DNA from: Bugula neritina
Lineage: Eukaryota; Animalia; Bryozoa
DNA length: 64,000 nucleotides
Direction of reading: 5' to 3'
Assembly: GCA_964035545.1 (NCBI GenBank)
Contig: OZ037767.1
Coordinates: 15,070,998 to 15,134,997 of the forward strand
Shown here: piece by piece, positions 1 to 64,000 of the stretch
Position numbering within the stretch: position 1 is the stretch's first letter
How the letters are laid out: every line of letters starts with the position of its first letter
The notes under the pieces: model-generated
Seen by the model: only the letters and a program-made list of their open reading frames with translations
What the model was told of the DNA's origin: nothing
Database searches by the model: none
Made by a program: the position numbers and the translations under genes

Positions 1-1937
1 GATAAGCGCTTTTATCAAGAATTACGAGGAAATGAATACGTACATCTAAAGAGGCACCTGACAAGGAAATCAAAAGCATTATGATAAAATATATGGGGTC
101 AGCCAACTAAAAATAATACCAATGCAGAATGACTAAATAAAGTTAGCAACAAATTGGAGCATATGTAAAGACAAGGAAATTAGATCTTAGAAACGATGCA
201 AACAACTGGAATAGCAATTAATGTCATAAGGTTGATAAGAAAAAGCATGAAACCTGGAAAACACAACTGAAATACCTGGAAGAAAAGATAGGAGAAATAA
301 AGATCAAACTAAGAATTTTCCAAGGAGACTCTTTATCTCTATCCCTTTTCTCCAACTACCGATTCGCATGACAGAAGCGGCTCAATGATGCAAATTTCGA
401 CGAGACAGAAAACAAACCATCTCCTATATGTGGATGACCTGAAGGTAAATAGGAAATCAAAGTGGGAACTGGAAGCTTTGGTAAACACTGCCGGGATCTT
501 CACAAGGAATATAGAAATGAAATTTGGATTAAAAAATGTGCCACACTGGTTATGAGAAAGGGAAAGAAAATTAAGGACACAGGAATCAGTTTGCCTGATG
601 AACAGGTAATCAAAGATCTGGGTGAGAAGCCGTATAAATATCTAGGAGTTCTTGAGATTGATGGAATACAAATATATGAAATGAAAAATAAGATCAAGGA
701 GTACTACAAACAAATAAGAAAAGTTCTGGATTCAAAACTGAATGGTGAGAACACAATCAAAGCAATAAACACATGGGCAGTAACAGCAGCGCATTACACA
801 GCTAGAATACTTGACTGAACTGTTTCATGAGCTAAAAAATATAGACTGAAAGACAAGGAAGCTAATGACAACAAACCGTGCACCCTATCCGAGAGCAGAT
901 GTAGGCAGGCTGTATTTTAGCAGAAGGGAAGGCGGTAGAAGAATGTTGTCAACTGAAAAATGCATAAAGATTGAAAACTGCAGCATGTCAGACTACATAA
1001 ATATAACATAGACTGATAGAAACACCACACTGAATACCTTCCTAAAAGACAGAACAGCGGTAGAACTAAATAATGATAAAGTGATAGAAAGAACTGATGA
1101 GTGTAAAGAAAAGCTTCACGTGGTCAATACATCAAAATGGTGGAAGACATGAAAGCATTTTCCTGGAACTGGTTAAAGTATGGTTGGCTGAAAAAGGAAA
1201 CAGAAGGACTGCTGACAGCTGCGCAAAATCAACTATTCACTACTAGAAATTATAAAGTGGCTATGATGAGAGAACAGGGTAGCAAGAAGTGTGGAATGTG
1301 TAACGCAAGAGACAAAACTTCGATGCACGTATTGAGTGAGTTTGAGAAGGTAGCAGAAGGAGAATATAAGAAAAAACACAACCTTTTGGCATTGATAATT
1401 TGTATAGTAGTTGTGTGAACTTCGTGGGTTTCAGAAAAGTAAGAATTGGTACGGCCATCAAGCAGAATAAGTACTGGAAAATGATAATGTGAAAACCTTG
1501 TAAGATTTTAACATACACACTGACGTAGTCATCAAAGTTAGGAGACCCGATATATTAGTAGTTGACAAGCATAATGCTGAAACAACGATAATTGATATCA
1601 CAGTCCCTGTTAACTACAGAGTAAAAGAAAAAAATTCGAAAAGTTAGGAAAATATCAGAATTTAGCACTAGAATAAACCCGCCTTTGGAAAACATCAAAA
1701 AAGTCATCCCATTGTAACTGGAGCCTTTGGAGCTTTATACAAGATTGTAGACTGGCTGACACTACTTGCAGTAGCTGAAAACAAATGCTCATTAATTCAG
1801 CAGACACCCTTACTAGGATCAGGATAAGCTCACATCCTGAGGAAAGTTCTATCCATTTCAGCCTAGTATAACTAGGCCAATGGTAAAAGGTTACACCAGC
1901 TAAAAAACTACGGTCAATCAACAATAATAATAATAAT
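1..1937 (+). mobile_element. Decayed RLE-type non-LTR retrotransposon (R4/Dong-like), 5' part outside window
   Basis: Fragmented RT motifs FQGDSLS, LLYVDDLK, YKYLG, KLNGENTIKAINTWAV, RLYFSRREGGR and LKKETEGLLTAAQ. Degenerate CCHC (CGMC...HVLS) and a PD-(D/E)xK endonuclease remnant (RPDILVVDK...IIDI). Many stops and frameshifts; ends at (AAT)n near 1923-1937. Confidence 0.8.
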
Positions 1938-2983
1938 AGTGCAGTTGGTTCTATTATTAGATTAGCATATTGATTATGACTTTTCGATTGCCACCCTGAT
2001 ACTATGAGTAAAATGTACAAGCATACGTGAAAGTATAGATATGATCATAAGTATAAAAATAGGTATAAGTATAAATATAAATATAGGTACAAGTATAAAA
2101 TGAATGATTATATTATTAATAATATTAGTCAGTGATACCTATAACCGTAATGGTTTTTAGACTTACAGTTATCATTAACATTAGCTGAGTAATATGATTA
2201 GTTAAAATAATGGTATTCATTATTATATCATAGTTATAAGTTATAACTCTAGTCTCTAAAGAGCAACAGCAAGTGTAACTGGGATATTCATATTAAATTT
2301 CATATTCACATGGTGCAATGTTTATGTTATGAACTAATTTATTCCTTCAACATTTAACTATAAATATGATTAACACTAACTTTGACCAGCAGTATTACTA
2401 AAAGAAGCGTATTACAAATATAAGATAATAAAATTCTAGTAGTAGGACTAATAGTATTACTAGGTCCAGTATTATTCTTGTTATCTTATTCATCATTCAT
2501 GAGTTATCAAATTTAAAATTACTACTTATTAGCATCAGCATATAAAAAGTAAGATCATTAGGAATAATTATCATGAGGTATGATCTATGATTTGCATTAT
2601 CCATATATAGTTTAATATCAATATGATATATTATTATTGCTGATAGTCTATGTTATAGTTAAATTTATACTTATCTTTACAGTTACCTATAGTAGCACTT
2701 ATTAGTTATTTGTGGTAGCCAAACTAATGTTTAATATTAATAAATTAAACTGAGTATCATAAAAGTGTTACTAAGAATTTTAATTATAATCGTAATGGTG
2801 ATCATATTACTTTATTATAATTATTATATTTTATCATTAATGCTAAACTGAGTTAATGTATATACTTTGAGTTTTACTATTACTCATTATATTTACACTT
2901 ATAGTAAAACTAAATATGTAAAAGTTATACTTATACTATTATTATTCGTATTTCATTAGACTTACATCTAAGATCGCAGTCCT

Positions 2984-3130
2984 ATTACTACTACCACTGA
3001 TACTAGTACTACAACTAGTACTAGTACTACAACTAGTACTAGTACTGCTACTAGTACTAGTACTACTAATAGTACTGTTACTACTACTACTACTAGTACT
3101 ACTACTAGGTCTACTACTGTACCAGTACAA
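2984..3130. repeat. Degenerate (ACT/AGT)n microsatellite
   Basis: Runs of CTACTA/CTAGTA; produces the spurious Ser/Thr-rich ORF 2942-3130. Confidence 0.85.
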
Positions 3131-6100
3131 CTACAAACTTTGAAAATAACTGCAAGAAAGGTATGACTTACTCTTTTTCTTAGTCTTACTGTGACTCTCA
3201 GTCGTAATGTAAAATAAAATTGTGAACTGTAAAGTTAAACCCAAGGCTGAAATTTATTTAATTAAATTTAGACAATCTGAATCATTGGCTCAATCCTTGA
3301 GTTTGACTATTACTATTATTGTTACGATTGTGATTATCATTGGCATTATGCCATTATGATTATCATTATGATTGTAATTGTGGTAATTCTAACATTAATT
3401 ATAATCATAAATTAAAAGGTAATGATTAATGATAATTATTTTCATTTTGTAATCATAATGATAATCATAATGATGTAAATTTTGATGTAAAACCAAAATA
3501 CTAAAACTAAAAGTAAAAGTTATAAAATTAAATGATAAAATATTATAATGATAATTATTATATTAATATTTATTATATTATTATTGAATATATTATTTCA
3601 TTAGAAAATAGGTTGCAGCTTAGCATGATTAAAATTCAGTAAAAATTAGTTTACCAACAGCAAACATGCATGCGTCTTGTCAACATTCAATTCGTAGTGT
3701 CATAGCGAAGCCAGATTACTGGTAGTACGACTACTAGAACTAGTCAACTACTACTACTAGTGATGGATTACAGATCCTTGGCGATTTTAGCTGTGAGTGA
3801 CCTTCACCTCACATTCTCGTCATGTGCGCCGCAGAGTAGAGGGTATAAAGCACTGAGCTGGAAAAGAAAGAATATATTTTAATTATAGGTAATACTAATA
3901 GTAATATAATTTATGGTAATATATAGGTAATATTATTGAGTTCATTGGTATGGAGTATAGACCTATCACTGATAGTATCAGTATCAACTACCACTTACGT
4001 ACTACTTCAACTTATAACTTACCTTCAACTCAAACTGAAACTGCTTGGAATCATTTGTCTTTGATCATATTGGCATTGTCATTGTGATTGTAATAACTAT
4101 TAATATTTTTAGTTCAACATCAATGCCGAACATATTGTAATAACTAATAAGATAATCATAAGGTTGATATATTTTGCTAATACTAATACTAATACTAATA
4201 GTTATAGTAATAGTTATAGTATTTCAGTGTCACTCTCACTCTGGTGGAGTGAGACTCAGACTTAGAGTTAGAGACAGAGTCAGAGTGAGTCCGAGTAAGT
4301 CTGAGTGTTGGTAATAGTAATAGTCATATAAATTTAAATTATATTTACTTATTTCTAGCAATCACAATGGCAATAGTTATAGTAACTTTCACTCACTCTT
4401 AAATCATTGAACCTGAACTAAAAGTAAAATTAAGCATTATGATTATCATTATGATTATACCTATGATTTTATTATGTTTAAATTAAAAATCACTATCATG
4501 ATAATATCATAGTGATAGACATATTATTGATAAATGATAATATAAAAGTAATTTGATAAATTATACATTGATTTTGAATTAAGGTGATACTGATACTAGA
4601 CCGGTACTGAAAGTGATAGTAATACTAATAGTAATAGTAATAGTCATATAAATTTAAGTTATATTTACTCATTACCGGCAATCACAATGGCAATAGTAAC
4701 TTAAACTGTAACAGTAATGGTATGGGTATATTTGAAATTGTCACTATCAGTATTGCTATGAATCAAAATATAATGCTATCATACCAATAATTTAAAATAA
4801 TATTACAAAGCTTCAGTAGCAACTTTTACTTGTACCAGTTTGGAATTTTGAATTATACATATTCTTAGTTAAAGTCTTCAAGTTTATTGTCAAAATGAAC
4901 TTGAAATTAAAGACTTAGTAGTAAAAATTAAACTAAGACTGACTGTAAGTGACTAAGATTAAAAATAAGTAATTTTAAATATCGATTTAGTATTTTTCTT
5001 ACTCTTTGTCTTAAAATTGACTTTTATTTTGCACCTACTCCTGGTCAATGATTCTTTTTTCTATTTATATTACTATTGCTATTAGTATAATTGACTTAAA
5101 TTTAATAATAGATATGATTATATCTTTATAAATGTGATATTTGATTTTATGAATAGTAATTCGAAAACTCTTTGGTATTATTTATTTTTGATCATTGTAG
5201 TTATCATTATATTTGTATAATAATTATGATTATCAAATTCATTATCGATATTTGTATTATGGTATGGATATCTGCCTCCATCCCATGTTCTATTTTGCAG
5301 TGCCTTTTTACATTTACGTCTAGGTTCACATTGCGATGGTCATACTGATAGCACTTGGGGACAGTGATGACCATAATGATTATCACTAATATTAGGATTA
5401 TCGTTATTAGGATTTAGAATAATTTAATAAACAAGCAACTTAAAACAAATGTTTTTACTAATATACATATTAATTACTAATATAAATATACTACTATGAA
5501 TATTATAATTATTATACTTTACAATTCAAAGTAAGATAATCATAATACGAACTGGTAAAACTAAATATAAAGTAAATGTAATAATACTAATAGTAGTTAT
5601 CCATTCCCCTTTGGTTTCACATACCAATAATTGGAAACCTCTGTCCTAATATTATTTCTATTAATATTGCTCAAAGTTTGATCCCTATTTAATTTTATAG
5701 TTCACTCACCAGCTACATAATTTTATTAAAATACATGTGGTATTGGTTATAGTACTAGTGAAACTTGAAGTTGAATAGCATGCTTATTACTCACTGCTCT
5801 TTGCTTACATTATTAGGGTTACTCTTTAGTCTTAGAGATACCCTAACATAAACTTGAAAGCTGGAGGTAGTACTAGTCTGGTGCTGTGTTAATCCTACAC
5901 TGTTGACTTATCAACACTGTGACTATAATTATGAGTCATTATAAGTCATTTTCATATAGTAGTAATCACTATGACAGACTGAAAGTCAGAAAGACTAAAT
6001 ATAATGGTAAAGTGTGTAAGAATAAATCATACTTAATCAATTACTTTTAGTTTTGTTACCAGTGTTGGGTCAACTTTCAGAATAAAGAATAAATATAATT

Positions 6101-6882
6101 ATAAAAATAAATGGATAAAAATTCCAATCATGGTTTAATGTGCCTATTTTAAGCTGTTAATTTAATTACTATAATATAAGTGCTCAAAATACAACTTTTG
6201 ATTTTCATAATTATGTTTTAATTTAATACAGATACCATAGCATCATATACGGTAGAATCAGTTGTATCTTATTTAATAATAAAGTAACTTTTTGCAGCTT
6301 TCACAGTTATTAATTATTCACTTGTTAGTCTTTGAACTGGGACAATGTTTGAAACTTGAAGTAGGATGAAGTTTGATTTCAGTTACCGCAATGGTATCTG
6401 CAGTCACAATAGGAATACGCATATAACTATGTTTATATTTGTGAAAAATATATAGTCAAAACTAGATAAGGTAATAGTAATTATAATTGGTTTCACTTTT
6501 AATATATTCCTATAAACTGGAAAATAGACAGAAGCATTTAATCATGAAAATAAACCTAGTGGAAGTAAATCAATTCACTAAGTATAGTAAAATATTTACT
6601 ATTCAGTAAGTTTATTTACTTTAGTTAATTGTACTTGATTATTTCTGTCGGTTTTTCAGTTGATTTTTCTACTTTTTGCTATAGCATATCAAACTACCAC
6701 AAAGTCATGCTTCCGTATTACAATTATAAACATAGTGTTCCTGTGTAATGTTATAGTAATGTAATAGTAATATTTGGATCATTGTAAGTATTTCTGTTGT
6801 TGTACTGATTGATAAATATTTTTTAGCTTGCATGGATATTTGCAACGATCAAGATGCCATTTGAACCTGGACTGGAATAAAG

Positions 6883-8247
6883 ATGGCAAATCGAGAAGCT
6901 AGCTACAATTATTCTGCTGAAAGAAACTTGGTAAGCAAAAATAAGCTGCAGCATTAAGCAGTAAGCAATATGACGATGAACTTTGCTTGATTTTGATTGA
7001 CCTTAAAATATCTGGTCACCTTTCACCAACGTGGTCCTGCGCGGGTGGCGGGTGACCTTAAAATGTCTGTTGCACGTAAAATAAATTTTGTGACAGTCAA
7101 AAGTATGCTGATCTTTTTCGTATTTCAGTGCATCGGTGTCTTAGCTTAAGAGCTGAACCCAACAATTATGATCTAAAGCTGTTTTTTACTAGAAAGTGAT
7201 TTTACTGTCTTTCTGATTATTCTTGGTTTTTCAGCTTGATGAATTGAATAAATGGATTTGATTTCGGGTATTATGTAATGGATGAAAGAAATTTTTCTTA
7301 AATTTGTACTGAGCAATTTTTGCTATTGCTATGATGTTTAGTGATAAAATTGCACCCTTAATAACCCTGAAAACTTTCATTACTAGCATTTGTTTATGTT
7401 CATTTTTAGGAAATTAAAATGAAGACACAACTCACCGATGCTATCTCACTGTGCCTGCATGCAGTTTATCTAAAAAGGTACTCCTATTAGCTGGCTCTTG
7501 CCCAATACCTGGTTGTCTCTGTAACTATTTTTTGCTCGCAGATGAGTTTTTTGAACTTGACATTTTATTGATTTTGAAAGTTATAGTGAGCTTTGAACTT
7601 GCTAGCATCGTTTTTTAAAGACTTGCTGCAGTTTTTATCAACATTTTTTAAGTCAATGGTGTTAGTTTGGAAGCTCTCTCACTCCTCTCTCTGTCTCTTT
7701 CTCCCACACCTTCCACTCAATCTCTCTCTCTTTCTCCCCCTCTCTCCCACCCTCCCTCTCTCCCACCCTCCCTCTCTCCCACCCTCCCTCTCTCCCACCC
7801 TCTGTCTCTCCCACCTTCTCTCTCTCCCACTCTCCGTCTCTCCCACCTTCTCTCTCTCCTAACCTTTCTCTCTTCCCTTTTCCACTATCTCTCTGACTCT
7901 CTCCCTTTCTCTCTTCTACCCCATCTCTCTTCCATCCTCTCTCCTAACCTTTCTCTCCCACACCCCCCCCCTCTCCCACTCTCTTTCTCTCTCTAGTTTG
8001 CATGGCTTTACCCAATTTTGGTTTATTTTTTTATCTTGTTTCAGAGTATCCAAAAGGAAAGCTAAAATTTATTTAATATATATTATACCAACTTGAGCTT
8101 TACATATAATATCAAATAAATGCTGTGTTTTGTTAAAACAATGTTTGCAACTTTGTAGTATATTCAAATTCATAATTTATTTGTAGAGTCACACAACAAG
8201 ACACTACTCTGACACACTCACAAGTTGCCACTGATCCAGCAGTATAG
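6883..8247 (+). CDS. Possible small spliced ORF (58 aa), or exons of a non-coding transcript
   Basis: Putative exons 6883-6930, 7410-7477 and 8187-8247 with GT-AG sites join in frame to MANREASYNYSAERNLEIKMKTQLTDAISLCLHAVYLKRVTQQDTTLTHSQVATDPAV*. No recognisable family. Confidence 0.2.
7673..7995. repeat. Polypyrimidine CT-rich tract with ~18-bp unit CTCTCCCACCCTCCCTCT
   Basis: Visible directly; the Leu/Ser/Pro-rich ORFs here are artefacts. Confidence 0.9.
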
Positions 8248-11200
8248 ATGATTGTTTTCTCCACTGGCTATGCTGTCACGCTTTACTGTTGTGGTGTTTG
8301 AAACAAACCAATTGTTTGCCTACGCAGATTAGGGTGAGAAAAAAAGTGAGAAATGAAAGCTGTTTTTAATACCAACTACACTTAGTTTTTATTGAATGAA
8401 AAACAAAGTGAAATCATTAGTTATCCGTTAAATGACTAAATCATTGTTTATAAAGATGAAACACAAATAATCTTATAATATGCTAATGAAATTTGGCTTT
8501 CAAATAGCTTTTTTCTGTATATTTGTTGAGGAAGTTTATCTTCAACAAAACTTCGTAGCTGTTGAATATGTGGAGAGTATTTTATATTGCATAAATTTAT
8601 AGAGTAAAAGGTTCTCATCAAACTTTTACAACTTAGCTCATCGACGGTTTAAAAGTGTGAGTCACCCTTCACACTAGAGTTTTATAAAGTTTTAATGAAT
8701 GTGCAGTATTTTATAAGATATTGTGTGTCTCGTAAATTTAGCTATTTCTACCTTTTCAGTGAGATTGGAGTAAACACACCTCAAAATTCACATCTGGTAT
8801 CACATTGATTTATCGCAAGTCAAAGTACACCTACTAACTCTTCCTTCCCTAATACCTGCTTGCTTTTGCACTTCTACTCATTTCATATACCTAACATTTC
8901 TCTTGCAGATGAATTACATCTTTTAAGTTGTAAAAGCCTTAAATAGCATGAAATTAATGAAGTTTAAACCGTGGCCACACTAACTATTGATGCGTTTATT
9001 GATGGGTTAAATTACACGAAAATATTGTCTCTTTCTTTTTAGTTTCACCTAAAGTATTACATACTATTGATGGAGGCTTTGCTGAAGTTTTTGGGTGATG
9101 ATTTGTCAATAATTTTCCAGAGAAGCTGGCTGGCATCATTATGCAGTTTCCAAATTTCTTTCGGCTTTGCTCTAGTGAAAATGTTGGAAAACAATCAACA
9201 AAAAGGTTTGTACCATAAACGAAGTTATTGTGTGCGTGTTGTCAAAGCATAAAGTGTGCTGGAAATTTTTGGGTTTCTGTTGAGATGCGTTTTTGCTTTT
9301 CCTGCATGAAAAAAGTTCCAGTTTCAGTTAATATCACTAGCGGAGTGCCCACCTATATTTTAAATCATATTGATGCATAAGTTCTTTTTGTAATATTAAA
9401 AGTATAACTTGCTTAATTGCTATTCAATGCCCTTTGAAGTTTCCAACTGTAATTAATTAGTTGATTTGGCAGCATAGTATCGATGATTGATGAAGGCAGC
9501 CGATATAATTATAAGCATAAATATCTATATCTACATGAAGATGTCATTCCCAATGATTGTTATTCTGAAATCAGCTGATTAAGTTATCACAAACTAAACA
9601 TTTTGACCAGCGGCTTGCAATGCAACTTGGTGAAATTTCAGACCTAGATAAATTGAATTTCTTACTGAAAATCGTGAAGGTATTAAAGTTTAAAGTTAAA
9701 GTTTAAAGGGTCATCTCTCTGCGAATTCTAATAGCATGGTGCCAATTAGACTTGAAAAAATTTCAAGGCACTACAAAGCACTAAGCCCATTCTTACAAGT
9801 AGTTTCAAAGTGCACTGGAATTTCAGTTTACTTGTCATTGTATAGAATCCTGATCTACACTATATAGCATTCACTATTGCCTGCTTCTTTTAAGCATCTA
9901 TAATGTATTAACTACAGTTTGCTTTGAGAAGTGAATTTCTACTTGGTATTTTTTCCTTATCATTCCGTTGTTTGCCAGTAGTCTTAATTTAATGGATTTT
10001 CCCTTTTCAAAAGTGGTTGTGACAATCAAAACACATCATGCAGCCTGCAACTACACAATCAGTTAGTAATTTCTTCCATTAAAGTAGCTCTTCTGGTTAC
10101 TCTTGCTCACCTAAAAGCCTGAGCCTCATTCAAATTGCAAGTTTTTAGAGTTGTTAATTTTTCATGCAGTCCTTCATTTTTTTTTTGTTAGGCACAAAAT
10201 TAGTATTCACTAGACCTAATCTTTCATCTGCATGTATGCCTATTGTTTGTTCATTAAAGAAAAACCTCTGCTAAATATTGAACTAATAATGAAAATAAAT
10301 TCCCTGAACTAAAAGTAGCAGTGTGATTTTGGTATTACAATTAGTTGTTAGCATAGAGTCAAGTTATTGACAGGAATTTTCAAATTGAAATGAATGAATT
10401 TCATTGTAAGTCAGCAAGATTTAGTCTAAGTAAACATAGCATTACATTGTGTTTTATTTAGCATTTGCAGAAGGCAACATATATTTTAAGGATTATTGTA
10501 AACTTAAATGTAATTTTAAGTACTTTCCATGTTTGTTATTGTAGATGGTCTTGTTCTTTGGGATGAATGTGACAACTCCTTGTGTCAAGCTTAACTGATT
10601 GACTACTGAATCCCAATCATATGTTTTGCCAAAAAATGTGAAAATGGAGTGCATGTCTACTTTGTTTGAAAAAATATTAAAAATACTTTTGAAACTTCAT
10701 CTAGCCAAACAATACAACAGTTTCATTTCATTAAAAAATATCATTTGCACAAAAATGTATTATGTAATCAAACAATTTCTAGAAAAAAAGTGCTTTCCTC
10801 CAGTTTTGCTAATGAACTAAATTTTTCATTATATGCTTGTCTTTATAATTTTATTAATTGTTTTTTCTGGTGAGTCAATTAAAGTCAATTCAACCTAGAA
10901 AAGTCTGAATTTCAGACTTAATTTCAAGCTAGAATATTCACATTTTTAGGTCTGCGTTTGCAAACATTGTTGTGTTACTTTACTTTTTATATTTTTTGAA
11001 ATAAATATCTTTTTAGCTTGTGCCTATTCATGATTAGAATAGTATAATAATATTTAACTTTTCTTCAATTTCAATAGATGAAAATGTTGATCAGTTGGAG
11101 TATTCAGTTTAGCTGAATTTTACTTGCTTCTGCGAAAACAATCTTTTGGAGTTGTCTGCCCTCTCTTTAGGTAATTTTTTGACCTATGGTCAACGCAATA

Positions 11201-11932
11201 ATTATAACTTTTTAAAGATGCTTGTGAACCTAACAATATAGCATAACTATCAAACCACATTATTCAATATCTGCATAAAATTTAGCCGATAAGCTGCCAC
11301 CCAATGAGCTTGAAAAGATATTAGAATTCTAGCTCAGTGCTGCCATCAATGTAGATATTTATAATGATATAAAGCCAAAACTCATTATTGCATGAAATTA
11401 TCTAACCATTCCTGACAAAGAATCGAGATAATAACTCCAAAGTTGGTCAGTTGAAACCACAGCAATAATACTTTAATCTTTATAATTGTCAGGTTTAATT
11501 TTATACCAAGCCCCAATAAGTACATATAACTATGACAACACAGCCTAAGCACCTCCAATGCAAGAAATTGAGTATTGTGGTGCTGCAAATCCTCCAGTTA
11601 CAAATGAGTAGAGCTTTCATGATTATTGGTCTACCATAATGTTTATTTAGTTTTAAGGACTAGCATAAATGCTATTATATGCGGGAGGTATTTGAAAAGC
11701 TTCCAACTCCATCTTCAACTACGGGCTATTATAATTATGCCGATAAACGAGATACTACACTCAGACTGCCCTGTTATAGTACTATGATTGGCTACTGCAA
11801 AATTTTTGCCGATAGACAACATTTAATTATGATGTAATGTATCTCGTATTGGTACATAAGTGTTATGTCTGAGGACGAGATACTGTGAAATTATGCCCTG
11901 TTTAAAAGACAAAATTAAACAATTAAACAGAC

Positions 11933-12560
11933 CTTTAGTCACATGCTTTGGTATTCCTCCGAGAAAAACTTTGCAAGAATAACGTGGATTTTCGTTTTCA
12001 ATAGGCATCTCACCTCGCCATTCGTATGTTGCTGTCAGAAATTCTACAAAAATATTTGGCAACTTAAAGTAAACCTAAGTCTATAGTGTCACAAAGCTAA
12101 AATAATACATAGTGTTAACGGTAAACAAGAATACTTGGTTTTTGCGGATTATTAGACAAATTAAACTACTGTTAGCTGATACTTATTTTGAATTTTAAAT
12201 TGCTTTATATAACTTAAACAATAAACATACTAAAACTATTATTGCACTGCTATAATGAAATATAATATTTTCTGGAGTATGACTTAAAAAGTTGCTATTA
12301 AAATTGTTTCTGTTGTTTTTGCAATAGAAAATATATTTCACAAGCAAATTCAGTAAAAACAAATGTGATTTCATTTTCAAATATTTGTTAAAACTTTCTT
12401 TAACTTTCTGAAGTTGTATATACCATACAAAGTATATAATCTATATGCTCTAAAGTATTTAATATGTAACTTTATGTACTATACTGAGTCTTACCAGCCA
12501 TATTGTACTGTGATGGTGATTGAAGAATCTGTTGGTAAACTCTGAGAGATGTATTCTTTG
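11933..12560 (-). CDS. CPEB1/Orb-like RNA-binding protein, partial (exon at start of RRM1 plus a probable upstream exon)
   Basis: Exon 12031-11933 (ctgacag|...|gt) encodes ATYEWRGEMPIENENPRYSCKVFLGGIP, resembling CPEB1 'W.G.LP....NP.YSCKVFLGGVP'. A phase-compatible 66-nt exon lies at 12560-12495 (cttacag|...|gtaag). Downstream exons were not found. Confidence 0.6.
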
Positions 12561-14952
12561 CTGTAAGAAGTCAAGAACTGAAGAGATCTCCCAGAAGACC
12601 TCCATTATATATAGGTACTGATCACCTCAATAGGGCAATTATCTCTTGAAGTCAAATCTCTAAGAACTCAATCACAACACCAGAACCAGTAATTAGAGGT
12701 ACTCAGAGCAACAAAGAAAACTCATCTCTCAGGCTGGTAAGATTAAGAAAGTGTTACAAACACCAGAACCTGTAATTAGGGGTATCAAAAGAAGCTCATC
12801 TGAAGAAAGAGTTACAAAGTTGCTTGAAGTAATAACACACTATTGAGAGCACTGGGTTTTGGGGTAATTTAGTAATTGTGATGACATTACAAGTAGACAA
12901 ACCTTTTCCCCAACACTTTTTGACTTGAGTTTTACTTTTATTTTAGCTGATCTAACAAATATTTGCTTTTCCTCTAAAGATATTTTTATGAAATGTATAT
13001 TTTTGCTGAAGCCTGCTATAATGTTTTATCTGATAATCGGTTTTTGCATAGTATAAAATAACTTTTATATACCAACTAGATTTTTCAAATACATATATCT
13101 TAATAAATGTTATATAACCTTTTAAAACTTCATAAATATAATCATAATTAACTAGTCATTATGGTTACTAGAGTTTGTTAGAGTTATATGAATTTTACAA
13201 ATATCTCATTGATCAGATGAAAACATTTATATAACCAAAACCAAAGCATTGACTTATAAAAAAAATACTGAGTCTCAGCTGTTCTCGAGCCAACACAAAA
13301 GTAAATTATTGACTCGTAAAAGTTTTGGTTAAGACTTGGAATAAGCTTTTATAGTAATATAAAATTAAAAAGGTAACTAAAAATTTCAACAGCTGAATAT
13401 TATTTAACAGATTAATTGAAAAAGCAAGCAAAGTGTTTTTAGAGTTCTTTGCAAGTTGTTTATGGTGTCTTACCCTGAGCTACTATCTCTAAATAAACTA
13501 CAACATTTATAACAGAAGAGAACACAACAATAATGGTTATAACATTTACATAGGGCTAAATTGTAAAAAGCCCAAAATAATAACTATTTTATATTTTGTA
13601 TGCTTAAAACTAAAACAAAGCAATTTTAGGCCAGTTTATTTTTATTCCTTTTATATATAAAATTTTGCACATTGTTCACTTTTGTATAGTTCAAATAGTG
13701 TATAATATTATACTATTTTCTTTGCCTGTTTTCTTCCTTTTGTAGACATTTTACTTATTTTGGCATTTGCCAAAGTTTTTCAAATTTAAGGGTGCTTGGT
13801 GCAGATCTTTCCACAGTGTCATCCCAGATAGACGCTTCCCACATGAAGGCATCCCACTCAGACAATATATTTACTTATTTTAGTACAATATAATTATGTG
13901 TATTTTATGTATTATTATTTGAATATTATTAAAATATAGATATATTTAACTAAATTTGGCTCAATTGCTTGCTATTTAGCACATAAATAATATTCTCTCA
14001 TCTGAATTAGCTTATTAATTTTGCATTTTCTCTACTTCTTGAGATTGTTTGAAAAAATAACATTTCAATAAGAAGTATTCATTAAAGACAATGTCTATTG
14101 CATGTAATGTATTCATGCAGTTTTCAATTTTGTGAAAATTGGAATACTATCCCATATAATATTAATAATTATTAACTGTTATCTCGAGCTTAGCAATCAA
14201 TACAACAGCTATATATGTATATATAGGTATATTATTATAAGTTATATATTGCACCAAAATATAGAAATAGCTTCTTACTGGGAAGCCTCCAAGTGGGAAA
14301 AGTTTAAGTGTGAAACGTCCACATCTGAGATGAAACCCTTTCAGATAAATAGAATGCAAGGGTTCAGCAACTAATCTAGTTTAATCTCAAAGGAGATAAA
14401 GTTTTAGCATTAATTATCTTGTATACTATAACTATTATGTGATAAGATCTTTTTTCAAAAGACTTTCTGTACCAGCGAAAAAGCTGTATAATTGCTGACC
14501 AATCAGAGAGGATTAAAATTTGAGAAACTCAGATAGCTAAAAATCAAAGGCTGTAGTTAAAGAATTACATAATAGAGTAGCTGTCATACAGTAAGTTTTG
14601 GGTTCATACTTGTGAGCTCAACATAAATAATTGTTTCTCATTCAAACGAAAAGTAGGTTTATAAGGAGCAGTCTGAGGTGCATAGGTTTACTTCAACATT
14701 CAAAGAATTATAGCCTACATACAGAAGTAGTTGACTCTATTTCTGTTTCTCCAAATAGTAATACGATACTGCATCAGACTTGTTGAGCAGCTCTGCTTGA
14801 GACAAACTGTTACTTTAGTTATTAAACCACTAGATACAAATTAATGCAGATAAAATATACCGGTTGTGTGCTTTGATTAGTTCTACTCTAAAATGGCAGG
14901 ATATGAAATTTCCTCTGATCAGAGTGTTTTATACATGCTTTAATATCGAAAA

Positions 14953-15255
14953 CAGGGGTGTCCAACCTTTTCAGATTGAGGGGCACTGAAAGAGAATATT
15001 CCGATGGCAAGTGTTACATTTTAAACTTTAGTTTGAGCTGGGGGCCACAGCATCAGCAAATTTCAAAATAATTTATTCTAAATTCTTATGAATCATTACA
15101 TAATTAAGTCATAATTTGTTACAATATGTATACAAATAAGATATTTAAACGGTGGCTTGTTACTCTAACTCATAGGTGTGTAAAAAATAATTTTATTTGT
15201 TGTGCCTCCACGGGCCGCATAAATGGTTTGAAAATATTTTGGGATTACACCAGTT
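14953..15255. mobile_element. Possible degenerate hAT-type MITE
   Basis: Starts CAGGGGTGTCCAACCTTT (hAT/Charlie-like terminus) with internal GGGCCAC/GGGCCGCA motifs. Right end eroded; no TSD found. Confidence 0.4.
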
Positions 15256-16091
15256 CTAAGCACCAACTTGCCTATTTTTATGAATAATTTAATAACCACT
15301 AATAATCGCAGATGTATATTTTAACTTATAAGTGAAATTAAGTTTCTATCAATTCACTCCAACAGATACAAATATAATTGAATTTACAGCATGCACTAGA
15401 TTACTAGCAAAATTTAGCAAATTTCAGGTATAAAATCATTCAGTATTTTAACAAACCTCTTTTATATTATGATTTATTTTATAAACAGTAACTATTACTA
15501 CACAGGTTAGACTGCGTATAAGGTCTTGGAAGACTCCACGTTCATAATATTTTACCTATAACTTAGAATAACTAGTATGAGCAGCAAGATTTAAGGCACA
15601 CAAAAGTGGACTCTTAAACTAAAGGAGTTGTGTTTTCATGACTTTACAACATAGATGGAAACTTTGCATGAGAAGAGAGAACAACTCCCAGTTACAAACT
15701 ATGAATCAGTTTTCAGCATGTCTTGCATAAGAAGTGTAACTCTACATGTACATACTTATTATAGACACTGTTTATTTTATATGCAAAGACCAGGCATTTC
15801 TTTACATATTTGTATATAATAAACATATACAATGTGACTAGCAAAAGCACTGTCCGAACAAATAATAAAATATGTTATAGTATAAACATAAGTCCATTAT
15901 TGAAAAATAAACAAAGATAAAAAGTACAATTTGAAAAAAAAACATTCAACAAGATATAATATAGACTAGCAGTATATTATCAAATTTTAATATTAAGCTT
16001 TTGCAAAATAAAGAAAATATTAAGAATAAATGTTGAATATGATGTAAATGGTAAAAACCAAGGCAGATGTCAAAGTGAATCTGGAATCCAG

Positions 16092-16506
16092 GATAGAGGA
16101 ATGGCATGACACAGTGACATAGACTAGCAGTTGATAGAGGATGGCATGACACATTGACACACACTAGCAGGTGATGTAGGAATGGTATGACACACTGACA
16201 CACACTAGCAGGTGATGTAGGAATGGTATGACACACTGACACAGACTAGCAGGTGATGTAGGAATGGTATGACACACTGACACACACCAGCAGGTGAGAG
16301 AGGAATGGTATGACACACTGACACACACTACCGGATGATGGAGGAATGGCATGACACAGTGACATAGACTAGCAGGTGAGAGAGGAATGGTATGACACAC
16401 TGATACAGACTAGCAGGTGATGTAGGAATGGTATGACACACCAGCAGGTAAGAGAGAACTGGTATGACACACTGACACACACCAGCAGGTGATAGAGAGG
16501 AATGGT
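16092..16506. repeat. 41-bp minisatellite, ~10 copies
   Basis: Unit CTAGCAGGTGATGTAGGAATGGTATGACACACTGACACACA; successive starts at 16164, 16205, 16246. Confidence 0.95.
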
Positions 16507-16529
16507 AGTATACAAAGTTCAGTTCACAA

Positions 16530-19500
16530 TTAACACATTACAGAGTCACCAACACTGATGAAGCCAGGCTCCCCATCTAGCACCAGATTCATGCCGAACA
16601 TAGGAGAAGATTTATTATACCGCTTCAATAGTCTTGTCCTGTAAACAGCAGGTAAAGTCTTAACACAGGTGAGTATGCCGTAATGTTGTATAGCTGAAGG
16701 CTAGCCCACTCTATGTGTACCCATATAGTAGTCTAAGTTGTTGTGTCTGTCTGTTTGGAGTTGAACAGTTGAATTTGACAATAAGAAATTCGTACTTAAA
16801 AAATTGTTGCAAAGTTTCACATAATTTTAGAATTGTAAATTATGAAAAACATTATTTTTATTTTATGAATCGTTCTTACTTTATTGCAGGCTTTTAGCGA
16901 GTCAATAAAAAACTCTGTTTCATCCACTCCTGCACTTGTTGCTTGCAATTTTTAGTTACATATTAAACATTTATTTTTACACCAAAGTTTAAAAATGCAG
17001 AATAACATGTTTTAGTTGAAATGATATATTGAAGAGCTGTAATATTGAAAGAAGACAACTACAAACTTGTAGAGAGTGTTATATGGCTCTGCCTTGGGAT
17101 TTCTCTCCCCTGTCTGTGGATTTACATTAGGAAAGGAACATCTGCCACACGGTTTTTCACCGAAAAGTTGAACCCCACTGATCTCTATTTCTCTCCATTC
17201 ATCCTTTAAACAGTGAGTATTCAATTGTCAACTGAGATGAGTATGTGAACACTCACGGAAGTGTTAATAGTACTAGCAGTACTATTTCAAATATATACTT
17301 TAAATATTATATATATCTCAAATACTACTAACCCTACTACCACTAACACTACTACTACTACTACTAACACTAATACACTACTAGCACTATTAGATTATTA
17401 GTACTGATAGTGCTAGTACCTTTACTATTATTACTAGACTGATAGTACTACTACACCAGCATTTTAAAACCAGTAACACTACTATATTATTAGCACTACT
17501 CCACTACTGATGAAATACAATACTAGTACCACTACAGCACTGATACTATATTAGTACTACTCCACTACTAGTTTTACTATTTCAATAATATACTACTGGG
17601 AACGAGGGTTATATACAAACTAAAACTACCTCTACGTAAGGACCTTGAGTCGATGTGACTAAAATGTTTGGCCGGAAGTTTTCCCAGGTGGCTAAATCTT
17701 TCCCAACATCCTGATTGATTTGGTCGACAGAGCGATCATTACAGAGTAGATACGGATACCCGTCTGAGTACATTGTCTGCGTATAGAAAGATATACTTTT
17801 AGTATTGTGAGTATACCATGATATATACTTGTATGTAAGCTCTCTAACAGTTGCTACATTCTAGCAAATAGATCACTATAGGTGGGGAAGCTAAAGTGTA
17901 ACACATGCAGCAGTGAAATGGTAAGTCAAACGGCATAAAAAATTATTAAGGATAACATAAAATTCAATAGGAATTTTTATATGAAACAACTTAGTATGGC
18001 ATGAAATTATGTTATATTAAATGAAATGAAGTGAAACACCAATATTGATGTAAATCAGTTTAATATAAAACAAAAATGTACCAAATCCAGAGTGAATTGT
18101 AACTATTATTGATAATTCATTAGACATCAATGCCATTAGCATCAGATGCAAGCTGATCAACCAATAAGATAAATGTTATTATTAGAGAACTACTGGAGAA
18201 CCAATCAGGTAAGGGCTAATATTATATAACTATTGAACAACCTATCAGATGAGGGCTAATATTAGGTAAATCAGGACATCAGCTCACTTTAGCATTGCTC
18301 TCTACTGGTCTGCGGTGTCTAGTAAAGGCACTACCATCCAACTTCTCTAGAGGTCTTATAAAACTGTCCATATCAAAGTAGAGGAGTTTCACTGGAGAGT
18401 TCAAGTAGCTGCTGAACCAATCAGAAGCCTCCTTTCCACAATCCAATCCAAACACTTGACTGTCCCACACGCTATAGGAAAATAATGTCTGGTTAATGAA
18501 ACCTGAGCACAGAGCCTAACAGCTGTCTGATTTTAATCTCTTTGCCTGTAGCCTATGCTAAACATAGTATTCAAATGCCGCATGCAATGTGATACTAAAT
18601 GTAGCGCAATATACAAATGTCAATTTAGGAATTGGAAATATTGATGCAAATGCATTATAAATACAGCACATATAATAAAACCAAGCTATTGTCACACATA
18701 GATGTGACAGCAAGTTTTTACCAGCTGCTTGTAATAAGCTTTCAACTGCCGTGAATTAAACACACTGTTTCTAAATTACTGGTGTGTATTTTGATGAAAT
18801 ACTTTCTAATTAACAAAACAGCTGAAGACACCAAAGAAGATATAACCAGTTAATGAGTCAGACCTCCCATCAATGACGACTCCAGACGGCGGAGCTCCAA
18901 GGGGTAGCCTCAGTTCCTCCTTACCGGGAGCCGATATGCACAAATTCTTAGCCTCATCGTCTATACTGGAGGTGACAAGAACTAATTTAGGGTGAGTTCT
19001 GGCAGAGACAAACTTTCCCGTGTCAGCCTCAGCTACCATGTATTGTCTGCAAGTGAAAACAGGCTCGTACGAGTAAAGCAAAGACACTAAGAGTTGAGAC
19101 AATATACTGTATAACTAAGATTATTGAATGGTTCTATAAGCAGCTCCCAGTTGGGGGTGACTGAGTGCAGTAGTTTGCGGTCCTCGAGTTTGGAGTTGAA
19201 GTGTATAAATTGGAACTTGGAACCTACAACACCAAAATCGAGAACTGCAAACTATTTCACTTAGTCACCTCCAACTCAGAGCTGCTTATAGAAGCATTCA
19301 AGATTATTGAGATAAGAACTGAGGGAGATGAATCTCCAGTTCTTTACCTATCTCTTAGCTCCCCAGATACGAGACCGAGTGCGGTGCATTCCGCTGTTGT
19401 AACTTCAATTCCTTTACATGATTTGATTGGATAGATGACAAGTTTCGAGATGACGGCAGACTTCTGCTTGTGTCGAGGTGACCTTGAGAGGAATCTCCAC

Positions 19501-19568
19501 AGTGCAACTGCACTCAGAATACCAACTCCTCCGAGAGCAACCAATTGCCCAGTAGAAAGTCTATTCAT
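16530..19568 (-). CDS. MTARC: Mitochondrial amidoxime-reducing component (mARC, MOSC-domain molybdoenzyme), 6 exons
   Basis: Exons 19568-19348, 19046-18864, 18471-18288, 17776-17630, 17203-17067 and 16638-16530, all GT-AG and phase-compatible. N-terminal TM anchor, IYPIKSCKG, DRQYMV, DCGKEASDWFS, YSDGYP, FRPNILV, Moco-ligand CGRC, PMFGMN and ISVGD. Confidence 0.93.
17325..17600. repeat. Degenerate (ACT)n microsatellite in a mARC intron
   Basis: Runs of CTACTA/CACTA. Confidence 0.75.
19126..19299. mobile_element. 174-bp Mutator(MULE)-type MITE in mARC intron 1
   Basis: ~75-bp imperfect TIRs (GAATGGTTCTATAAGCAGCTC... / ...GAGCTGCTTATAGAAGCATTC), G...C termini, and an exact 9-bp TSD AAGATTATT at 19117-19125 and 19300-19308. 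Confidence 0.85.
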
Positions 19569-20691
19569 TTCCAGTTGTGGGTACAACAAGCAGCATCAGA
19601 CCAGTTTAAAAGATATTGAGTTGTATGTAGCTAAAAGTTAAAACGGAATGGTATTGTAACATTGAATTTATATCAATTCTAATTTTCACTAATAGTAATA
19701 GTGTGTGCTAAATATATTGATTAGCCATGTTCTCAGAAAAGCTAGAAGAGTAATAAATATCATAATCTAAATCATAATGAACTTGATTACGTATTGAGTC
19801 TTAGAGTTAGTCTATATTATTATTAACATTATTTAGCTTGACGATTGCAATTAGTAATACATAGTATCAGTATGCCTATGGCAGGTGAGTATGGCTATAG
19901 GCATAGGCATAGCATTTACTGATTTATTTTTAGCTTTACTAAGACTAAAAGTAAGACTTAGACTATGAAAATTGATGTCACTAAAATAAATACTATTAAC
20001 CAATAAGTATTAGTATTATGTGATACTGAAATCATATTTATATTAATATTCAATTTCATATTCATATTATTCAGAATATCAATAAACTATTCAATATGAA
20101 TATCAATATGAAGATTAATTATTTATAATTATGTTCATCATATAAGGGGAAATTGTTATGCGATATTTTACATAAATAAACATTGGAGTCGCTAATTTCT
20201 TGCATCATACTTGGGGAAACTTGCATCATGATATCAATATGATTATAATAATGATGACTATTAGTCACCGTCCTACTGCTACCTGTGCTTGAACTTGTAA
20301 ATATGGACTTTGGAACCTCACTGCTAGCGAAAAGACATTGTTTGAAGAGCTGTGAGTTACTTTTCATGTCTGCCAAAGAAGCGAACGAAATACGAATGAA
20401 TTTACCGATAGTTTAGGGGATTAAAAATAAGTGAATTTGGTAGCGAATAGTGTAGCTTGAAACAGATGCAAAAAGATATCGAGTCATTTTTTGTTTTTTC
20501 TCAACTAACTAAACTACGAGGAAAGACGCCGAGATATAATAATTATAATATATACCTATCCTATGGCTATACCCTAAACTTTTGAGTTGAAGTAGAATTC
20601 TAGATTTCTATTAACCACAAAATTGTGTTCTTTTACTTTTACTAGGAAATTATTTTGTGCAAAAAATAACAGCGAAACATATCTTTTTAAT

Positions 20692-23600
20692 ATGGAAACT
20701 GTGACAGGTTTGTATTTCACCATTAGTATTACATTAGTATTTCACTATTAATATTTGTAAGACTAATACTAATAGTAATAGTAATTGTATATTTTAAATT
20801 ATTTCTTAGTAGTTATAATTTAATTATTTAAATAAATAGTAGTATATGTAATTTTAATTGATATTTATAATAATTCAATAATAAATAATTGAATTATTAG
20901 GTTTAGCTACAATTAGTAGTATTGTACTTAATAAACTGTTGTTTTTTCTCTTATAATTATATTTATTAATTATGTTAATTAATATTAATTCTCTAACTAT
21001 CAACTATATCTATTGATATAAATATTGGTATAACTGTAAGTATTCATATTCATATTGGTGTATTATGACATCAAGTATGTACTAATTATTTTTACAATAA
21101 AATAAAATAATTCATTGAATAAGTTATTTAATATTAGCCTATAGTTATAGCTATCAGTCCAAGTTGCTGTAATCTATTTGTAGTATTTGTGATTATAAGA
21201 ATAATTAAAATATTAATAATAATATCTTTTTGTTGAATGTCAATTTCAGTTTTTTCTATATTCAATGTTTAATATCATAATTATGCTTAAAAATTAAAAT
21301 AACCTTTTACTGGAGTGCTGAAATTTTTGATTTATATCAATATTACTTCCACAGCCACTGTTACAGTTAGACTTGGTGTTACTCTTTTAGTTATACTTAA
21401 TTTTGCATTTGAAAGTTAATTTTACCCTTTAGTTTAAGGTAGTGTTTCACTTTCTGTTGCTGCAAGATTTGGGTGTTATTCTCAAAGTCAATCTTTAGCA
21501 CCTAATGTACTCCTATTCACACACTTTATTAACCTCAATGATGGAAAATAACTGAAAGTTGGTATTGCTTATTGCACTGTGACTGAGTAAATCTAAATTA
21601 CTTTAATTTTCATTGCATATATAATTTTCATTAACCTATTAAGAATTTTTTTTTTAGTTTGAAAGTTTCTGATACTAGGATGAATTTTAACAGTTTAAAT
21701 GTTGTAGTCTATTTTTGTGTTTTCTTGTGTTATATGTCTAGTTTGATTTGATATTTTGTCTCTTGGTTGTGAAGGGATTCGCCAAGTTTCTTAAATTAAA
21801 ATCTAATCCCAGCTTCACAGATAGGAATTATTATTTTAGCTCAAGAAAAGAGTGATAAGTCATCACAACAATCAGCAAAGAAAACGCAGTTTAATGTCAA
21901 CAAAACATCATGTAGTGATCGAGTCAATTCACTCCTCAGGTAGTTTGTAGCTTCTAGCTTTAAAATATGCTCATGACTGATAATCAGTAATTTGGTTCAT
22001 GGATTTTTTCAATTGTTATCCCTGCATAAATCCTAAGCTAATTTATGTTTTACAGGAGTCGTTTTACTTAAATTAGTACACACTCAAAATCTTCAGTTTT
22101 TAGCTATTTTTTACAATTTAGCTGCTAATGTACATAGATTTTTGCTCTAAACTGATAAAAATTTAAAAATACAACATAATGATCAAAATTATTTTTAATT
22201 TTCTTTGATTTTCTATGTTTATTCCTAGTTATTTAGTTAATTTGGATTTGGATTAAAAAACCTTGATGGTCCACAATCCAGATTACCTAAATAATTAGGA
22301 AAAACCATCGGAATTTAAGCAAAATTAAAAAGAACCTTGATTATTTTGTTGTATTCATTGACATTGTATTAGTTTTGGGTAAAAACCCATATACATTAGC
22401 AGCTAAATTGTGAAAAATAGCTAAAAACTGAAGATTTCGAGTGTGTACTAAATTAAGTAAAATGACCCACATTTTGTTTGGGTACTAACCCTAATTTTTG
22501 AAGAATGCTCAACATTCCTTTAATATATCAAAAAAATTAAAAATTTCAACTTGACTGTGTTGATTTTATTTAAGCTGAGATAATTGTTTAAAGTTTAGTT
22601 ATATTTTGTTCATGTAGGTGTATGTTCCGCTCTGTTTTAGGTACCTTCTAGTCAAATCGGTAGACCTGCTGTTGTTTCTCGTGCTGTTTTTATTTGTTCT
22701 CGCTCCCCTGACAGTTAAATTATTTCCGGGAATGGGCAAGCACTTCATATATCTCAATGGCTGTGAGTGATTCTCAAAACAAATTACCAAAACCTTTATA
22801 AAAGTTTCAATAATTATATATCAACCGGTGAATATTTACCAATGAAGTATTTTTAGTATTTAAATTATACCACACACATAACTATCTGTTTTCTAGTTTA
22901 AAGTTGGCTGAGTGATTTGTTTCCAATTATCTGTCTGTGTACTATATTAATTTATTCATTCTTTTTAGTGTCGTTACCCTCATACTTCCAGGATTTGTCT
23001 AACCCTGCTTTATATGGGTTGAATAGCACTAAGAATTTCTACCTCAGCACAGATAAGAATGTAGTTATTGGTGCTTGGTAAGTATGACATGGTTATGATC
23101 TACAATAACAACTTCTATCCGAAGCTTTGAAGCTATTATTTTGTCTTGTTTTATTACTGGTGGTCATGTTGATAATAAATTTTGCCAATTTTTTGTCTCA
23201 AAAAACAAGCTGAAAAAGTACCGATTTTAATGTAATTAGGTTTTTGCTTCAACTGATGTTTACCAAGACTCTAAGCATAATATGTGAAGCCACATTAAAG
23301 AACAATTTCAACATGAGTGGATGTTATCACAGCTGGTGTAGCAACTATTAGACAGTTGGTCCAAATTTCAGACAGTTTTTAGTTATTACAGATGTTGAGT
23401 TTTACTGAATCTATATGCACATTTTTATGCGCAATGCTTCCTTTATAATGACATTAACTCTTGTTACTAATATGCGCCGCTGCAATGTCAATGTTACTAA
23501 CTGCCGTTTTCACTACTGTACCATTGTAATATCAGGCACACTCTACCCAAGCAGCTGGAAGGCGAAGGATACAAACACGAAGAATATGAATCATTATTAG

Positions 23601-26600
23601 CAGGAACTAAGCATCCTATTTTCTTATATTGCCATGGTAACGCTTTCACCAGGTGAATAGCTGCTTTCTATCCTATTTCAGTCTAACTACTAGGAATATA
23701 TGAGCTAGCTGTACTGCTTACAATAGTTCAGCTCACTGTTGTACTATTTTTTACACTAATATGTTTTCATCACAAATCACAAATGTTGTTAGGTCACCTG
23801 ACCCTTAGGATTTCAAACATGTTTGCGCAAGCATGTGAATGTGACATCTTTGCACATCTGTTTTATATTAATATGATATTTGAAACTTAAAGGCCCTTCT
23901 ATAAAGGATTATTTCCAGTGATGCCTCATGACTCATCAATATGTATCCATTTCTTGTTTCCTGTAGATCTACGAGTCACCGAGTTGCTTTGTACAAGCTT
24001 CTGGCCTCCTTGGGCTTCCATGTTATTTCGTTTGATTATAGAGGTAAGTTTGTACTCGTAATATATAACGTGTATATACTTACACTCATAATATATAATA
24101 TATATATACTTACTCTTACTTATACTCATCATATATAACATGTATATACTTACACTCATAATATATAACACGTATATACTTATGCTCAAAATATAGAATT
24201 GGTATGAATGTGTTACAATAAGTTATGAGTTAAAATAATATTATGACTTGGCTAGATTAGATTTTACAGGAGAGCCATGAAGTAAACTAAACTTACATAA
24301 CCGAGTATTAAAGTCTTCCACTACCACAATTCACCATTAGGAAGCTATAGGCTGGCTTTTTTAACCATTACAATGTGTTGTACTCTGTAATAATATATTA
24401 TGTAATATTTAATAACAAAAGTGTTTGAAAACACCATTTAGCATTCAAAAGACTACATTTTTTTCATACAATTAATTTTTTTTGCTGGTGTGCTTATAAT
24501 AATTTAGAGTAAATCTAGTTTCAAACAAGATGGCAGAAGACATTAAGGAAGTTTAGAAACTTTAAATATTTTAGCACAGTTGTGGATGAAACGTTCAAAC
24601 TGATTGCTTTACTTGTTTTTTTGGAGTTGTCTCATTTTATCCCTGCTTGTGGACTAGATAGCCTGTAAATTCTAGTTTATAATCATTTTATGTGCAGGTT
24701 ATGGGGACTCATCTGGCACCCCCACATCTGAAGATGGTTTAGTAACAGATGCAGTTACTTTATATTTATGGCTGAGAGAGAAAGCTGGGTCAGATGTTCC
24801 AATATATGTGTGGGGTCACTCACTGGGCTCTGGGTTGGTACACCGCTAATTGGAGTTGTCATTTCATTTGCTCTAGTTGAAGAAACTACATATATTTAAA
24901 CCTATACACTCTCATCACCAGTTAGCTTATAGAATTGATAAAATTGAGAAATTCTGTTGGAATTTAATTAATTACCTCAAGTTTATAGTTCCCATCCCTG
25001 TGAGAACCTCTGAGGGAAAGTTTTTTCTTGATAAATTGGGCTAAGGACTTATTCGCTACCGTATCTAGGCTAGTGGGCAGGTATTAAATCATAATGTACT
25101 ATTAACATTAACTGCACTATTATATATCTTGTTGAGGTAATTATTTGGGGAGCAGCTGTGGTTTAGGGGGTTGGAGCGTTTGTCTAGTTGACACAAAGTA
25201 ATGAGTTTGAGCCCCATTATAAGCCAGTGGTGATGTTAGGAAGAGCATCTAGTCATACTTTTTCCTGTGCCCCATCTGAATAAATCCTTAGCCCGGTTTA
25301 ACAAAAAACCCTTTCATCAGGGAGTTTCTCACAGATATAGTGACAATAAGCTTGCGTGAGTTTTTTTGTCTATAAATACACTTTATGTCTTCTATAAACA
25401 CACTGGTTTTCTCTAGGGTGGGCACTAAAGCTGTGAGATATCTCAACGAGAAGAAGGAGTATCCAGCTGGACTCATTCTAGAAGCTCCTTTCAACAGCAT
25501 CTACGATGTGGCTCGGAGTAATCCTCTCCTGAAGGTGGTGTCTCGACTCTGGTGGTACGAGGGCGCTCTACAGACTACTATGGAGCTGAACAACATCTAC
25601 TTTAAAACAGATGAAAAGTGAGTAGCTGTTTGGTCCAAGTGTAGAATGACTATGTCAAGGTTGACTCTGTGTGACAGTTTACCTACGGCTGTCTTTCTGG
25701 CCATGATTCAATGTTGAAAGACAGCTCAGCCGCTGCTTTTACGTCTATACAAGTTATGGGGAACTGAAATAAGTATTCCACTTTATCTAGGGAATATTGG
25801 AATCATTGAAATTTTATGATGCTATCAACTGTAAAATGCACTTTAACTGCTGGATTGTTTAGAGCTAAGGCTATTACTAAGAACTATTACTAAGTCGCAC
25901 TTTTATTTTAGCATATGCCACGTTGAGACTCCTGTGCTGATTCTACACGCAGAAGACGATGAAATAGTTCCTGTAGAGTTGGCTTACAAGGTACTGTCAG
26001 TCTACAGTGACACTACAGCCCTTTTAGGGGGAATAACTCCTTATAGAAAATATTTTAATGCTTGCAGCTACCCATTAATTGTGATAACAGATACATGTAT
26101 AGTCTAATGCCAATCTGAAACATTGACAATAAATGTTTTTAATTGTTTTATTGCACTATTAAGAGATCAAATCCCACTAGTTGGTAAACTAAAAGTGTAT
26201 ATCTTGCTGAACCGTGAATATTTAAACCAACTTTTTTTCAACCATTCAGAACAATTGGCTAATTTGCAATGAAATGTAAACTGATATACAAGATTTTTAC
26301 ACTACAATAATTCGGAAAAACATATAAATTGGTGCCCAAAATTGGATGGCCTATTACTGTAGACTATCTACCTGACCATTGAAACATTCTTCACGTGCTA
26401 TTTGGTATATTAACAGTTGTACGAATCCAGTAAGAGGAGACCTCCCACCTTCCCCTCAGTCACTCTGCACGTGTTCCCTTATGAAAGAGGACTGTTACAC
26501 AAATATATATACACAGCTGAAGAACTTCCTTCTCTTATACGGTAAGTGTCACTATTCTAGGAAGTTGGTTTTTGTGTTTGCGGCAAACATTGTTGTTTAC

Positions 26601-26685
26601 TAGCAAGTGTAGGTGAAGTTAGATTTTATTCATTCATTTGTATTGTTTTTTTAGAACTTTCATGGATGATTCTAGAAGAAATTGA
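20692..26685 (+). CDS. ABHD12: ABHD12-like lysophosphatidylserine/monoacylglycerol lipase, 11 exons
   Basis: Exons 20692-20707, 21840-21939, 22641-22762, 22969-23077, 23536-23652, 23967-24043, 24698-24833, 25417-25617, 25912-25990, 26417-26541 and 26655-26685 join in frame. TM helix, PIFLYCHGNAFTR, FDYRGYGDS, nucleophile WGHSLGSG, LILEAPF, LILHAEDD and His in HKYIY. The first two exons are less certain. Confidence 0.92.
22036..22468. mobile_element. Foldback-type MITE, family copy 1
   Basis: Long imperfect inverted arms (GAGTCGTTTTACTTAAATTAGTACACACTC... / ...GAGTGTGTACTAAATTAAGTAAAATGACCC). Related copy at 34581-34977. Confidence 0.8.
24055..24190. repeat. AT-rich ~30-bp intronic minisatellite
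   Basis: Repeated ATATATAAC..GTATATACTTACACTCATA. Confidence 0.7.
25147..25290 (+). mobile_element. Degenerate tRNA-derived SINE in an ABHD12 intron
   Basis: A-box-like TGGTTTAGGGGG and B-box-like GAGTTTGAGCC at tRNA-like spacing, then a TTAGGAAGAGCATCTAG body motif resembling invertebrate SINE cores, then AATAAA. Confidence 0.5.
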
Positions 26686-26863
26686 CAGAACAGACAGACA
26701 AAACAGTTATAATCCTAATATCCCACGAAAGGAACTATTACCTAGCTATAATATAAAAATAGACATTTAATAGACGTTTTTACATGCTTTGATATAAAAT
26801 TAATTTATTTATATTTGTGTATTTAAAAGTTACTTTTTATAAATGTGAAATCATTGAACAATC

Positions 26864-27185
26864 GTATATAGTTTTACTCAATAAATTATATATATACACA
26901 TTTTAATTTTCATTAGTTGGATAAATTAGATAAATGTTGGATCACTTTCTCTACAATAGTGTCTACTTCAGCCATAGCCCCATAGCCTACTTCTCCACAG
27001 GCTAGTTTCTTTGAACAGGTGGGTATATAGTTTTACTCAATAAATTATATATATACACATTTTAATTTTCATTAGTTGGATAAATTAGATAAATGTTGGA
27101 TCACTTTCTCTACAATAGTGTCTACTTCAGCCATAGCCCCATAGCCTACTTCTCCACAGGCTAGTTTCTTTGAACAGGTGGGTAT
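26864..27185. repeat. 159-bp tandem duplication of the PPCDC 3' end
   Basis: 26864-27022 repeats at 27023-27181, with GTAT microhomology at the junction. Confidence 0.95.
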
Positions 27186-27951
27186 CTCTATGTGGCCCCA
27201 ACTAATGAGGGTATTTATCTGTGGCCGAGTTATTGGATGCTGTAGCATGAGAGTGTTCATAGCTGGCGCAAATAGTAGAGGTTTCTTAGGATCCCAGGCT
27301 CTCACCACACAAGTCTGTAAGACAACTCCAATAAGTTTTGACACTATCATATCATAGCTCCTACTTAGTAATTTAATAGAGAACATATTTTTACAGTTAT
27401 TTACCAGTAAATTGTCGCACAATCCGTTGGATATCTTTGCTAGGGAATTTGCACTCAAAGGAGCTATAACAAAGATGTCTGCCCATTTTCTAAGCTCTAT
27501 ATGTAGTACATCATCTCCCATTTTCGTCCATGTCTAAAGCAGAAACCATTTGCAAGCTGTTCAACTATGTTTCTATTTAAATATTTTATACAATATGTAG
27601 TTCTGGTGTATATGAAGTGTGGGTGTATATGTAATACAGGGTGAATAAGTTTGTAGTGTGGTTGTATATATGTAGTGTAGGTGAATAGACAGTGCAGGTG
27701 GAATATATATTATAGTTTGAGCATACAAACTGTAAAGGCAGCTGTTTTCTACTCACTTTATATTCATCAGCATCTGTGTAGTACTGCAGCACGTCAGTAG
27801 AATCTTCAAATTGTGTGAAATGTTGAGCGTGCTCAGTTAGAATCACCTTTATCACCGCATCAGGAACTCTGCTTTGCAAAGCAGCTAAAAGAGGTTTGAG
27901 TTTGACTGTAGCTACACTTCCGCAACAACCTATCAGTATTTTAGGAGCCAT
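27072..27951 (-). CDS. PPCDC: Phosphopantothenoylcysteine decarboxylase (CoaC/HAL3 flavoprotein), 3 coding exons
   Basis: Exons 27951-27757, 27533-27405 and 27314-27072. Motifs GSVA, catalytic His in VLHIELRKWAD, APLSANSLAK, CDNLLTC, PAMN and KKLACG. Confidence 0.95.
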
Positions 27952-30900
27952 TCAACTAAAGCTAGCCTGGTTCTAAAAAATTGAATAAATTTAGCAAAAT
28001 ATTTTTTTCAAAAAATGTAGTTTAATTTTGCTGCATTACTGAAACATCAACCACGAATAATGTGATGCTTATATATATTATGTTTCGATGTCCAAATAAA
28101 TGTTATGCAGTAAAAATAGTATGTGCATCAGTCATAGCAAGATAAATTAGAAAAGTTAGCTAATCCCATTCACTAGTATCCATTGTTTGCAACTAATTCC
28201 GCATAAGTTAGAAGTAATATGTAATAATAAGCAAACTTGAGTGGTATGCTTATAAAAGCAATTTTATCAAATATGAATGCTTTTATTTTGATGATGATCA
28301 AGATAGTTTAAATTTCTATCAAAAATTATAAATAGAATTTAAATTTAAACAGTAAAGAACAAATAGAGTAAATTAAAGAAACTATTCAAAACAGCTTCAA
28401 AATCAATAATTACTCACAGTCAATCAATTCATTCAAATAATAATCATAATGTAATTATAAGTTCGGCTTTACTAAAAACTATACTAACTTAGTAAGAGTT
28501 CAGCTGTAAAATTATGTCTACATAAAACATTAAATCTAGCCTAAGTAGCTTCATTTTTTAAATTCAGCTGTCAATAAAAGTTACTCAAGAAACTTGAATA
28601 AATTAAAATTGATAAAAGTAAAACTAAAACATCGGTACCCAATTTCATTATTATTACTGATTATGTCTTCCGACACCACTGCATTGTGATTAGGTGTTGA
28701 AGTGAAAATTTCACTTTTAGGCTTTTTGTTGGGTTTTTCTCGTCTTCGGTTATAAACTTGGTCGCAATAACAATATTATGAATAACTAAACTAAAATAAC
28801 TATTGACGTTCAACATAGCGGAAACAATTAAGCGGAAACAATTAAAAAGAAATTATAAGTGGTTACGGTTAGCGATTATGCGTTGTAAACTGTTGTTTCA
28901 TTGGCTGTATTAACAATAGTAATAAACAATTGTATAAGAAGATAACCCTGTCCAAGCCATTAAATCGAATCTTTAGAAAATAATGAACAGCAATAATTAA
29001 TAATAACCGATGAAAGGTACCGTTCCAAAATTTCACATTGGTCAACTAATAAACTGTAAATTTTAAGCTGATCAACAATATTTCCACCAGCAACGCTTGA
29101 TACTCAATATTCATGAAGACTTTTAAACTTCTTTTCACTTGGCATATAATTAAAAGGTTAGACAATATTATATTACATTACATATATTACAATATTATAT
29201 TACATTTCCATAGTAAGTGCCACAAAAAATTTTCTTGTGATTAATAAACCAAAAACTACAAAAGTCATATCAACATTTTAGAGACTGCATGGTATGCTGT
29301 TAAATCCTGTGATATATCTCTTTTGAAACATTACTGCATTTGTAGAAAGCATTACTATGGTGCTATGCAGTAATATTTATGTACATAATTCTATTTTCTC
29401 CTCTAACATGTCTAGCTGTTTATTTTTTATTAAAGACCTTTTAACTCTGCATGCACTTAAAAAAGATTGAACCTTCATATATTATGTTTTACTGTGTATG
29501 ACATAGTTTTGTTACAGTATATATTTTCCTAGAATGTTGTTTAGAGACATAAAAAAACTGCCTATGCACAACATACTTTGCATCTGTTTAGTATCTCGTA
29601 ATTAGACATAAAAAAATCAAAGCCAATTATAAGGCAAAAGACCATAATACTGTACTATCATTGGATAGTTCTTCATCAATAAACAGGTAGTCGCCAGTGG
29701 TGGATATGAACCCCTCCTAGATGTTTCTCGTACTTCTTCCTCAAAAAACATTTTCATTAAGCCAAAAAGAAATAACAATACACCTTTTTAGTTGACACTT
29801 TTTAATTTCTGACTGATATTTTACCTTATTTCCAATTATAATTAACTTTTAACCGGCACTTTTCTTTGTAGTAATTCCTACCCTTTAGACTGTGTACTTT
29901 GAAATGAGTCTGTTTTACTCGTTACATAAAGTATAGTTGCACTGGCTACAGGTTGACACAAAAGCAAGCCTATCTTGATAAAATCATGCGCAAATTTAGA
30001 AACTACCGAGGAGTTTGTTCCTCATAATTGGGAATTGACAAATTATTTTTAATCCGTTTGAAAGCATCTGGTTAGGGAAGCATATGCCGTGTTCAATTTG
30101 TTATTCTAGCATTAACAATAACAGAATGCAATAATTATAAGTTTATGAAAGTAATTTGTTTTCTTTCTAATTACAAATATAATATTTTAGTATATATTGT
30201 AAATTTATAAGGCTTGCATTAGGAATAACGCAGCTAAAACATCATTTTCCTTAAAGTCTTAAAAATATATAAGTATAACATAATACACTATGCCAATAAA
30301 CTTATTAAAGTACCAAACAAGCTTAGCTAGTTTAAGAAAAATTACACTAGGTAAATTCCCATTATTTAGGCCTATAGAATGCTTGCTGATATTAGCTTTT
30401 GATGTAATTAAAGTAAATTATTATTTATCTTTTTAGCTAAGGATTTCTTGCCGTAAGTTTTGCTTTTATGCATGGAGAAATGTCGTAACAAACGAGTTAA
30501 ATTTTTATAGCACATAAAAATGTAATCTATAAGTCGAAGGTATTTAAACTTAGCCATTAACTCATTTTAATTAGCAATGTAGCCTAAATCTAATACAATA
30601 CAAAATATATACCAGTATATATAATATATTTTTACCATGCTGTTAATTACAGTATTTGTAAAACAAATTTTATGCTCATTAATTAAATGCAACAAATATT
30701 TATAAAATACTAATAATGTTGAATAAATAAATTTAATAATTCCTTTTCTATTTAAATGGCTGCATAATTTCTTGCAAGGTTGTATAAAGGAGTTGTGGCC
30801 TACAACTTATTATGTGTTCAATTGCCACATATGTCTTAGGAAGAAGAAAACTCCCCAAATATTCTTGGTTTGAAAATTCTAGTATAATTAAAATCACTTA

Positions 30901-33900
30901 ATATATGTCTTTGAAATGCATTTTGCCACTCTGCAAAATTGCAGGAACAAATATTGCATGAAGTAATAAATGATTTATGAAGTAATTAACAAACCAATGT
31001 AAAAACTGTTGTTGTATATAGAACACAACATATTGATTTTCTTCAATTTCCACATCAAATCTATATATTCAATTATATCTAACCAATGCTAATAAACTAA
31101 ACATGCATGCATACAAATATTTGCATCATATGCGAGTAATATTAGCTAATTAGCAACTATAGCATTTTTTTCATTATCTTTATTGCTTGCATATGTCTAA
31201 GTATTATTAAAATAAGGTTTTTATTTGCAACTTTGCACCACAAATTACATAAAATCTAAAAACTTGAGTTGTGACATGCATTAGGGCTACCTATACACAA
31301 ATAGACCTTCATAAAACTCTCAATGATTTTATTCAACTAATGTATGCAAAAGTTTTGCATTAAAACAATTCTTCTAAATCACCCTAGAGCAGGAAATTAT
31401 TACAAAAACAGCTTCTCATATATAATCTTTCTCCAGATTAATTTTTTTTCCTGTATTTAAACTAACTTAGCAAGTGAAGATTGTGATATCACTCAGGTAA
31501 TCACATATATATTATTCATAGCTGCAATACTTTAGCAATGAATAGATCATGTTTAATTTCCACTCTACCTAGCAGTTTTTCAGAATTATAGAGCTATGTA
31601 TATCGTGAAATTGGAATAGCCTAATAGTTTTACATGTGTTTATAGCTAGACAAATTAACTTAAAAAGCTTACAATAATTAGATGATATTTGCATTCTTTT
31701 GAAGGTTATGGTGAAGCTACTGCAAAACTGGCCATTAGTTTAGCATAATATGCAATGCCAGGCAAAAGCATGCCAAACAAGCAATGTTTATTTACCTTAC
31801 CAGTGCAATTTTATCACCTTAAACACAAAAGCAAGTATAAAATACACATCCATATTAGATTAACTGTCAAGTTAAAAAAAGACAACATATATTCATGAGC
31901 TGGTTCTGTTTGCACAAGTACAATTTAGACCAGCTTATTATTTAGATTGCCACAAAAATATGACGTAAAATATGTCTTTAATCATTATTTTGATATTCAC
32001 TGGTTGAAGATATTTTTTATATCCTAATATGTAAATATTGTACATAAATCTTAAAAATTAACTAGGTGAATAAGGAAAACTGCTAATTTTATGAAACTGT
32101 TATGTTAATAAAGACAATGGCTATCAACAAATCCCACCAGACCACAAACTAATTGTAAATACTAAAGCAATTATATAGTGCTATGTGTTGATCTAGCCTA
32201 GTCAATACACCACAAATATGTATTATGACATACCACATTTTAAGTACTGGGTTACCATTTATTCTAATGGGTATTTGTTTAAACTGTTATATACAGCTTT
32301 TTGCACTACCAATATACAAGCCAGTTGTTATTCTGTCACTTTTTATCTACATCTCTTTTTAATGCCAGTTACCTGTTAGCTTCAGTACAAACAGCTAAAC
32401 ATTCTACTCTACAGCCAATCTTACTGTTAACTCTTGTTTAACAATATTACAAGAATCTAAAAATTTGAGTGTGTTTTAAGTATAATATTCTATCATTATA
32501 ACTTTTAAATGAAACAATAATATGATAAATGCATTATAACTTTCTGAAAAGTTTTTTTGCAAAGTATATGTTTTTGGAAAATAGTTTTACAACATTTGCT
32601 AGGAGCATTATATTTATTCCTATCTAAAATAATTTTGTTTGAACTGCTATGTTTGTAATCATGTAATCAGAAGTAAAGCATCAGTAAAATGAGTATAAGT
32701 AGAAGCTTGACAGCTACATTAGGCATTGCTACATAGTACATAAATATATGGCCGTATTAAATACTTAGCTGCATTCACAGATAAATGCATGGCTTGGAAT
32801 TACAATACCATGAATACATTATTTATTTAGCTGGGTAACTATACAATTATGCCAAAGTGAAAAGCTTTTGGTTATTAATGCCTGAAATGTCTAACAATCT
32901 ACTTGGGAGACCACCTTGTTGTTACAGAGTGAATGAGTTATTTGTTTGGCATTTGGATGATGGCACAAAGAAAGGCTATTTGGTTTGTTACTTGAGACTA
33001 GTAGCAAACTGCTACAGTCATAGCATCTTAGAAGATTTTGCATCACTTGCTAGAATTGTACATTATTTTAATGTAGCTATTGAAATTAATATCGCACTGA
33101 AAACACAGTATTGCAAAATCTTAAGCTGTACATAATTATATTATGCATCAAAAAGTACTTCTGCTATTCGACTATCCCAGGTTTATTTTAAACTAGCACT
33201 GCCAAAGTGCCTTGACTCTATTACAGTGTTTACTAGCTAATTTTGTTCTTCTCAATAGTGAAATAGATCTATTGCAAGAAATTAATGACTAGATATAACA
33301 ATAATGATTTTTAGGCAAGACTTTCGCATCTATATTGCTCATCTGCTAGCTTGAAATACCCCTCTCCTTGGACTAATCTCAGGCTTTTCATTGTTGTTTA
33401 AACAGTTTTTAAACTCCTATTTCAATAAATCATTACCAACACTGCCTGCATGTATTAATATTCATTAGTGCCATCAATGCACTGTGGAGACAGCACCTGA
33501 TGTTCTGTATATTACATTATAGTACAGAGATACTAAATCCAAAACATCTAAAATAATTGATGCTTCTACCAGATTTTTAGCACACCTATAATATGTATTC
33601 CTGTAGTAAATATTAATAAGATGTTTTAACTGATAGTTTTTATGCCATTATAATAGTTTGATACTATAACTACAACTTGAAACTCTTTAACCAGCACATT
33701 GGTTAGTAATATTGCTTCTTGATATTTAATTGCTGGTTCACAAACTATCAATAATAGGGATGCATATCAAAACTTGACTGCATTCATAATATGATTTTAA
33801 TGCTAGGTAATGACTAAGCATGTCTGGCTGATATGAGGTGACTATTTTGTACACTGTTTAACAACATCAGCTTTTTGGGTTCATTTAAAGCATCTGCAAA

Positions 33901-34580
33901 TCTGTATTATACATAATTACTGTTAGGGCCAATTAATTAAATTGTTAACCCTGAAATGCTTTTTACACTGTAATACTAAGTAGTAAAATATATGTATATA
34001 TATATAAACTGATTGTAATTTATACATAAAATTGTACATTTAAAAAAAATCACAAAATACATAATTTATTAGCTAAATTTCAAGGCGTTTTGTAGGTAGT
34101 GGGTTAATGTCAATAGAGTAGAATCCGGGAAGTTGAGTAGCTTTATTCAAGAGGAAGGCTCTCCGACAGTTCTACCAAAGCCTAAATAACATGTATAAAA
34201 TAAAGGTTATATGCACAATTTTTTTTCCAAAACAGCCTGCAACTGTTTTGCTATTGCATATGCCCTATGCCATTCATCAAGTAGAACAATTTTAACCAGG
34301 ATATCTAGAAAAGTTGACACAAGGGCTTTATAAACTATGTAACAGTAAAACTGTGAGTAGAAATTAATTGGCACTAATGAATAATGCTTTAGGTGCTGGC
34401 AACAACCATAAAAGAAAATTTATATAACAAACAAATAGAAAAAGCACTAAACAAATCAACAGCATTATATACAATTGGGGCACATACATGAAAACAGCAG
34501 CTAGTGTCATTTTCTTAAGACAGCACTATTTTAGGTATAAATTTAAGAAGTATTAGAAAATGCAGAAATTTACTGCAATT

Positions 34581-34977
34581 GGTTCATTTTATTTAAGTTA
34601 GTACATACTGAAGATCTCAAGTTTTTGCTAATGAACATGAGTTTTGGCCCGAAACTAAAAAAATATCAATAAATACACCTAAATAATCAAGGCTCTTTTT
34701 AATTTTCTTTGATTTCCTATGCTTTTTTTCTAATTACAGCAACTTCTGACTGGGGATCGCCACGGTTAGTTTGTAACAGTAGGCAATCCAAATGAAATGA
34801 ATAAATAGGAAAAAACATGAGAAATCATGCAAAATTAAGAAGAACCTTGATTATTTAGGTGTATTTCTTGATGTCTCACTAATTTTAAGCAAAAAGCATT
34901 GTTCATTAGCAGCTAAAATGTAAAAATGGCTAAAAACTGCAGATTTCCAGTGTGTACTAAATTAAATAAAATGACTC
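34581..34977. mobile_element. Foldback-type MITE, family copy 2
   Basis: Shares ATTAGCAGCTAAA, GCTAAAAACTG, GTGTGTACTAAATTAA and AGAACCTTGATTATTT with 22036-22468; inverted arms. Confidence 0.75.
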
Positions 34978-36930
34978 AATCACCTTTGCAACATAATTCA
35001 ATAATTGCATGGTCAAGCAGAATAAACTACAATTAACAGCAACAACAGTGTAATAGTTGCGTAGAAAAGTTGTACTGCAAAAAACTAAAAGAATGCAAAA
35101 TCTATAAATGTGTGCTACCAAGTAAATGCTGAACAGACATCATGAAATAGTGTACGAAATACAAACTATTAAACTTACCTGTTGATCTAATGCAGCCAAA
35201 ACCTTAAGCTTAGAGTAGTGGAATGGTGCTGTTCGATGTTGATATGCTACAAGTAGCTAAGATGACTCAAATTCTTGCCTTTAGGAGTAAGAGGCCTCAG
35301 CTCAGTTTCAACAAAACTTCCAATAATCTCAACGGATGCGCTCAATTAGGAGCCACAACAAAGCACACCCATGTCATTTTAGTAAACTCTAAAAAATGAA
35401 CGAAAATAAAACTGTTAGAGAGTAAACAGAGAAACATATAGTGATGGGGGAAAAACCTGTCAGCAAAGGTTAGATACACTCATAGCCATAACACGAAGAA
35501 AAAGATAATGAATAACAACCTATTCAAGATGACACAAGAAACCAAACAAATTTCTTTGACTAAAAATATAATTAAATACTATATTACTTGGCAAAAAATA
35601 TTTGTTTTGAACAACGTATTATTGGGAAGAATTGCCAGTGTCTTAAATTTTGAGATTAAAATTTCTGCCTTATAGCGGAAATAGAGAGGCAATCAATAGT
35701 GTACAAAACGTGTTTTCAGTCATTGGCTGTTGACTAAATTGACAAAGTTAAAGAAAGCTTCCATATCATTATTTATTTTGTTCTCAAGTGTGTGGTTACA
35801 GTTTCATGAGTCAGAAATATAATTATTTGAGATATGAAATCAAATGTAGTCAAAAGAGTGTCCTACAATTTAAAATGTAGTAATAGAGCTTTGACAATAA
35901 TTTCTTCTGCTAAGTAAAACAGGTACCATTATGTGCTACTTATCTTTTAGAGATGAACATCAAGGATGTTGAAAACAAAATAGTTGTAAATTACAGCAAA
36001 TACCTTTCTACTTACCTAACCAGAGAAAATAAGTTTTCAACCTTGCATGCACTCAGCTGGTTTTCAATGTTTGGATCAGTGACATCTTTATAACTGATAG
36101 CAGCATTATGTGATAGCTTTAGGAATTGTTACCTTAAATCTAAATTATATAAAACAAGAAGTGCAAAAATATGGCATTAGTACTCATTGCACAATACAAA
36201 CTTGCTAGAGTAGCTAATCTAGCATCACATTAATTTAAGAAAGACAAAATTTTATTACTGTTCACAAATGATGAATATTAAAATTTGAATAATTAGACAA
36301 ATTAACAATGATATTGATGCTACTTCAAACATTACCAATGGTAAACACCAAAATACTAATAGGAATAGTCATGTTAACATCAATTAGAAAAGTAAAGATA
36401 ATTTGAAAATGAGACAGTTTATAGGTCTAACTCTTATAGTTGACAAGCAATTACAGGGCAGTCATATTGATGTAGGCTACCCTCAAAATGTAGCACTTTA
36501 AAAATATTAAAAAGACAGCACATATAAGAACATAATCTTAAAAATAGGCATATGTGACACCTATATTTTGATTAACAAAGAAATCTTCTTTACTTTATTA
36601 ATATAGCTCATATAATGGTATTCTGTCTTAGTATGTTATTTTAATACTTGAAATCTAATCAGCTACAGAAAAGTACTTCAATTCAAAGGCCTTCATAATT
36701 ATTCTTTAGTTTGCTATTTAAATAGACAGTAAGGTTGATGAATAAAATAAAAGTTAGTAAAGTAAAAACTAAATAAATTGAGAATAATATCTCCACTCTA
36801 AGGTTATAATCCTTATAAATTAACATTTTAATACTCCTGTTATCCTTAGGTATAGTTGTTAGCAATTTAACTATGAGCTCGAAGCCAAATGTCAGTATCA
36901 GCATCCCCATTACATTGACTAAGACTGACT

Positions 36931-37039
36931 AGTAGTAGTAGGTGGATGGTCCTAGGACAACCCTTCCCCCGTCGAGTCTTTGACTCTCCGGTGTCAGGGA
37001 TTGTCCTAGGACGCATCCACCTACTACTACTCTATTAGT
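36931..37039 (+). repeat. Left TIR (109 bp, self-complementary)
   Basis: Exact reverse complement of 51317-51425; begins (AGT)3. Confidence 0.98.
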
Positions 37040-37220
37040 TTTTTTTATTAAGTTTTAGAAATTGTGCATTTTAGGACAGTTTATTATTTTATTGTCCTAG
37101 AATTGTACATTTTTTAGGGTAAACATTAACTTTTATTTTAAAATGTATTTACTCGTTACTATTAGTAATAGAAATAAATTATTATATTCTTAACGTATAA
37201 TAATTTATTATTAATAGCAT

Positions 37221-38117
37221 TTAAACGTTATAACTTGAAAATACTGGTAAAGATTCACTAGATTCTACTATATCTCCATCACTCGTTGATAATATTAATT
37301 TATTACCCGTTGCGTCTTGTAATTTAGGAATAGCGTGATTATTTATATTATTTATTGTAATAATATCGGTAATATTTATATTGGTTTCTACAATATTACC
37401 ATCACTCGAAAGCATTAATAATTTACCTCCGATTGACGGTTGTATTTTATTCATAGCAAAATTATTTATATTACTAGTTGTAACGACATCGCTAACGCTT
37501 AAGCTACTTTCCGCAATATTACCCGAAGTAGTTGAAACGGTTAATTTTTCATTCGCGGGTTGTATTTTATTTATAGCGAAATTATTTATATTACTAGTCG
37601 TAACAACATCGCTAACGCTTAAGCTACTATCTACAATATTACCCGTATTAGTTGATACGGTTAATTTTTCAGTTGGGTCTCGTATAAGAGGTACGGCGTA
37701 ATTAGATACATTAGTTTTTGTAACGACATCATCAACTTTTAAATTACTATCTATAACGCGTCCATCATCAGTTGATATAGTTAATTGGTTAATAGGGTTT
37801 TGTATAAGAGGTACGGCGTAATTAGATACATTAGTTTTTGTAACGACATCATCAACTTTTAAATTACTATCTATAACGCGTCCATCATCAGTTGATATAG
37901 TTAACTGATTAATAGGGTTTTGTATTTTAGGCATACTCGTATCATCAACGTATTTTTTTGTAGCCGCGTCTTGATCGTCAGCCGGATCAATGACTCTAGA
38001 TATTTTATTTTCCCCCATATCTAGCGTACCCGTAAGAGTACTACTACCGTTTATTAAAACGAATTTTTTCGTATTTATTTCCGTTTTTCCACTTCCTCCG
38101 AATTTATAAACACTCAT
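37221..38117 (-). CDS. Putative fibre/spike protein with six ~40-aa repeats
   Basis: LDMGENKISRVIDPADDQDAATKKYVD resembles a tail-fibre/YadA-stalk neck motif. It is followed by six 40-aa beta-rich repeats (120-bp period). Confidence 0.7.
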   Translation of the reverse strand: MSVYKFGGSGKTEINTKKFVLINGSSTLTGTLDMGENKISRVIDPADDQDAATKKYVDDTSMPKIQNPINQLTISTDDGRVIDSNLKVDDVVTKTNVSNYAVPLIQNPINQLTISTDDGRVIDSNLKVDDVVTKTNVSNYAVPLIRDPTEKLTVSTNTGNIVDSSLSVSDVVTTSNINNFAINKIQPANEKLTVSTTSGNIAESSLSVSDVVTTSNINNFAMNKIQPSIGGKLLMLSSDGNIVETNINITDIITINNINNHAIPKLQDATGNKLILSTSDGDIVESSESLPVFSSYNV

Positions 38118-38120
38118 TTA

Positions 38121-38879
38121 TTACGGTATATAAAATTCGTCTAACCCGTGTCTATACCTACCATTATTTTTTGAGGAAGAAAGATCTAAAGTAATAAAGC
38201 CGTGAGGTTTTTGCCATCCTTTATAACAAAAGTTTTTAAATTCGTTTAACGTTAAATCTCCGTTTACGTGATCTTGATATATATGATTTAAATTTTTTCC
38301 ATCTTGAGGAAATAAGCAAATAAAATTAGCGTTTTCTCGAATAGTGTTTCTAGGCAGCTTAAAATAATTTTGCGACAAATAAAAGCAATCGACATTATTG
38401 TGTCGTCCTCTTACGTAATAACTTTCACAAGTTTTTTGTTTTTCCAACATTAAATCATCGAATATTATTAAATTTTTATTATTAGCGTCTAATTTGCTAG
38501 GGTCATAAACGTCGTCACTAGATTCAATAAATTCGGCGTCTATATTACCGTTACCCTTACTATTTTTTAAAACACGAGTTACATTTATACCCGAATTTAT
38601 TATCGCGTCACTATTTTTAAAAAAATTTAAAATTTCTTCTTTAGTTAATTTACGTTCAAAAGCCTTCCTCATATTTATATATTCGGGTTGAGAAAGGCTT
38701 TTACCGTAAATCATAAGTTTATCGTAATCGAGCCAATTAGGTTGTAATAATAAATTACAAAGTAAAGTAGTTTTACCGCATCCAGATTTTCCAACGATAA
38801 GACCTCTTATGCTTTTAGGAAGTAAAGGATTATTATTACGATTAATTTCGTTTTTCCACGAAAGATTTTCTATTTCCAT
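38121..38879 (-). CDS. A32/FtsK-like DNA packaging ATPase
   Basis: Walker A GKSGCGKT, Walker B LIIFDD, RGRH motif, LSQ and IRENA. Confidence 0.95.
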   Translation of the reverse strand: MEIENLSWKNEINRNNNPLLPKSIRGLIVGKSGCGKTTLLCNLLLQPNWLDYDKLMIYGKSLSQPEYINMRKAFERKLTKEEILNFFKNSDAIINSGINVTRVLKNSKGNGNIDAEFIESSDDVYDPSKLDANNKNLIIFDDLMLEKQKTCESYYVRGRHNNVDCFYLSQNYFKLPRNTIRENANFICLFPQDGKNLNHIYQDHVNGDLTLNEFKNFCYKGWQKPHGFITLDLSSSKNNGRYRHGLDEFYIP

Positions 38880-38894
38880 TTATTATAATAAATG
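38877..38894. promoter_or_regulatory. Palindromic bidirectional initiator CATTTATTATAATAAATG
   Basis: A perfect 18-bp palindrome whose ends are the start codons of the divergent ATPase and PLA2-integrase ORFs. Function is inferred. Confidence 0.65.
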
Positions 38895-48400: not shown

Positions 48401-49134
48401 AAAATATACGAAATAGAGTTAACGTTAAATTAGTTACTAGCGAAAGCGAAGCTAAAAAGCTAACTAATCAGCCTAACTTTAAAAACTTCACTATATTTTC
48501 TGAAAATTTAATAGCCGTTCATATGAATGTAGTAAAATTAAAATTTGACAAGCCTATATATTTAGGTGCGGCTATATTAGACATTAGTAAAACTCTAATA
48601 TATGACTTTCATTATGGTTATATTAAACCAAAATATAATAAAAATGCGCAATTATTATTTACGGACACGGACAGTCTAATGTACCACGTAAAAACGAAAA
48701 ATTTTTATGAGGATATATTACCAGACATTACTAGAATATTTGACACGAGTAATTATCCTAACAATCACTCGTTACCAACGGGTATAAATAAAAAAGTAAT
48801 AGGTATGTTTAAAGACGAAGCCGGCGGTAAACAAATTACGGAATTTGTAGGCCTAAGAGCTAAATTATACTCTTACAAGATGGATGGTATGGAAGAGAAA
48901 AAATGTAAGGGTATTAATAAGACTACTCGTAATAATTGTATAACATTTGACGATTATAAAGAGTGTTTATTAACACGACGAGATCAGCTTAGAACGATGA
49001 ACGTTTTGAGAAGTCATAAGCATACAATGTACGCTGAAACAATAAATAAAGTAGCTCTGTCGGCCGAGGATGATAAGAGAATTATACTCGAAGACGGTAT
49101 AACTACAGTCCCTTACGGTTATATAAATGATTAA
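45454..49134 (+). CDS. polB: Protein-primed family B DNA polymerase with N-terminal terminal-protein region
   Basis: ExoI IYADFE, ExoII HNLSGYD, RKGVFPY, ExoIII YMKVDV, YLDANNLYG, KLMNNSVFGK and FTDTDS. Also a Rho-N-like N-terminus, NKCF...HY (OTU-like), a Zn finger and an EndoVII-like insert CYIC...DHCH...AHNNCN. Confidence 0.97.
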   Translation: MEFNTKITVKALKALAKERGLKRYSQLKKAELIRLLSPMDEPVPNIGQAPLIPTPVIKIMREIFTQTTRNIKKWVKGIVKPIAKIVNPIKDKIMALYNQPKLKEQAAKGWFQTYEIKGLPKYDIDSFSKLVKLNVIKLLKPTIKVKIFMYCEMEKINVRTGETIVEIMPFTSNIETILESTNINEIYDEIIERIKENFASLNAKGSSWTFKAIKKMEISINKYQPLNGSSWIDLPKEIKLKKAVINPKNEDNKCFMWAILMSIHTPKNHPERISNYKEYVNKFSWEGVEFPATKKSIDAFEEVNFDFGINVFTWDGKTINLWKKTKNQGKIINLFYISDDKKSHYAYIKNLNKLLGSQINKRVSAKHICVNCMNSFRSNESLKKHQNWCLTNDGVTTVFPKIENKIKFQSSHYCRSMRVPFTIYADFECFTKPIYGCKPNFKESYTNQYQQHEPSGFGYYIVSITGECNYRSYTKEAEDEDIGEQFIRLLEFDIKNLYKKHKFAKPMRITNSEQESFQLAENCYICEEKLGDDRVRDHCHLTRDYRGAAHNNCNLNYKIPKFYPIFIHNLSGYDAHLFIKNLGGEPSCIPNTEEKYISFSKKLLVDEFTNNKGEKIKVTREIRFLDSYKFMSSSLASLVANLKRDDFKHLQKHYIDCQKHYAEKQLDLLLRKGVFPYDYFNNVNVLNEKCLPPKEKFYSSLTESNISDEDYEHAQKVWREFNMKTFKDYHDLYMKVDVLQLADVFENFRNVCLKHYKLDPAWYYTAPGLSWDAMLKTTKLELDPITDVDQLLFFEKAIRGGVSMISHRYAKANNKYMENYNASEPSSYITYLDANNLYGWAMSKNLPVGNFKWMTEKRCKDLEKSLNFPPSFLEVDLEYSKKLHDSHKDYPFCPERIIINKVEKLVPNLNNKKNYVIHYKALKQCLMYGLKLTKIHKGITFNESNKLEKYIKLNTELRTLAKSDFEKDFFKLMNNSVFGKTMENIRNRVNVKLVTSESEAKKLTNQPNFKNFTIFSENLIAVHMNVVKLKFDKPIYLGAAILDISKTLIYDFHYGYIKPKYNKNAQLLFTDTDSLMYHVKTKNFYEDILPDITRIFDTSNYPNNHSLPTGINKKVIGMFKDEAGGKQITEFVGLRAKLYSYKMDGMEEKKCKGINKTTRNNCITFDDYKECLLTRRDQLRTMNVLRSHKHTMYAETINKVALSAEDDKRIILEDGITTVPYGYIND

Positions 49135-49540
49135 AATAAAAAATATAAAATTACAAAATAAAGCTCTCTCGAATATTGAATTAGAGTTTGCGATTAAAAA
49201 GTTAAAAATACCATTTTTTAGAGGAGTATTTTCAAGAAACGATTTACCCAATAAACCGCGTAAAAAAGAGTGCGGTATATTAAATTTAGACAATTTAATG
49301 GGTAACGGTACTCATTGGGTAGCTTGGTATAAAAATAACAATAAAAAATATTATTTCGATAGTTTCGGATTACATCCACCGCTAGAAATAATGAAATATT
49401 TAAAACCGCCTATATTTTATAACACGGAACAAGTACAAGAATTCGGTACCGTTATATGCGGACACTTGTGTTTATATTGGCTTAAAGAAATGTCTAAACG
49501 CGAGTCGCCTCAATTAATTATAAATAAATTACTTATATAA
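49127..49540 (+). CDS. Adenain/Ulp1-like maturation cysteine protease
   Basis: GTHWVA (His), YFDSFG (Asp) and Q...CGHLC (Gln/Cys). Confidence 0.95.
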   Translation: MIKIKNIKLQNKALSNIELEFAIKKLKIPFFRGVFSRNDLPNKPRKKECGILNLDNLMGNGTHWVAWYKNNNKKYYFDSFGLHPPLEIMKYLKPPIFYNTEQVQEFGTVICGHLCLYWLKEMSKRESPQLIINKLLI

Positions 49541-50053
49541 ATGACTTCAGTTTATATTTTTGGAAATTCGGCTAATATAATAAATGAACAACCGTATATT
49601 ACGAATATTATAATTCCGTCAGAATTTACGTATTATTTAGGAGGATTTACTACTACATTAATTAAAGATTTTTTAGTCGATGAACTGATTGAAATAACGG
49701 ATATATTAATACAATTTTACGGTGAACAAGCTCATAATACTAAAAAACTTTATTGGACTGATAAGCGAATAGGCTTACATATTAGAAATAGTACTGAATT
49801 ATTTAATCCATCCAATGAAAATACTTTTTATAATATAAGCGGTAATGAACACAATCTTCCGTTTAGCGAAATAAACGCTAATAAAATTATTGAAGCTAAT
49901 AAAAACTTTAAATTAACAATAGCGTTATCAAAAAATTATCCTAGTCATAAACCCAGTGACGTAATTTTAATCGACACTCCCGCTAGCGAAATAACCGATG
50001 CGGCATTACCCTTTCATTACGTATTAGTAAAACTTTATTATAATTATAAATGA
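49541..50053 (+). CDS. Tandem paralogue 1, beta-rich, putative receptor-binding/decoration protein
   Basis: Shares YWTDK, ISGxEHNxP and YPSHKP...DTP..EIT..ALPF with the next two ORFs. Function is inferred. Confidence 0.8.
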   Translation: MTSVYIFGNSANIINEQPYITNIIIPSEFTYYLGGFTTTLIKDFLVDELIEITDILIQFYGEQAHNTKKLYWTDKRIGLHIRNSTELFNPSNENTFYNISGNEHNLPFSEINANKIIEANKNFKLTIALSKNYPSHKPSDVILIDTPASEITDAALPFHYVLVKLYYNYK

Positions 50054-50583
50054 ATTCAGTATATATTTTTGGAAATTCGGCTAAAGCCAATATAATAAAT
50101 GAAAAACCGTATATTACGGATATTATAATTCCATCATATTTTTTATTTGATGGTAGATTTGATAAATTTGAAGGAATATTAATTAGAGATTTTTTAGTCG
50201 ATGAACCGATTGAAATAACAAATATATTAGTACATTTTTACGGTGAACAAGTTCATAATACTAAAGAACTTTATTGGACTGATAAACAATTAAGCTTAGA
50301 AATTAGAAATAGCGCTGACACATTTAAGTATGGTGCAGTCACTGAAAATATTTTTTCTTATGATATAAGCGGTGCTGAACATAATGTTCCGTTTAGCGAA
50401 ATAAACGCTAATAAAATTATTGAAGCTAATAAAAACTTTTCACTATTATTAACATTATCAAAAACTTATCCTAGTCATAAACCTAGTAATGTTATTTTAA
50501 CCGATACTCCCAATAATGAAATAACCAATACAGCATTACCTTTTCATTACGTAATAGTAAAACTTTATTATAATTATAAATGA
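50050..50583 (+). CDS. Tandem paralogue 2
   Basis: Same motifs; ATGA overlap with paralogue 1. Confidence 0.8.
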   Translation: MNSVYIFGNSAKANIINEKPYITDIIIPSYFLFDGRFDKFEGILIRDFLVDEPIEITNILVHFYGEQVHNTKELYWTDKQLSLEIRNSADTFKYGAVTENIFSYDISGAEHNVPFSEINANKIIEANKNFSLLLTLSKTYPSHKPSNVILTDTPNNEITNTALPFHYVIVKLYYNYK

Positions 50584-51104
50584 ATATTTATAAATTTAGT
50601 AAAGTCGATATAACGACTAATAAAGCGTTTATTTCAGGTCTTATACATAATAATAGATTTTATTATTACGAAAATATTAATAGCTTTACGGTAGATTTAA
50701 TTAACGATTATTTAGTAGATAAACCTATAAAAATAACGCACGCGTTAATACAATTTTATGGTGACCATTTTACTTGGGCTAAAAAAAGAGTATTATATTG
50801 GACCGATAAAAAAATAGGTTTACATATTCGTAATAGCGTAAATCCTTTTGATGAATCTAAAGAAAATTTATTTTATACTATTAGCGGTGCCGAACATAAT
50901 GTTCCGTATAGTAAAATAAATATTAATAAAACCGTTAACGCTAATAATAATTTTTCTTTTACAATAGCTCTTTCGAGTGATTATCCAAGTCATAAACCCA
51001 ATGACGTAGTTTTAATTGATACTCCCGCTAGCGAAATAACCGATACAGCATTACCTTTTTTTTACGTATATTTTAAACTTTATTATAATAGCATTCATGA
51101 ATAA
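50580..51104 (+). CDS. Tandem paralogue 3
   Basis: Same motifs with a more divergent N-half; ATGA overlap with paralogue 2. Confidence 0.8.
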   Translation: MNIYKFSKVDITTNKAFISGLIHNNRFYYYENINSFTVDLINDYLVDKPIKITHALIQFYGDHFTWAKKRVLYWTDKKIGLHIRNSVNPFDESKENLFYTISGAEHNVPYSKININKTVNANNNFSFTIALSSDYPSHKPNDVVLIDTPASEITDTALPFFYVYFKLYYNSIHE

Positions 51105-51316
51105 TCTACTAATAATTATTTTTTTTCTTAAAATAAATAATTTTACACTACTAATAAAATAATAAAAAAGTAAATTATTGTTATAATATTCTTCAAAAAA
51201 AAGTGAGCTAAAACCATCCACCCTAAAAATATTTTTTTTATTTTTAAAAATAAATATTTTTCTAAATAATATTATACTACTTTTTTATAATATTATACTA
51301 CTTTTTTATAATATTT

Positions 51317-51425
51317 ACTAATAGAGTAGTAGTAGGTGGATGCGTCCTAGGACAATCCCTGACACCGGAGAGTCAAAGACTCGACGGGGGAAGGGTTGTC
51401 CTAGGACCATCCACCTACTACTACT
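51317..51425 (-). repeat. Right TIR (109 bp)
   Basis: Exact reverse complement of 36931-37039; followed by TSD CTGACT. Confidence 0.98.
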
Positions 51426-51544
51426 CTGACTTTATAACCCTCAAGCTGTGGCACTCAATTTCTATAAGTAGTAACTAATAACAAATATAAAATTATTTAT
51501 TTGCTACTGATAGTGATAATAATAATAATTAAAAATAATAATAT

Positions 51545-54505
51545 GATCCATTAAAATAGAACTAATAAAGCCAACGACGTTAATGGTATGTCTAACTAAA
51601 CATGGCATGTCTCGTCTGGCAGTGGGTATGTGGAGGGCCAGGCAACCTACGGCCGTCAACCCGTTAATGGCACAACTAAAAGAAGATACTCAAGAGAAGA
51701 CAACAAAGTTGTCATGAAATGCTGCTTCAAAAGTACACCCAAATTGAGAGGTTATAGAAAAACAATGTATGAGCTCTGTAGACCTGGATCAAAGAATTAT
51801 TTAAAAAGAATGTGCAAACGCTGGAAAACAGAGGAGAGTTTAACATCAGCGAATAGAGACTAGCGGATTAAGCAAGAACTATGAAGAAACACAAGCATTT
51901 TATGGAAGAAGAACTCCATAAGATTGAAGAAGGAACCTTGCAAGAACTAGGCACATCAATTGGTGAAGAAGATAATGAAGAGCTAAATTTGCAAATAGAG
52001 GATGTTATAGTACAACATGAGATAGCATATAAATCAGCCATGAGAATTTTAAGAGTACCTAGTTCAGAGGTAGAAAAAGTGTTAGTAGAAAAATGATAAA
52101 TGAGCATAACAAACTATCTAATGATCGACCAACACTAAGAGCCCTTAGGCACATTGAGAGGGTCAAATTACTACAGGCAGTAAAACAGATTAGTGATGTG
52201 CTAAACTGTGTTGAGATTATTAATACCATTGAGCTTAATAACACCACCATGGCTTGTGCGAAAAATAGTAACAGAACAAGTGTGTAACAAAAAGGAAAAA
52301 GAAAAACTGACAATGTACAAGTATGGAAAATACGACTGCAGAAGAAATAAAAAGAAATTAGATCAGACTTAAGTAAAATAGCAGAGTGAAAAAGTAGAGC
52401 TTACAATGATTCATTGAGAAGAATGGTTGAAGAAAAATATAGGATAAAGAACAAAGAGTGTGGTGTAGTGATTGAAAAACTGAAGCAAAACCTGAGAGCT
52501 GTAAGCCAGAAGATAAACAGATATACAGAATGAGTTGATCAATATAATCAGAACACAATGTTTACAATGATAAGCGCTTTTATCAAGAATTACGAGGAAA
52601 TGAATACGTACATCTAAAGAGGCACCTGACAAGGAAATCAAAAGCATTCTGATAAAATATATGGGGTCAGCCAACTAAAAATAATACCAATGCAGAATGA
52701 CTAAATAAAGTTAGCAACAAATTGGAGCATATGTAAAGACAAGGAAATTAGATCTTAGAAACGATGCAAACAACTGGAATAGCAATTAATGTCATAAGGT
52801 TGATAAGAAAAAGCATGAAACCTGGAAAACACAACTGAAATACCTGGAAGAAAAGATAGGAGAAATAAAGATCAAACTAAGAATTTTCCAAGGAGACTCT
52901 TTATCTCTATCACTTTTCTCCAACTACCGATTCGCATGTCAGAAGCAGCTCAATGATGCAAATTTCGACGAGACAGAAAACAAACCATCTCCTATATGTG
53001 GATGACCTGAAGGTAAATAGGAAATCAAAGTGGGAACTGGAAGCTTTGGTAAACACTGCCGGGATCTTCACAAGGAATATAGAAATGAAATTTGGATTAA
53101 AAAATGTGCCACACTGGTTATGAGAAAGGGAAAGAAAATTAAGGACACAGGAATCAGTTTGCCTGATGAACAGGTAATCAAAGATCTGGGTGAGAAGCCG
53201 TATAAATATCTAGGAGTTCTTGAGATTGATGGAATACAAATATATGAAATGAAAAATAAGATCAAGGAGTACTACAAACAAATAAGAAAAGTTCTGGATT
53301 CAAAACTGAATGGTGAGAACACAATCAAAGCAATAAACACATGGGCAGTAACAGCAGTGCATTACACAGCTAGAATACTTGACTGAACTGTTTCATGAGC
53401 TAAAAAATATAGACTGAAAGACAAGGAAGCTAATGACAACAAACCGTGCACCCTATCCGAGAGCAGATGTAGGCAGGCTGTATTTTAGCAGAAGGGAAGG
53501 CGGTAGAAGAATGTTGTCAACTGAAAAATGCATAAAGATTGAAAACTGCGCACGTCAGACTACATAAATATAACATAGACTGATAGAAACACCACACTGA
53601 ATACCTTCCTAAAAGACAGAACAGCGGTAGAACTAAATAATGATAACGTGATAGAAAGAACTGATGAGTGTAAAGAAAAGCTTCACGTGGTCAATACATC
53701 AAAATGGTGGAAGACATGAAAGCATTTTCCTGGAACTGGTTGAAGTATGGTTGGCTGAAAAAGGAAACAGAAGGACTGCTGACAGCTGCGCAAAATCAAC
53801 TATTCACTACTAGAAATTATAAAGTGGCTATGATGAGAGAACAGGGTAGCAAGAAGTGTGGAATGTGTAACGCAAGAGACAAAACTTCGATGCACGTATT
53901 GAGTGAGTTTGAGAAGGTAGCAGAAGGAGAATATAAGAAAAAACACAACCTTTTGGCATTGATAATTTCAATAGTAGTTGTGTGAACTTCGTGGGTTTCA
54001 GAAAAGTAAGAATTGGTACGGCCATCAAGCAGAATAAGTACTGGAAAATGATAATGTGAAAACCTTGTAAGATTTTAACATACACACTGACGTAGTCATC
54101 AAAGTTAGGAGACCCGATATATTAGTAGTTGACAAGCATAATGCTGAAACAACGATAATTGATATCACAGTCCCTGTTAACTACAGAGTAAAAGAAAAAA
54201 ATTCGAAAAGTTAGGAAAATATCAGAATTTAGCACTAGAATAAACCCGCCTTTGGAAAACATCAAAAAAGTCATCCCGTTGTAACTGGAGCCTTTGGAGC
54301 TTTATACAAGATTGTAGACTGGCTGACACTACTTGGAGTAGCTGAAAACAAATGCTCATTAATTCAGCAGACACCCTTACTAGGATCAGGATAAGCTCAC
54401 ATCCTGAGGAAAGTTCTAGCCATTTCAGCCTAGTATAACTAGGCCAATGGTAAAAGGTTACACCAGCTAAAAAACTACGGTCAATCAACAATAATAATAA
54501 TAATA
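51545..54505 (+). mobile_element. Decayed R4/Dong-like non-LTR retrotransposon, near full extent
   Basis: 5' remnant RRYSREDNKVVMKCCFKS...GYRK, then the same RT/CCHC/RLE remnants as 1-1937. (TAA)n tracts flank both ends. Boundaries are approximate. Confidence 0.8.
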
Positions 54506-55550
54506 GTGCAGTTGGTTCTATTATTAGATTAGCATATCGATTATGACTTTTCGATTGCCACCCTGATACTATGAGTAAAATGTACAAGCATACGTGAAAG
54601 TATAGATATGATCATAAGTATAAAAATAGGTATAAGTATAAATATAAATATAGGTACAAGTATAAAACGAATGATTATATTATTAATAATATTAGTCAGT
54701 GATACCTATAACCGTAATGGTTTTTAGACTTACAGTTATCATTAACATTAGCTGAGTAATATGATTAGTTAAAATAATGGTATTCATTATCATATCATAG
54801 TTATAAGTTATAACTCTAGTCTCTAAAGAGCAACAGCAAGTGTAATTGGGATATTCATATTAAATTTCATATTCACATAGTGAAATGTTTATGTTATGAA
54901 CTAATTTATTCCTTCAACATTTAACTATAAATATGATTAACACTAACTTTGACCAGCAGTATTACTAAAAGAAGCGTATTACAAATATAAGATAATAAAA
55001 TTCTAGTAGTAGGACTAATAGTATTACTAGGTCCAGTATTATTCTTGTTATCTTATTCATCATTCATGAGTTATCAAATTTAAAATTACTACTTATTAGC
55101 ATCAGCATATAAAAAGTAAGATCATTAGGAATAATTGTCATGAGGTATGATCTATGATTTGCATTATTCATATATAGTTTAATATCAATATGATATATTA
55201 TTATTGCTGATAGTCTATGTTATAGTTAAATTTATACTTATCTTTACAGTTACCTATAGTAGCACTTATTAGTTATTTGTGGTAGCCAAACTAATGTTTA
55301 ATATTAATAAATTAAACTGAGTATCATAAAAGTGTTACTAAGAATTTTAATTATAATCGTAATGGTGATCATATTACTTTATTATAATTAGTATATTTTA
55401 TCATTAATGCTAAACTGAGTTAATGTATATACTTTGAGTTTTACTATTACTCATTATATTTACACTTATAGTAAAACTAAATATGTAAAAGTTATACTTA
55501 TACTATTATTATTCGTATTTCATTAGACTTACATCTAAGATCGCAGTCCT

Positions 55551-55700
55551 ATTACTACTACCACTGATACTAGTACTACAACTAGTACTAGTACTGCTAC
55601 TAGTACTAGTACTACTACTACTACTACTACTACTACTAATAGTACTGTTACTACTACTACTACTAGTACTACTACTAGGTCTACTACTGTACCAGTACAA
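55551..55700. repeat. Degenerate (ACT/AGT)n microsatellite, copy B
   Basis: Length variant of 2984-3130. Confidence 0.85.
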
Positions 55701-58315
55701 CTACAAACTTTGAAAATAACTGCAAGAAAGGTATGACTTACTCTTTTTCTTAGTCTTACTGTGACTCTCAGTCGTAATGTAAAATAAAATTGTGAACTGT
55801 AAAGTTAAACCCAAGGCTGAAATTTATTTAATTAAATTTAGACAATCTGAATCATTGGCTCAATCCTTGAGTTTGACTATTACTATTATTATTAGTGTTA
55901 CGATTGTGATTATCATTGGCATTATGCCATTATGATTATCATTATGATTGTAATTGTGGTAATTCTAACAATAATTATAATCATAAATTAAAAGGTAATG
56001 ATTAATGATAATTATTTTCATTTTGTAATCATAATGATAATCATAATGATGTAAATTTTGATGTAAAACCAAAATACTAAAATTAAAACTAAAAGTAAAA
56101 GTTATAAAATTAAATGATAAAATATTATAATGATAATTATTATATTTATTATATTATTATTGAATATATTATTTCATTAGAAAATAGGTTGCAGCTTAGC
56201 ATGATTAAAATTCAGTAAAAATTAGTTTACCAACAGCAAACATGCATGCGTCTTGTCAACATTCAATTCGTAGTGTCATAGCGAAGCCAGATTACTGGTA
56301 GTACGACTACTAGAACTACTACTACTAGTGATGGATTACAGATCCTTGGCGATTTTAGCTGTGAGTGACCTTCACCTCACATTCTCGTCATGTGCGCGGC
56401 ATTAGACTAAGTAGAGGGTATGAAGCACTGAGCTGGAAAAGAAAGAATATATTTTAATTATAGGTAATACTAATAGTAATATAATTTATGGTAATATATA
56501 GGTAATATTATTGAGTTCATTGGTATGGAGTATAGACCTATCACTGATAGTATCAGTATCAACTACCACTTACGTACTACTTCAACTTATAACTTACCTT
56601 CAACTCAAACTCAAACTGAAACTGCTTGGAATCATTTGTCTTTGATCATATTGGCATTGTCATTGTGATTGTAATAACTATTAATATTTTTAGTTCAACA
56701 TCAATGCCGAACATATTGTAATAACTAATAAGATAATCATAAGGTTGATATATTTTGCTAATACTAATACTAATAGTTATAGTAATAGTTATAGTAATTC
56801 AGTGTCACTCTCACTCTGGTGGAGTGAGACTCAGACTTAGAGTTAGAGACAGAGTGAGTCCGAGTAAGTCTGAGTGTTGGGAATAGTAATAGTCATATAA
56901 ATTTAAATTATGTTTACTTATTTCTAGCAATCACAATGGCAATAGTTATAGTAACTTTCACTTACTCTTAAATCATTGAACCTGAACTAAAAGTAAAATT
57001 AAGCATTATGATTATCATTATGATTATACCTATGATTTTATTATGTTTAAATTAAAAATCAATATCATGATAATATCATAGTGATAGACATATTATTGAT
57101 AAATGATAATATAAAAGTAATTTGATAAATTATACATTGATTTTGAATTAAGGTGATACTGATACTAGACCGGTACTGAAAGTGATAGTAATACTAATAG
57201 TAATAGTATTAGTCATATAAATTTAAGTTATATTTACTCATTACCGGCAATCACAATGGCAATAGTAACTTAAACTGTAACAGTAATGGTATGGGTATGT
57301 TTGAAATTGTCACTATCAGTATTGCTATGAATCAAAATATAATGCTATCATACCAATAATTTAAAATAATATTACAAAGCTTCAGTAGCAACTTTTACTT
57401 GTACCAGTTTGGAATTTTGAATTATACATATTCTTAGTTAAAGTCTTCAAGTTTATTGTCAAAATGAACTTGAAATTAAAGACTTAGTAGTAAAAATTAA
57501 ACTAAGACTGACTGTAAGTGACTAAGATTAGAAATAAGTAATTTTAAGTATCGATTTAGTATTTTTCTTACTCTTTGTCTTAAAATTGACTTTTATTTTG
57601 CACCTACTCCTGGTCAATGATTCTTTTTTCTATTTATATTACTATTGCTATTAGTATAATTGACTTAAATTTAATAATAGATATGATTATATCTTAATAA
57701 ATGTGATATTTGATTTTATGAATAGTAATTCGAAAACTCTTTGGTATTATTTATTTTTGATCATTGTAGTTATTATCATTATATTTGTATAATAATTATG
57801 ATTATCAAATTCAATATCGATATTTGTATTATGGTATGGATATCTGCCTCCATCCCATGTTCTGTTTTGCAGTGCCTTTTTACATTCACGTCTAGGTTCA
57901 CATTGCGATGGTCATACTGATAGCACTTGGGGATAGTGAGGAGCATAATGATTATCACTAATATTAAGATTATCGTTATTAGGATTTAGAATAATTTAAT
58001 AAACAAGCAACTTAAAACAAATGTTTTTACTAATATACATATTAATTACTAATATAAATATACTACTATGAATATTATAATTATTATACTTTACAATTCA
58101 AAGTAAGATAATCATAATACGAACTGGTAAAACTAAATATAAAGTAAATGTAATAATACTAATAGTAGTTATCCATTCCCCTTTGGTTTCACATACTAAT
58201 AATTGGAAACCTCTGTCCTAATATTATTTCTATTAATATTGCTCAAAGTTTGATCCCTATTTAATTTTATAGTTCACTCACCAGCTACATAATTTTATTA
58301 AAATACATGTGGTAT

Positions 58316-64000: not shown

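Follow-up and report, generated by a model that had tools for sequence, protein, structure and literature searches.

A probably young, nearly intact Polinton of Bugula neritina with gene starts that suggest a helper-virus trigger

Whether, and when, animal Polintons form particles is the wider question raised by this locus, which was analysed within a window of 64 kb (the whole stretch of DNA studied). Intact young Polintons are already known, as the available parts of PMC8502044 and PMC8097293 give 134 intact group I Mavericks/Polintons in 17 vertebrates; thus, the finding as first worded was ordinary. The question is given a sharp test by the TAAATG at 14 of the 15 genes. These starts suggest that activation would need a large DNA virus infecting the same cell and would not come from the host by itself. 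The best reading, to which we give a probability of about 0.4, is that of a virophage-like, active endogenous virus that would borrow the transcription machinery of a cytoplasmic large DNA virus. In this reading, the Polinton is nearly intact and probably young, and the RNA polymerase reading its TAAATG-started genes would be supplied by a co-infecting poxvirus- or asfarvirus-like virus.

Boundaries, ends and age of the element

The Polinton at 36931–51425 (14,495 bp) is a real element, although not quite pristine. Judged from its sequence, it belongs to the group I/Beta Polintons and to a multi-copy family and is nearly intact, with an A/T content of 69% and a coding share of about 92%. As the first-pass annotation had claimed, the TIRs were 100% identical over 109 bp (36931–37039, forward; 51317–51425, reverse) and were flanked by a perfect TSD, CTGACT (36925–36930 and 51426–51431), which was present as a single copy at empty sites in public runs. 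The TIRs begin with AGTAGT and give the element ends of the AGT...ACT type, the Polinton/Maverick end motif named in the available part of PMC8097293. From position 1, each TIR forms an imperfect palindrome that folds as a hairpin of approximately 101 nt (−39.5 kcal/mol, z −11.9). The hairpins were considered as a clade-wide trait, but this was ruled out by z values of −1.1, 1.6, and −0.5 in the loci L002, L058, and L080, respectively. Both the hairpins and the TAAATG starts had been missed in the first-pass annotation. An Rfam search of the 64-kb window returned 0 matches.

The insertion is likely recent. Support comes from the identical TIRs, from 15 whole genes that are open over about 13.1 kb, and from run X1 (assembled contigs), in which empty sites with the same flanks were found together with loose ends matching the joint. 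The joint itself, omitting exactly 14,501 bases and with 6 letters in common, was found in two of the four public runs (X2 and X4). Because the insertion target is a high-copy host repeat, the empty sites do not prove polymorphism at this locus. Other insertion flanks were seen for the family, the members of which were numerous in the runs and 90–99% alike. No contig spanning the filled left junction was present among the matches listed in the four runs, which was counted as no evidence, and no empty paralogous site arising by flank duplication was found inside the window.

Gene content

Two genes lie on the reverse strand at the left end, encoding a fibre-like protein of 298 aa with 40-aa (120-bp) repeats and weak PHROG tail-fibre matches (37221–38117) and an A32/FtsK-type packaging ATPase of 252 aa (38121–38879), in which Walker A/B were present and Pfam Pox_A32 (PF04665) was matched above the cut-off (E 1e-8). 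On the forward strand, a single ORF of 454 aa (38892–40256) contains DUF5679, PLA2, an rve integrase, and a chromodomain. The PLA2 lies N-terminal to the integrase and has no separate gene. Its H-D catalytic residues were present, as were the D-D-E residues of the integrase, which matched PF00665 above the cut-off and foamy virus integrase in the PDB. An intergenic tandem repeat with a 31-bp unit (40263–40383) follows.

The next genes on the forward strand encode a conserved Polinton protein of 268 aa (40398–41204; homologues in 49 loci), which we take to be PZ-like; a basic protein of 103 aa with protease-type sites (41208–41519), presumably cupiennin-like; the Polinton-type capsid protein (41541–42809; PF21738 above the cut-off, E 1e-57); and a probable minor capsid (penton) protein of 252 aa (42810–43568). 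The latter adjoins the capsid gene, has homologues in 40 loci, and scored 0.98 to unnamed Preplasmiviricota clusters in the Atlas, with no Pfam match. A core-like protein of 189 aa with five protease-type sites (43581–44150, forward) is assumed to be PW/GasderminX-like; GasderminX and Cupiennin are accessory genes of the group I/Beta lineage.

The first-pass annotation had described 16 ORFs, all free of stops and frameshifts. This did not hold for one of them, the 86-aa ORF at 44292–44552, while the other 15 look whole. The only homologue matched, P0136 (129 aa), aligned in one frame at 44186–44284 and in another at 44304–44465; thus, the ORF is the 3' piece of a broken, frameshifted accessory gene (44186–44552, forward). 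P0136 itself showed a faint MORN_2 match. A protein of 159 aa with hydrophobic stretches (44638–45117, reverse) is followed by an 88-aa ORF, the true start of which is probably the second Met, at 45160, because both homologues are 78 aa (45160–45396, forward; a lineage-specific protein). With this start moved, a candidate second 12-bp divergent spacer (45118–45129) was dropped.

The polymerase, PolB (45454–49134, forward), had no Pfam or PDB polymerase match, and its identification therefore rests on motifs. Exo I–III and Pol A–C were present and were also conserved in two relatives, which are 50% identical to it, with catalytic residues common to all three aligned sequences. None of these three polymerases matched PF03175, as expected for group I/Beta, and all carried an Endonuclease VII-like insert; the available part of PMC10328495 names a VSR-like insert in PolB of the group I/Beta lineage. 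PDB sequence searches with PolB and the capsid protein gave nothing meaningful. The adenain-type cysteine protease of 137 aa (49127–49540, forward) retained the catalytic H/D/Q/C, residues common to L002, and matched Pfam Peptidase_C5 weakly (E 0.004, below the cut-off). Accordingly, the earlier statement that the catalytic motifs of polymerase, integrase, PLA2, ATPase, and protease are intact was borne out, and from the gene set a virion-competent element is plausible. Three tandem paralogues of 170, 177, and 174 aa (49541–51104, forward) have a predicted beta-sandwich fold and are likely spike or receptor-binding heads. The fold search returned weak jelly-roll or carbohydrate-binding matches only (TM-score ≤ 0.41), and nothing above 0.89 was found in the Atlas.

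Gene starts and promoter-like motifs

ATAAATG was found at the starts of 14 of the 15 intact genes, the sole exception being the 78-aa gene, whereas the motif was seen at 14 of the 316 remaining ATGs of the element and at 62 of 1868 flank ATGs. The start codons of the divergent ATPase and integrase genes are 12 bp apart, and the spacer between them (38880–38891) is an all-A/T palindrome forming two back-to-back TAAATG. In relatives, the spacer was 7–45 bp (median 24) and 92% A/T (34/36). Ordinary promoters and 5' UTRs would hardly fit into spacers of this size. Moreover, AAAATTGA occurred once in the element (45414–45421, forward), 40 nt upstream of the PolB start. According to the available text of PMC5294985, poxviruses use TAAAT(G/A) and ASFV uses TATATA as late motifs, and AAAATTGA lies upstream of the IIV-6 DNA polymerase gene; the corresponding part of PMC11788076 describes AAAATTGA and TATATA in pacmanvirus and its transpoviron. 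At the level of sequence, the element therefore matches published pox/asfar late boxes and giant-virus early boxes. Neither an RNA polymerase nor a TBP was found in the 16 ORFs.

Several results speak against a helper virus. Exact TAAATG was present at 63 of 170 full-length starts in relatives and AAATG at 117, and 18 of the 24 loci mostly using TAAATG came from a single assembly; thus, across the clade the signal is less strict and reads TATA-A(n)-TG. Exact AAAATTGA lay upstream of PolB in only one of six distinct relatives, and PolB here also carries a late-type start. Avoidance of the poxvirus early terminator TTTTTNT was unclear (9 observed vs 11.1 ± 2.8), and TAAATG use did not track CpG content among the relatives (rho −0.19, p 0.22, 42 loci).

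Somewhat less probable than a helper is an autonomous nuclear virus, in which host Pol II would start at an A/T-rich initiator before each ATG or inside neighbouring genes, with no helper and with particles and reintegration as in the helper-virus reading. Relatives have short A/T-only spacers without a fixed TAAAT, integration requires nuclear entry of the element, and TATATAAA, which we take to fit the TATA consensus, was found at 7 starts. Hallmark genes of a coral polintovirus are also expressed in control colonies as well as under heat stress (PMC11131425), which would speak against a helper if those colonies had none. However, host Pol II starts about 24 bp downstream of the TATA box (available part of PMC7163114), which here would fall past the ATG, and the next Met of the capsid gene occurs only at about residue 83. 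The 12-bp divergent spacer has almost no UTR room, and no TBP was found in the 16 ORFs. AATAAA occurred 17 times on the PolB coding strand; over all coding strands it was not avoided (56 vs 43.2 ± 4.7), a figure given here without a host-gene baseline.

It is improbable that TAAATG is a gene-packing or translation signal, produced by stop–start coupling in an A/T-rich genome, with no promoter function and nothing to say on a helper. The A/T share and coding density of the element fit such packing, and in 4 of the 14 cases the TAA either serves as the stop of the upstream gene or comes immediately after it. However, the other 10 are not tied to a stop; among them are both divergent starts and one site within the PolB coding sequence. 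Moreover, animal translation initiates poorly with T at −3.

CpG content

The CpG o/e was 1.98 in the element and 0.36 and 0.38 (about 0.37) in the flanks, which confirmed the earlier impression by eye that CpG is commoner inside. The value exceeded those of all 79 relatives, with 0.56 and 0.74 in the two relatives bounded by TIRs. The excess, twice neutral, was limited to synonymous-type positions, and 658 coding CG were observed vs 432.6 ± 9.8 after synonymous shuffling. Element CpG is thus in active excess, more than missing decay. In duplicates within the flanks, 7 of 159 CpG sites and 39 of 2469 other C/G sites had changed, so that host CpG transitions were approximately 2.8-fold faster and long residence would erode CpG. 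The excess is characteristic of the lineage and dates the insertion only poorly; this copy may have undergone slight CpG loss (10/19 vs 3/14 sites). An excess of 1.41 ± 0.29 is typical of large invertebrate DNA viruses (PMC4219779), in favour of a helper, while the accompanying depletion of TpG/CpA (0.62), with only mild depletion of ApG/CpT (0.87), is unlike the published viral signature.

The CpG content also bears on the idea of an intragenomic self-synthesising transposon, copied in the germ line and never forming particles, with capsid genes intact only through youth. A particle of this element has never been seen, and the numerous, closely alike family members in the runs would suit such copying. 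However, an o/e of 1.98 is hard to maintain for an element that resides time after time in the germ line of a host whose own value is 0.37, and the capsid, penton, protease, and ATPase remain full length against distant relatives while the accessory gene has decayed. In vertebrate Mavericks, moreover, virion genes are under purifying selection (available part of PMC8097293), and we consider the transposon explanation quite unlikely. That the CpG level reflects only too little time for methylation-driven decay, as the first-pass annotation had it, fits the CpG-poor flanks and their faster transitions but is very improbable as the whole cause: lack of decay predicts an o/e near the ancestral value rather than 2, and both the shuffled coding sequences and the TIR-bounded relatives contradict it as a complete explanation. 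The missing decay remains a necessary part, and a young insertion is still supported.

Helper-virus reading and known systems

In the helper-virus reading, the integrated copy would stay silent until a cytoplasmic large DNA virus enters the cell, whose machinery would read the early-type box upstream of the polymerase and, at the start codons, the TAAAT initiators. Copying of the linear genome would then begin at its hairpin-forming ends and be carried out by the protein-primed polymerase, and packaging, together with the PLA2-integrase polyprotein, would be the task of the ATPase, capsid, penton, and protease. Finally, new copies would be integrated by the chromodomain integrase, each insertion duplicating 6 bp of target, and the CpG excess would result from long replication outside host methylation.

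A helper-virus trigger for animal Polintons has already been proposed in the discussion of PMC8097293, in its available part, whereas promoter evidence for it was not found in the literature searched. With about the same probability, the reading may extend to a lineage of animal Polintons that would be endogenous virophages of an undiscovered pox- or asfarvirus-like virus, with every virion gene on a late initiator, the polymerase on an early box, and a twofold CpG excess and hairpin ends derived from extranuclear replication. If true, this would explain the rarity of observed animal Polinton particles, and the promoter of the helper would have been predicted ahead of its discovery. Animal germ lines would then carry inducible virophage-like elements, with the motif pointing to the kind of large virus involved.

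The motif and its position at the start codon resemble the poxvirus late TAAAT(G) and ASFV late TATA initiators (PMC5294985 and PMC7163114, available parts), although the element encodes no transcription machinery and its initiators are putative. Mavirus, endogenous virophages, and the pacmanvirus transpoviron (PMC11788076 and PMC10328495, in the parts available) are integrase-bearing or satellite elements that have no RNA polymerase of their own and share promoter motifs with a helper giant virus, as the present element would. Unlike the present element, with its Polinton-type capsid (PF21738) and an inferred helper dependence, they have protist hosts and an observed helper dependence or packaging. 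The Polinton-like viruses found in entomopoxvirus occlusion bodies (PMC11296320) favour a helper through this physical poxvirus link, and they share an animal host, a protease, and a parvovirus-type PLA2 with the element, whereas several carry a tyrosine recombinase and primase-helicase; in its available text, that study contains no promoter analysis, the word 'promoter' occurring 0 times.

The literature searched gave no description of near-universal TAAATG starts, of a CpG o/e near 2, or of palindromic TIRs. In other respects, the element resembles group I Mavericks/Polintons, or Beta 'adintoviruses', as given in the available parts of PMC8502044 and PMC8097293, in its AGT-type TIR ends, 6-bp TSD, non-PF03175 PolB with OTU-type motifs, rve integrase, ATPase, hexon, adenain, and probable penton. 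It differs in the PLA2, which is fused ahead of the integrase here and is a stand-alone PLA2X there. The fusion was ruled out as a novelty, since it was present in 106 of 120 unnamed homologues among the matches listed.

Characterization and novelty of the element

The element at 36931–51425 (14,495 bp) is, with a probability of approximately 90%, a group I/Beta Polinton that is young and nearly intact. Such a Polinton is of an already known type. The element departs from this type in its CpG excess, its hairpin-forming TIRs, and its proposed promoter arrangement, an idea open to a clear test. No report of a TAAATG start motif or a CpG excess in animal Polintons was found in the passages compared from PMC8502044, PMC8097293, PMC11296320, PMC11161782, PMC11131425, PMC5294985, PMC7163114, PMC11788076, PMC4219779, PMC10328495, and the preprints bioRxiv 2023.08.22.554363 and 2026.10.13.758929, while supplements and papers beyond these could hold one. 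The word "promoter" occurred 0 times in the Polinton papers text-searched for it.

Termini, target site, and age

The TIRs at both ends were 109 bp in length, 100% identical, and started with AGTAGT, and the TSD CTGACT was present on both sides. When contigs from four public sequencing runs (X1–X4) were aligned to 35400–52500, a joint skipping 14,501 bases with 6 shared letters was detected in two of them (X2 and X4), and X1 had loose ends at 36930 and 51426, each matching the opposite flank. As these joints and loose ends represent the empty site, CTGACT is a true duplication; the identical TIRs and perfect TSD described in the first-pass annotation were thus confirmed. Moreover, different DNA preceded the same TIR end in X1 contigs, and all four runs carried family members 90–99% alike across the element, so the Polinton family is multi-copy. 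In X3, the summed contig depth was approximately 12,600–34,400 over 37684–45106 (the integrase and capsid half) versus 4,900–6,500 over 45107–49103 (PolB); subfamilies with a common virion module but a more divergent polymerase may account for this, depth not being equal to copy number.

The target of the Polinton is a repeat, not a unique locus. Window positions 1–8574 were found again at 52569–64000 with 98% identity, corresponding to 52569–58315 plus 61177–64000, with a period of approximately 52.6 kb (approximately 38 kb minus the Polinton). X1 flank contigs were approximately 99% identical to the window at a depth of 7,500–9,100, which does not equate to copy number; flank depth was very high in X1, and the flanks were partly low-depth and approximately 90% alike in X2–X4. 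This difference between runs suggests a lineage-specific amplified unit, and insertion of the Polinton after amplification fits. Possibly the empty sites lie in further units of this repeat, so they do not prove polymorphism at the window's own unit. Just one copy of the duplication contained a 2.87-kb insertion (58314–61179) with 890-bp inverted repeats (98%), palindromic ends, and a CpG o/e of 0.29, probably a non-autonomous DNA transposon. Short ORFs at 51881–53386, which had no Pfam support, resemble a decayed non-LTR retrotransposon.

The flank duplicates differed by 85 substitutions and 16 gaps. Using the flank gap/substitution ratio and the zero lesions in approximately 13.1 kb of coding DNA, taken as unselected, we roughly estimated by hand less than approximately 0.1% change since insertion versus approximately 0.5% per flank copy, an approximate age because the flank gaps may cluster in simple repeats.

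Gene content and integrity

Pfam matches were obtained for the A32 ATPase, the rve integrase with DUF5679, PLA2, and a chromodomain, and the double jelly-roll capsid (E 1e-57). The protease had a weak Pfam match and catalytic residues common to one relative; PolB had no match in profile searches, and its Exo and Pol motifs were kept in two relatives at 50% identity, in agreement with the intact catalytic motifs initially described. PF03175 was not found in PolB, and the element was therefore placed with Beta/group I, which this absence marks (PMC8502044, section 3.1).

The element had been described as pristine, without stops or frameshifts in 16 ORFs. The core genes were indeed of the same length as in relatives, but one ORF (86 aa) proved to be a frameshifted fragment. 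Because its sole relative in the homology search, a 129-aa protein, aligns at 44186–44284 in one frame and at 44304–44465 in another, this ORF is the 3′ part of an accessory gene that has been broken. Damage limited to a single accessory gene was more likely in place before the insertion.

PLA2 and integrase domains occurred together in 106 of the best 120 homologues listed; their fusion is common, not unusual. Since protease-type sites lie between the domains of the PLA2–integrase protein and also in the 103-aa and 189-aa proteins, we infer a putative processed virion polyprotein. The IMG/VR contigs L082 (16,929 bp) and L002 (15,597 bp), with inverted-repeat ends of approximately 1,090 and 123 bp and without host flank, are candidate free Polinton genomes; unlike in the window's element, two different ORFs encode their PLA2 and integrase. 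Three tandem paralogues had homologues solely in JGI contigs (13 matches) and variable patches alternating with conserved strands; the predicted fold was a beta-sandwich (pLDDT 70.7) with weak jelly-roll matches.

CpG excess

The CpG o/e was 1.98 in the element versus 0.37 in the flanks, with a sharp step at either end, which bears out the contrast first seen by eye; TpG and CpA were 0.66 and 0.60 in the element. The excess was found at codon positions 2–3 (2.15) and 3–1 (2.70), with none at 1–2 (0.97), and coding CpG numbered 658 against 432.6 ± 9.8 in a synonymous shuffle. Of 81 related loci, 79 had homologous ORFs; their maximum was 1.63, the median was 0.84 (62 loci with at least 1.2 kb), and two TIR-bounded viral contigs had values of 0.74 and 0.56. 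Large invertebrate DNA viruses also have an excess (mean 1.41 ± 0.29), paired with CpT loss, whereas the CpT loss of the element was mild (0.87) (PMC4219779).

In the flank duplicates, host CpG transitions were approximately 2.8-fold faster (7/159 CpG vs. 39/2469 other sites, p = 0.019); therefore, a short residence is required. The excess itself needs a further cause, so the initial explanation by youth and lack of decay holds for the residence time only. Among 37 variant sites listed of about 1,300, 10 of 19 with T/A in the element copy against C/G were at CpG (30% expected, p = 0.035), compared with 3 of 14 for the opposite change (Fisher p = 0.087), a weak hint, from a selected subset, of slight CpG decay in the element copy.

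Start-codon motif and transcription

ATAAATG started 14 of 16 ORFs, that is, 14 of the 15 intact genes, while TAA preceded 14/316 other ATGs in the element and 62/1868 in the flanks. At the 14 starts, TAA was the upstream stop in two, just after a stop in two, and independent in ten. Nine copies of TATATAAATG were present in the window, eight within the element and seven of these at starts. A 12-bp palindrome separates the divergent ATPase and integrase genes; in relatives, this spacer was 7–45 bp in 34 of 36 with both starts found (median 24, 92% A/T), although a few starts may be miscalled. TAAATG was present at 63 and AAATG at 117 of 170 full-length starts in relatives. Loci mostly using TAAATG numbered 24, from five assemblies, and are not independent because 18 share one assembly.

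TAAAT(G/A) is the initiation site of poxvirus late genes and TATATA that of ASFV late genes; the promoter of the IIV-6 polymerase opens with AAAATTGA (PMC5294985). This word was single in the element, 40 nt 5′ of PolB, and preceded PolB in one of six distinct relatives. The Pfam search detected neither RNA polymerase nor TBP in the element's ORFs. Transcription by a co-infecting large DNA virus is tentatively proposed, at somewhat below even odds. This reading is limited by the looser start motif of relatives, by the shared assembly of most TAAATG loci, and by TTTTTNT, which was not clearly avoided (9 vs. 11.1). Transcription by host Pol II is considered less likely: its TATA box sits approximately 24 bp 5′ of the start site (PMC7163114), which here would put initiation past the ATG, and AATAAA was not avoided in the element (56 vs. 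43.2), which, compared without a host-gene baseline, suits non-Pol II transcription. In L001 and L082, two related loci, AAAAAATGAAAAA lies approximately 40 nt 5′ of the PolB start and resembles the vaccinia early promoter core.

Terminal hairpins

Each TIR folds back on itself over positions 1 to approximately 101, at −39.5 kcal/mol (z −11.9, 100 shuffles); its terminal motif therefore recurs in inverted form at the inner end. In loose ends of other family members, on separate contigs, changes in both arms look complementary by eye, and comparable TIR folding was absent in the three relatives examined. The hairpin may serve to prime displaced single strands or to repair their ends. TGTCCTAG or its near reverse complement is present in the TIR arms, just inside the left TIR (37040–37110), and at the start of a 31-bp tandem repeat (40263–40383), and is possibly a protein-binding site. 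Inside the right end, 51198–51225 contains CCATCCACC and resembles the inner TIR arm; it could be left over from an earlier terminus.

Follow-up and report, generated by a model that had tools for sequence, protein, structure and literature searches.

Why should an otherwise ordinary Polinton, which encodes its own protein-primed polymerase, carry at each end a terminus that folds back on itself almost over its entire length? The question is raised by a stretch of 64,000 nucleotides from the bryozoan Bugula neritina (GenBank assembly GCA_964035545.1, contig OZ037767.1, positions 15,070,998 to 15,134,997 of the forward strand), hereafter the window, whose coordinates are used throughout. The window contains an element of 14,495 bp at 36931-51425, flanked on both sides by the 6-bp TSD CTGACT. 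Other repeats are also present in the window, including a near-identical segmental duplication (1-8574 and 52569-64000), the second copy of which is interrupted by roughly 2.9 kb of inserted sequence bearing long inverted arms (58314-61179), as well as two related foldback-like repeats with inverted arms (22056-22466 and 34626-34977).

The element is an otherwise ordinary, intact Polinton. In common with the Polintons and Mavericks described in the available text of PMC8097293, PMC8502044 and bioRxiv 2023.08.22.554363, which include animal elements of the adintovirus type, it possesses a pPolB with TP and vOTU domains, an rve integrase, a packaging ATPase, a DJR capsid protein and a candidate protease. 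Its 109-bp TIR and 6-bp TSD fall within the Polinton ranges (100-1500 bp and 5-8 bp, respectively), and its (AGT)n//(ACT)n ends match the (AGT)2//(ACT)2 type of this group. The closest named relatives of its capsid protein are from a scallop and a bryozoan (55-58%). The genes and the target site are arranged as follows:

36925-36930, plus strand: left TSD, CTGACT
37221-38117, minus strand: ORF of 298 aa with internal repeats of 40/41 aa
38121-38879, minus strand: A32/FtsK-type packaging ATPase (Pox_A32, E 1e-8)
38892-40256, plus strand: rve integrase (PF00665, E 1e-8, above the cut-off)
41541-42809, plus strand: DJR major capsid protein (PF21738, E 1e-57)
42810-43568, plus strand: probable minor capsid protein, assigned from its position and its conservation in related loci, without a Pfam match
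45454-49134, plus strand: pPolB of 1226 aa, with TP-like and vOTU domains, an exonuclease containing an EndoVII-like insert, and polymerase motifs A, B and C
49127-49540, plus strand: adenain-like maturation protease (Peptidase_C5, E 0.004, below the curated cut-off)
51426-51431, plus strand: right TSD, CTGACT

The integrase ORF combines DUF5679, PLA2-like, rve and chromo domains in a single frame, with D188, D248 and E277 as candidate DDE residues of the acidic triad. Three tandem paralogous ORFs of 170-177 aa, without a Pfam family, occupy 49541-51104 near the right end. An empty allele exists, as contigs of runs X8, X1 and X2 join position 36930 to the flank from 51432 onward, and this allele together with the flanking TSD indicates that the outer AGT ends served as integration ends. 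The insertion site (36700-36930 and 51432 onward) belongs to a high-copy host repeat, the summed contig depth of which runs into thousands.

The polymerase of this element is full length, and both its exonuclease and its polymerase motifs are intact. TP and vOTU domains of polinton pPolB have been described (PMC11161782/bioRxiv 2024.03.18.585575, available text), and a structure model of residues 85-420, based on 23 sequences (pLDDT 82.8), shows the topology of four strands and two helices described for the polinton terminal-protein domain. Matches of the model to known folds are of middling strength, comprising Y-family little-finger domains for the TP-like region (VIA Z 7.9 and 7.1), the OTU fold for the vOTU region (Z 7.8), and Foldseek matches with E-values of 0.007-0.02 for residues 85-420. 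The candidate linking residue, Ser206, lies between helix 2 and the last strand and is present in 21 of the 23 aligned rows, the remaining two having gaps, while the vOTU catalytic pair (Cys254 and His344) is found in all 23. Given that both domains have been kept, the model suggests that protein priming is probably retained in the element.

The TIR on which such priming would act is composed almost entirely of a hairpin. The perfect repeat of 109 bp comprises 101 nt that fold on themselves and 8 nt outside the hairpin, and its parts, together with the adjoining stem and the opposite end, are listed below:

36931-36964, plus strand: outer arm of the left TIR, starting with (AGT)3 and abutting the TSD; integration end
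36965-36995, plus strand: hairpin centre of 31 nt with a 5-bp inner stem
36996-37031, plus strand: inner arm of the left TIR, which repeats the outer arm in inverted form and in which A37000 and G37013 are unpaired
37032-37039, plus strand: non-hairpin TIR stretch of 8 nt, delimited from the 109-bp perfect TIR
37059-37112, plus strand: weak second stem, containing a fifth copy of the arm 9-mer at 37092-37100
51317-51425, minus strand: right TIR, 109 bp, with the 101-nt hairpin in mirror orientation at 51325-51425

The two arms form 34 Watson-Crick pairs, and both extrahelical bases are located in the inner arm. When folded as DNA, 36931-37031 reaches -39.3 kcal/mol (-42.1 kcal/mol for the opposite strand), an energy matched by none of 200 dinucleotide shuffles (z about -11). 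Positions 51325-51425 are the exact reverse complement of this segment, and the 18-nt terminus accordingly occurs four times in the window compared with an expectation of 0.01. An earlier note on this DNA, made from the letters alone, had described each TIR as a 101-nt bulged hairpin whose arms pair apart from two single extra bases, with a GAGTC-TTT-GACTC stem in the 31-nt centre and the same structure repeated at 51325-51425; refolding against shuffles, the two unpaired bases, the presence of the central stem and the fourfold count bear out this description. The palindrome GTCCTAGGAC, to which the same note had drawn attention, is indeed present in each arm but is not conserved across copies. 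It was rejected as a functional feature because variants in other copies disrupt GTCCTAGGAC, with changes at 37007 and 37010 breaking the palindrome and leaving the arm-to-arm pairing intact. Beyond the hairpin, the fold of 37032-37160 was equalled by 3 of 200 mononucleotide shuffles, and an attempt to read 37032-37150 as a complete but decayed hairpin copy was discarded, as 24 of 500 shuffles scored as well. In addition, 11 nt of the outer arm (36940-36950) are found again, apart from one mismatch, at 51213-51223 on the minus strand, about 200 bp inside the right end. The outer arm (36931-36964) is likely to be the protein-primed origin.

This terminal hairpin is real and lineage-restricted. 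Alignments of the major capsid protein and polB covered 2 + 80 + 11 loci (two contigs being included twice), mostly without element ends, and ends were examined in 83 sequences (82 loci and the window), most of which likewise lack them. Four loci with capsid identities of 51-57% (L028, L038, L070 and L077) have AGTAGTAG termini; the first 78-81 bases of L028, L038 and L077 are homologous, their outer flanks being unrelated, and the terminus of L070 represents a second family. None of these four termini has an inner-arm copy (best scores 12-22, compared with 55 here) or a stable fold (-2.5 to -11.2 kcal/mol, compared with -39.3 kcal/mol), and four other candidate end motifs also lacked a hairpin when folded. 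Scans for terminus patterns gave 3 + 1 + 4 matches, none of them a hairpin end, with no match in phages, and scans of viral contigs with a single major capsid protein or ATPase gave no match. The TIRs of L001 and L095 are clipped at contig ends and therefore provide no test for a terminal hairpin. L095 is a related element of 9.8 kb whose clipped TIRs (1-493 and 9332-9821) are homologous to the L038 terminus, and which matches the polB, protease, ATPase and probable minor capsid protein, with no match to the integrase or major capsid protein.

Closer copies of the element permit the two arms to be compared. Variants of the element ends were read from public Logan contigs (5 of the 11 runs listed), the arm comparison was based on 127 contigs from three runs (X1, X8 and X9; run X6 yielded none), and the variant figures rest on 18 of 43 loose-end rows and 24 of 129 pieces. 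Eight substitution sites are listed, all of them in the inner arm, with outer-arm variants appearing as loose ends. The arms lie on separate contigs, none of those listed spanning both, so that we infer which variant arms belong together; on this basis, complementary outer-arm changes exist for six of the eight inner-arm sites (36998, 36999, 37004, 37005, 37007 and 37010):

37010 G>A, matched by 36951 C>T
37007 T>C, matched by 36954 A>G
37005 C>G, matched by 36956 G>C
37004 T>A, matched by 36957 A>T
36999 and 36998 G>A, matched by 36961 and 36962 C>T

In run X1, one outer-arm contig holds all six changes plus one added base, and one inner-arm record (record 6, assigned by depth sums) holds the six partner changes plus one added base; as one base has been added in each arm, the A bulge survives in this variant. 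In a more diverged variant from run X8, the arms complement each other at 10 of 11 distal positions and the A bulge is replaced by a mismatch; a third variant again shows one added base per arm, its arms being derived from different runs and its outer row mixing three contigs. A37000 is thus not fixed, being shifted in one variant and replaced by a mismatch in another. The two other sites, 36997 and 37003, belong to the same further variant, for which no outer-arm partner occurs among 18 of the 43 loose-end rows. Near 36939-36941, changes are found in outer-arm rows as well as in a single inner-arm record, without being exact complements, and one outer-arm row of X8 (three contigs, agreement 0.91) has a different reading over 36943-49, where an additional base may be present. 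The earlier note had made its reading depend on an inner arm that is present in related elements and covaries with the outer arm. Both features are found in close copies, in which six of eight sites covary, whereas the inner arm is missing from the termini of distant relatives (0 of 4). From these sequence comparisons, it appears likely that the fold-back shape has been kept by selection.

Other copies also display back-jumps, from 37074 to 37002 and from 37089, 37094 and 37107 to 37069-72, which represent additional tandem copies, either of the loop together with the inner arm or of a subterminal unit that contains the arm motif. At 37022-37039, an identical AT-rich sequence stands in runs X9 and X1 ahead of a short repeat of ACT and the 8-nt TIR stretch, an arrangement that may reflect a further, internal copy of the inner end.

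The second unpaired base behaves differently from A37000. G37013 is retained in every clear row among the contig rows listed, and the same rows contain no indels at 36948-49 or 37013-14, no substitutions at 37011-37039 and no strand-changing joints, so that both G37013 and the orientation of the hairpin look fixed. Flip/flop isomers are likewise absent from the rows listed at a 1% share, a figure that applies to contigs from which rare variants are dropped. The interpretation tentatively favoured here, at a little short of even confidence, is that each end acts as an asymmetric fold-back structure that supplements ordinary protein-primed replication.

An explanation that seems rather unlikely, yet survives better than the other alternatives, is that the hairpin is a by-product, in which the inner arm would have arisen from one fold-back copying event and been kept matched by template switching, remaining functionless in an element that replicates through an ordinary panhandle. 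According to the available text of PMC8604942, template switching homogenises the arms of inverted repeats and generates clustered multi-base changes, and the matched runs of changes and matched indels described above resemble such products. However, inversion of spacers is reported by the same source as a further product of switching between molecules, and the rows listed contain none. That the region rearranges is implied by the additional copies of the subterminal unit and of the loop with its inner arm, and the restriction of the hairpin to one lineage would also fit such an explanation; on the other hand, neutral copying should sometimes erase G37013, of which no case is listed, even though neighbouring positions have changed at at least six sites.

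It is improbable that the arms function instead as duplex DNA, either as inverted binding sites or as a cruciform recognised by the integrase, pPolB or the EndoVII-like domain for release of the element. A role of this type would accord with the recurrence of the arm 9-mer at 37092-37100, which in X9 shares a T>C change with the arm, and with the EndoVII-like insert (pPolB residues 523-554, within the exonuclease), whose motif is intact. Matched indels and changes at about half of the distal positions nevertheless suit pairing rather than fixed sites, and the asymmetric 31-nt centre disfavours cruciform extrusion. The full EndoVII-like motif is found in 16 of 27 covering tblastn rows from relatives, L095 among them, with a TIR homologous to a hairpin-less terminus; the nuclease is therefore not tied to hairpin ends, and the link to excision drawn in the earlier note is left without specific support. 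HNH inserts in pPolB have, moreover, already been described and ascribed to homing-endonuclease capture in the literature text available. EndoVII as a hairpin-specific resolvase was dismissed as unsupported, the motif occurring in a family without hairpin ends.

Very little credence can be given to the suggestion that the 101-bp unit is a MITE-like mini-element that moves alone, the Polinton being a composite bounded by two such units. The unit does have AGT...ACT ends on both sides, and one X9 record (record 23, depth 68 of about 9275) shows 12 unlike letters past 37031. However, the summed depth is sustained across this position (37027-31 versus 37032-36: 1030/1030 in X1, 9240/8200 in X8 and 9275/9050 in X9, the drop in X8 being one unitig that ends at 37031 without a loose end), indicating that the inner end nearly always continues into the 8-nt TIR stretch, and the window contains no solo 101-bp unit and no TSD at the inner ends. 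Neither the mini-element nor the flip/flop isomers envisaged in the earlier note find support in the contigs, which can reveal the presence of isomers or solo units and not their absence. Finally, it is scarcely credible that the lineage has given up protein priming and replicates by a parvovirus-like rolling-hairpin mechanism with terminal resolution, a notion in line with the layout of the TIR (a palindrome plus a short outside stretch) and with the hairpin priming suggested for palindromic ends in the available text of the Halocafeteria preprint cited below, but opposed by the conserved TP-like domain, candidate linking Ser and vOTU catalytic pair, by an AGT end motif that is the ordinary Maverick one (PMC8097293, available text), by the lack of any Rep/HUH family in the 16 ORFs scanned against Pfam (10 of which have no family at all), and by the absence of flip/flop forms among the rows listed.

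With regard to the favoured asymmetric fold-back end, it follows from the geometry that the 3' terminus of either single strand can form an exact duplex with the inner arm, leaving the remaining genome as template, a configuration that yields a self-priming 3' end and not a new open duplex origin. The folding of an end on itself, as envisaged in the earlier note, would be compatible with this geometry. Under this model, TP-primed synthesis would begin at the outer AGT repeat and displace one strand, which would snap back locally ahead of the formation of a 14-kb panhandle and extend from its own 3'-OH. A further TP-primed round would then generate a dimer with a single palindrome at the junction, from which initiation at the outer arm would restore the normal genome and initiation at the inner arm would produce a flipped isomer. 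The extra G37013 may shift the spacing of the inner copy by one base and thereby keep it inactive, so that one orientation would persist, comparable to the GA/GAA asymmetry at the left end of MVM; silencing of the inner copy by a one-base spacer would account for the retention of the bulge as well as for the presence of a single orientation. In the integrated state, such silencing might also block an outward-firing origin or the use of a wrong integration end. Template switching between the arms would be a likely source of the matched changes, with selection deciding which of them survive. Several points speak against the model, including the greater stability of the full panhandle (-147 kcal/mol, loop cost ignored, compared with -81 kcal/mol for two local hairpins), the hairpin-less ends of distant relatives and the middling fold matches. 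The more specific proposal of hybrid replication, in which protein priming would serve the first strand, an adenovirus-independent, parvovirus-like self-priming would copy the displaced strand and the inner origin would be silenced by the bulge, is possible but doubtful.

Known systems offer partial parallels. In AAV, the ITR consists of a terminal palindrome followed by a short repeat stretch outside the hairpin (the D sequence), with a 3' self-priming geometry; its ends occur in flip and flop forms, and Rep is used. The stretch at 37032-37039 is positioned like the D sequence and the 3' self-priming geometry is similar, whereas no flip/flop forms were seen among the rows listed and no Rep among the 16 ORFs scanned. 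Some parvoviral ends occur in one form only, according to the literature text available. At the left end of MVM, an imperfect terminal palindrome with a one-base difference between its arms, the doublet arm is the origin and the triplet arm is inactive (PMC1185569, available text). This end is like the one considered here, and the comparison serves as a works-like model only, given that MVM is an ssDNA virus nicked by NS1 (same source), that no NS1-type gene was found here, and that silencing by G37013 is a conjecture of the model.

Among eukaryotic mobile elements, the nearest precedent is a preprint of July 2026 (bioRxiv 10.64898/2026.07.28.741278), the available text of which reports terminal palindromes in virophages of Halocafeteria seosinensis (subtypes 1, 2, 5 and 6) as well as in PLVs of subtype 4 and, with parvo- and poxviruses as analogues, proposes priming by hairpins. 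As in the present element, the palindrome lies within the TIR and adjoins the TSD. Unlike it, however, the Halocafeteria palindromic elements are from a protist and preferentially carry non-pPolB replication genes, with palindromes of 52 nt in subtype 5, and the available text reports neither covariation nor bulge asymmetry; the present element combines the hairpin with an intact TP-vOTU-pPolB, and it is the AGT terminus itself that has been duplicated. The present element also differs from described Polintons in that almost all of its TIR duplicates the terminus in self-complementary form. Hairpins or palindromes are not mentioned in the available text of PMC8097293, bioRxiv 2023.08.22.554363 (on nematodes) or PMC8363768, nor are hairpins in that of PMC8502044, and the literature compared, likewise as partial text, also included PMC11296320, PMC12220804 and PMC8242256. 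Hairpin ends of animal Polintons with pPolB are unreported among the literature matches listed, a set that does not extend to Kapitonov and Jurka 2006, Pritham 2007 or Repbase.

The exit of Polintons from the chromosome and the copying of their second strand currently rest on a model without direct evidence. The outer and inner arms, one or two bases apart, represent a natural control for the choice of origin and of integrase end, and short natural pieces of DNA suffice for testing both. The locus extends terminal palindromes, which have been reported mainly for non-pPolB elements of protists, to an element with intact protein-priming machinery, and it bears on the origin of hairpin ends among eukaryotic DNA viruses. 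If the proposed hybrid replication is true, this Polinton lineage would stand, as a functioning intermediate form, between the protein-primed eukaryotic DNA viruses and those with hairpin ends.

Follow-up and report, generated by a model that had tools for sequence, protein, structure and literature searches.

Start codons of a Polinton from Bugula neritina lie in a poxvirus-like promoter unit that suggests transcription by a co-infecting large DNA virus

The window analysed here, a stretch of 64,000 nt from Bugula neritina (assembly GCA_964035545.1, contig OZ037767.1, positions 15,070,998 to 15,134,997), contains a complete Polinton of the alpha type with a length of 14,495 bp (36931-51425). 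Nearly all of its genes begin within the sequence ATAAATG. In our judgement the element is probably (at roughly 60%) transcribed by a cytoplasmic large DNA virus co-infecting the cell, rather than by host RNA polymerase II (Pol II).

The element is flanked by the 6-bp target-site duplication CTGACT (36925..36930 and 51426..51431), and the unoccupied insertion site, recognisable as a joint of 36924 to 51426, is present in one public contig. Its borders reach slightly past the limits of the first reading (37221..51104). The terminal inverted repeats (TIRs) are perfect over 109 bp (36931..37039, + strand; 51317..51425, - strand); the left one opens with AGTAGTAG, and its first ~99 nt form an imperfect palindrome in their own right. 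The element is compact: 15 ORFs take up 90.6% of it, four same-strand neighbours abut or are separated by 3 nt, and two divergent gene pairs have only 12 nt from start codon to start codon; an 18-bp palindrome (38877..38894) contains the divergent start codons at 38879 and 38892. The longest spacer (40257..40397) harbours short tandem repeats of the GGACACAAA type. Two hairpins were found, each at a 3' end, and hairpin terminators were dismissed because this count is within the range of five shuffles (0-2). The phage collection searched gave no match to the element, and the viral contigs scanned with its ATPase gave none either.

The element is a Polinton/Maverick (alpha adintovirus), possessing a type B DNA polymerase (PolB), an rve integrase, TIRs, a 6-bp duplication, a major capsid protein, a packaging ATPase, a protease and a PLA2X domain. 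On the minus strand lie a repeat-rich protein of 298 aa (37221..38117), probably a fibre according to weak tail-fibre PHROG matches, whose start falls within TAATAAATG, and the A32-type packaging ATPase (38121..38879; PF04665, Walker motifs). The plus strand continues with a PLA2X-type protein and an rve integrase with chromodomain in one frame (38892..40256; PF18930, PF08398, PF00665, PF00385), so that the PLA2X gene of the alpha virion module is present (PF08398). It is followed by a conserved DUF8207-like Polinton protein of 268 aa (40398..41204), a likely virion core component, the fold of which matches that of a bracovirus DUF8207 protein (E 2e-7); a basic protein of 103 aa, likewise a putative core protein (41208..41519); and the double jelly-roll major capsid protein (41541..42809; PF21738, E 1e-57), the named relatives of which are bivalve and bryozoan proteins. 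A conserved protein of 252 aa (42810..43568), with homologues in 28 of 87 loci and no Pfam match, is by size and synteny a likely minor capsid (penton) protein, and the next conserved protein (189 aa, 43581..44150), with G-x-G sites, is probably a core or membrane-active protein. The ORF at 44292 (86 aa) found no homologue among the 87 loci searched and may be spurious. A two-helix membrane protein of 159 aa (44638..45117, minus strand) has five close homologues, its SLATT-like character being a lead only; an ORF of 88 aa (45130..45396, +) starts at TATAAAAAA-ATG or alternatively at 45160 (TATAAT-ATG). The remaining genes, all on the plus strand, encode a protein-primed-type PolB of 1226 aa with an EndoVII-like insert and intact catalytic motifs (45454..49134), an adenain-type maturation protease (49127..49540; weak PF00770, His/Asp/Cys motifs) and three tandem paralogous beta-sandwich proteins of 170, 177 and 174 aa (49541..51104). 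The latter are likely fibre heads; fold searches with the 177-aa protein gave weak beta-sandwich matches only.

A virophage-type major capsid protein (mavirus, Sputnik) is absent, the capsid matching PF21738 alone. The preliminary description had stated that the element encodes no RNA polymerase and shows no introns. The former holds for Pfam (16/16 ORFs) and PHROGs (12/16 ORFs), and TBP, TFIIB and polymerase subunits were likewise missing from the element's 16 ORFs and from the 23 proteins of another scan (including 21 accessory ORFs of relatives, 20 of which were chosen from 71 candidates). As to the latter, no introns are needed, since the ORFs are unbroken and most core proteins align with those of relatives from the N-terminus onward.

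The same description had placed 14 starts on both strands (38117, 38879, 38892, 40398, 41208, 41541, 42810, 43581, 45117, 45454, 49127, 49541, 50050 and 50580) inside ATAAATG, and all were found there, positions and strands being correct. ATAA directly precedes the ATG at 14/16 ORF starts against 6/316 other ATGs of the element (Fisher p 2.6e-18). The proportion was 33/1867 for ATGs of the flanks and 14/561 for non-start ATGs in a context of at least 80% AT, and shuffling the 30 nt upstream left TAA-ATG at a mean of 1.1 of the 14 starts (maximum 6; 2000 shuffles). Enrichment so far above AT-matched ATGs and shuffles means that AT content alone does not explain the motif. As had been noted, the TAA is simply the upstream stop in only two cases (42810, 49541); at 38117 and 41208 it is the first TAA of TAATAAATG that ends the upstream gene, and at 49127, 50050 and 50580 the motif is embedded in the coding sequence of the upstream gene. 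The two ORFs without it are 44292 and 45130. It might be thought that TATATAAA is a TATA box for Pol II, in which case transcription would start inside the ORF. This is disfavoured by the conserved N-termini and by the next methionine, which in each of the 14 motif genes comes no earlier than residue 19. The one host gene start readable in the window lacks the motif, yet it shares T at -3 with the element, so that this base alone cannot tell host from element.

ATAAATG proved to be the 3' end of a unit of about 25 nt composed of an A-tract, a T-tract, a spacer and TATA(A)TAAATG; 45430..45456 (+), which ends in TATATAAATG, is an example of the average layout common to the 14 motif starts. In windows chosen only after viewing the element's own profile, and with the context of 50580 left out as a near copy of that of 50050, A occupied 28/39 positions at -20..-18 (shuffle mean 15) and T 49/78 positions at -16..-11 (shuffle mean 30); none of 5000 shuffles reached either value. 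The identical fixed windows at 121 starts of relatives gave 224 for A (shuffle maximum 188) and 327 for T (maximum 286). Vaccinia late promoters carry TAAAT(G) across the start codon with T 10 nt upstream, and intermediate promoters combine TAAA with a stretch rich in A and T, 15-19 nt upstream, as described in the available part of PMC11980589 (see also PMC5690424). By its sequence the unit resembles these promoters, including the distances of the upstream tracts, which bears out the idea of a poxvirus-like initiator overlapping the start. It differs from them in an extra conserved TATA(A) before TAAATG, and its layout is read from DNA only.

The survey of related Polintons suggested earlier separated two groups, whose sizes (65 close loci including many related copies, 8 loci in the ant class) overstate independence. 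T-A2-6-ATG was found at 121/161 starts of the close clade (27 in shuffles), strict TAA-ATG at 52/161. The AT fraction of the close clade was 0.87 at -25..-1 against 0.61 in coding DNA; a purine stood at -3 in 105/161 starts, and TCAGT was found at 0/161. Most close relatives have an A-run of 3-6. Such a run before ATG is also an ordinary A-rich start context of invertebrates. The close relatives are taken to be aquatic. In the ant sister clade, which has the same core genes, T-A2-6-ATG occurred at 2/38 starts and the AT fractions were 0.60 and 0.56, whereas the TCAGT initiator was found at 13/38 and an upstream TATA box at 8/38 (shuffle maximum 3). The Bugula element showed a host Pol II core promoter (upstream TATA box, initiator) at 0/14 starts, TCAGT being the insect initiator from which that of bryozoans may differ. 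The comparison supports taking the ant clade as an example of promoters used by the host polymerase in elements of this kind. In a PolB tree without broken copies (22 rows; L088, L089 and L102 were dropped from the comparison as duplicates and L109 for too few ORFs) the element joined its clade (98/95) with two ant rows as sister (99/99), the environmental Polinton-like viruses fell outside, and a third ant-type row (L099) was unplaced.

The preliminary description had called the promoters NCLDV-type with the poxvirus initiator as model. The layout is indeed pox-like, but the motif is not unique to poxviruses, since some giant-virus contigs use it. TAA-ATG was found at 8/13 other ORFs (1.2 expected) of an environmental giant-virus contig that encodes RPB1 and TFIIB, and at 5/10 further ORFs. 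The start pattern was present in 6 of 23 virus loci, 22 of which had been chosen by pattern scan. TCTA is the late promoter motif of the Mimivirus/CroV type; it occurred upstream of 1/14 element starts, as did the mimivirus late consensus, both at shuffle level. AT-rich starts are also seen in environmental Polinton-like viruses, in which the mimivirus late motif occurs at 27/90 (shuffle maximum 15). Two other candidates were rejected: trans-splicing, as there is no YAG within -12..-1 at the 14 starts, and a baculovirus-type TAAG, which occurred within 100 nt of 5/14 starts, scattered and at no fixed distance.

According to the explanation we favour, the RNA polymerase of a large cytoplasmic DNA virus infecting the same cell would read the compact poxvirus-style promoter of each gene. 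Initiation would fall in the A-run immediately 5' of the ATG with almost no templated leader, and the head of the mRNA might be poly(A) made by slippage. By analogy with mavirus, the element would be mostly quiet in the genome and virions would be made once a compatible virus infects the cell. The helper may be a non-pox giant virus. This explanation is supported by the enrichment, the bipartite layout, clade conservation, the ant contrast and the PolB tree, by retention of the motif at three genes where it falls within the preceding coding sequence, by its service to both strands of the 12-nt divergent gaps, and by the TAA-ATG starts shared with a giant-virus contig that has its own RPB1 and TFIIB. 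The interpretation proposed earlier is supported in part: the animal (bryozoan) host, the lack of a polymerase and the start-overlapping initiator hold, and the motif is not specific to poxviruses. Against a helper virus speak the A-run of most relatives, which fits an ordinary start context, the absence of the mimivirus-type late motifs above shuffle level, and the expression of coral polintoviruses in ordinary colonies (PMC11131425) and of a fish beta-adintovirus (PMC8502044), no helper being named in the available parts of these papers.

Such expression would suit nuclear transcription by host Pol II, from AT-rich TATA-less promoters or as long read-through RNAs, TAA-ATG then being a translation device (an A-rich context with an in-frame stop for guarding or re-initiation) in a compact genome. 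Tightly joined same-strand neighbours and the A at -3 in most relatives would fit as well. We nevertheless regard this as unlikely, because it leaves unexplained the ordered tracts and spacer upstream, the motif at divergent starts without an upstream gene and its retention in coding DNA, and because the ant clade combines ordinary Pol II signals with the lack of the ~25-nt unit.

Alternatively, the promoter, of giant-virus type, might be a relic inherited from free Polinton-like ancestors, expression now being mainly host read-through and helper-driven expression rare or lost. The AT-rich starts of the outgroup Polinton-like viruses make the trait look ancestral, but its strict form in 14/14 genes, some of them specific to the lineage and found in none of 87 related loci, and the perfect repeats and intact ORFs of this copy argue for recent selection and make a relic quite improbable. 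An equally low probability is given to a polymerase or initiation factors supplied in trans by a resident element instead of an infecting virus, such as a cytoplasmic linear plasmid, a giant virus that has become endogenous, or a sister Polinton that carries TBP/TFIIB. One paper (PMC8502044), in the part available, lists a TBP-like gene for MELD virus, and yeast linear elements, as far as the source was available, make 5' poly(A) leaders; against this, none of the proteins scanned was such a factor, and a box at -8 under Pol II geometry would again have transcription begin within the ORF.

Six of 17 listed public runs (X1-X6) were inspected as contigs whose RNA origin is only guessed and from which starts, strand and level are not readable. 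Contigs of guessed RNA origin span starts from 40363 onward (X3, X4, X6), at 42716-43201 (X3) and at 38699-38957 (X4), some of them being diverged copies with indels. None of 18 loose ends was poly(A) at a start, although such contigs cannot show RNA starts, and GT..AG was found at 0 of 14 listed joints. These contigs were given no weight in either direction.

The element shares PolB, integrase with chromodomain, A32 ATPase, capsid, protease, PLA2X, TIRs and an animal host with the alpha adintoviruses of Starrett et al. 2021 (PMC8502044), from which it differs by the giant-virus-type promoter unit and the in-frame fusion of PLA2X to the integrase; the words "promoter" and "helper" are absent from the main text of that paper. 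Mavirus and the EMALE provirophages of Cafeteria are likewise integrated, with an rve integrase, no polymerase and one motif before most genes, and depend on helper late promoters according to the available parts of two preprints (10.1101/2025.10.09.676808, 10.1101/2022.07.28.501842). The Bugula element, known from sequence alone, instead has a Polinton-type capsid, an animal host and TAAATG over the start codon. The entomopoxvirus-associated Polinton-like viruses of Barth et al. (10.1101/2023.10.16.562556) are also small animal-associated dsDNA elements proposed to parasitise a large cytoplasmic virus, but their capsids are highly diverged and they come from occlusion bodies, whereas ours is a canonical integrated Polinton; neither "transcript" nor "motif" appears in that preprint. 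The identical idea, activation of vertebrate Mavericks as hypothetical provirophages by large DNA viruses, possibly iridoviruses, was put forward by Barreat and Katzourakis in 2021 (PMC8097293) and argued, in the available part of the paper, from host range and without Maverick promoter analysis. Our literature search found no work joining this idea to promoter data.

The mode of expression of animal Polintons and the reason why their virions go unseen are treated as open questions in the available parts of recent work (10.64898/2026.06.19.733378, PMC8097293), and provirophage defence has, in the literature found, been demonstrated in protists only. The ant contrast suggests two expression strategies inside one virus family, and the 25-nt unit makes helper dependence cheaply testable. 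More tentatively, and with somewhat less than even confidence, all canonical Polintons of this clade from aquatic invertebrates might be provirophages, heritable parasites of large cytoplasmic DNA viruses that perhaps protect the colony, from which the insect branch escaped to host Pol II. If so, start-codon architecture alone would show which of the animal Polintons depend on a helper, the rarity of virions from such elements would be explained, and giant viruses so far unseen would be indicated in bryozoans and other invertebrates.

The start motif of the Polinton in the window is real, structured and shared across its clade. ATAA lies directly 5' of 14 of the 16 ORF starts, as the preliminary description had stated, but ahead of only 6 of 316 other ATGs within the element. 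The comparison with internal ATGs and with AT content that it had proposed bears this out, since ATAA precedes 33/1867 ATGs in the flanks and 14/561 ATGs in AT-rich context. The motif is the end of a longer unit composed of an A-rich stretch (-20 to -18), a T-rich stretch (-16 to -11), a mixed spacer and TATA(A)TAAATG. The A/T windows were picked from the element's own profile and, once fixed, held in 121 starts of relatives. In a review of vaccinia genes (PMC11980589), late promoters are given as TAAAT(G) spanning the start codon, with a T ten bases 5' of it, and intermediate ones as TAAA with an AT-rich stretch lying 15-19 bases 5'; the poly(A) leaders of vaccinia are made by slippage (PMC5690424). 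Late genes of ASFV combine a TATA initiator with very short leaders (PMC7163114), and TAAATG is marked at many conserved genes of a fish poxvirus (PMC4542343).

The element is a complete Polinton of 14,495 bp (36931-51425; 30.7% GC) with perfect terminal repeats of 109 bp, which begin AGTAGTAG, and a flanking target duplication, CTGACT; the empty insertion site is joined in one public contig. Its genes encode an A32 ATPase, a PLA2X-integrase-chromodomain fusion, a double jelly-roll capsid, PolB, a protease and accessory proteins. PLA2X is described as marking the alpha virion module (PMC8502044). When folded, a 268-aa protein matched a bracovirus DUF8207 protein and a 177-aa protein gave a beta-sandwich; no family was found for four further small ORFs. 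Many variants, 85-99% identical, occur in the aligned public contigs, as would fit a multi-copy family. Each terminal repeat forms a near-perfect hairpin of about 99 nt (36931-37029 and 51327-51425; -39.5 kcal/mol). Terminal palindromes have been reported in protist elements, preferentially in those without pPolB; unlike these, the window Polinton has pPolB.

The region 44150-45450 is variable cargo with a SLATT-like membrane protein, a 16-pair hairpin (44609-44645) and an orphan TATATAAATG at 44516 ahead of a 3-codon ORF; the sequence there seems to differ in other copies. Elsewhere, a Matrixin-type metalloprotease ORF near a decayed Polinton copy (L066:1623-2279, minus strand), starting in TATAATAA-ATG, is possibly cargo. 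In the flanking DNA, a host phosphopantothenoylcysteine decarboxylase gene (27072-27951, minus strand) has two GT-AG introns and its best match, with the same N-terminus, in Bugula neritina, which makes the host a bryozoan near that species; the 3' end of the gene recurs immediately downstream (about 26900-27030). A large direct duplication (about 1-8600 and 52570-64000) is 92-100% identical in 200-300-nt blocks, with spacings of 52.6 and 55.4 kb, and an element at 58314-61179 has inverted arms of ~880 nt (98-99% complementary) and a 1.1-kb core.

Loci of three classes were collected by capsid and PolB searches. Of the 82 loci of close relatives (class A; capsid 41-59% identical), 65 supplied 161 distinct orthologous starts. 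Among named organisms, capsid relatives come from a scallop and a bryozoan. In class A, the suggested survey of related Polintons found T, two to six A and the start codon (T-A2-6-ATG) at 121 starts (shuffle mean 27, maximum 44), strict TAA-ATG at 52 and TCAGT at none. AT content is 0.87 in the last 25 nt before the start versus 0.61 in coding DNA. An initial count, covering all 87 loci, had given 122/165 starts versus 165/4532 internal ATGs. The ant-type sister clade (class B; 8 loci, 38 ORFs) has no AT island, T-A2-6-ATG at 2 starts, TCAGT at 13 and an upstream TATA box at 8 (shuffle maximum 3). A sister clade without the motif is informative. Most ant-type copies (L083-L087, L097, L099 and L106) have a TATAAA box ahead of the ATPase gene, and TCAGT precedes several genes; the L083 capsid clusters with Monomorium proteins. 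Among 90 ORFs of 13 environmental Polinton-like contigs (class C), AT content is 0.85 near the start versus 0.67 in coding DNA, T-A2-6-ATG stays within the shuffle range (20; maximum 26) and the mimivirus late motif (consensus from PMC11464507) occurs at 27 against a shuffle maximum of 15. The PolB tree (22 rows) places the window inside class A (98/95), with two class B rows as its sister group (99/99), class C outside and one class B row unplaced. The simplest reading of these sequences is that a start-proximal AT unit was ancestral, was sharpened to a pox-like form in class A and gave way to host promoters in the ant branch. This is only suggestive, because the root was assumed and the classes contain related copies.

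Which polymerase reads these promoters? With polymerase II geometry, a TATA box at -8 would begin the RNA within the ORF. Yet the N-termini are conserved, with the second Met at residue 19 or beyond, which disfavours such use by the host enzyme. Neither a far-upstream TATA box nor a splice acceptor was found at any of the 14 starts. In favour of the host polymerase, T at -3 also occurs at the single host start read, and the bryozoan initiator may differ from those scored. Moreover, coral (PMC11131425) and fish (PMC8502044) polintons are reported as expressed, with no helper named, and Mavericks were transcribed in insect cell lines in which no other virus was detected (PMC5803895). The element was said to encode no RNA polymerase, and indeed no match to a polymerase, TBP, TFIIB or VLTF3 was found among its ORFs or in 23 further scanned proteins.

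No helper virus was found. Scanning viral contigs for the pattern yielded 23 loci, of which 8 are named as giant-virus bins. With the matched site taken out and L108 added, six of the 23 loci then tested showed enrichment of T-A2-6-ATG (uncorrected p up to 0.05). Environmental large-virus contigs with frequent starts of this type are L117/L132, L118, L124, L111, L129 and L108. L117 encodes TFIIB and a stand-alone C-terminal piece of RPB1; TAA-ATG is present at 8/13 of its other ORFs and, after extension, at 5/10 new ones. Because such loci carry the pattern, it is not unique to poxviruses. Two close relatives possess a gene for DUF2738 (L005:11330-11977; L082:988-1752), a giant-virus SSB. Its only non-self match in the viral contigs, L108:8893-9720, adjoins a D5-type primase-helicase.

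PLA2X and integrase form a single ORF in the window (38892-40256). In seven otherwise unbroken relatives chosen by eye (L005, L010, L024, L047, L051, L056 and L081) the integrase is in the -1 frame downstream of an A-run and lacks a start codon of its own close by. This arrangement suggests that programmed frameshifting or polymerase slippage may join the two, as in Gag-Pol. When 28 loci, including many decayed ones, were counted automatically, the frame was -1 in 13, the same in 9 (one of which, L047, was misassigned) and +1 in 6.

The provirophage idea was already raised for vertebrate Mavericks (PMC8097293). Entomopoxvirus-associated elements (10.1101/2023.10.16.562556) and protist provirophages (10.1101/2025.10.09.676808, 10.1101/2022.07.28.501842) have been described, and virions were co-purified from baculovirus-infected insect cells (PMC8502044, section 12). 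In PMC11071308, nothing on transcription was found. No promoter analysis of animal Polintons was found in a literature search that covered main texts, mostly outside subscription journals. The most likely mechanism, at a probability of about 0.6, is transcription by a co-infecting large DNA virus. The element, first described as a virophage-like parasite, is a Polinton and falls outside the virophage taxon, but its way of working is probably that of a provirophage.

Follow-up and report, generated by a model that had tools for sequence, protein, structure and literature searches.

A seven-residue N-terminal tag, with the consensus M-x(1-2)-[VI]-[DNSY]-[KI]-F-G, is carried by four genes of a Maverick/Polinton in Bugula neritina and recurs at the start of proteins in related Mavericks. 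It is probably a capsid-anchoring tail for swappable attachment proteins. By analogy with the adenovirus fibre tail, there is about an even chance that this anchor binds a groove of the penton across Alpha-type Mavericks.

Structure of the Element

The tagged genes lie in an intact 14.5-kb Maverick/Polinton (adintovirus) at 36931-51425 of the window, that is, the whole 64-kb stretch of Bugula neritina DNA that was analysed. The element has the hallmarks of its class, namely terminal inverted repeats and a 6-bp target-site duplication, together with the usual gene set of rve integrase with chromodomain, packaging ATPase, adenain, double jelly-roll capsid protein and penton. Its ends and core genes are as follows:

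36925..36930 (+) and 51426..51431 (+): left and right copies of the target-site duplication CTGACT, 6 bp
36931..37051 (+): left terminal inverted repeat, 121 bp, starting AGTAGT
38121..38879 (-): packaging ATPase (Pox_A32), by domain match
38892..40256 (+): PLA2-like domain, rve integrase and chromodomain in a single ORF
41541..42809 (+): double jelly-roll major capsid protein (hexon), PF21738, E 1e-57
42810..43568 (+): penton by predicted fold, with an inserted domain at about residues 56-165
45454..49134 (+): putative family B DNA polymerase, 1226-aa ORF, polymerase motifs read by eye
49127..49540 (+): adenain-type maturation protease, Peptidase_C5, E 0.004, immediately preceding the head genes
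51305..51425 (-): right terminal inverted repeat, 121 bp

Elements of this class encode a protein-primed family B polymerase; the candidate here is named from motif labels that we take to be those of family B, and a Pfam scan of its 1226-aa ORF gave no polymerase match. The PLA2-like domain and integrase are fused in one ORF of the window (38892-40256), but at several related loci the first part seems to lie in an ORF of its own further upstream.

About 4000 contigs per run matched the element in two runs, mostly at less than 99% likeness, and the element therefore belongs to a large family; the summed contig depth over it should not be read as copy number. The empty-site joint 36924>51426, with six letters in common, is present in runs X4 and X12, and its depth in X4 is very high, so the element probably sits inside a host repeat. 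Two further joints, 51095>37175 (X1) and 37211>51203 (X4), connect the subterminal regions 37175-37211 and 51095-51203, and may represent rearranged or deleted family members. In addition, positions 1-8600 of the window recur about 52.5 kb downstream (52569-64000) at 92-100% identity, and this second copy has a 2.9-kb insert at 58314-61179 with long inverted arms, which is likely a DNA transposon.

Four Tagged Genes on Two Independent Bodies

The tag stands at the start of one gene at the left end of the element and three at the right end:

37221..38117 (-): L, with the tag, a phage-fibre-type DAATKKYVD unit and six 40-aa shaft repeats, the last one short
38097..38117 (-): tag of L, MSVYKFG (start MSVYKFGGS)
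49541..50053 (+): R1, tag MTSVYIFG at 49541-49564 (start MTSVYIFGNS), shaftless predicted jelly-roll head at residues 19-169
50050..50583 (+): R2, paralogue of R1, tag MNSVYIFG at 50050-50073 (start MNSVYIFGNS), its start overlapping the R1 stop
50580..51104 (+): R3, second head subtype, tag MNIYKFS at 50580-50600 (start MNIYKFSK)

All four N-terminal motifs claimed in the initial annotation are thus present, at 38117 (-), 49541, 50050 and 50580. Among the 16 ORFs of the element, [VI]YxF[GS] occurs in these 4, always at residue 3-4 and nowhere else, the chance being about 7e-5 per N-terminus. Three of five R3 relatives start MNIYKFG.

The description of the genes as four otherwise dissimilar ones does not hold. 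R1-R3 align end to end, with R2 72% and R3 60% identical to R1, and their genes are DNA repeats of one another; they fall in two subtypes, both of which recur among the relatives of the family, whose close members number only 13. Between L and the R bodies, the best BLASTP segment is the 9-residue tag itself (E 0.57), with no other likeness. Since R1-R3 are paralogous and L is unrelated to them, two independent bodies carry the tag here, not four. Likewise, in the proposed set of one long shaft and three compact heads, the shaft of L and the predicted heads stand, but the heads are not independent of one another.

L has PHROG tail-fibre matches at E 4e-6 to 3e-4. A search for a head domain in L found shaft only, and L is therefore not a complete adhesin alone. 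Its homologue P0014, which starts MNTVYKFGG, has shaft and head in one chain, as do genes of L032; this feature of fibres is absent from the present element, in which L is shaft only and R1-R3 are head only. Searches of Pfam, PHROG and PDB sequences gave nothing significant for the R family, and a comparison limited to unfused forms detected no sequence link from it to the heads of long fibres. Contigs of RNA-guessed origin span parts of L and R, which is not evidence of expression.

Predicted Folds of the Head and the Penton

The R1 model consists of a disordered 12-residue tail (pLDDT below 50) followed by a beta-sandwich body. Together with the alignment of tails, it gives a short unstructured aromatic N-terminus, as in adenovirus-type fibres, and the resemblance of the compact right-end proteins to fibre heads, which had been proposed from the start, is borne out as a predicted jelly roll with a disordered tail. 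In a library of viral structures, R1 matched collagen-fibre and tail-fibre proteins with TMq up to 0.5. Against the PDB, the best match had Z 7.8 (rmsd 3.0, 110 aligned residues) and none reached Z 8; the matches were phage tail, XepA, birnavirus VP2, cement proteins, TNF ligands and carbohydrate-binding modules. Among them, the trimeric phage cement proteins 7dou_4 (Z 7.0, rmsd 3.4, 105 aligned) and 7eel_H (Z 6.7) tie with the other top matches. The modelled body of R1 is a generic jelly roll, assignable to no family; as regards the adenovirus knob fold, it offers a beta-sandwich with generic matches only.

The naming of 42810-43568 as penton is borne out by predicted fold: its model (pLDDT 91) matches the mavirus penton at E 9e-11 and adenovirus penton bases at E about 1e-8. 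In its inserted domain, 27 of 110 positions are at least 90% conserved.

Distribution of the Tag in Other Mavericks

Enrichment of the motif at the N-termini of Polinton accessory ORFs, which the initial annotation had set as a test of its reading, is strong. In 11 Maverick contigs, which had been inspected before the pattern count was run, M-x(1-2)-[VIL]-x-x-F-G starts 11 of 158 ORFs of at least 90 aa against 0.12 expected. A tagged ORF is found in 8 of the 11, and two of those without it are partial. The same loose pattern starts 2 of 489 ORFs in 24 other viral loci, with 0.69 expected. The strict form has 14 occurrences in 12 elements, always at residue 3-4. Six viral contigs obtained by a penton profile search (34-50% identity) are all tagged; the tagged ORF is intact in five of them and disrupted in L024.

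In a later scan, the tag was found in 4 of 10 Maverick-like loci (L042, L044, L045 and L112). The first three are close relatives of the earlier L036-L038, and in L112 the tag is on a small non-fibre-like ORF; L046 carries protease and polymerase only, and five more distant loci have no tag. In 60 other loci of that scan there were 2 loose matches in 828 ORFs. Five more proteins from a representative-set search start MPVDKFG. A profile search with the N-terminus of L was overwhelmed by proteins rich in repeats; of 150 proteins, 6 begin with the tag, including a near-copy of L. Collection scans gave no matches for the MCP or P0175 in viral contigs, nor for the penton or A2 in metagenome contigs.

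Published adintovirus proteins also carry the tag. In the part of supplementary file 2 of PMC11071296 that was covered, six tag strings gave at least 46 matches, of which at least 27 are at or near N-termini of adintovirus ORFs (three following an upstream extension, and some being duplicates); the other matches, at least 19, are internal or in other viruses. The tagged proteins seen there are named Cah, tail fibre, Neurz, Polts or hypothetical, and 4 of 12 Cah entries among those listed have the tag. It is absent from the full protein lists of four elements with Beta-type features, Adinto13229, 14547, 14448 and 18043. The penton-less Adinto13229 and 14547 are not discriminating, because they are Beta-type; 14448 and 18043 are Beta-type or seemingly so. 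No tag was found in the distant Polinton-like and virophage-like loci examined. As to gene order, elements like that of the window have their tagged genes behind the protease or at one end, and another group has them next to the integrase.

Several observations lie at the margin of the pattern. L112 (6097-6486) and L033 (5757-6143) share a family of small ORFs (128-129 aa) after the penton module, with the start MMSVHKFG or the near-start VPLHKF; the family has no significant Pfam match, and these strings may be a tag variant or chance. The L112 Maverick contig was placed in a bacterial MAG and is probably mis-binned host DNA. A fibre-like ORF of L048 (10800-12023) has VDSYG at residue 13, perhaps a distant tag form. 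Three polyomavirus VP1-like proteins in the covered part of the PMC11071296 file end in ...RYINKFGQ, matching the tag. The match may be chance, or a hint that the tag makes a pentamer-binding hairpin. This end is presumably the VP1 arm that invades the neighbouring pentamer. A search of viral contigs with a DNA pattern for the tag yielded 18 matches; on translation, none fell within a fibre-like ORF, and these were treated as chance.

Constraint on the Tag and the Bodies behind It

In 15 aligned tails, F is invariant (15/15) and G is present in 14. The tag codons are a spread of synonymous variants across elements, so the constraint acts on the protein, and a nucleotide signal as the cause of conservation is ruled out. 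A cleavage site of adenain was also rejected by comparison with its consensus, as the residues after FG vary and most tails have no second Gly.

The bodies behind the tag are diverse. Thirteen tagged proteins were scanned, with discoidin F5/8C heads in three and PF03906 tail-fibre repeats in three; other bodies are short helical proteins of 76-132 aa, shaftless beta-sandwich heads, and long shafts whose C-terminal domains vary, and the long shaft-and-head members reach 400-700 aa. The tag is confined to fibre-like and head-like ORFs, core genes being without it, and is kept in shaftless proteins that have no detectable likeness to one another. A constant N-terminus on variable attachment-type bodies, retained after loss of the shaft, is what a capsid anchor predicts.

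Probable Variation of the Array in the Host Family

The joints 49628>50164, 50116>49657 and 49980>51047 in the R array suggest gain and loss of R copies, the joint 38209>37220 points to a tandem L, and 38062/50585 (one contig of run X13) places an L-type start onto the R2/R3 boundary; all were matched at 80-85% likeness and may derive from related copies. Between R1 and R2, dN/dS is 0.79 overall and 1.26 over residues 1-100, on small numbers, and the variable sites cluster at residues 30-42 and 85-94.

Comparison with Known Systems

The initial annotation compared the motif with the adenovirus tail peptide FNPVYPY; the Maverick tag is a different sequence without likeness to it, and the resemblance lies in architecture. 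According to the text of PMC8156859 that was covered, the adenovirus fibre also has a short aromatic N-terminal peptide before the shaft and beta-sandwich head, its penton has the same fold with an inserted domain, and fibre genes can be multiple, some adenoviruses having two. Unlike it, Mavericks have phage-type shaft repeats, heads that are discoidin or generic jelly rolls, and as many as four tagged genes, of which some lack a shaft or a head, and their capsid binding is putative. The tag most likely works in the manner of the adenovirus fibre tail, by analogy, yet outside that family. In more distant Polinton-like or virophage-like loci, fibre-like or large ORFs (L027 2345-4147, L050 13787-14500, L051 1-1881 and L062 2016-2888) start with a Pro-rich stretch and then FN plus an aromatic residue, which looks closer to the adenovirus tail; a loose FN-aromatic pattern matched 17 of 931 ORFs, for the most part clearly by chance.

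Adenovirus protein IX and atadenovirus LH3 likewise have a conserved N-terminal anchor with unrelated C-terminal bodies, as far as the covered text of PMC8156859 describes them. They differ in that the Maverick tag, of about seven residues, also occurs on long fibres; inspection by eye showed no sequence likeness, and Pfam gave no match.

Adintovirus genes of the present class go under the names Cah, Fiber or tail-fibre-like in the portions covered of PMC11071296, PMC8502044, PMC10748475 and PMC12220804, and many genes so named (PMC11071296, PMC8502044) begin with the tag. The Cah class is defined there by helix content and is mixed; the tag instead unites Cah, tail fibre, Neurz, Polts and hypothetical proteins. 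The gene descriptions seen in PMC11071296 and PMC8502044 do not mention a shared tail. The fibres of protist Polinton-like viruses, as presented in the covered part of PMC12220804, are similarly modular and phage-like, with discoidin or laminin-G heads, and are assumed to be penton-attached, but are given without an anchor motif. No description of the shared tag was found in searches of the open full-text literature (subscription journals, repeat-database entries and closed bioRxiv supplements being outside this scope), and the tag string itself returned unrelated papers only.

Proposed Role and Capsid Partner of the Tag

We infer that tagged proteins are present in particles, form trimers and bind the capsid. 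Once the proteins have trimerised, the disordered tail of each chain would reach between the penton insertion domains, where [VI] and F would enter a hydrophobic cleft and the Gly of the tag would permit a turn. The body behind the tail, whether a long shaft with a lectin or beta-sandwich head or a shaftless head, would then decide what the particle binds. In the present element, the 12 vertices would be contested by, or divided among, the headless shaft and the three shaftless heads, which are diverging; duplication and unequal exchange would reshape the array of heads. A wider picture, in which Alpha-type animal Mavericks have one seven-residue vertex plug, a changing adhesin set per capsid, and tandem arrays in which copies are gained and lost and starts exchanged, is put forward tentatively, at somewhat short of even odds.

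It has been reported that adenovirus fibre tails bind the cleft between penton monomers (PMC8156859, in the text covered), and the long shaft-and-head members and the conserved penton insert favour the penton as partner. Penton covariation, with just two clade switches, one of them inside the insert, is uninformative on this point. A further case is Adinto14876, an Alpha-type element whose penton is without the insert (PMC11071296, in the part covered). It keeps an Alpha-type hexon and carries a gB fusogen, and 0 of its 13 listed proteins start with the tag. This favours the penton, as a single case confounded by the envelope, since the gB fusogen could make any fibre redundant. Against the penton, those tagged proteins that are short, at 76-132 aa, are similar to protein IX both in length and in construction.

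The main alternative, possible though less likely, is that the tag instead anchors in hexon valleys at three-fold positions, as in the IX/LH3 triskelion, so that the heads would be facet decorations and not vertex fibres. IX and LH3 provide the precedent of a common N-terminal capsid anchor under unrelated bodies, either coiled coil or knob (PMC8156859, text covered), several tagged proteins are filed as Cah, an IX-like class, in the records seen, the phage cement proteins 7dou_4 and 7eel_H are among the tied top fold matches of R1, and more sites per particle would fit four proteins. However, the 400-700 aa shaft-and-head members have classic fibre architecture, Adinto14876 is without the tag despite its Alpha-type hexon, and the protein IX N-termini listed in the covered part of the PMC11071296 file do not have it.

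The constancy of the tag could also reflect a signal addressed to the host, for import, sorting or degradation, or a mere remnant of a common gene start without a binding role. Short N-terminal linear motifs are often used by host machinery, and L-type and R-type starts may swap between copies, as at 38062/50585 in X13, which could spread a start passively. Such an origin is nevertheless improbable, because the protein sequence of the tag is conserved, through varied codons, in elements with pentons 34-45% identical to that of the window, and only on fibre-like or head-like ORFs, with none on core genes. It is improbable that the tag joins the proteins together without a capsid pocket, nucleating trimers or coupling the shaftless heads to the headless L as a split fibre: the element does have both parts, which the L homologue P0014 unites, but elsewhere most tagged proteins are complete fibres, many elements have one tagged gene, and the N-terminal tail of L is at the wrong end for capping a shaft.

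Implications

The tag bears on the means by which animal Polintons without an envelope would attach to cells. As a putative mark of attachment proteins, it would be a simple annotation handle in any genome, and it unites several arbitrarily named gene classes. If the tag is indeed a plug for the penton vertex, it marks the genes for receptor binding throughout a virus group, scattered under unrelated names. Moreover, an outer-capsid anchor kept together with variable lectin-like heads would be indirect evidence that the integrated elements are selected as particles.
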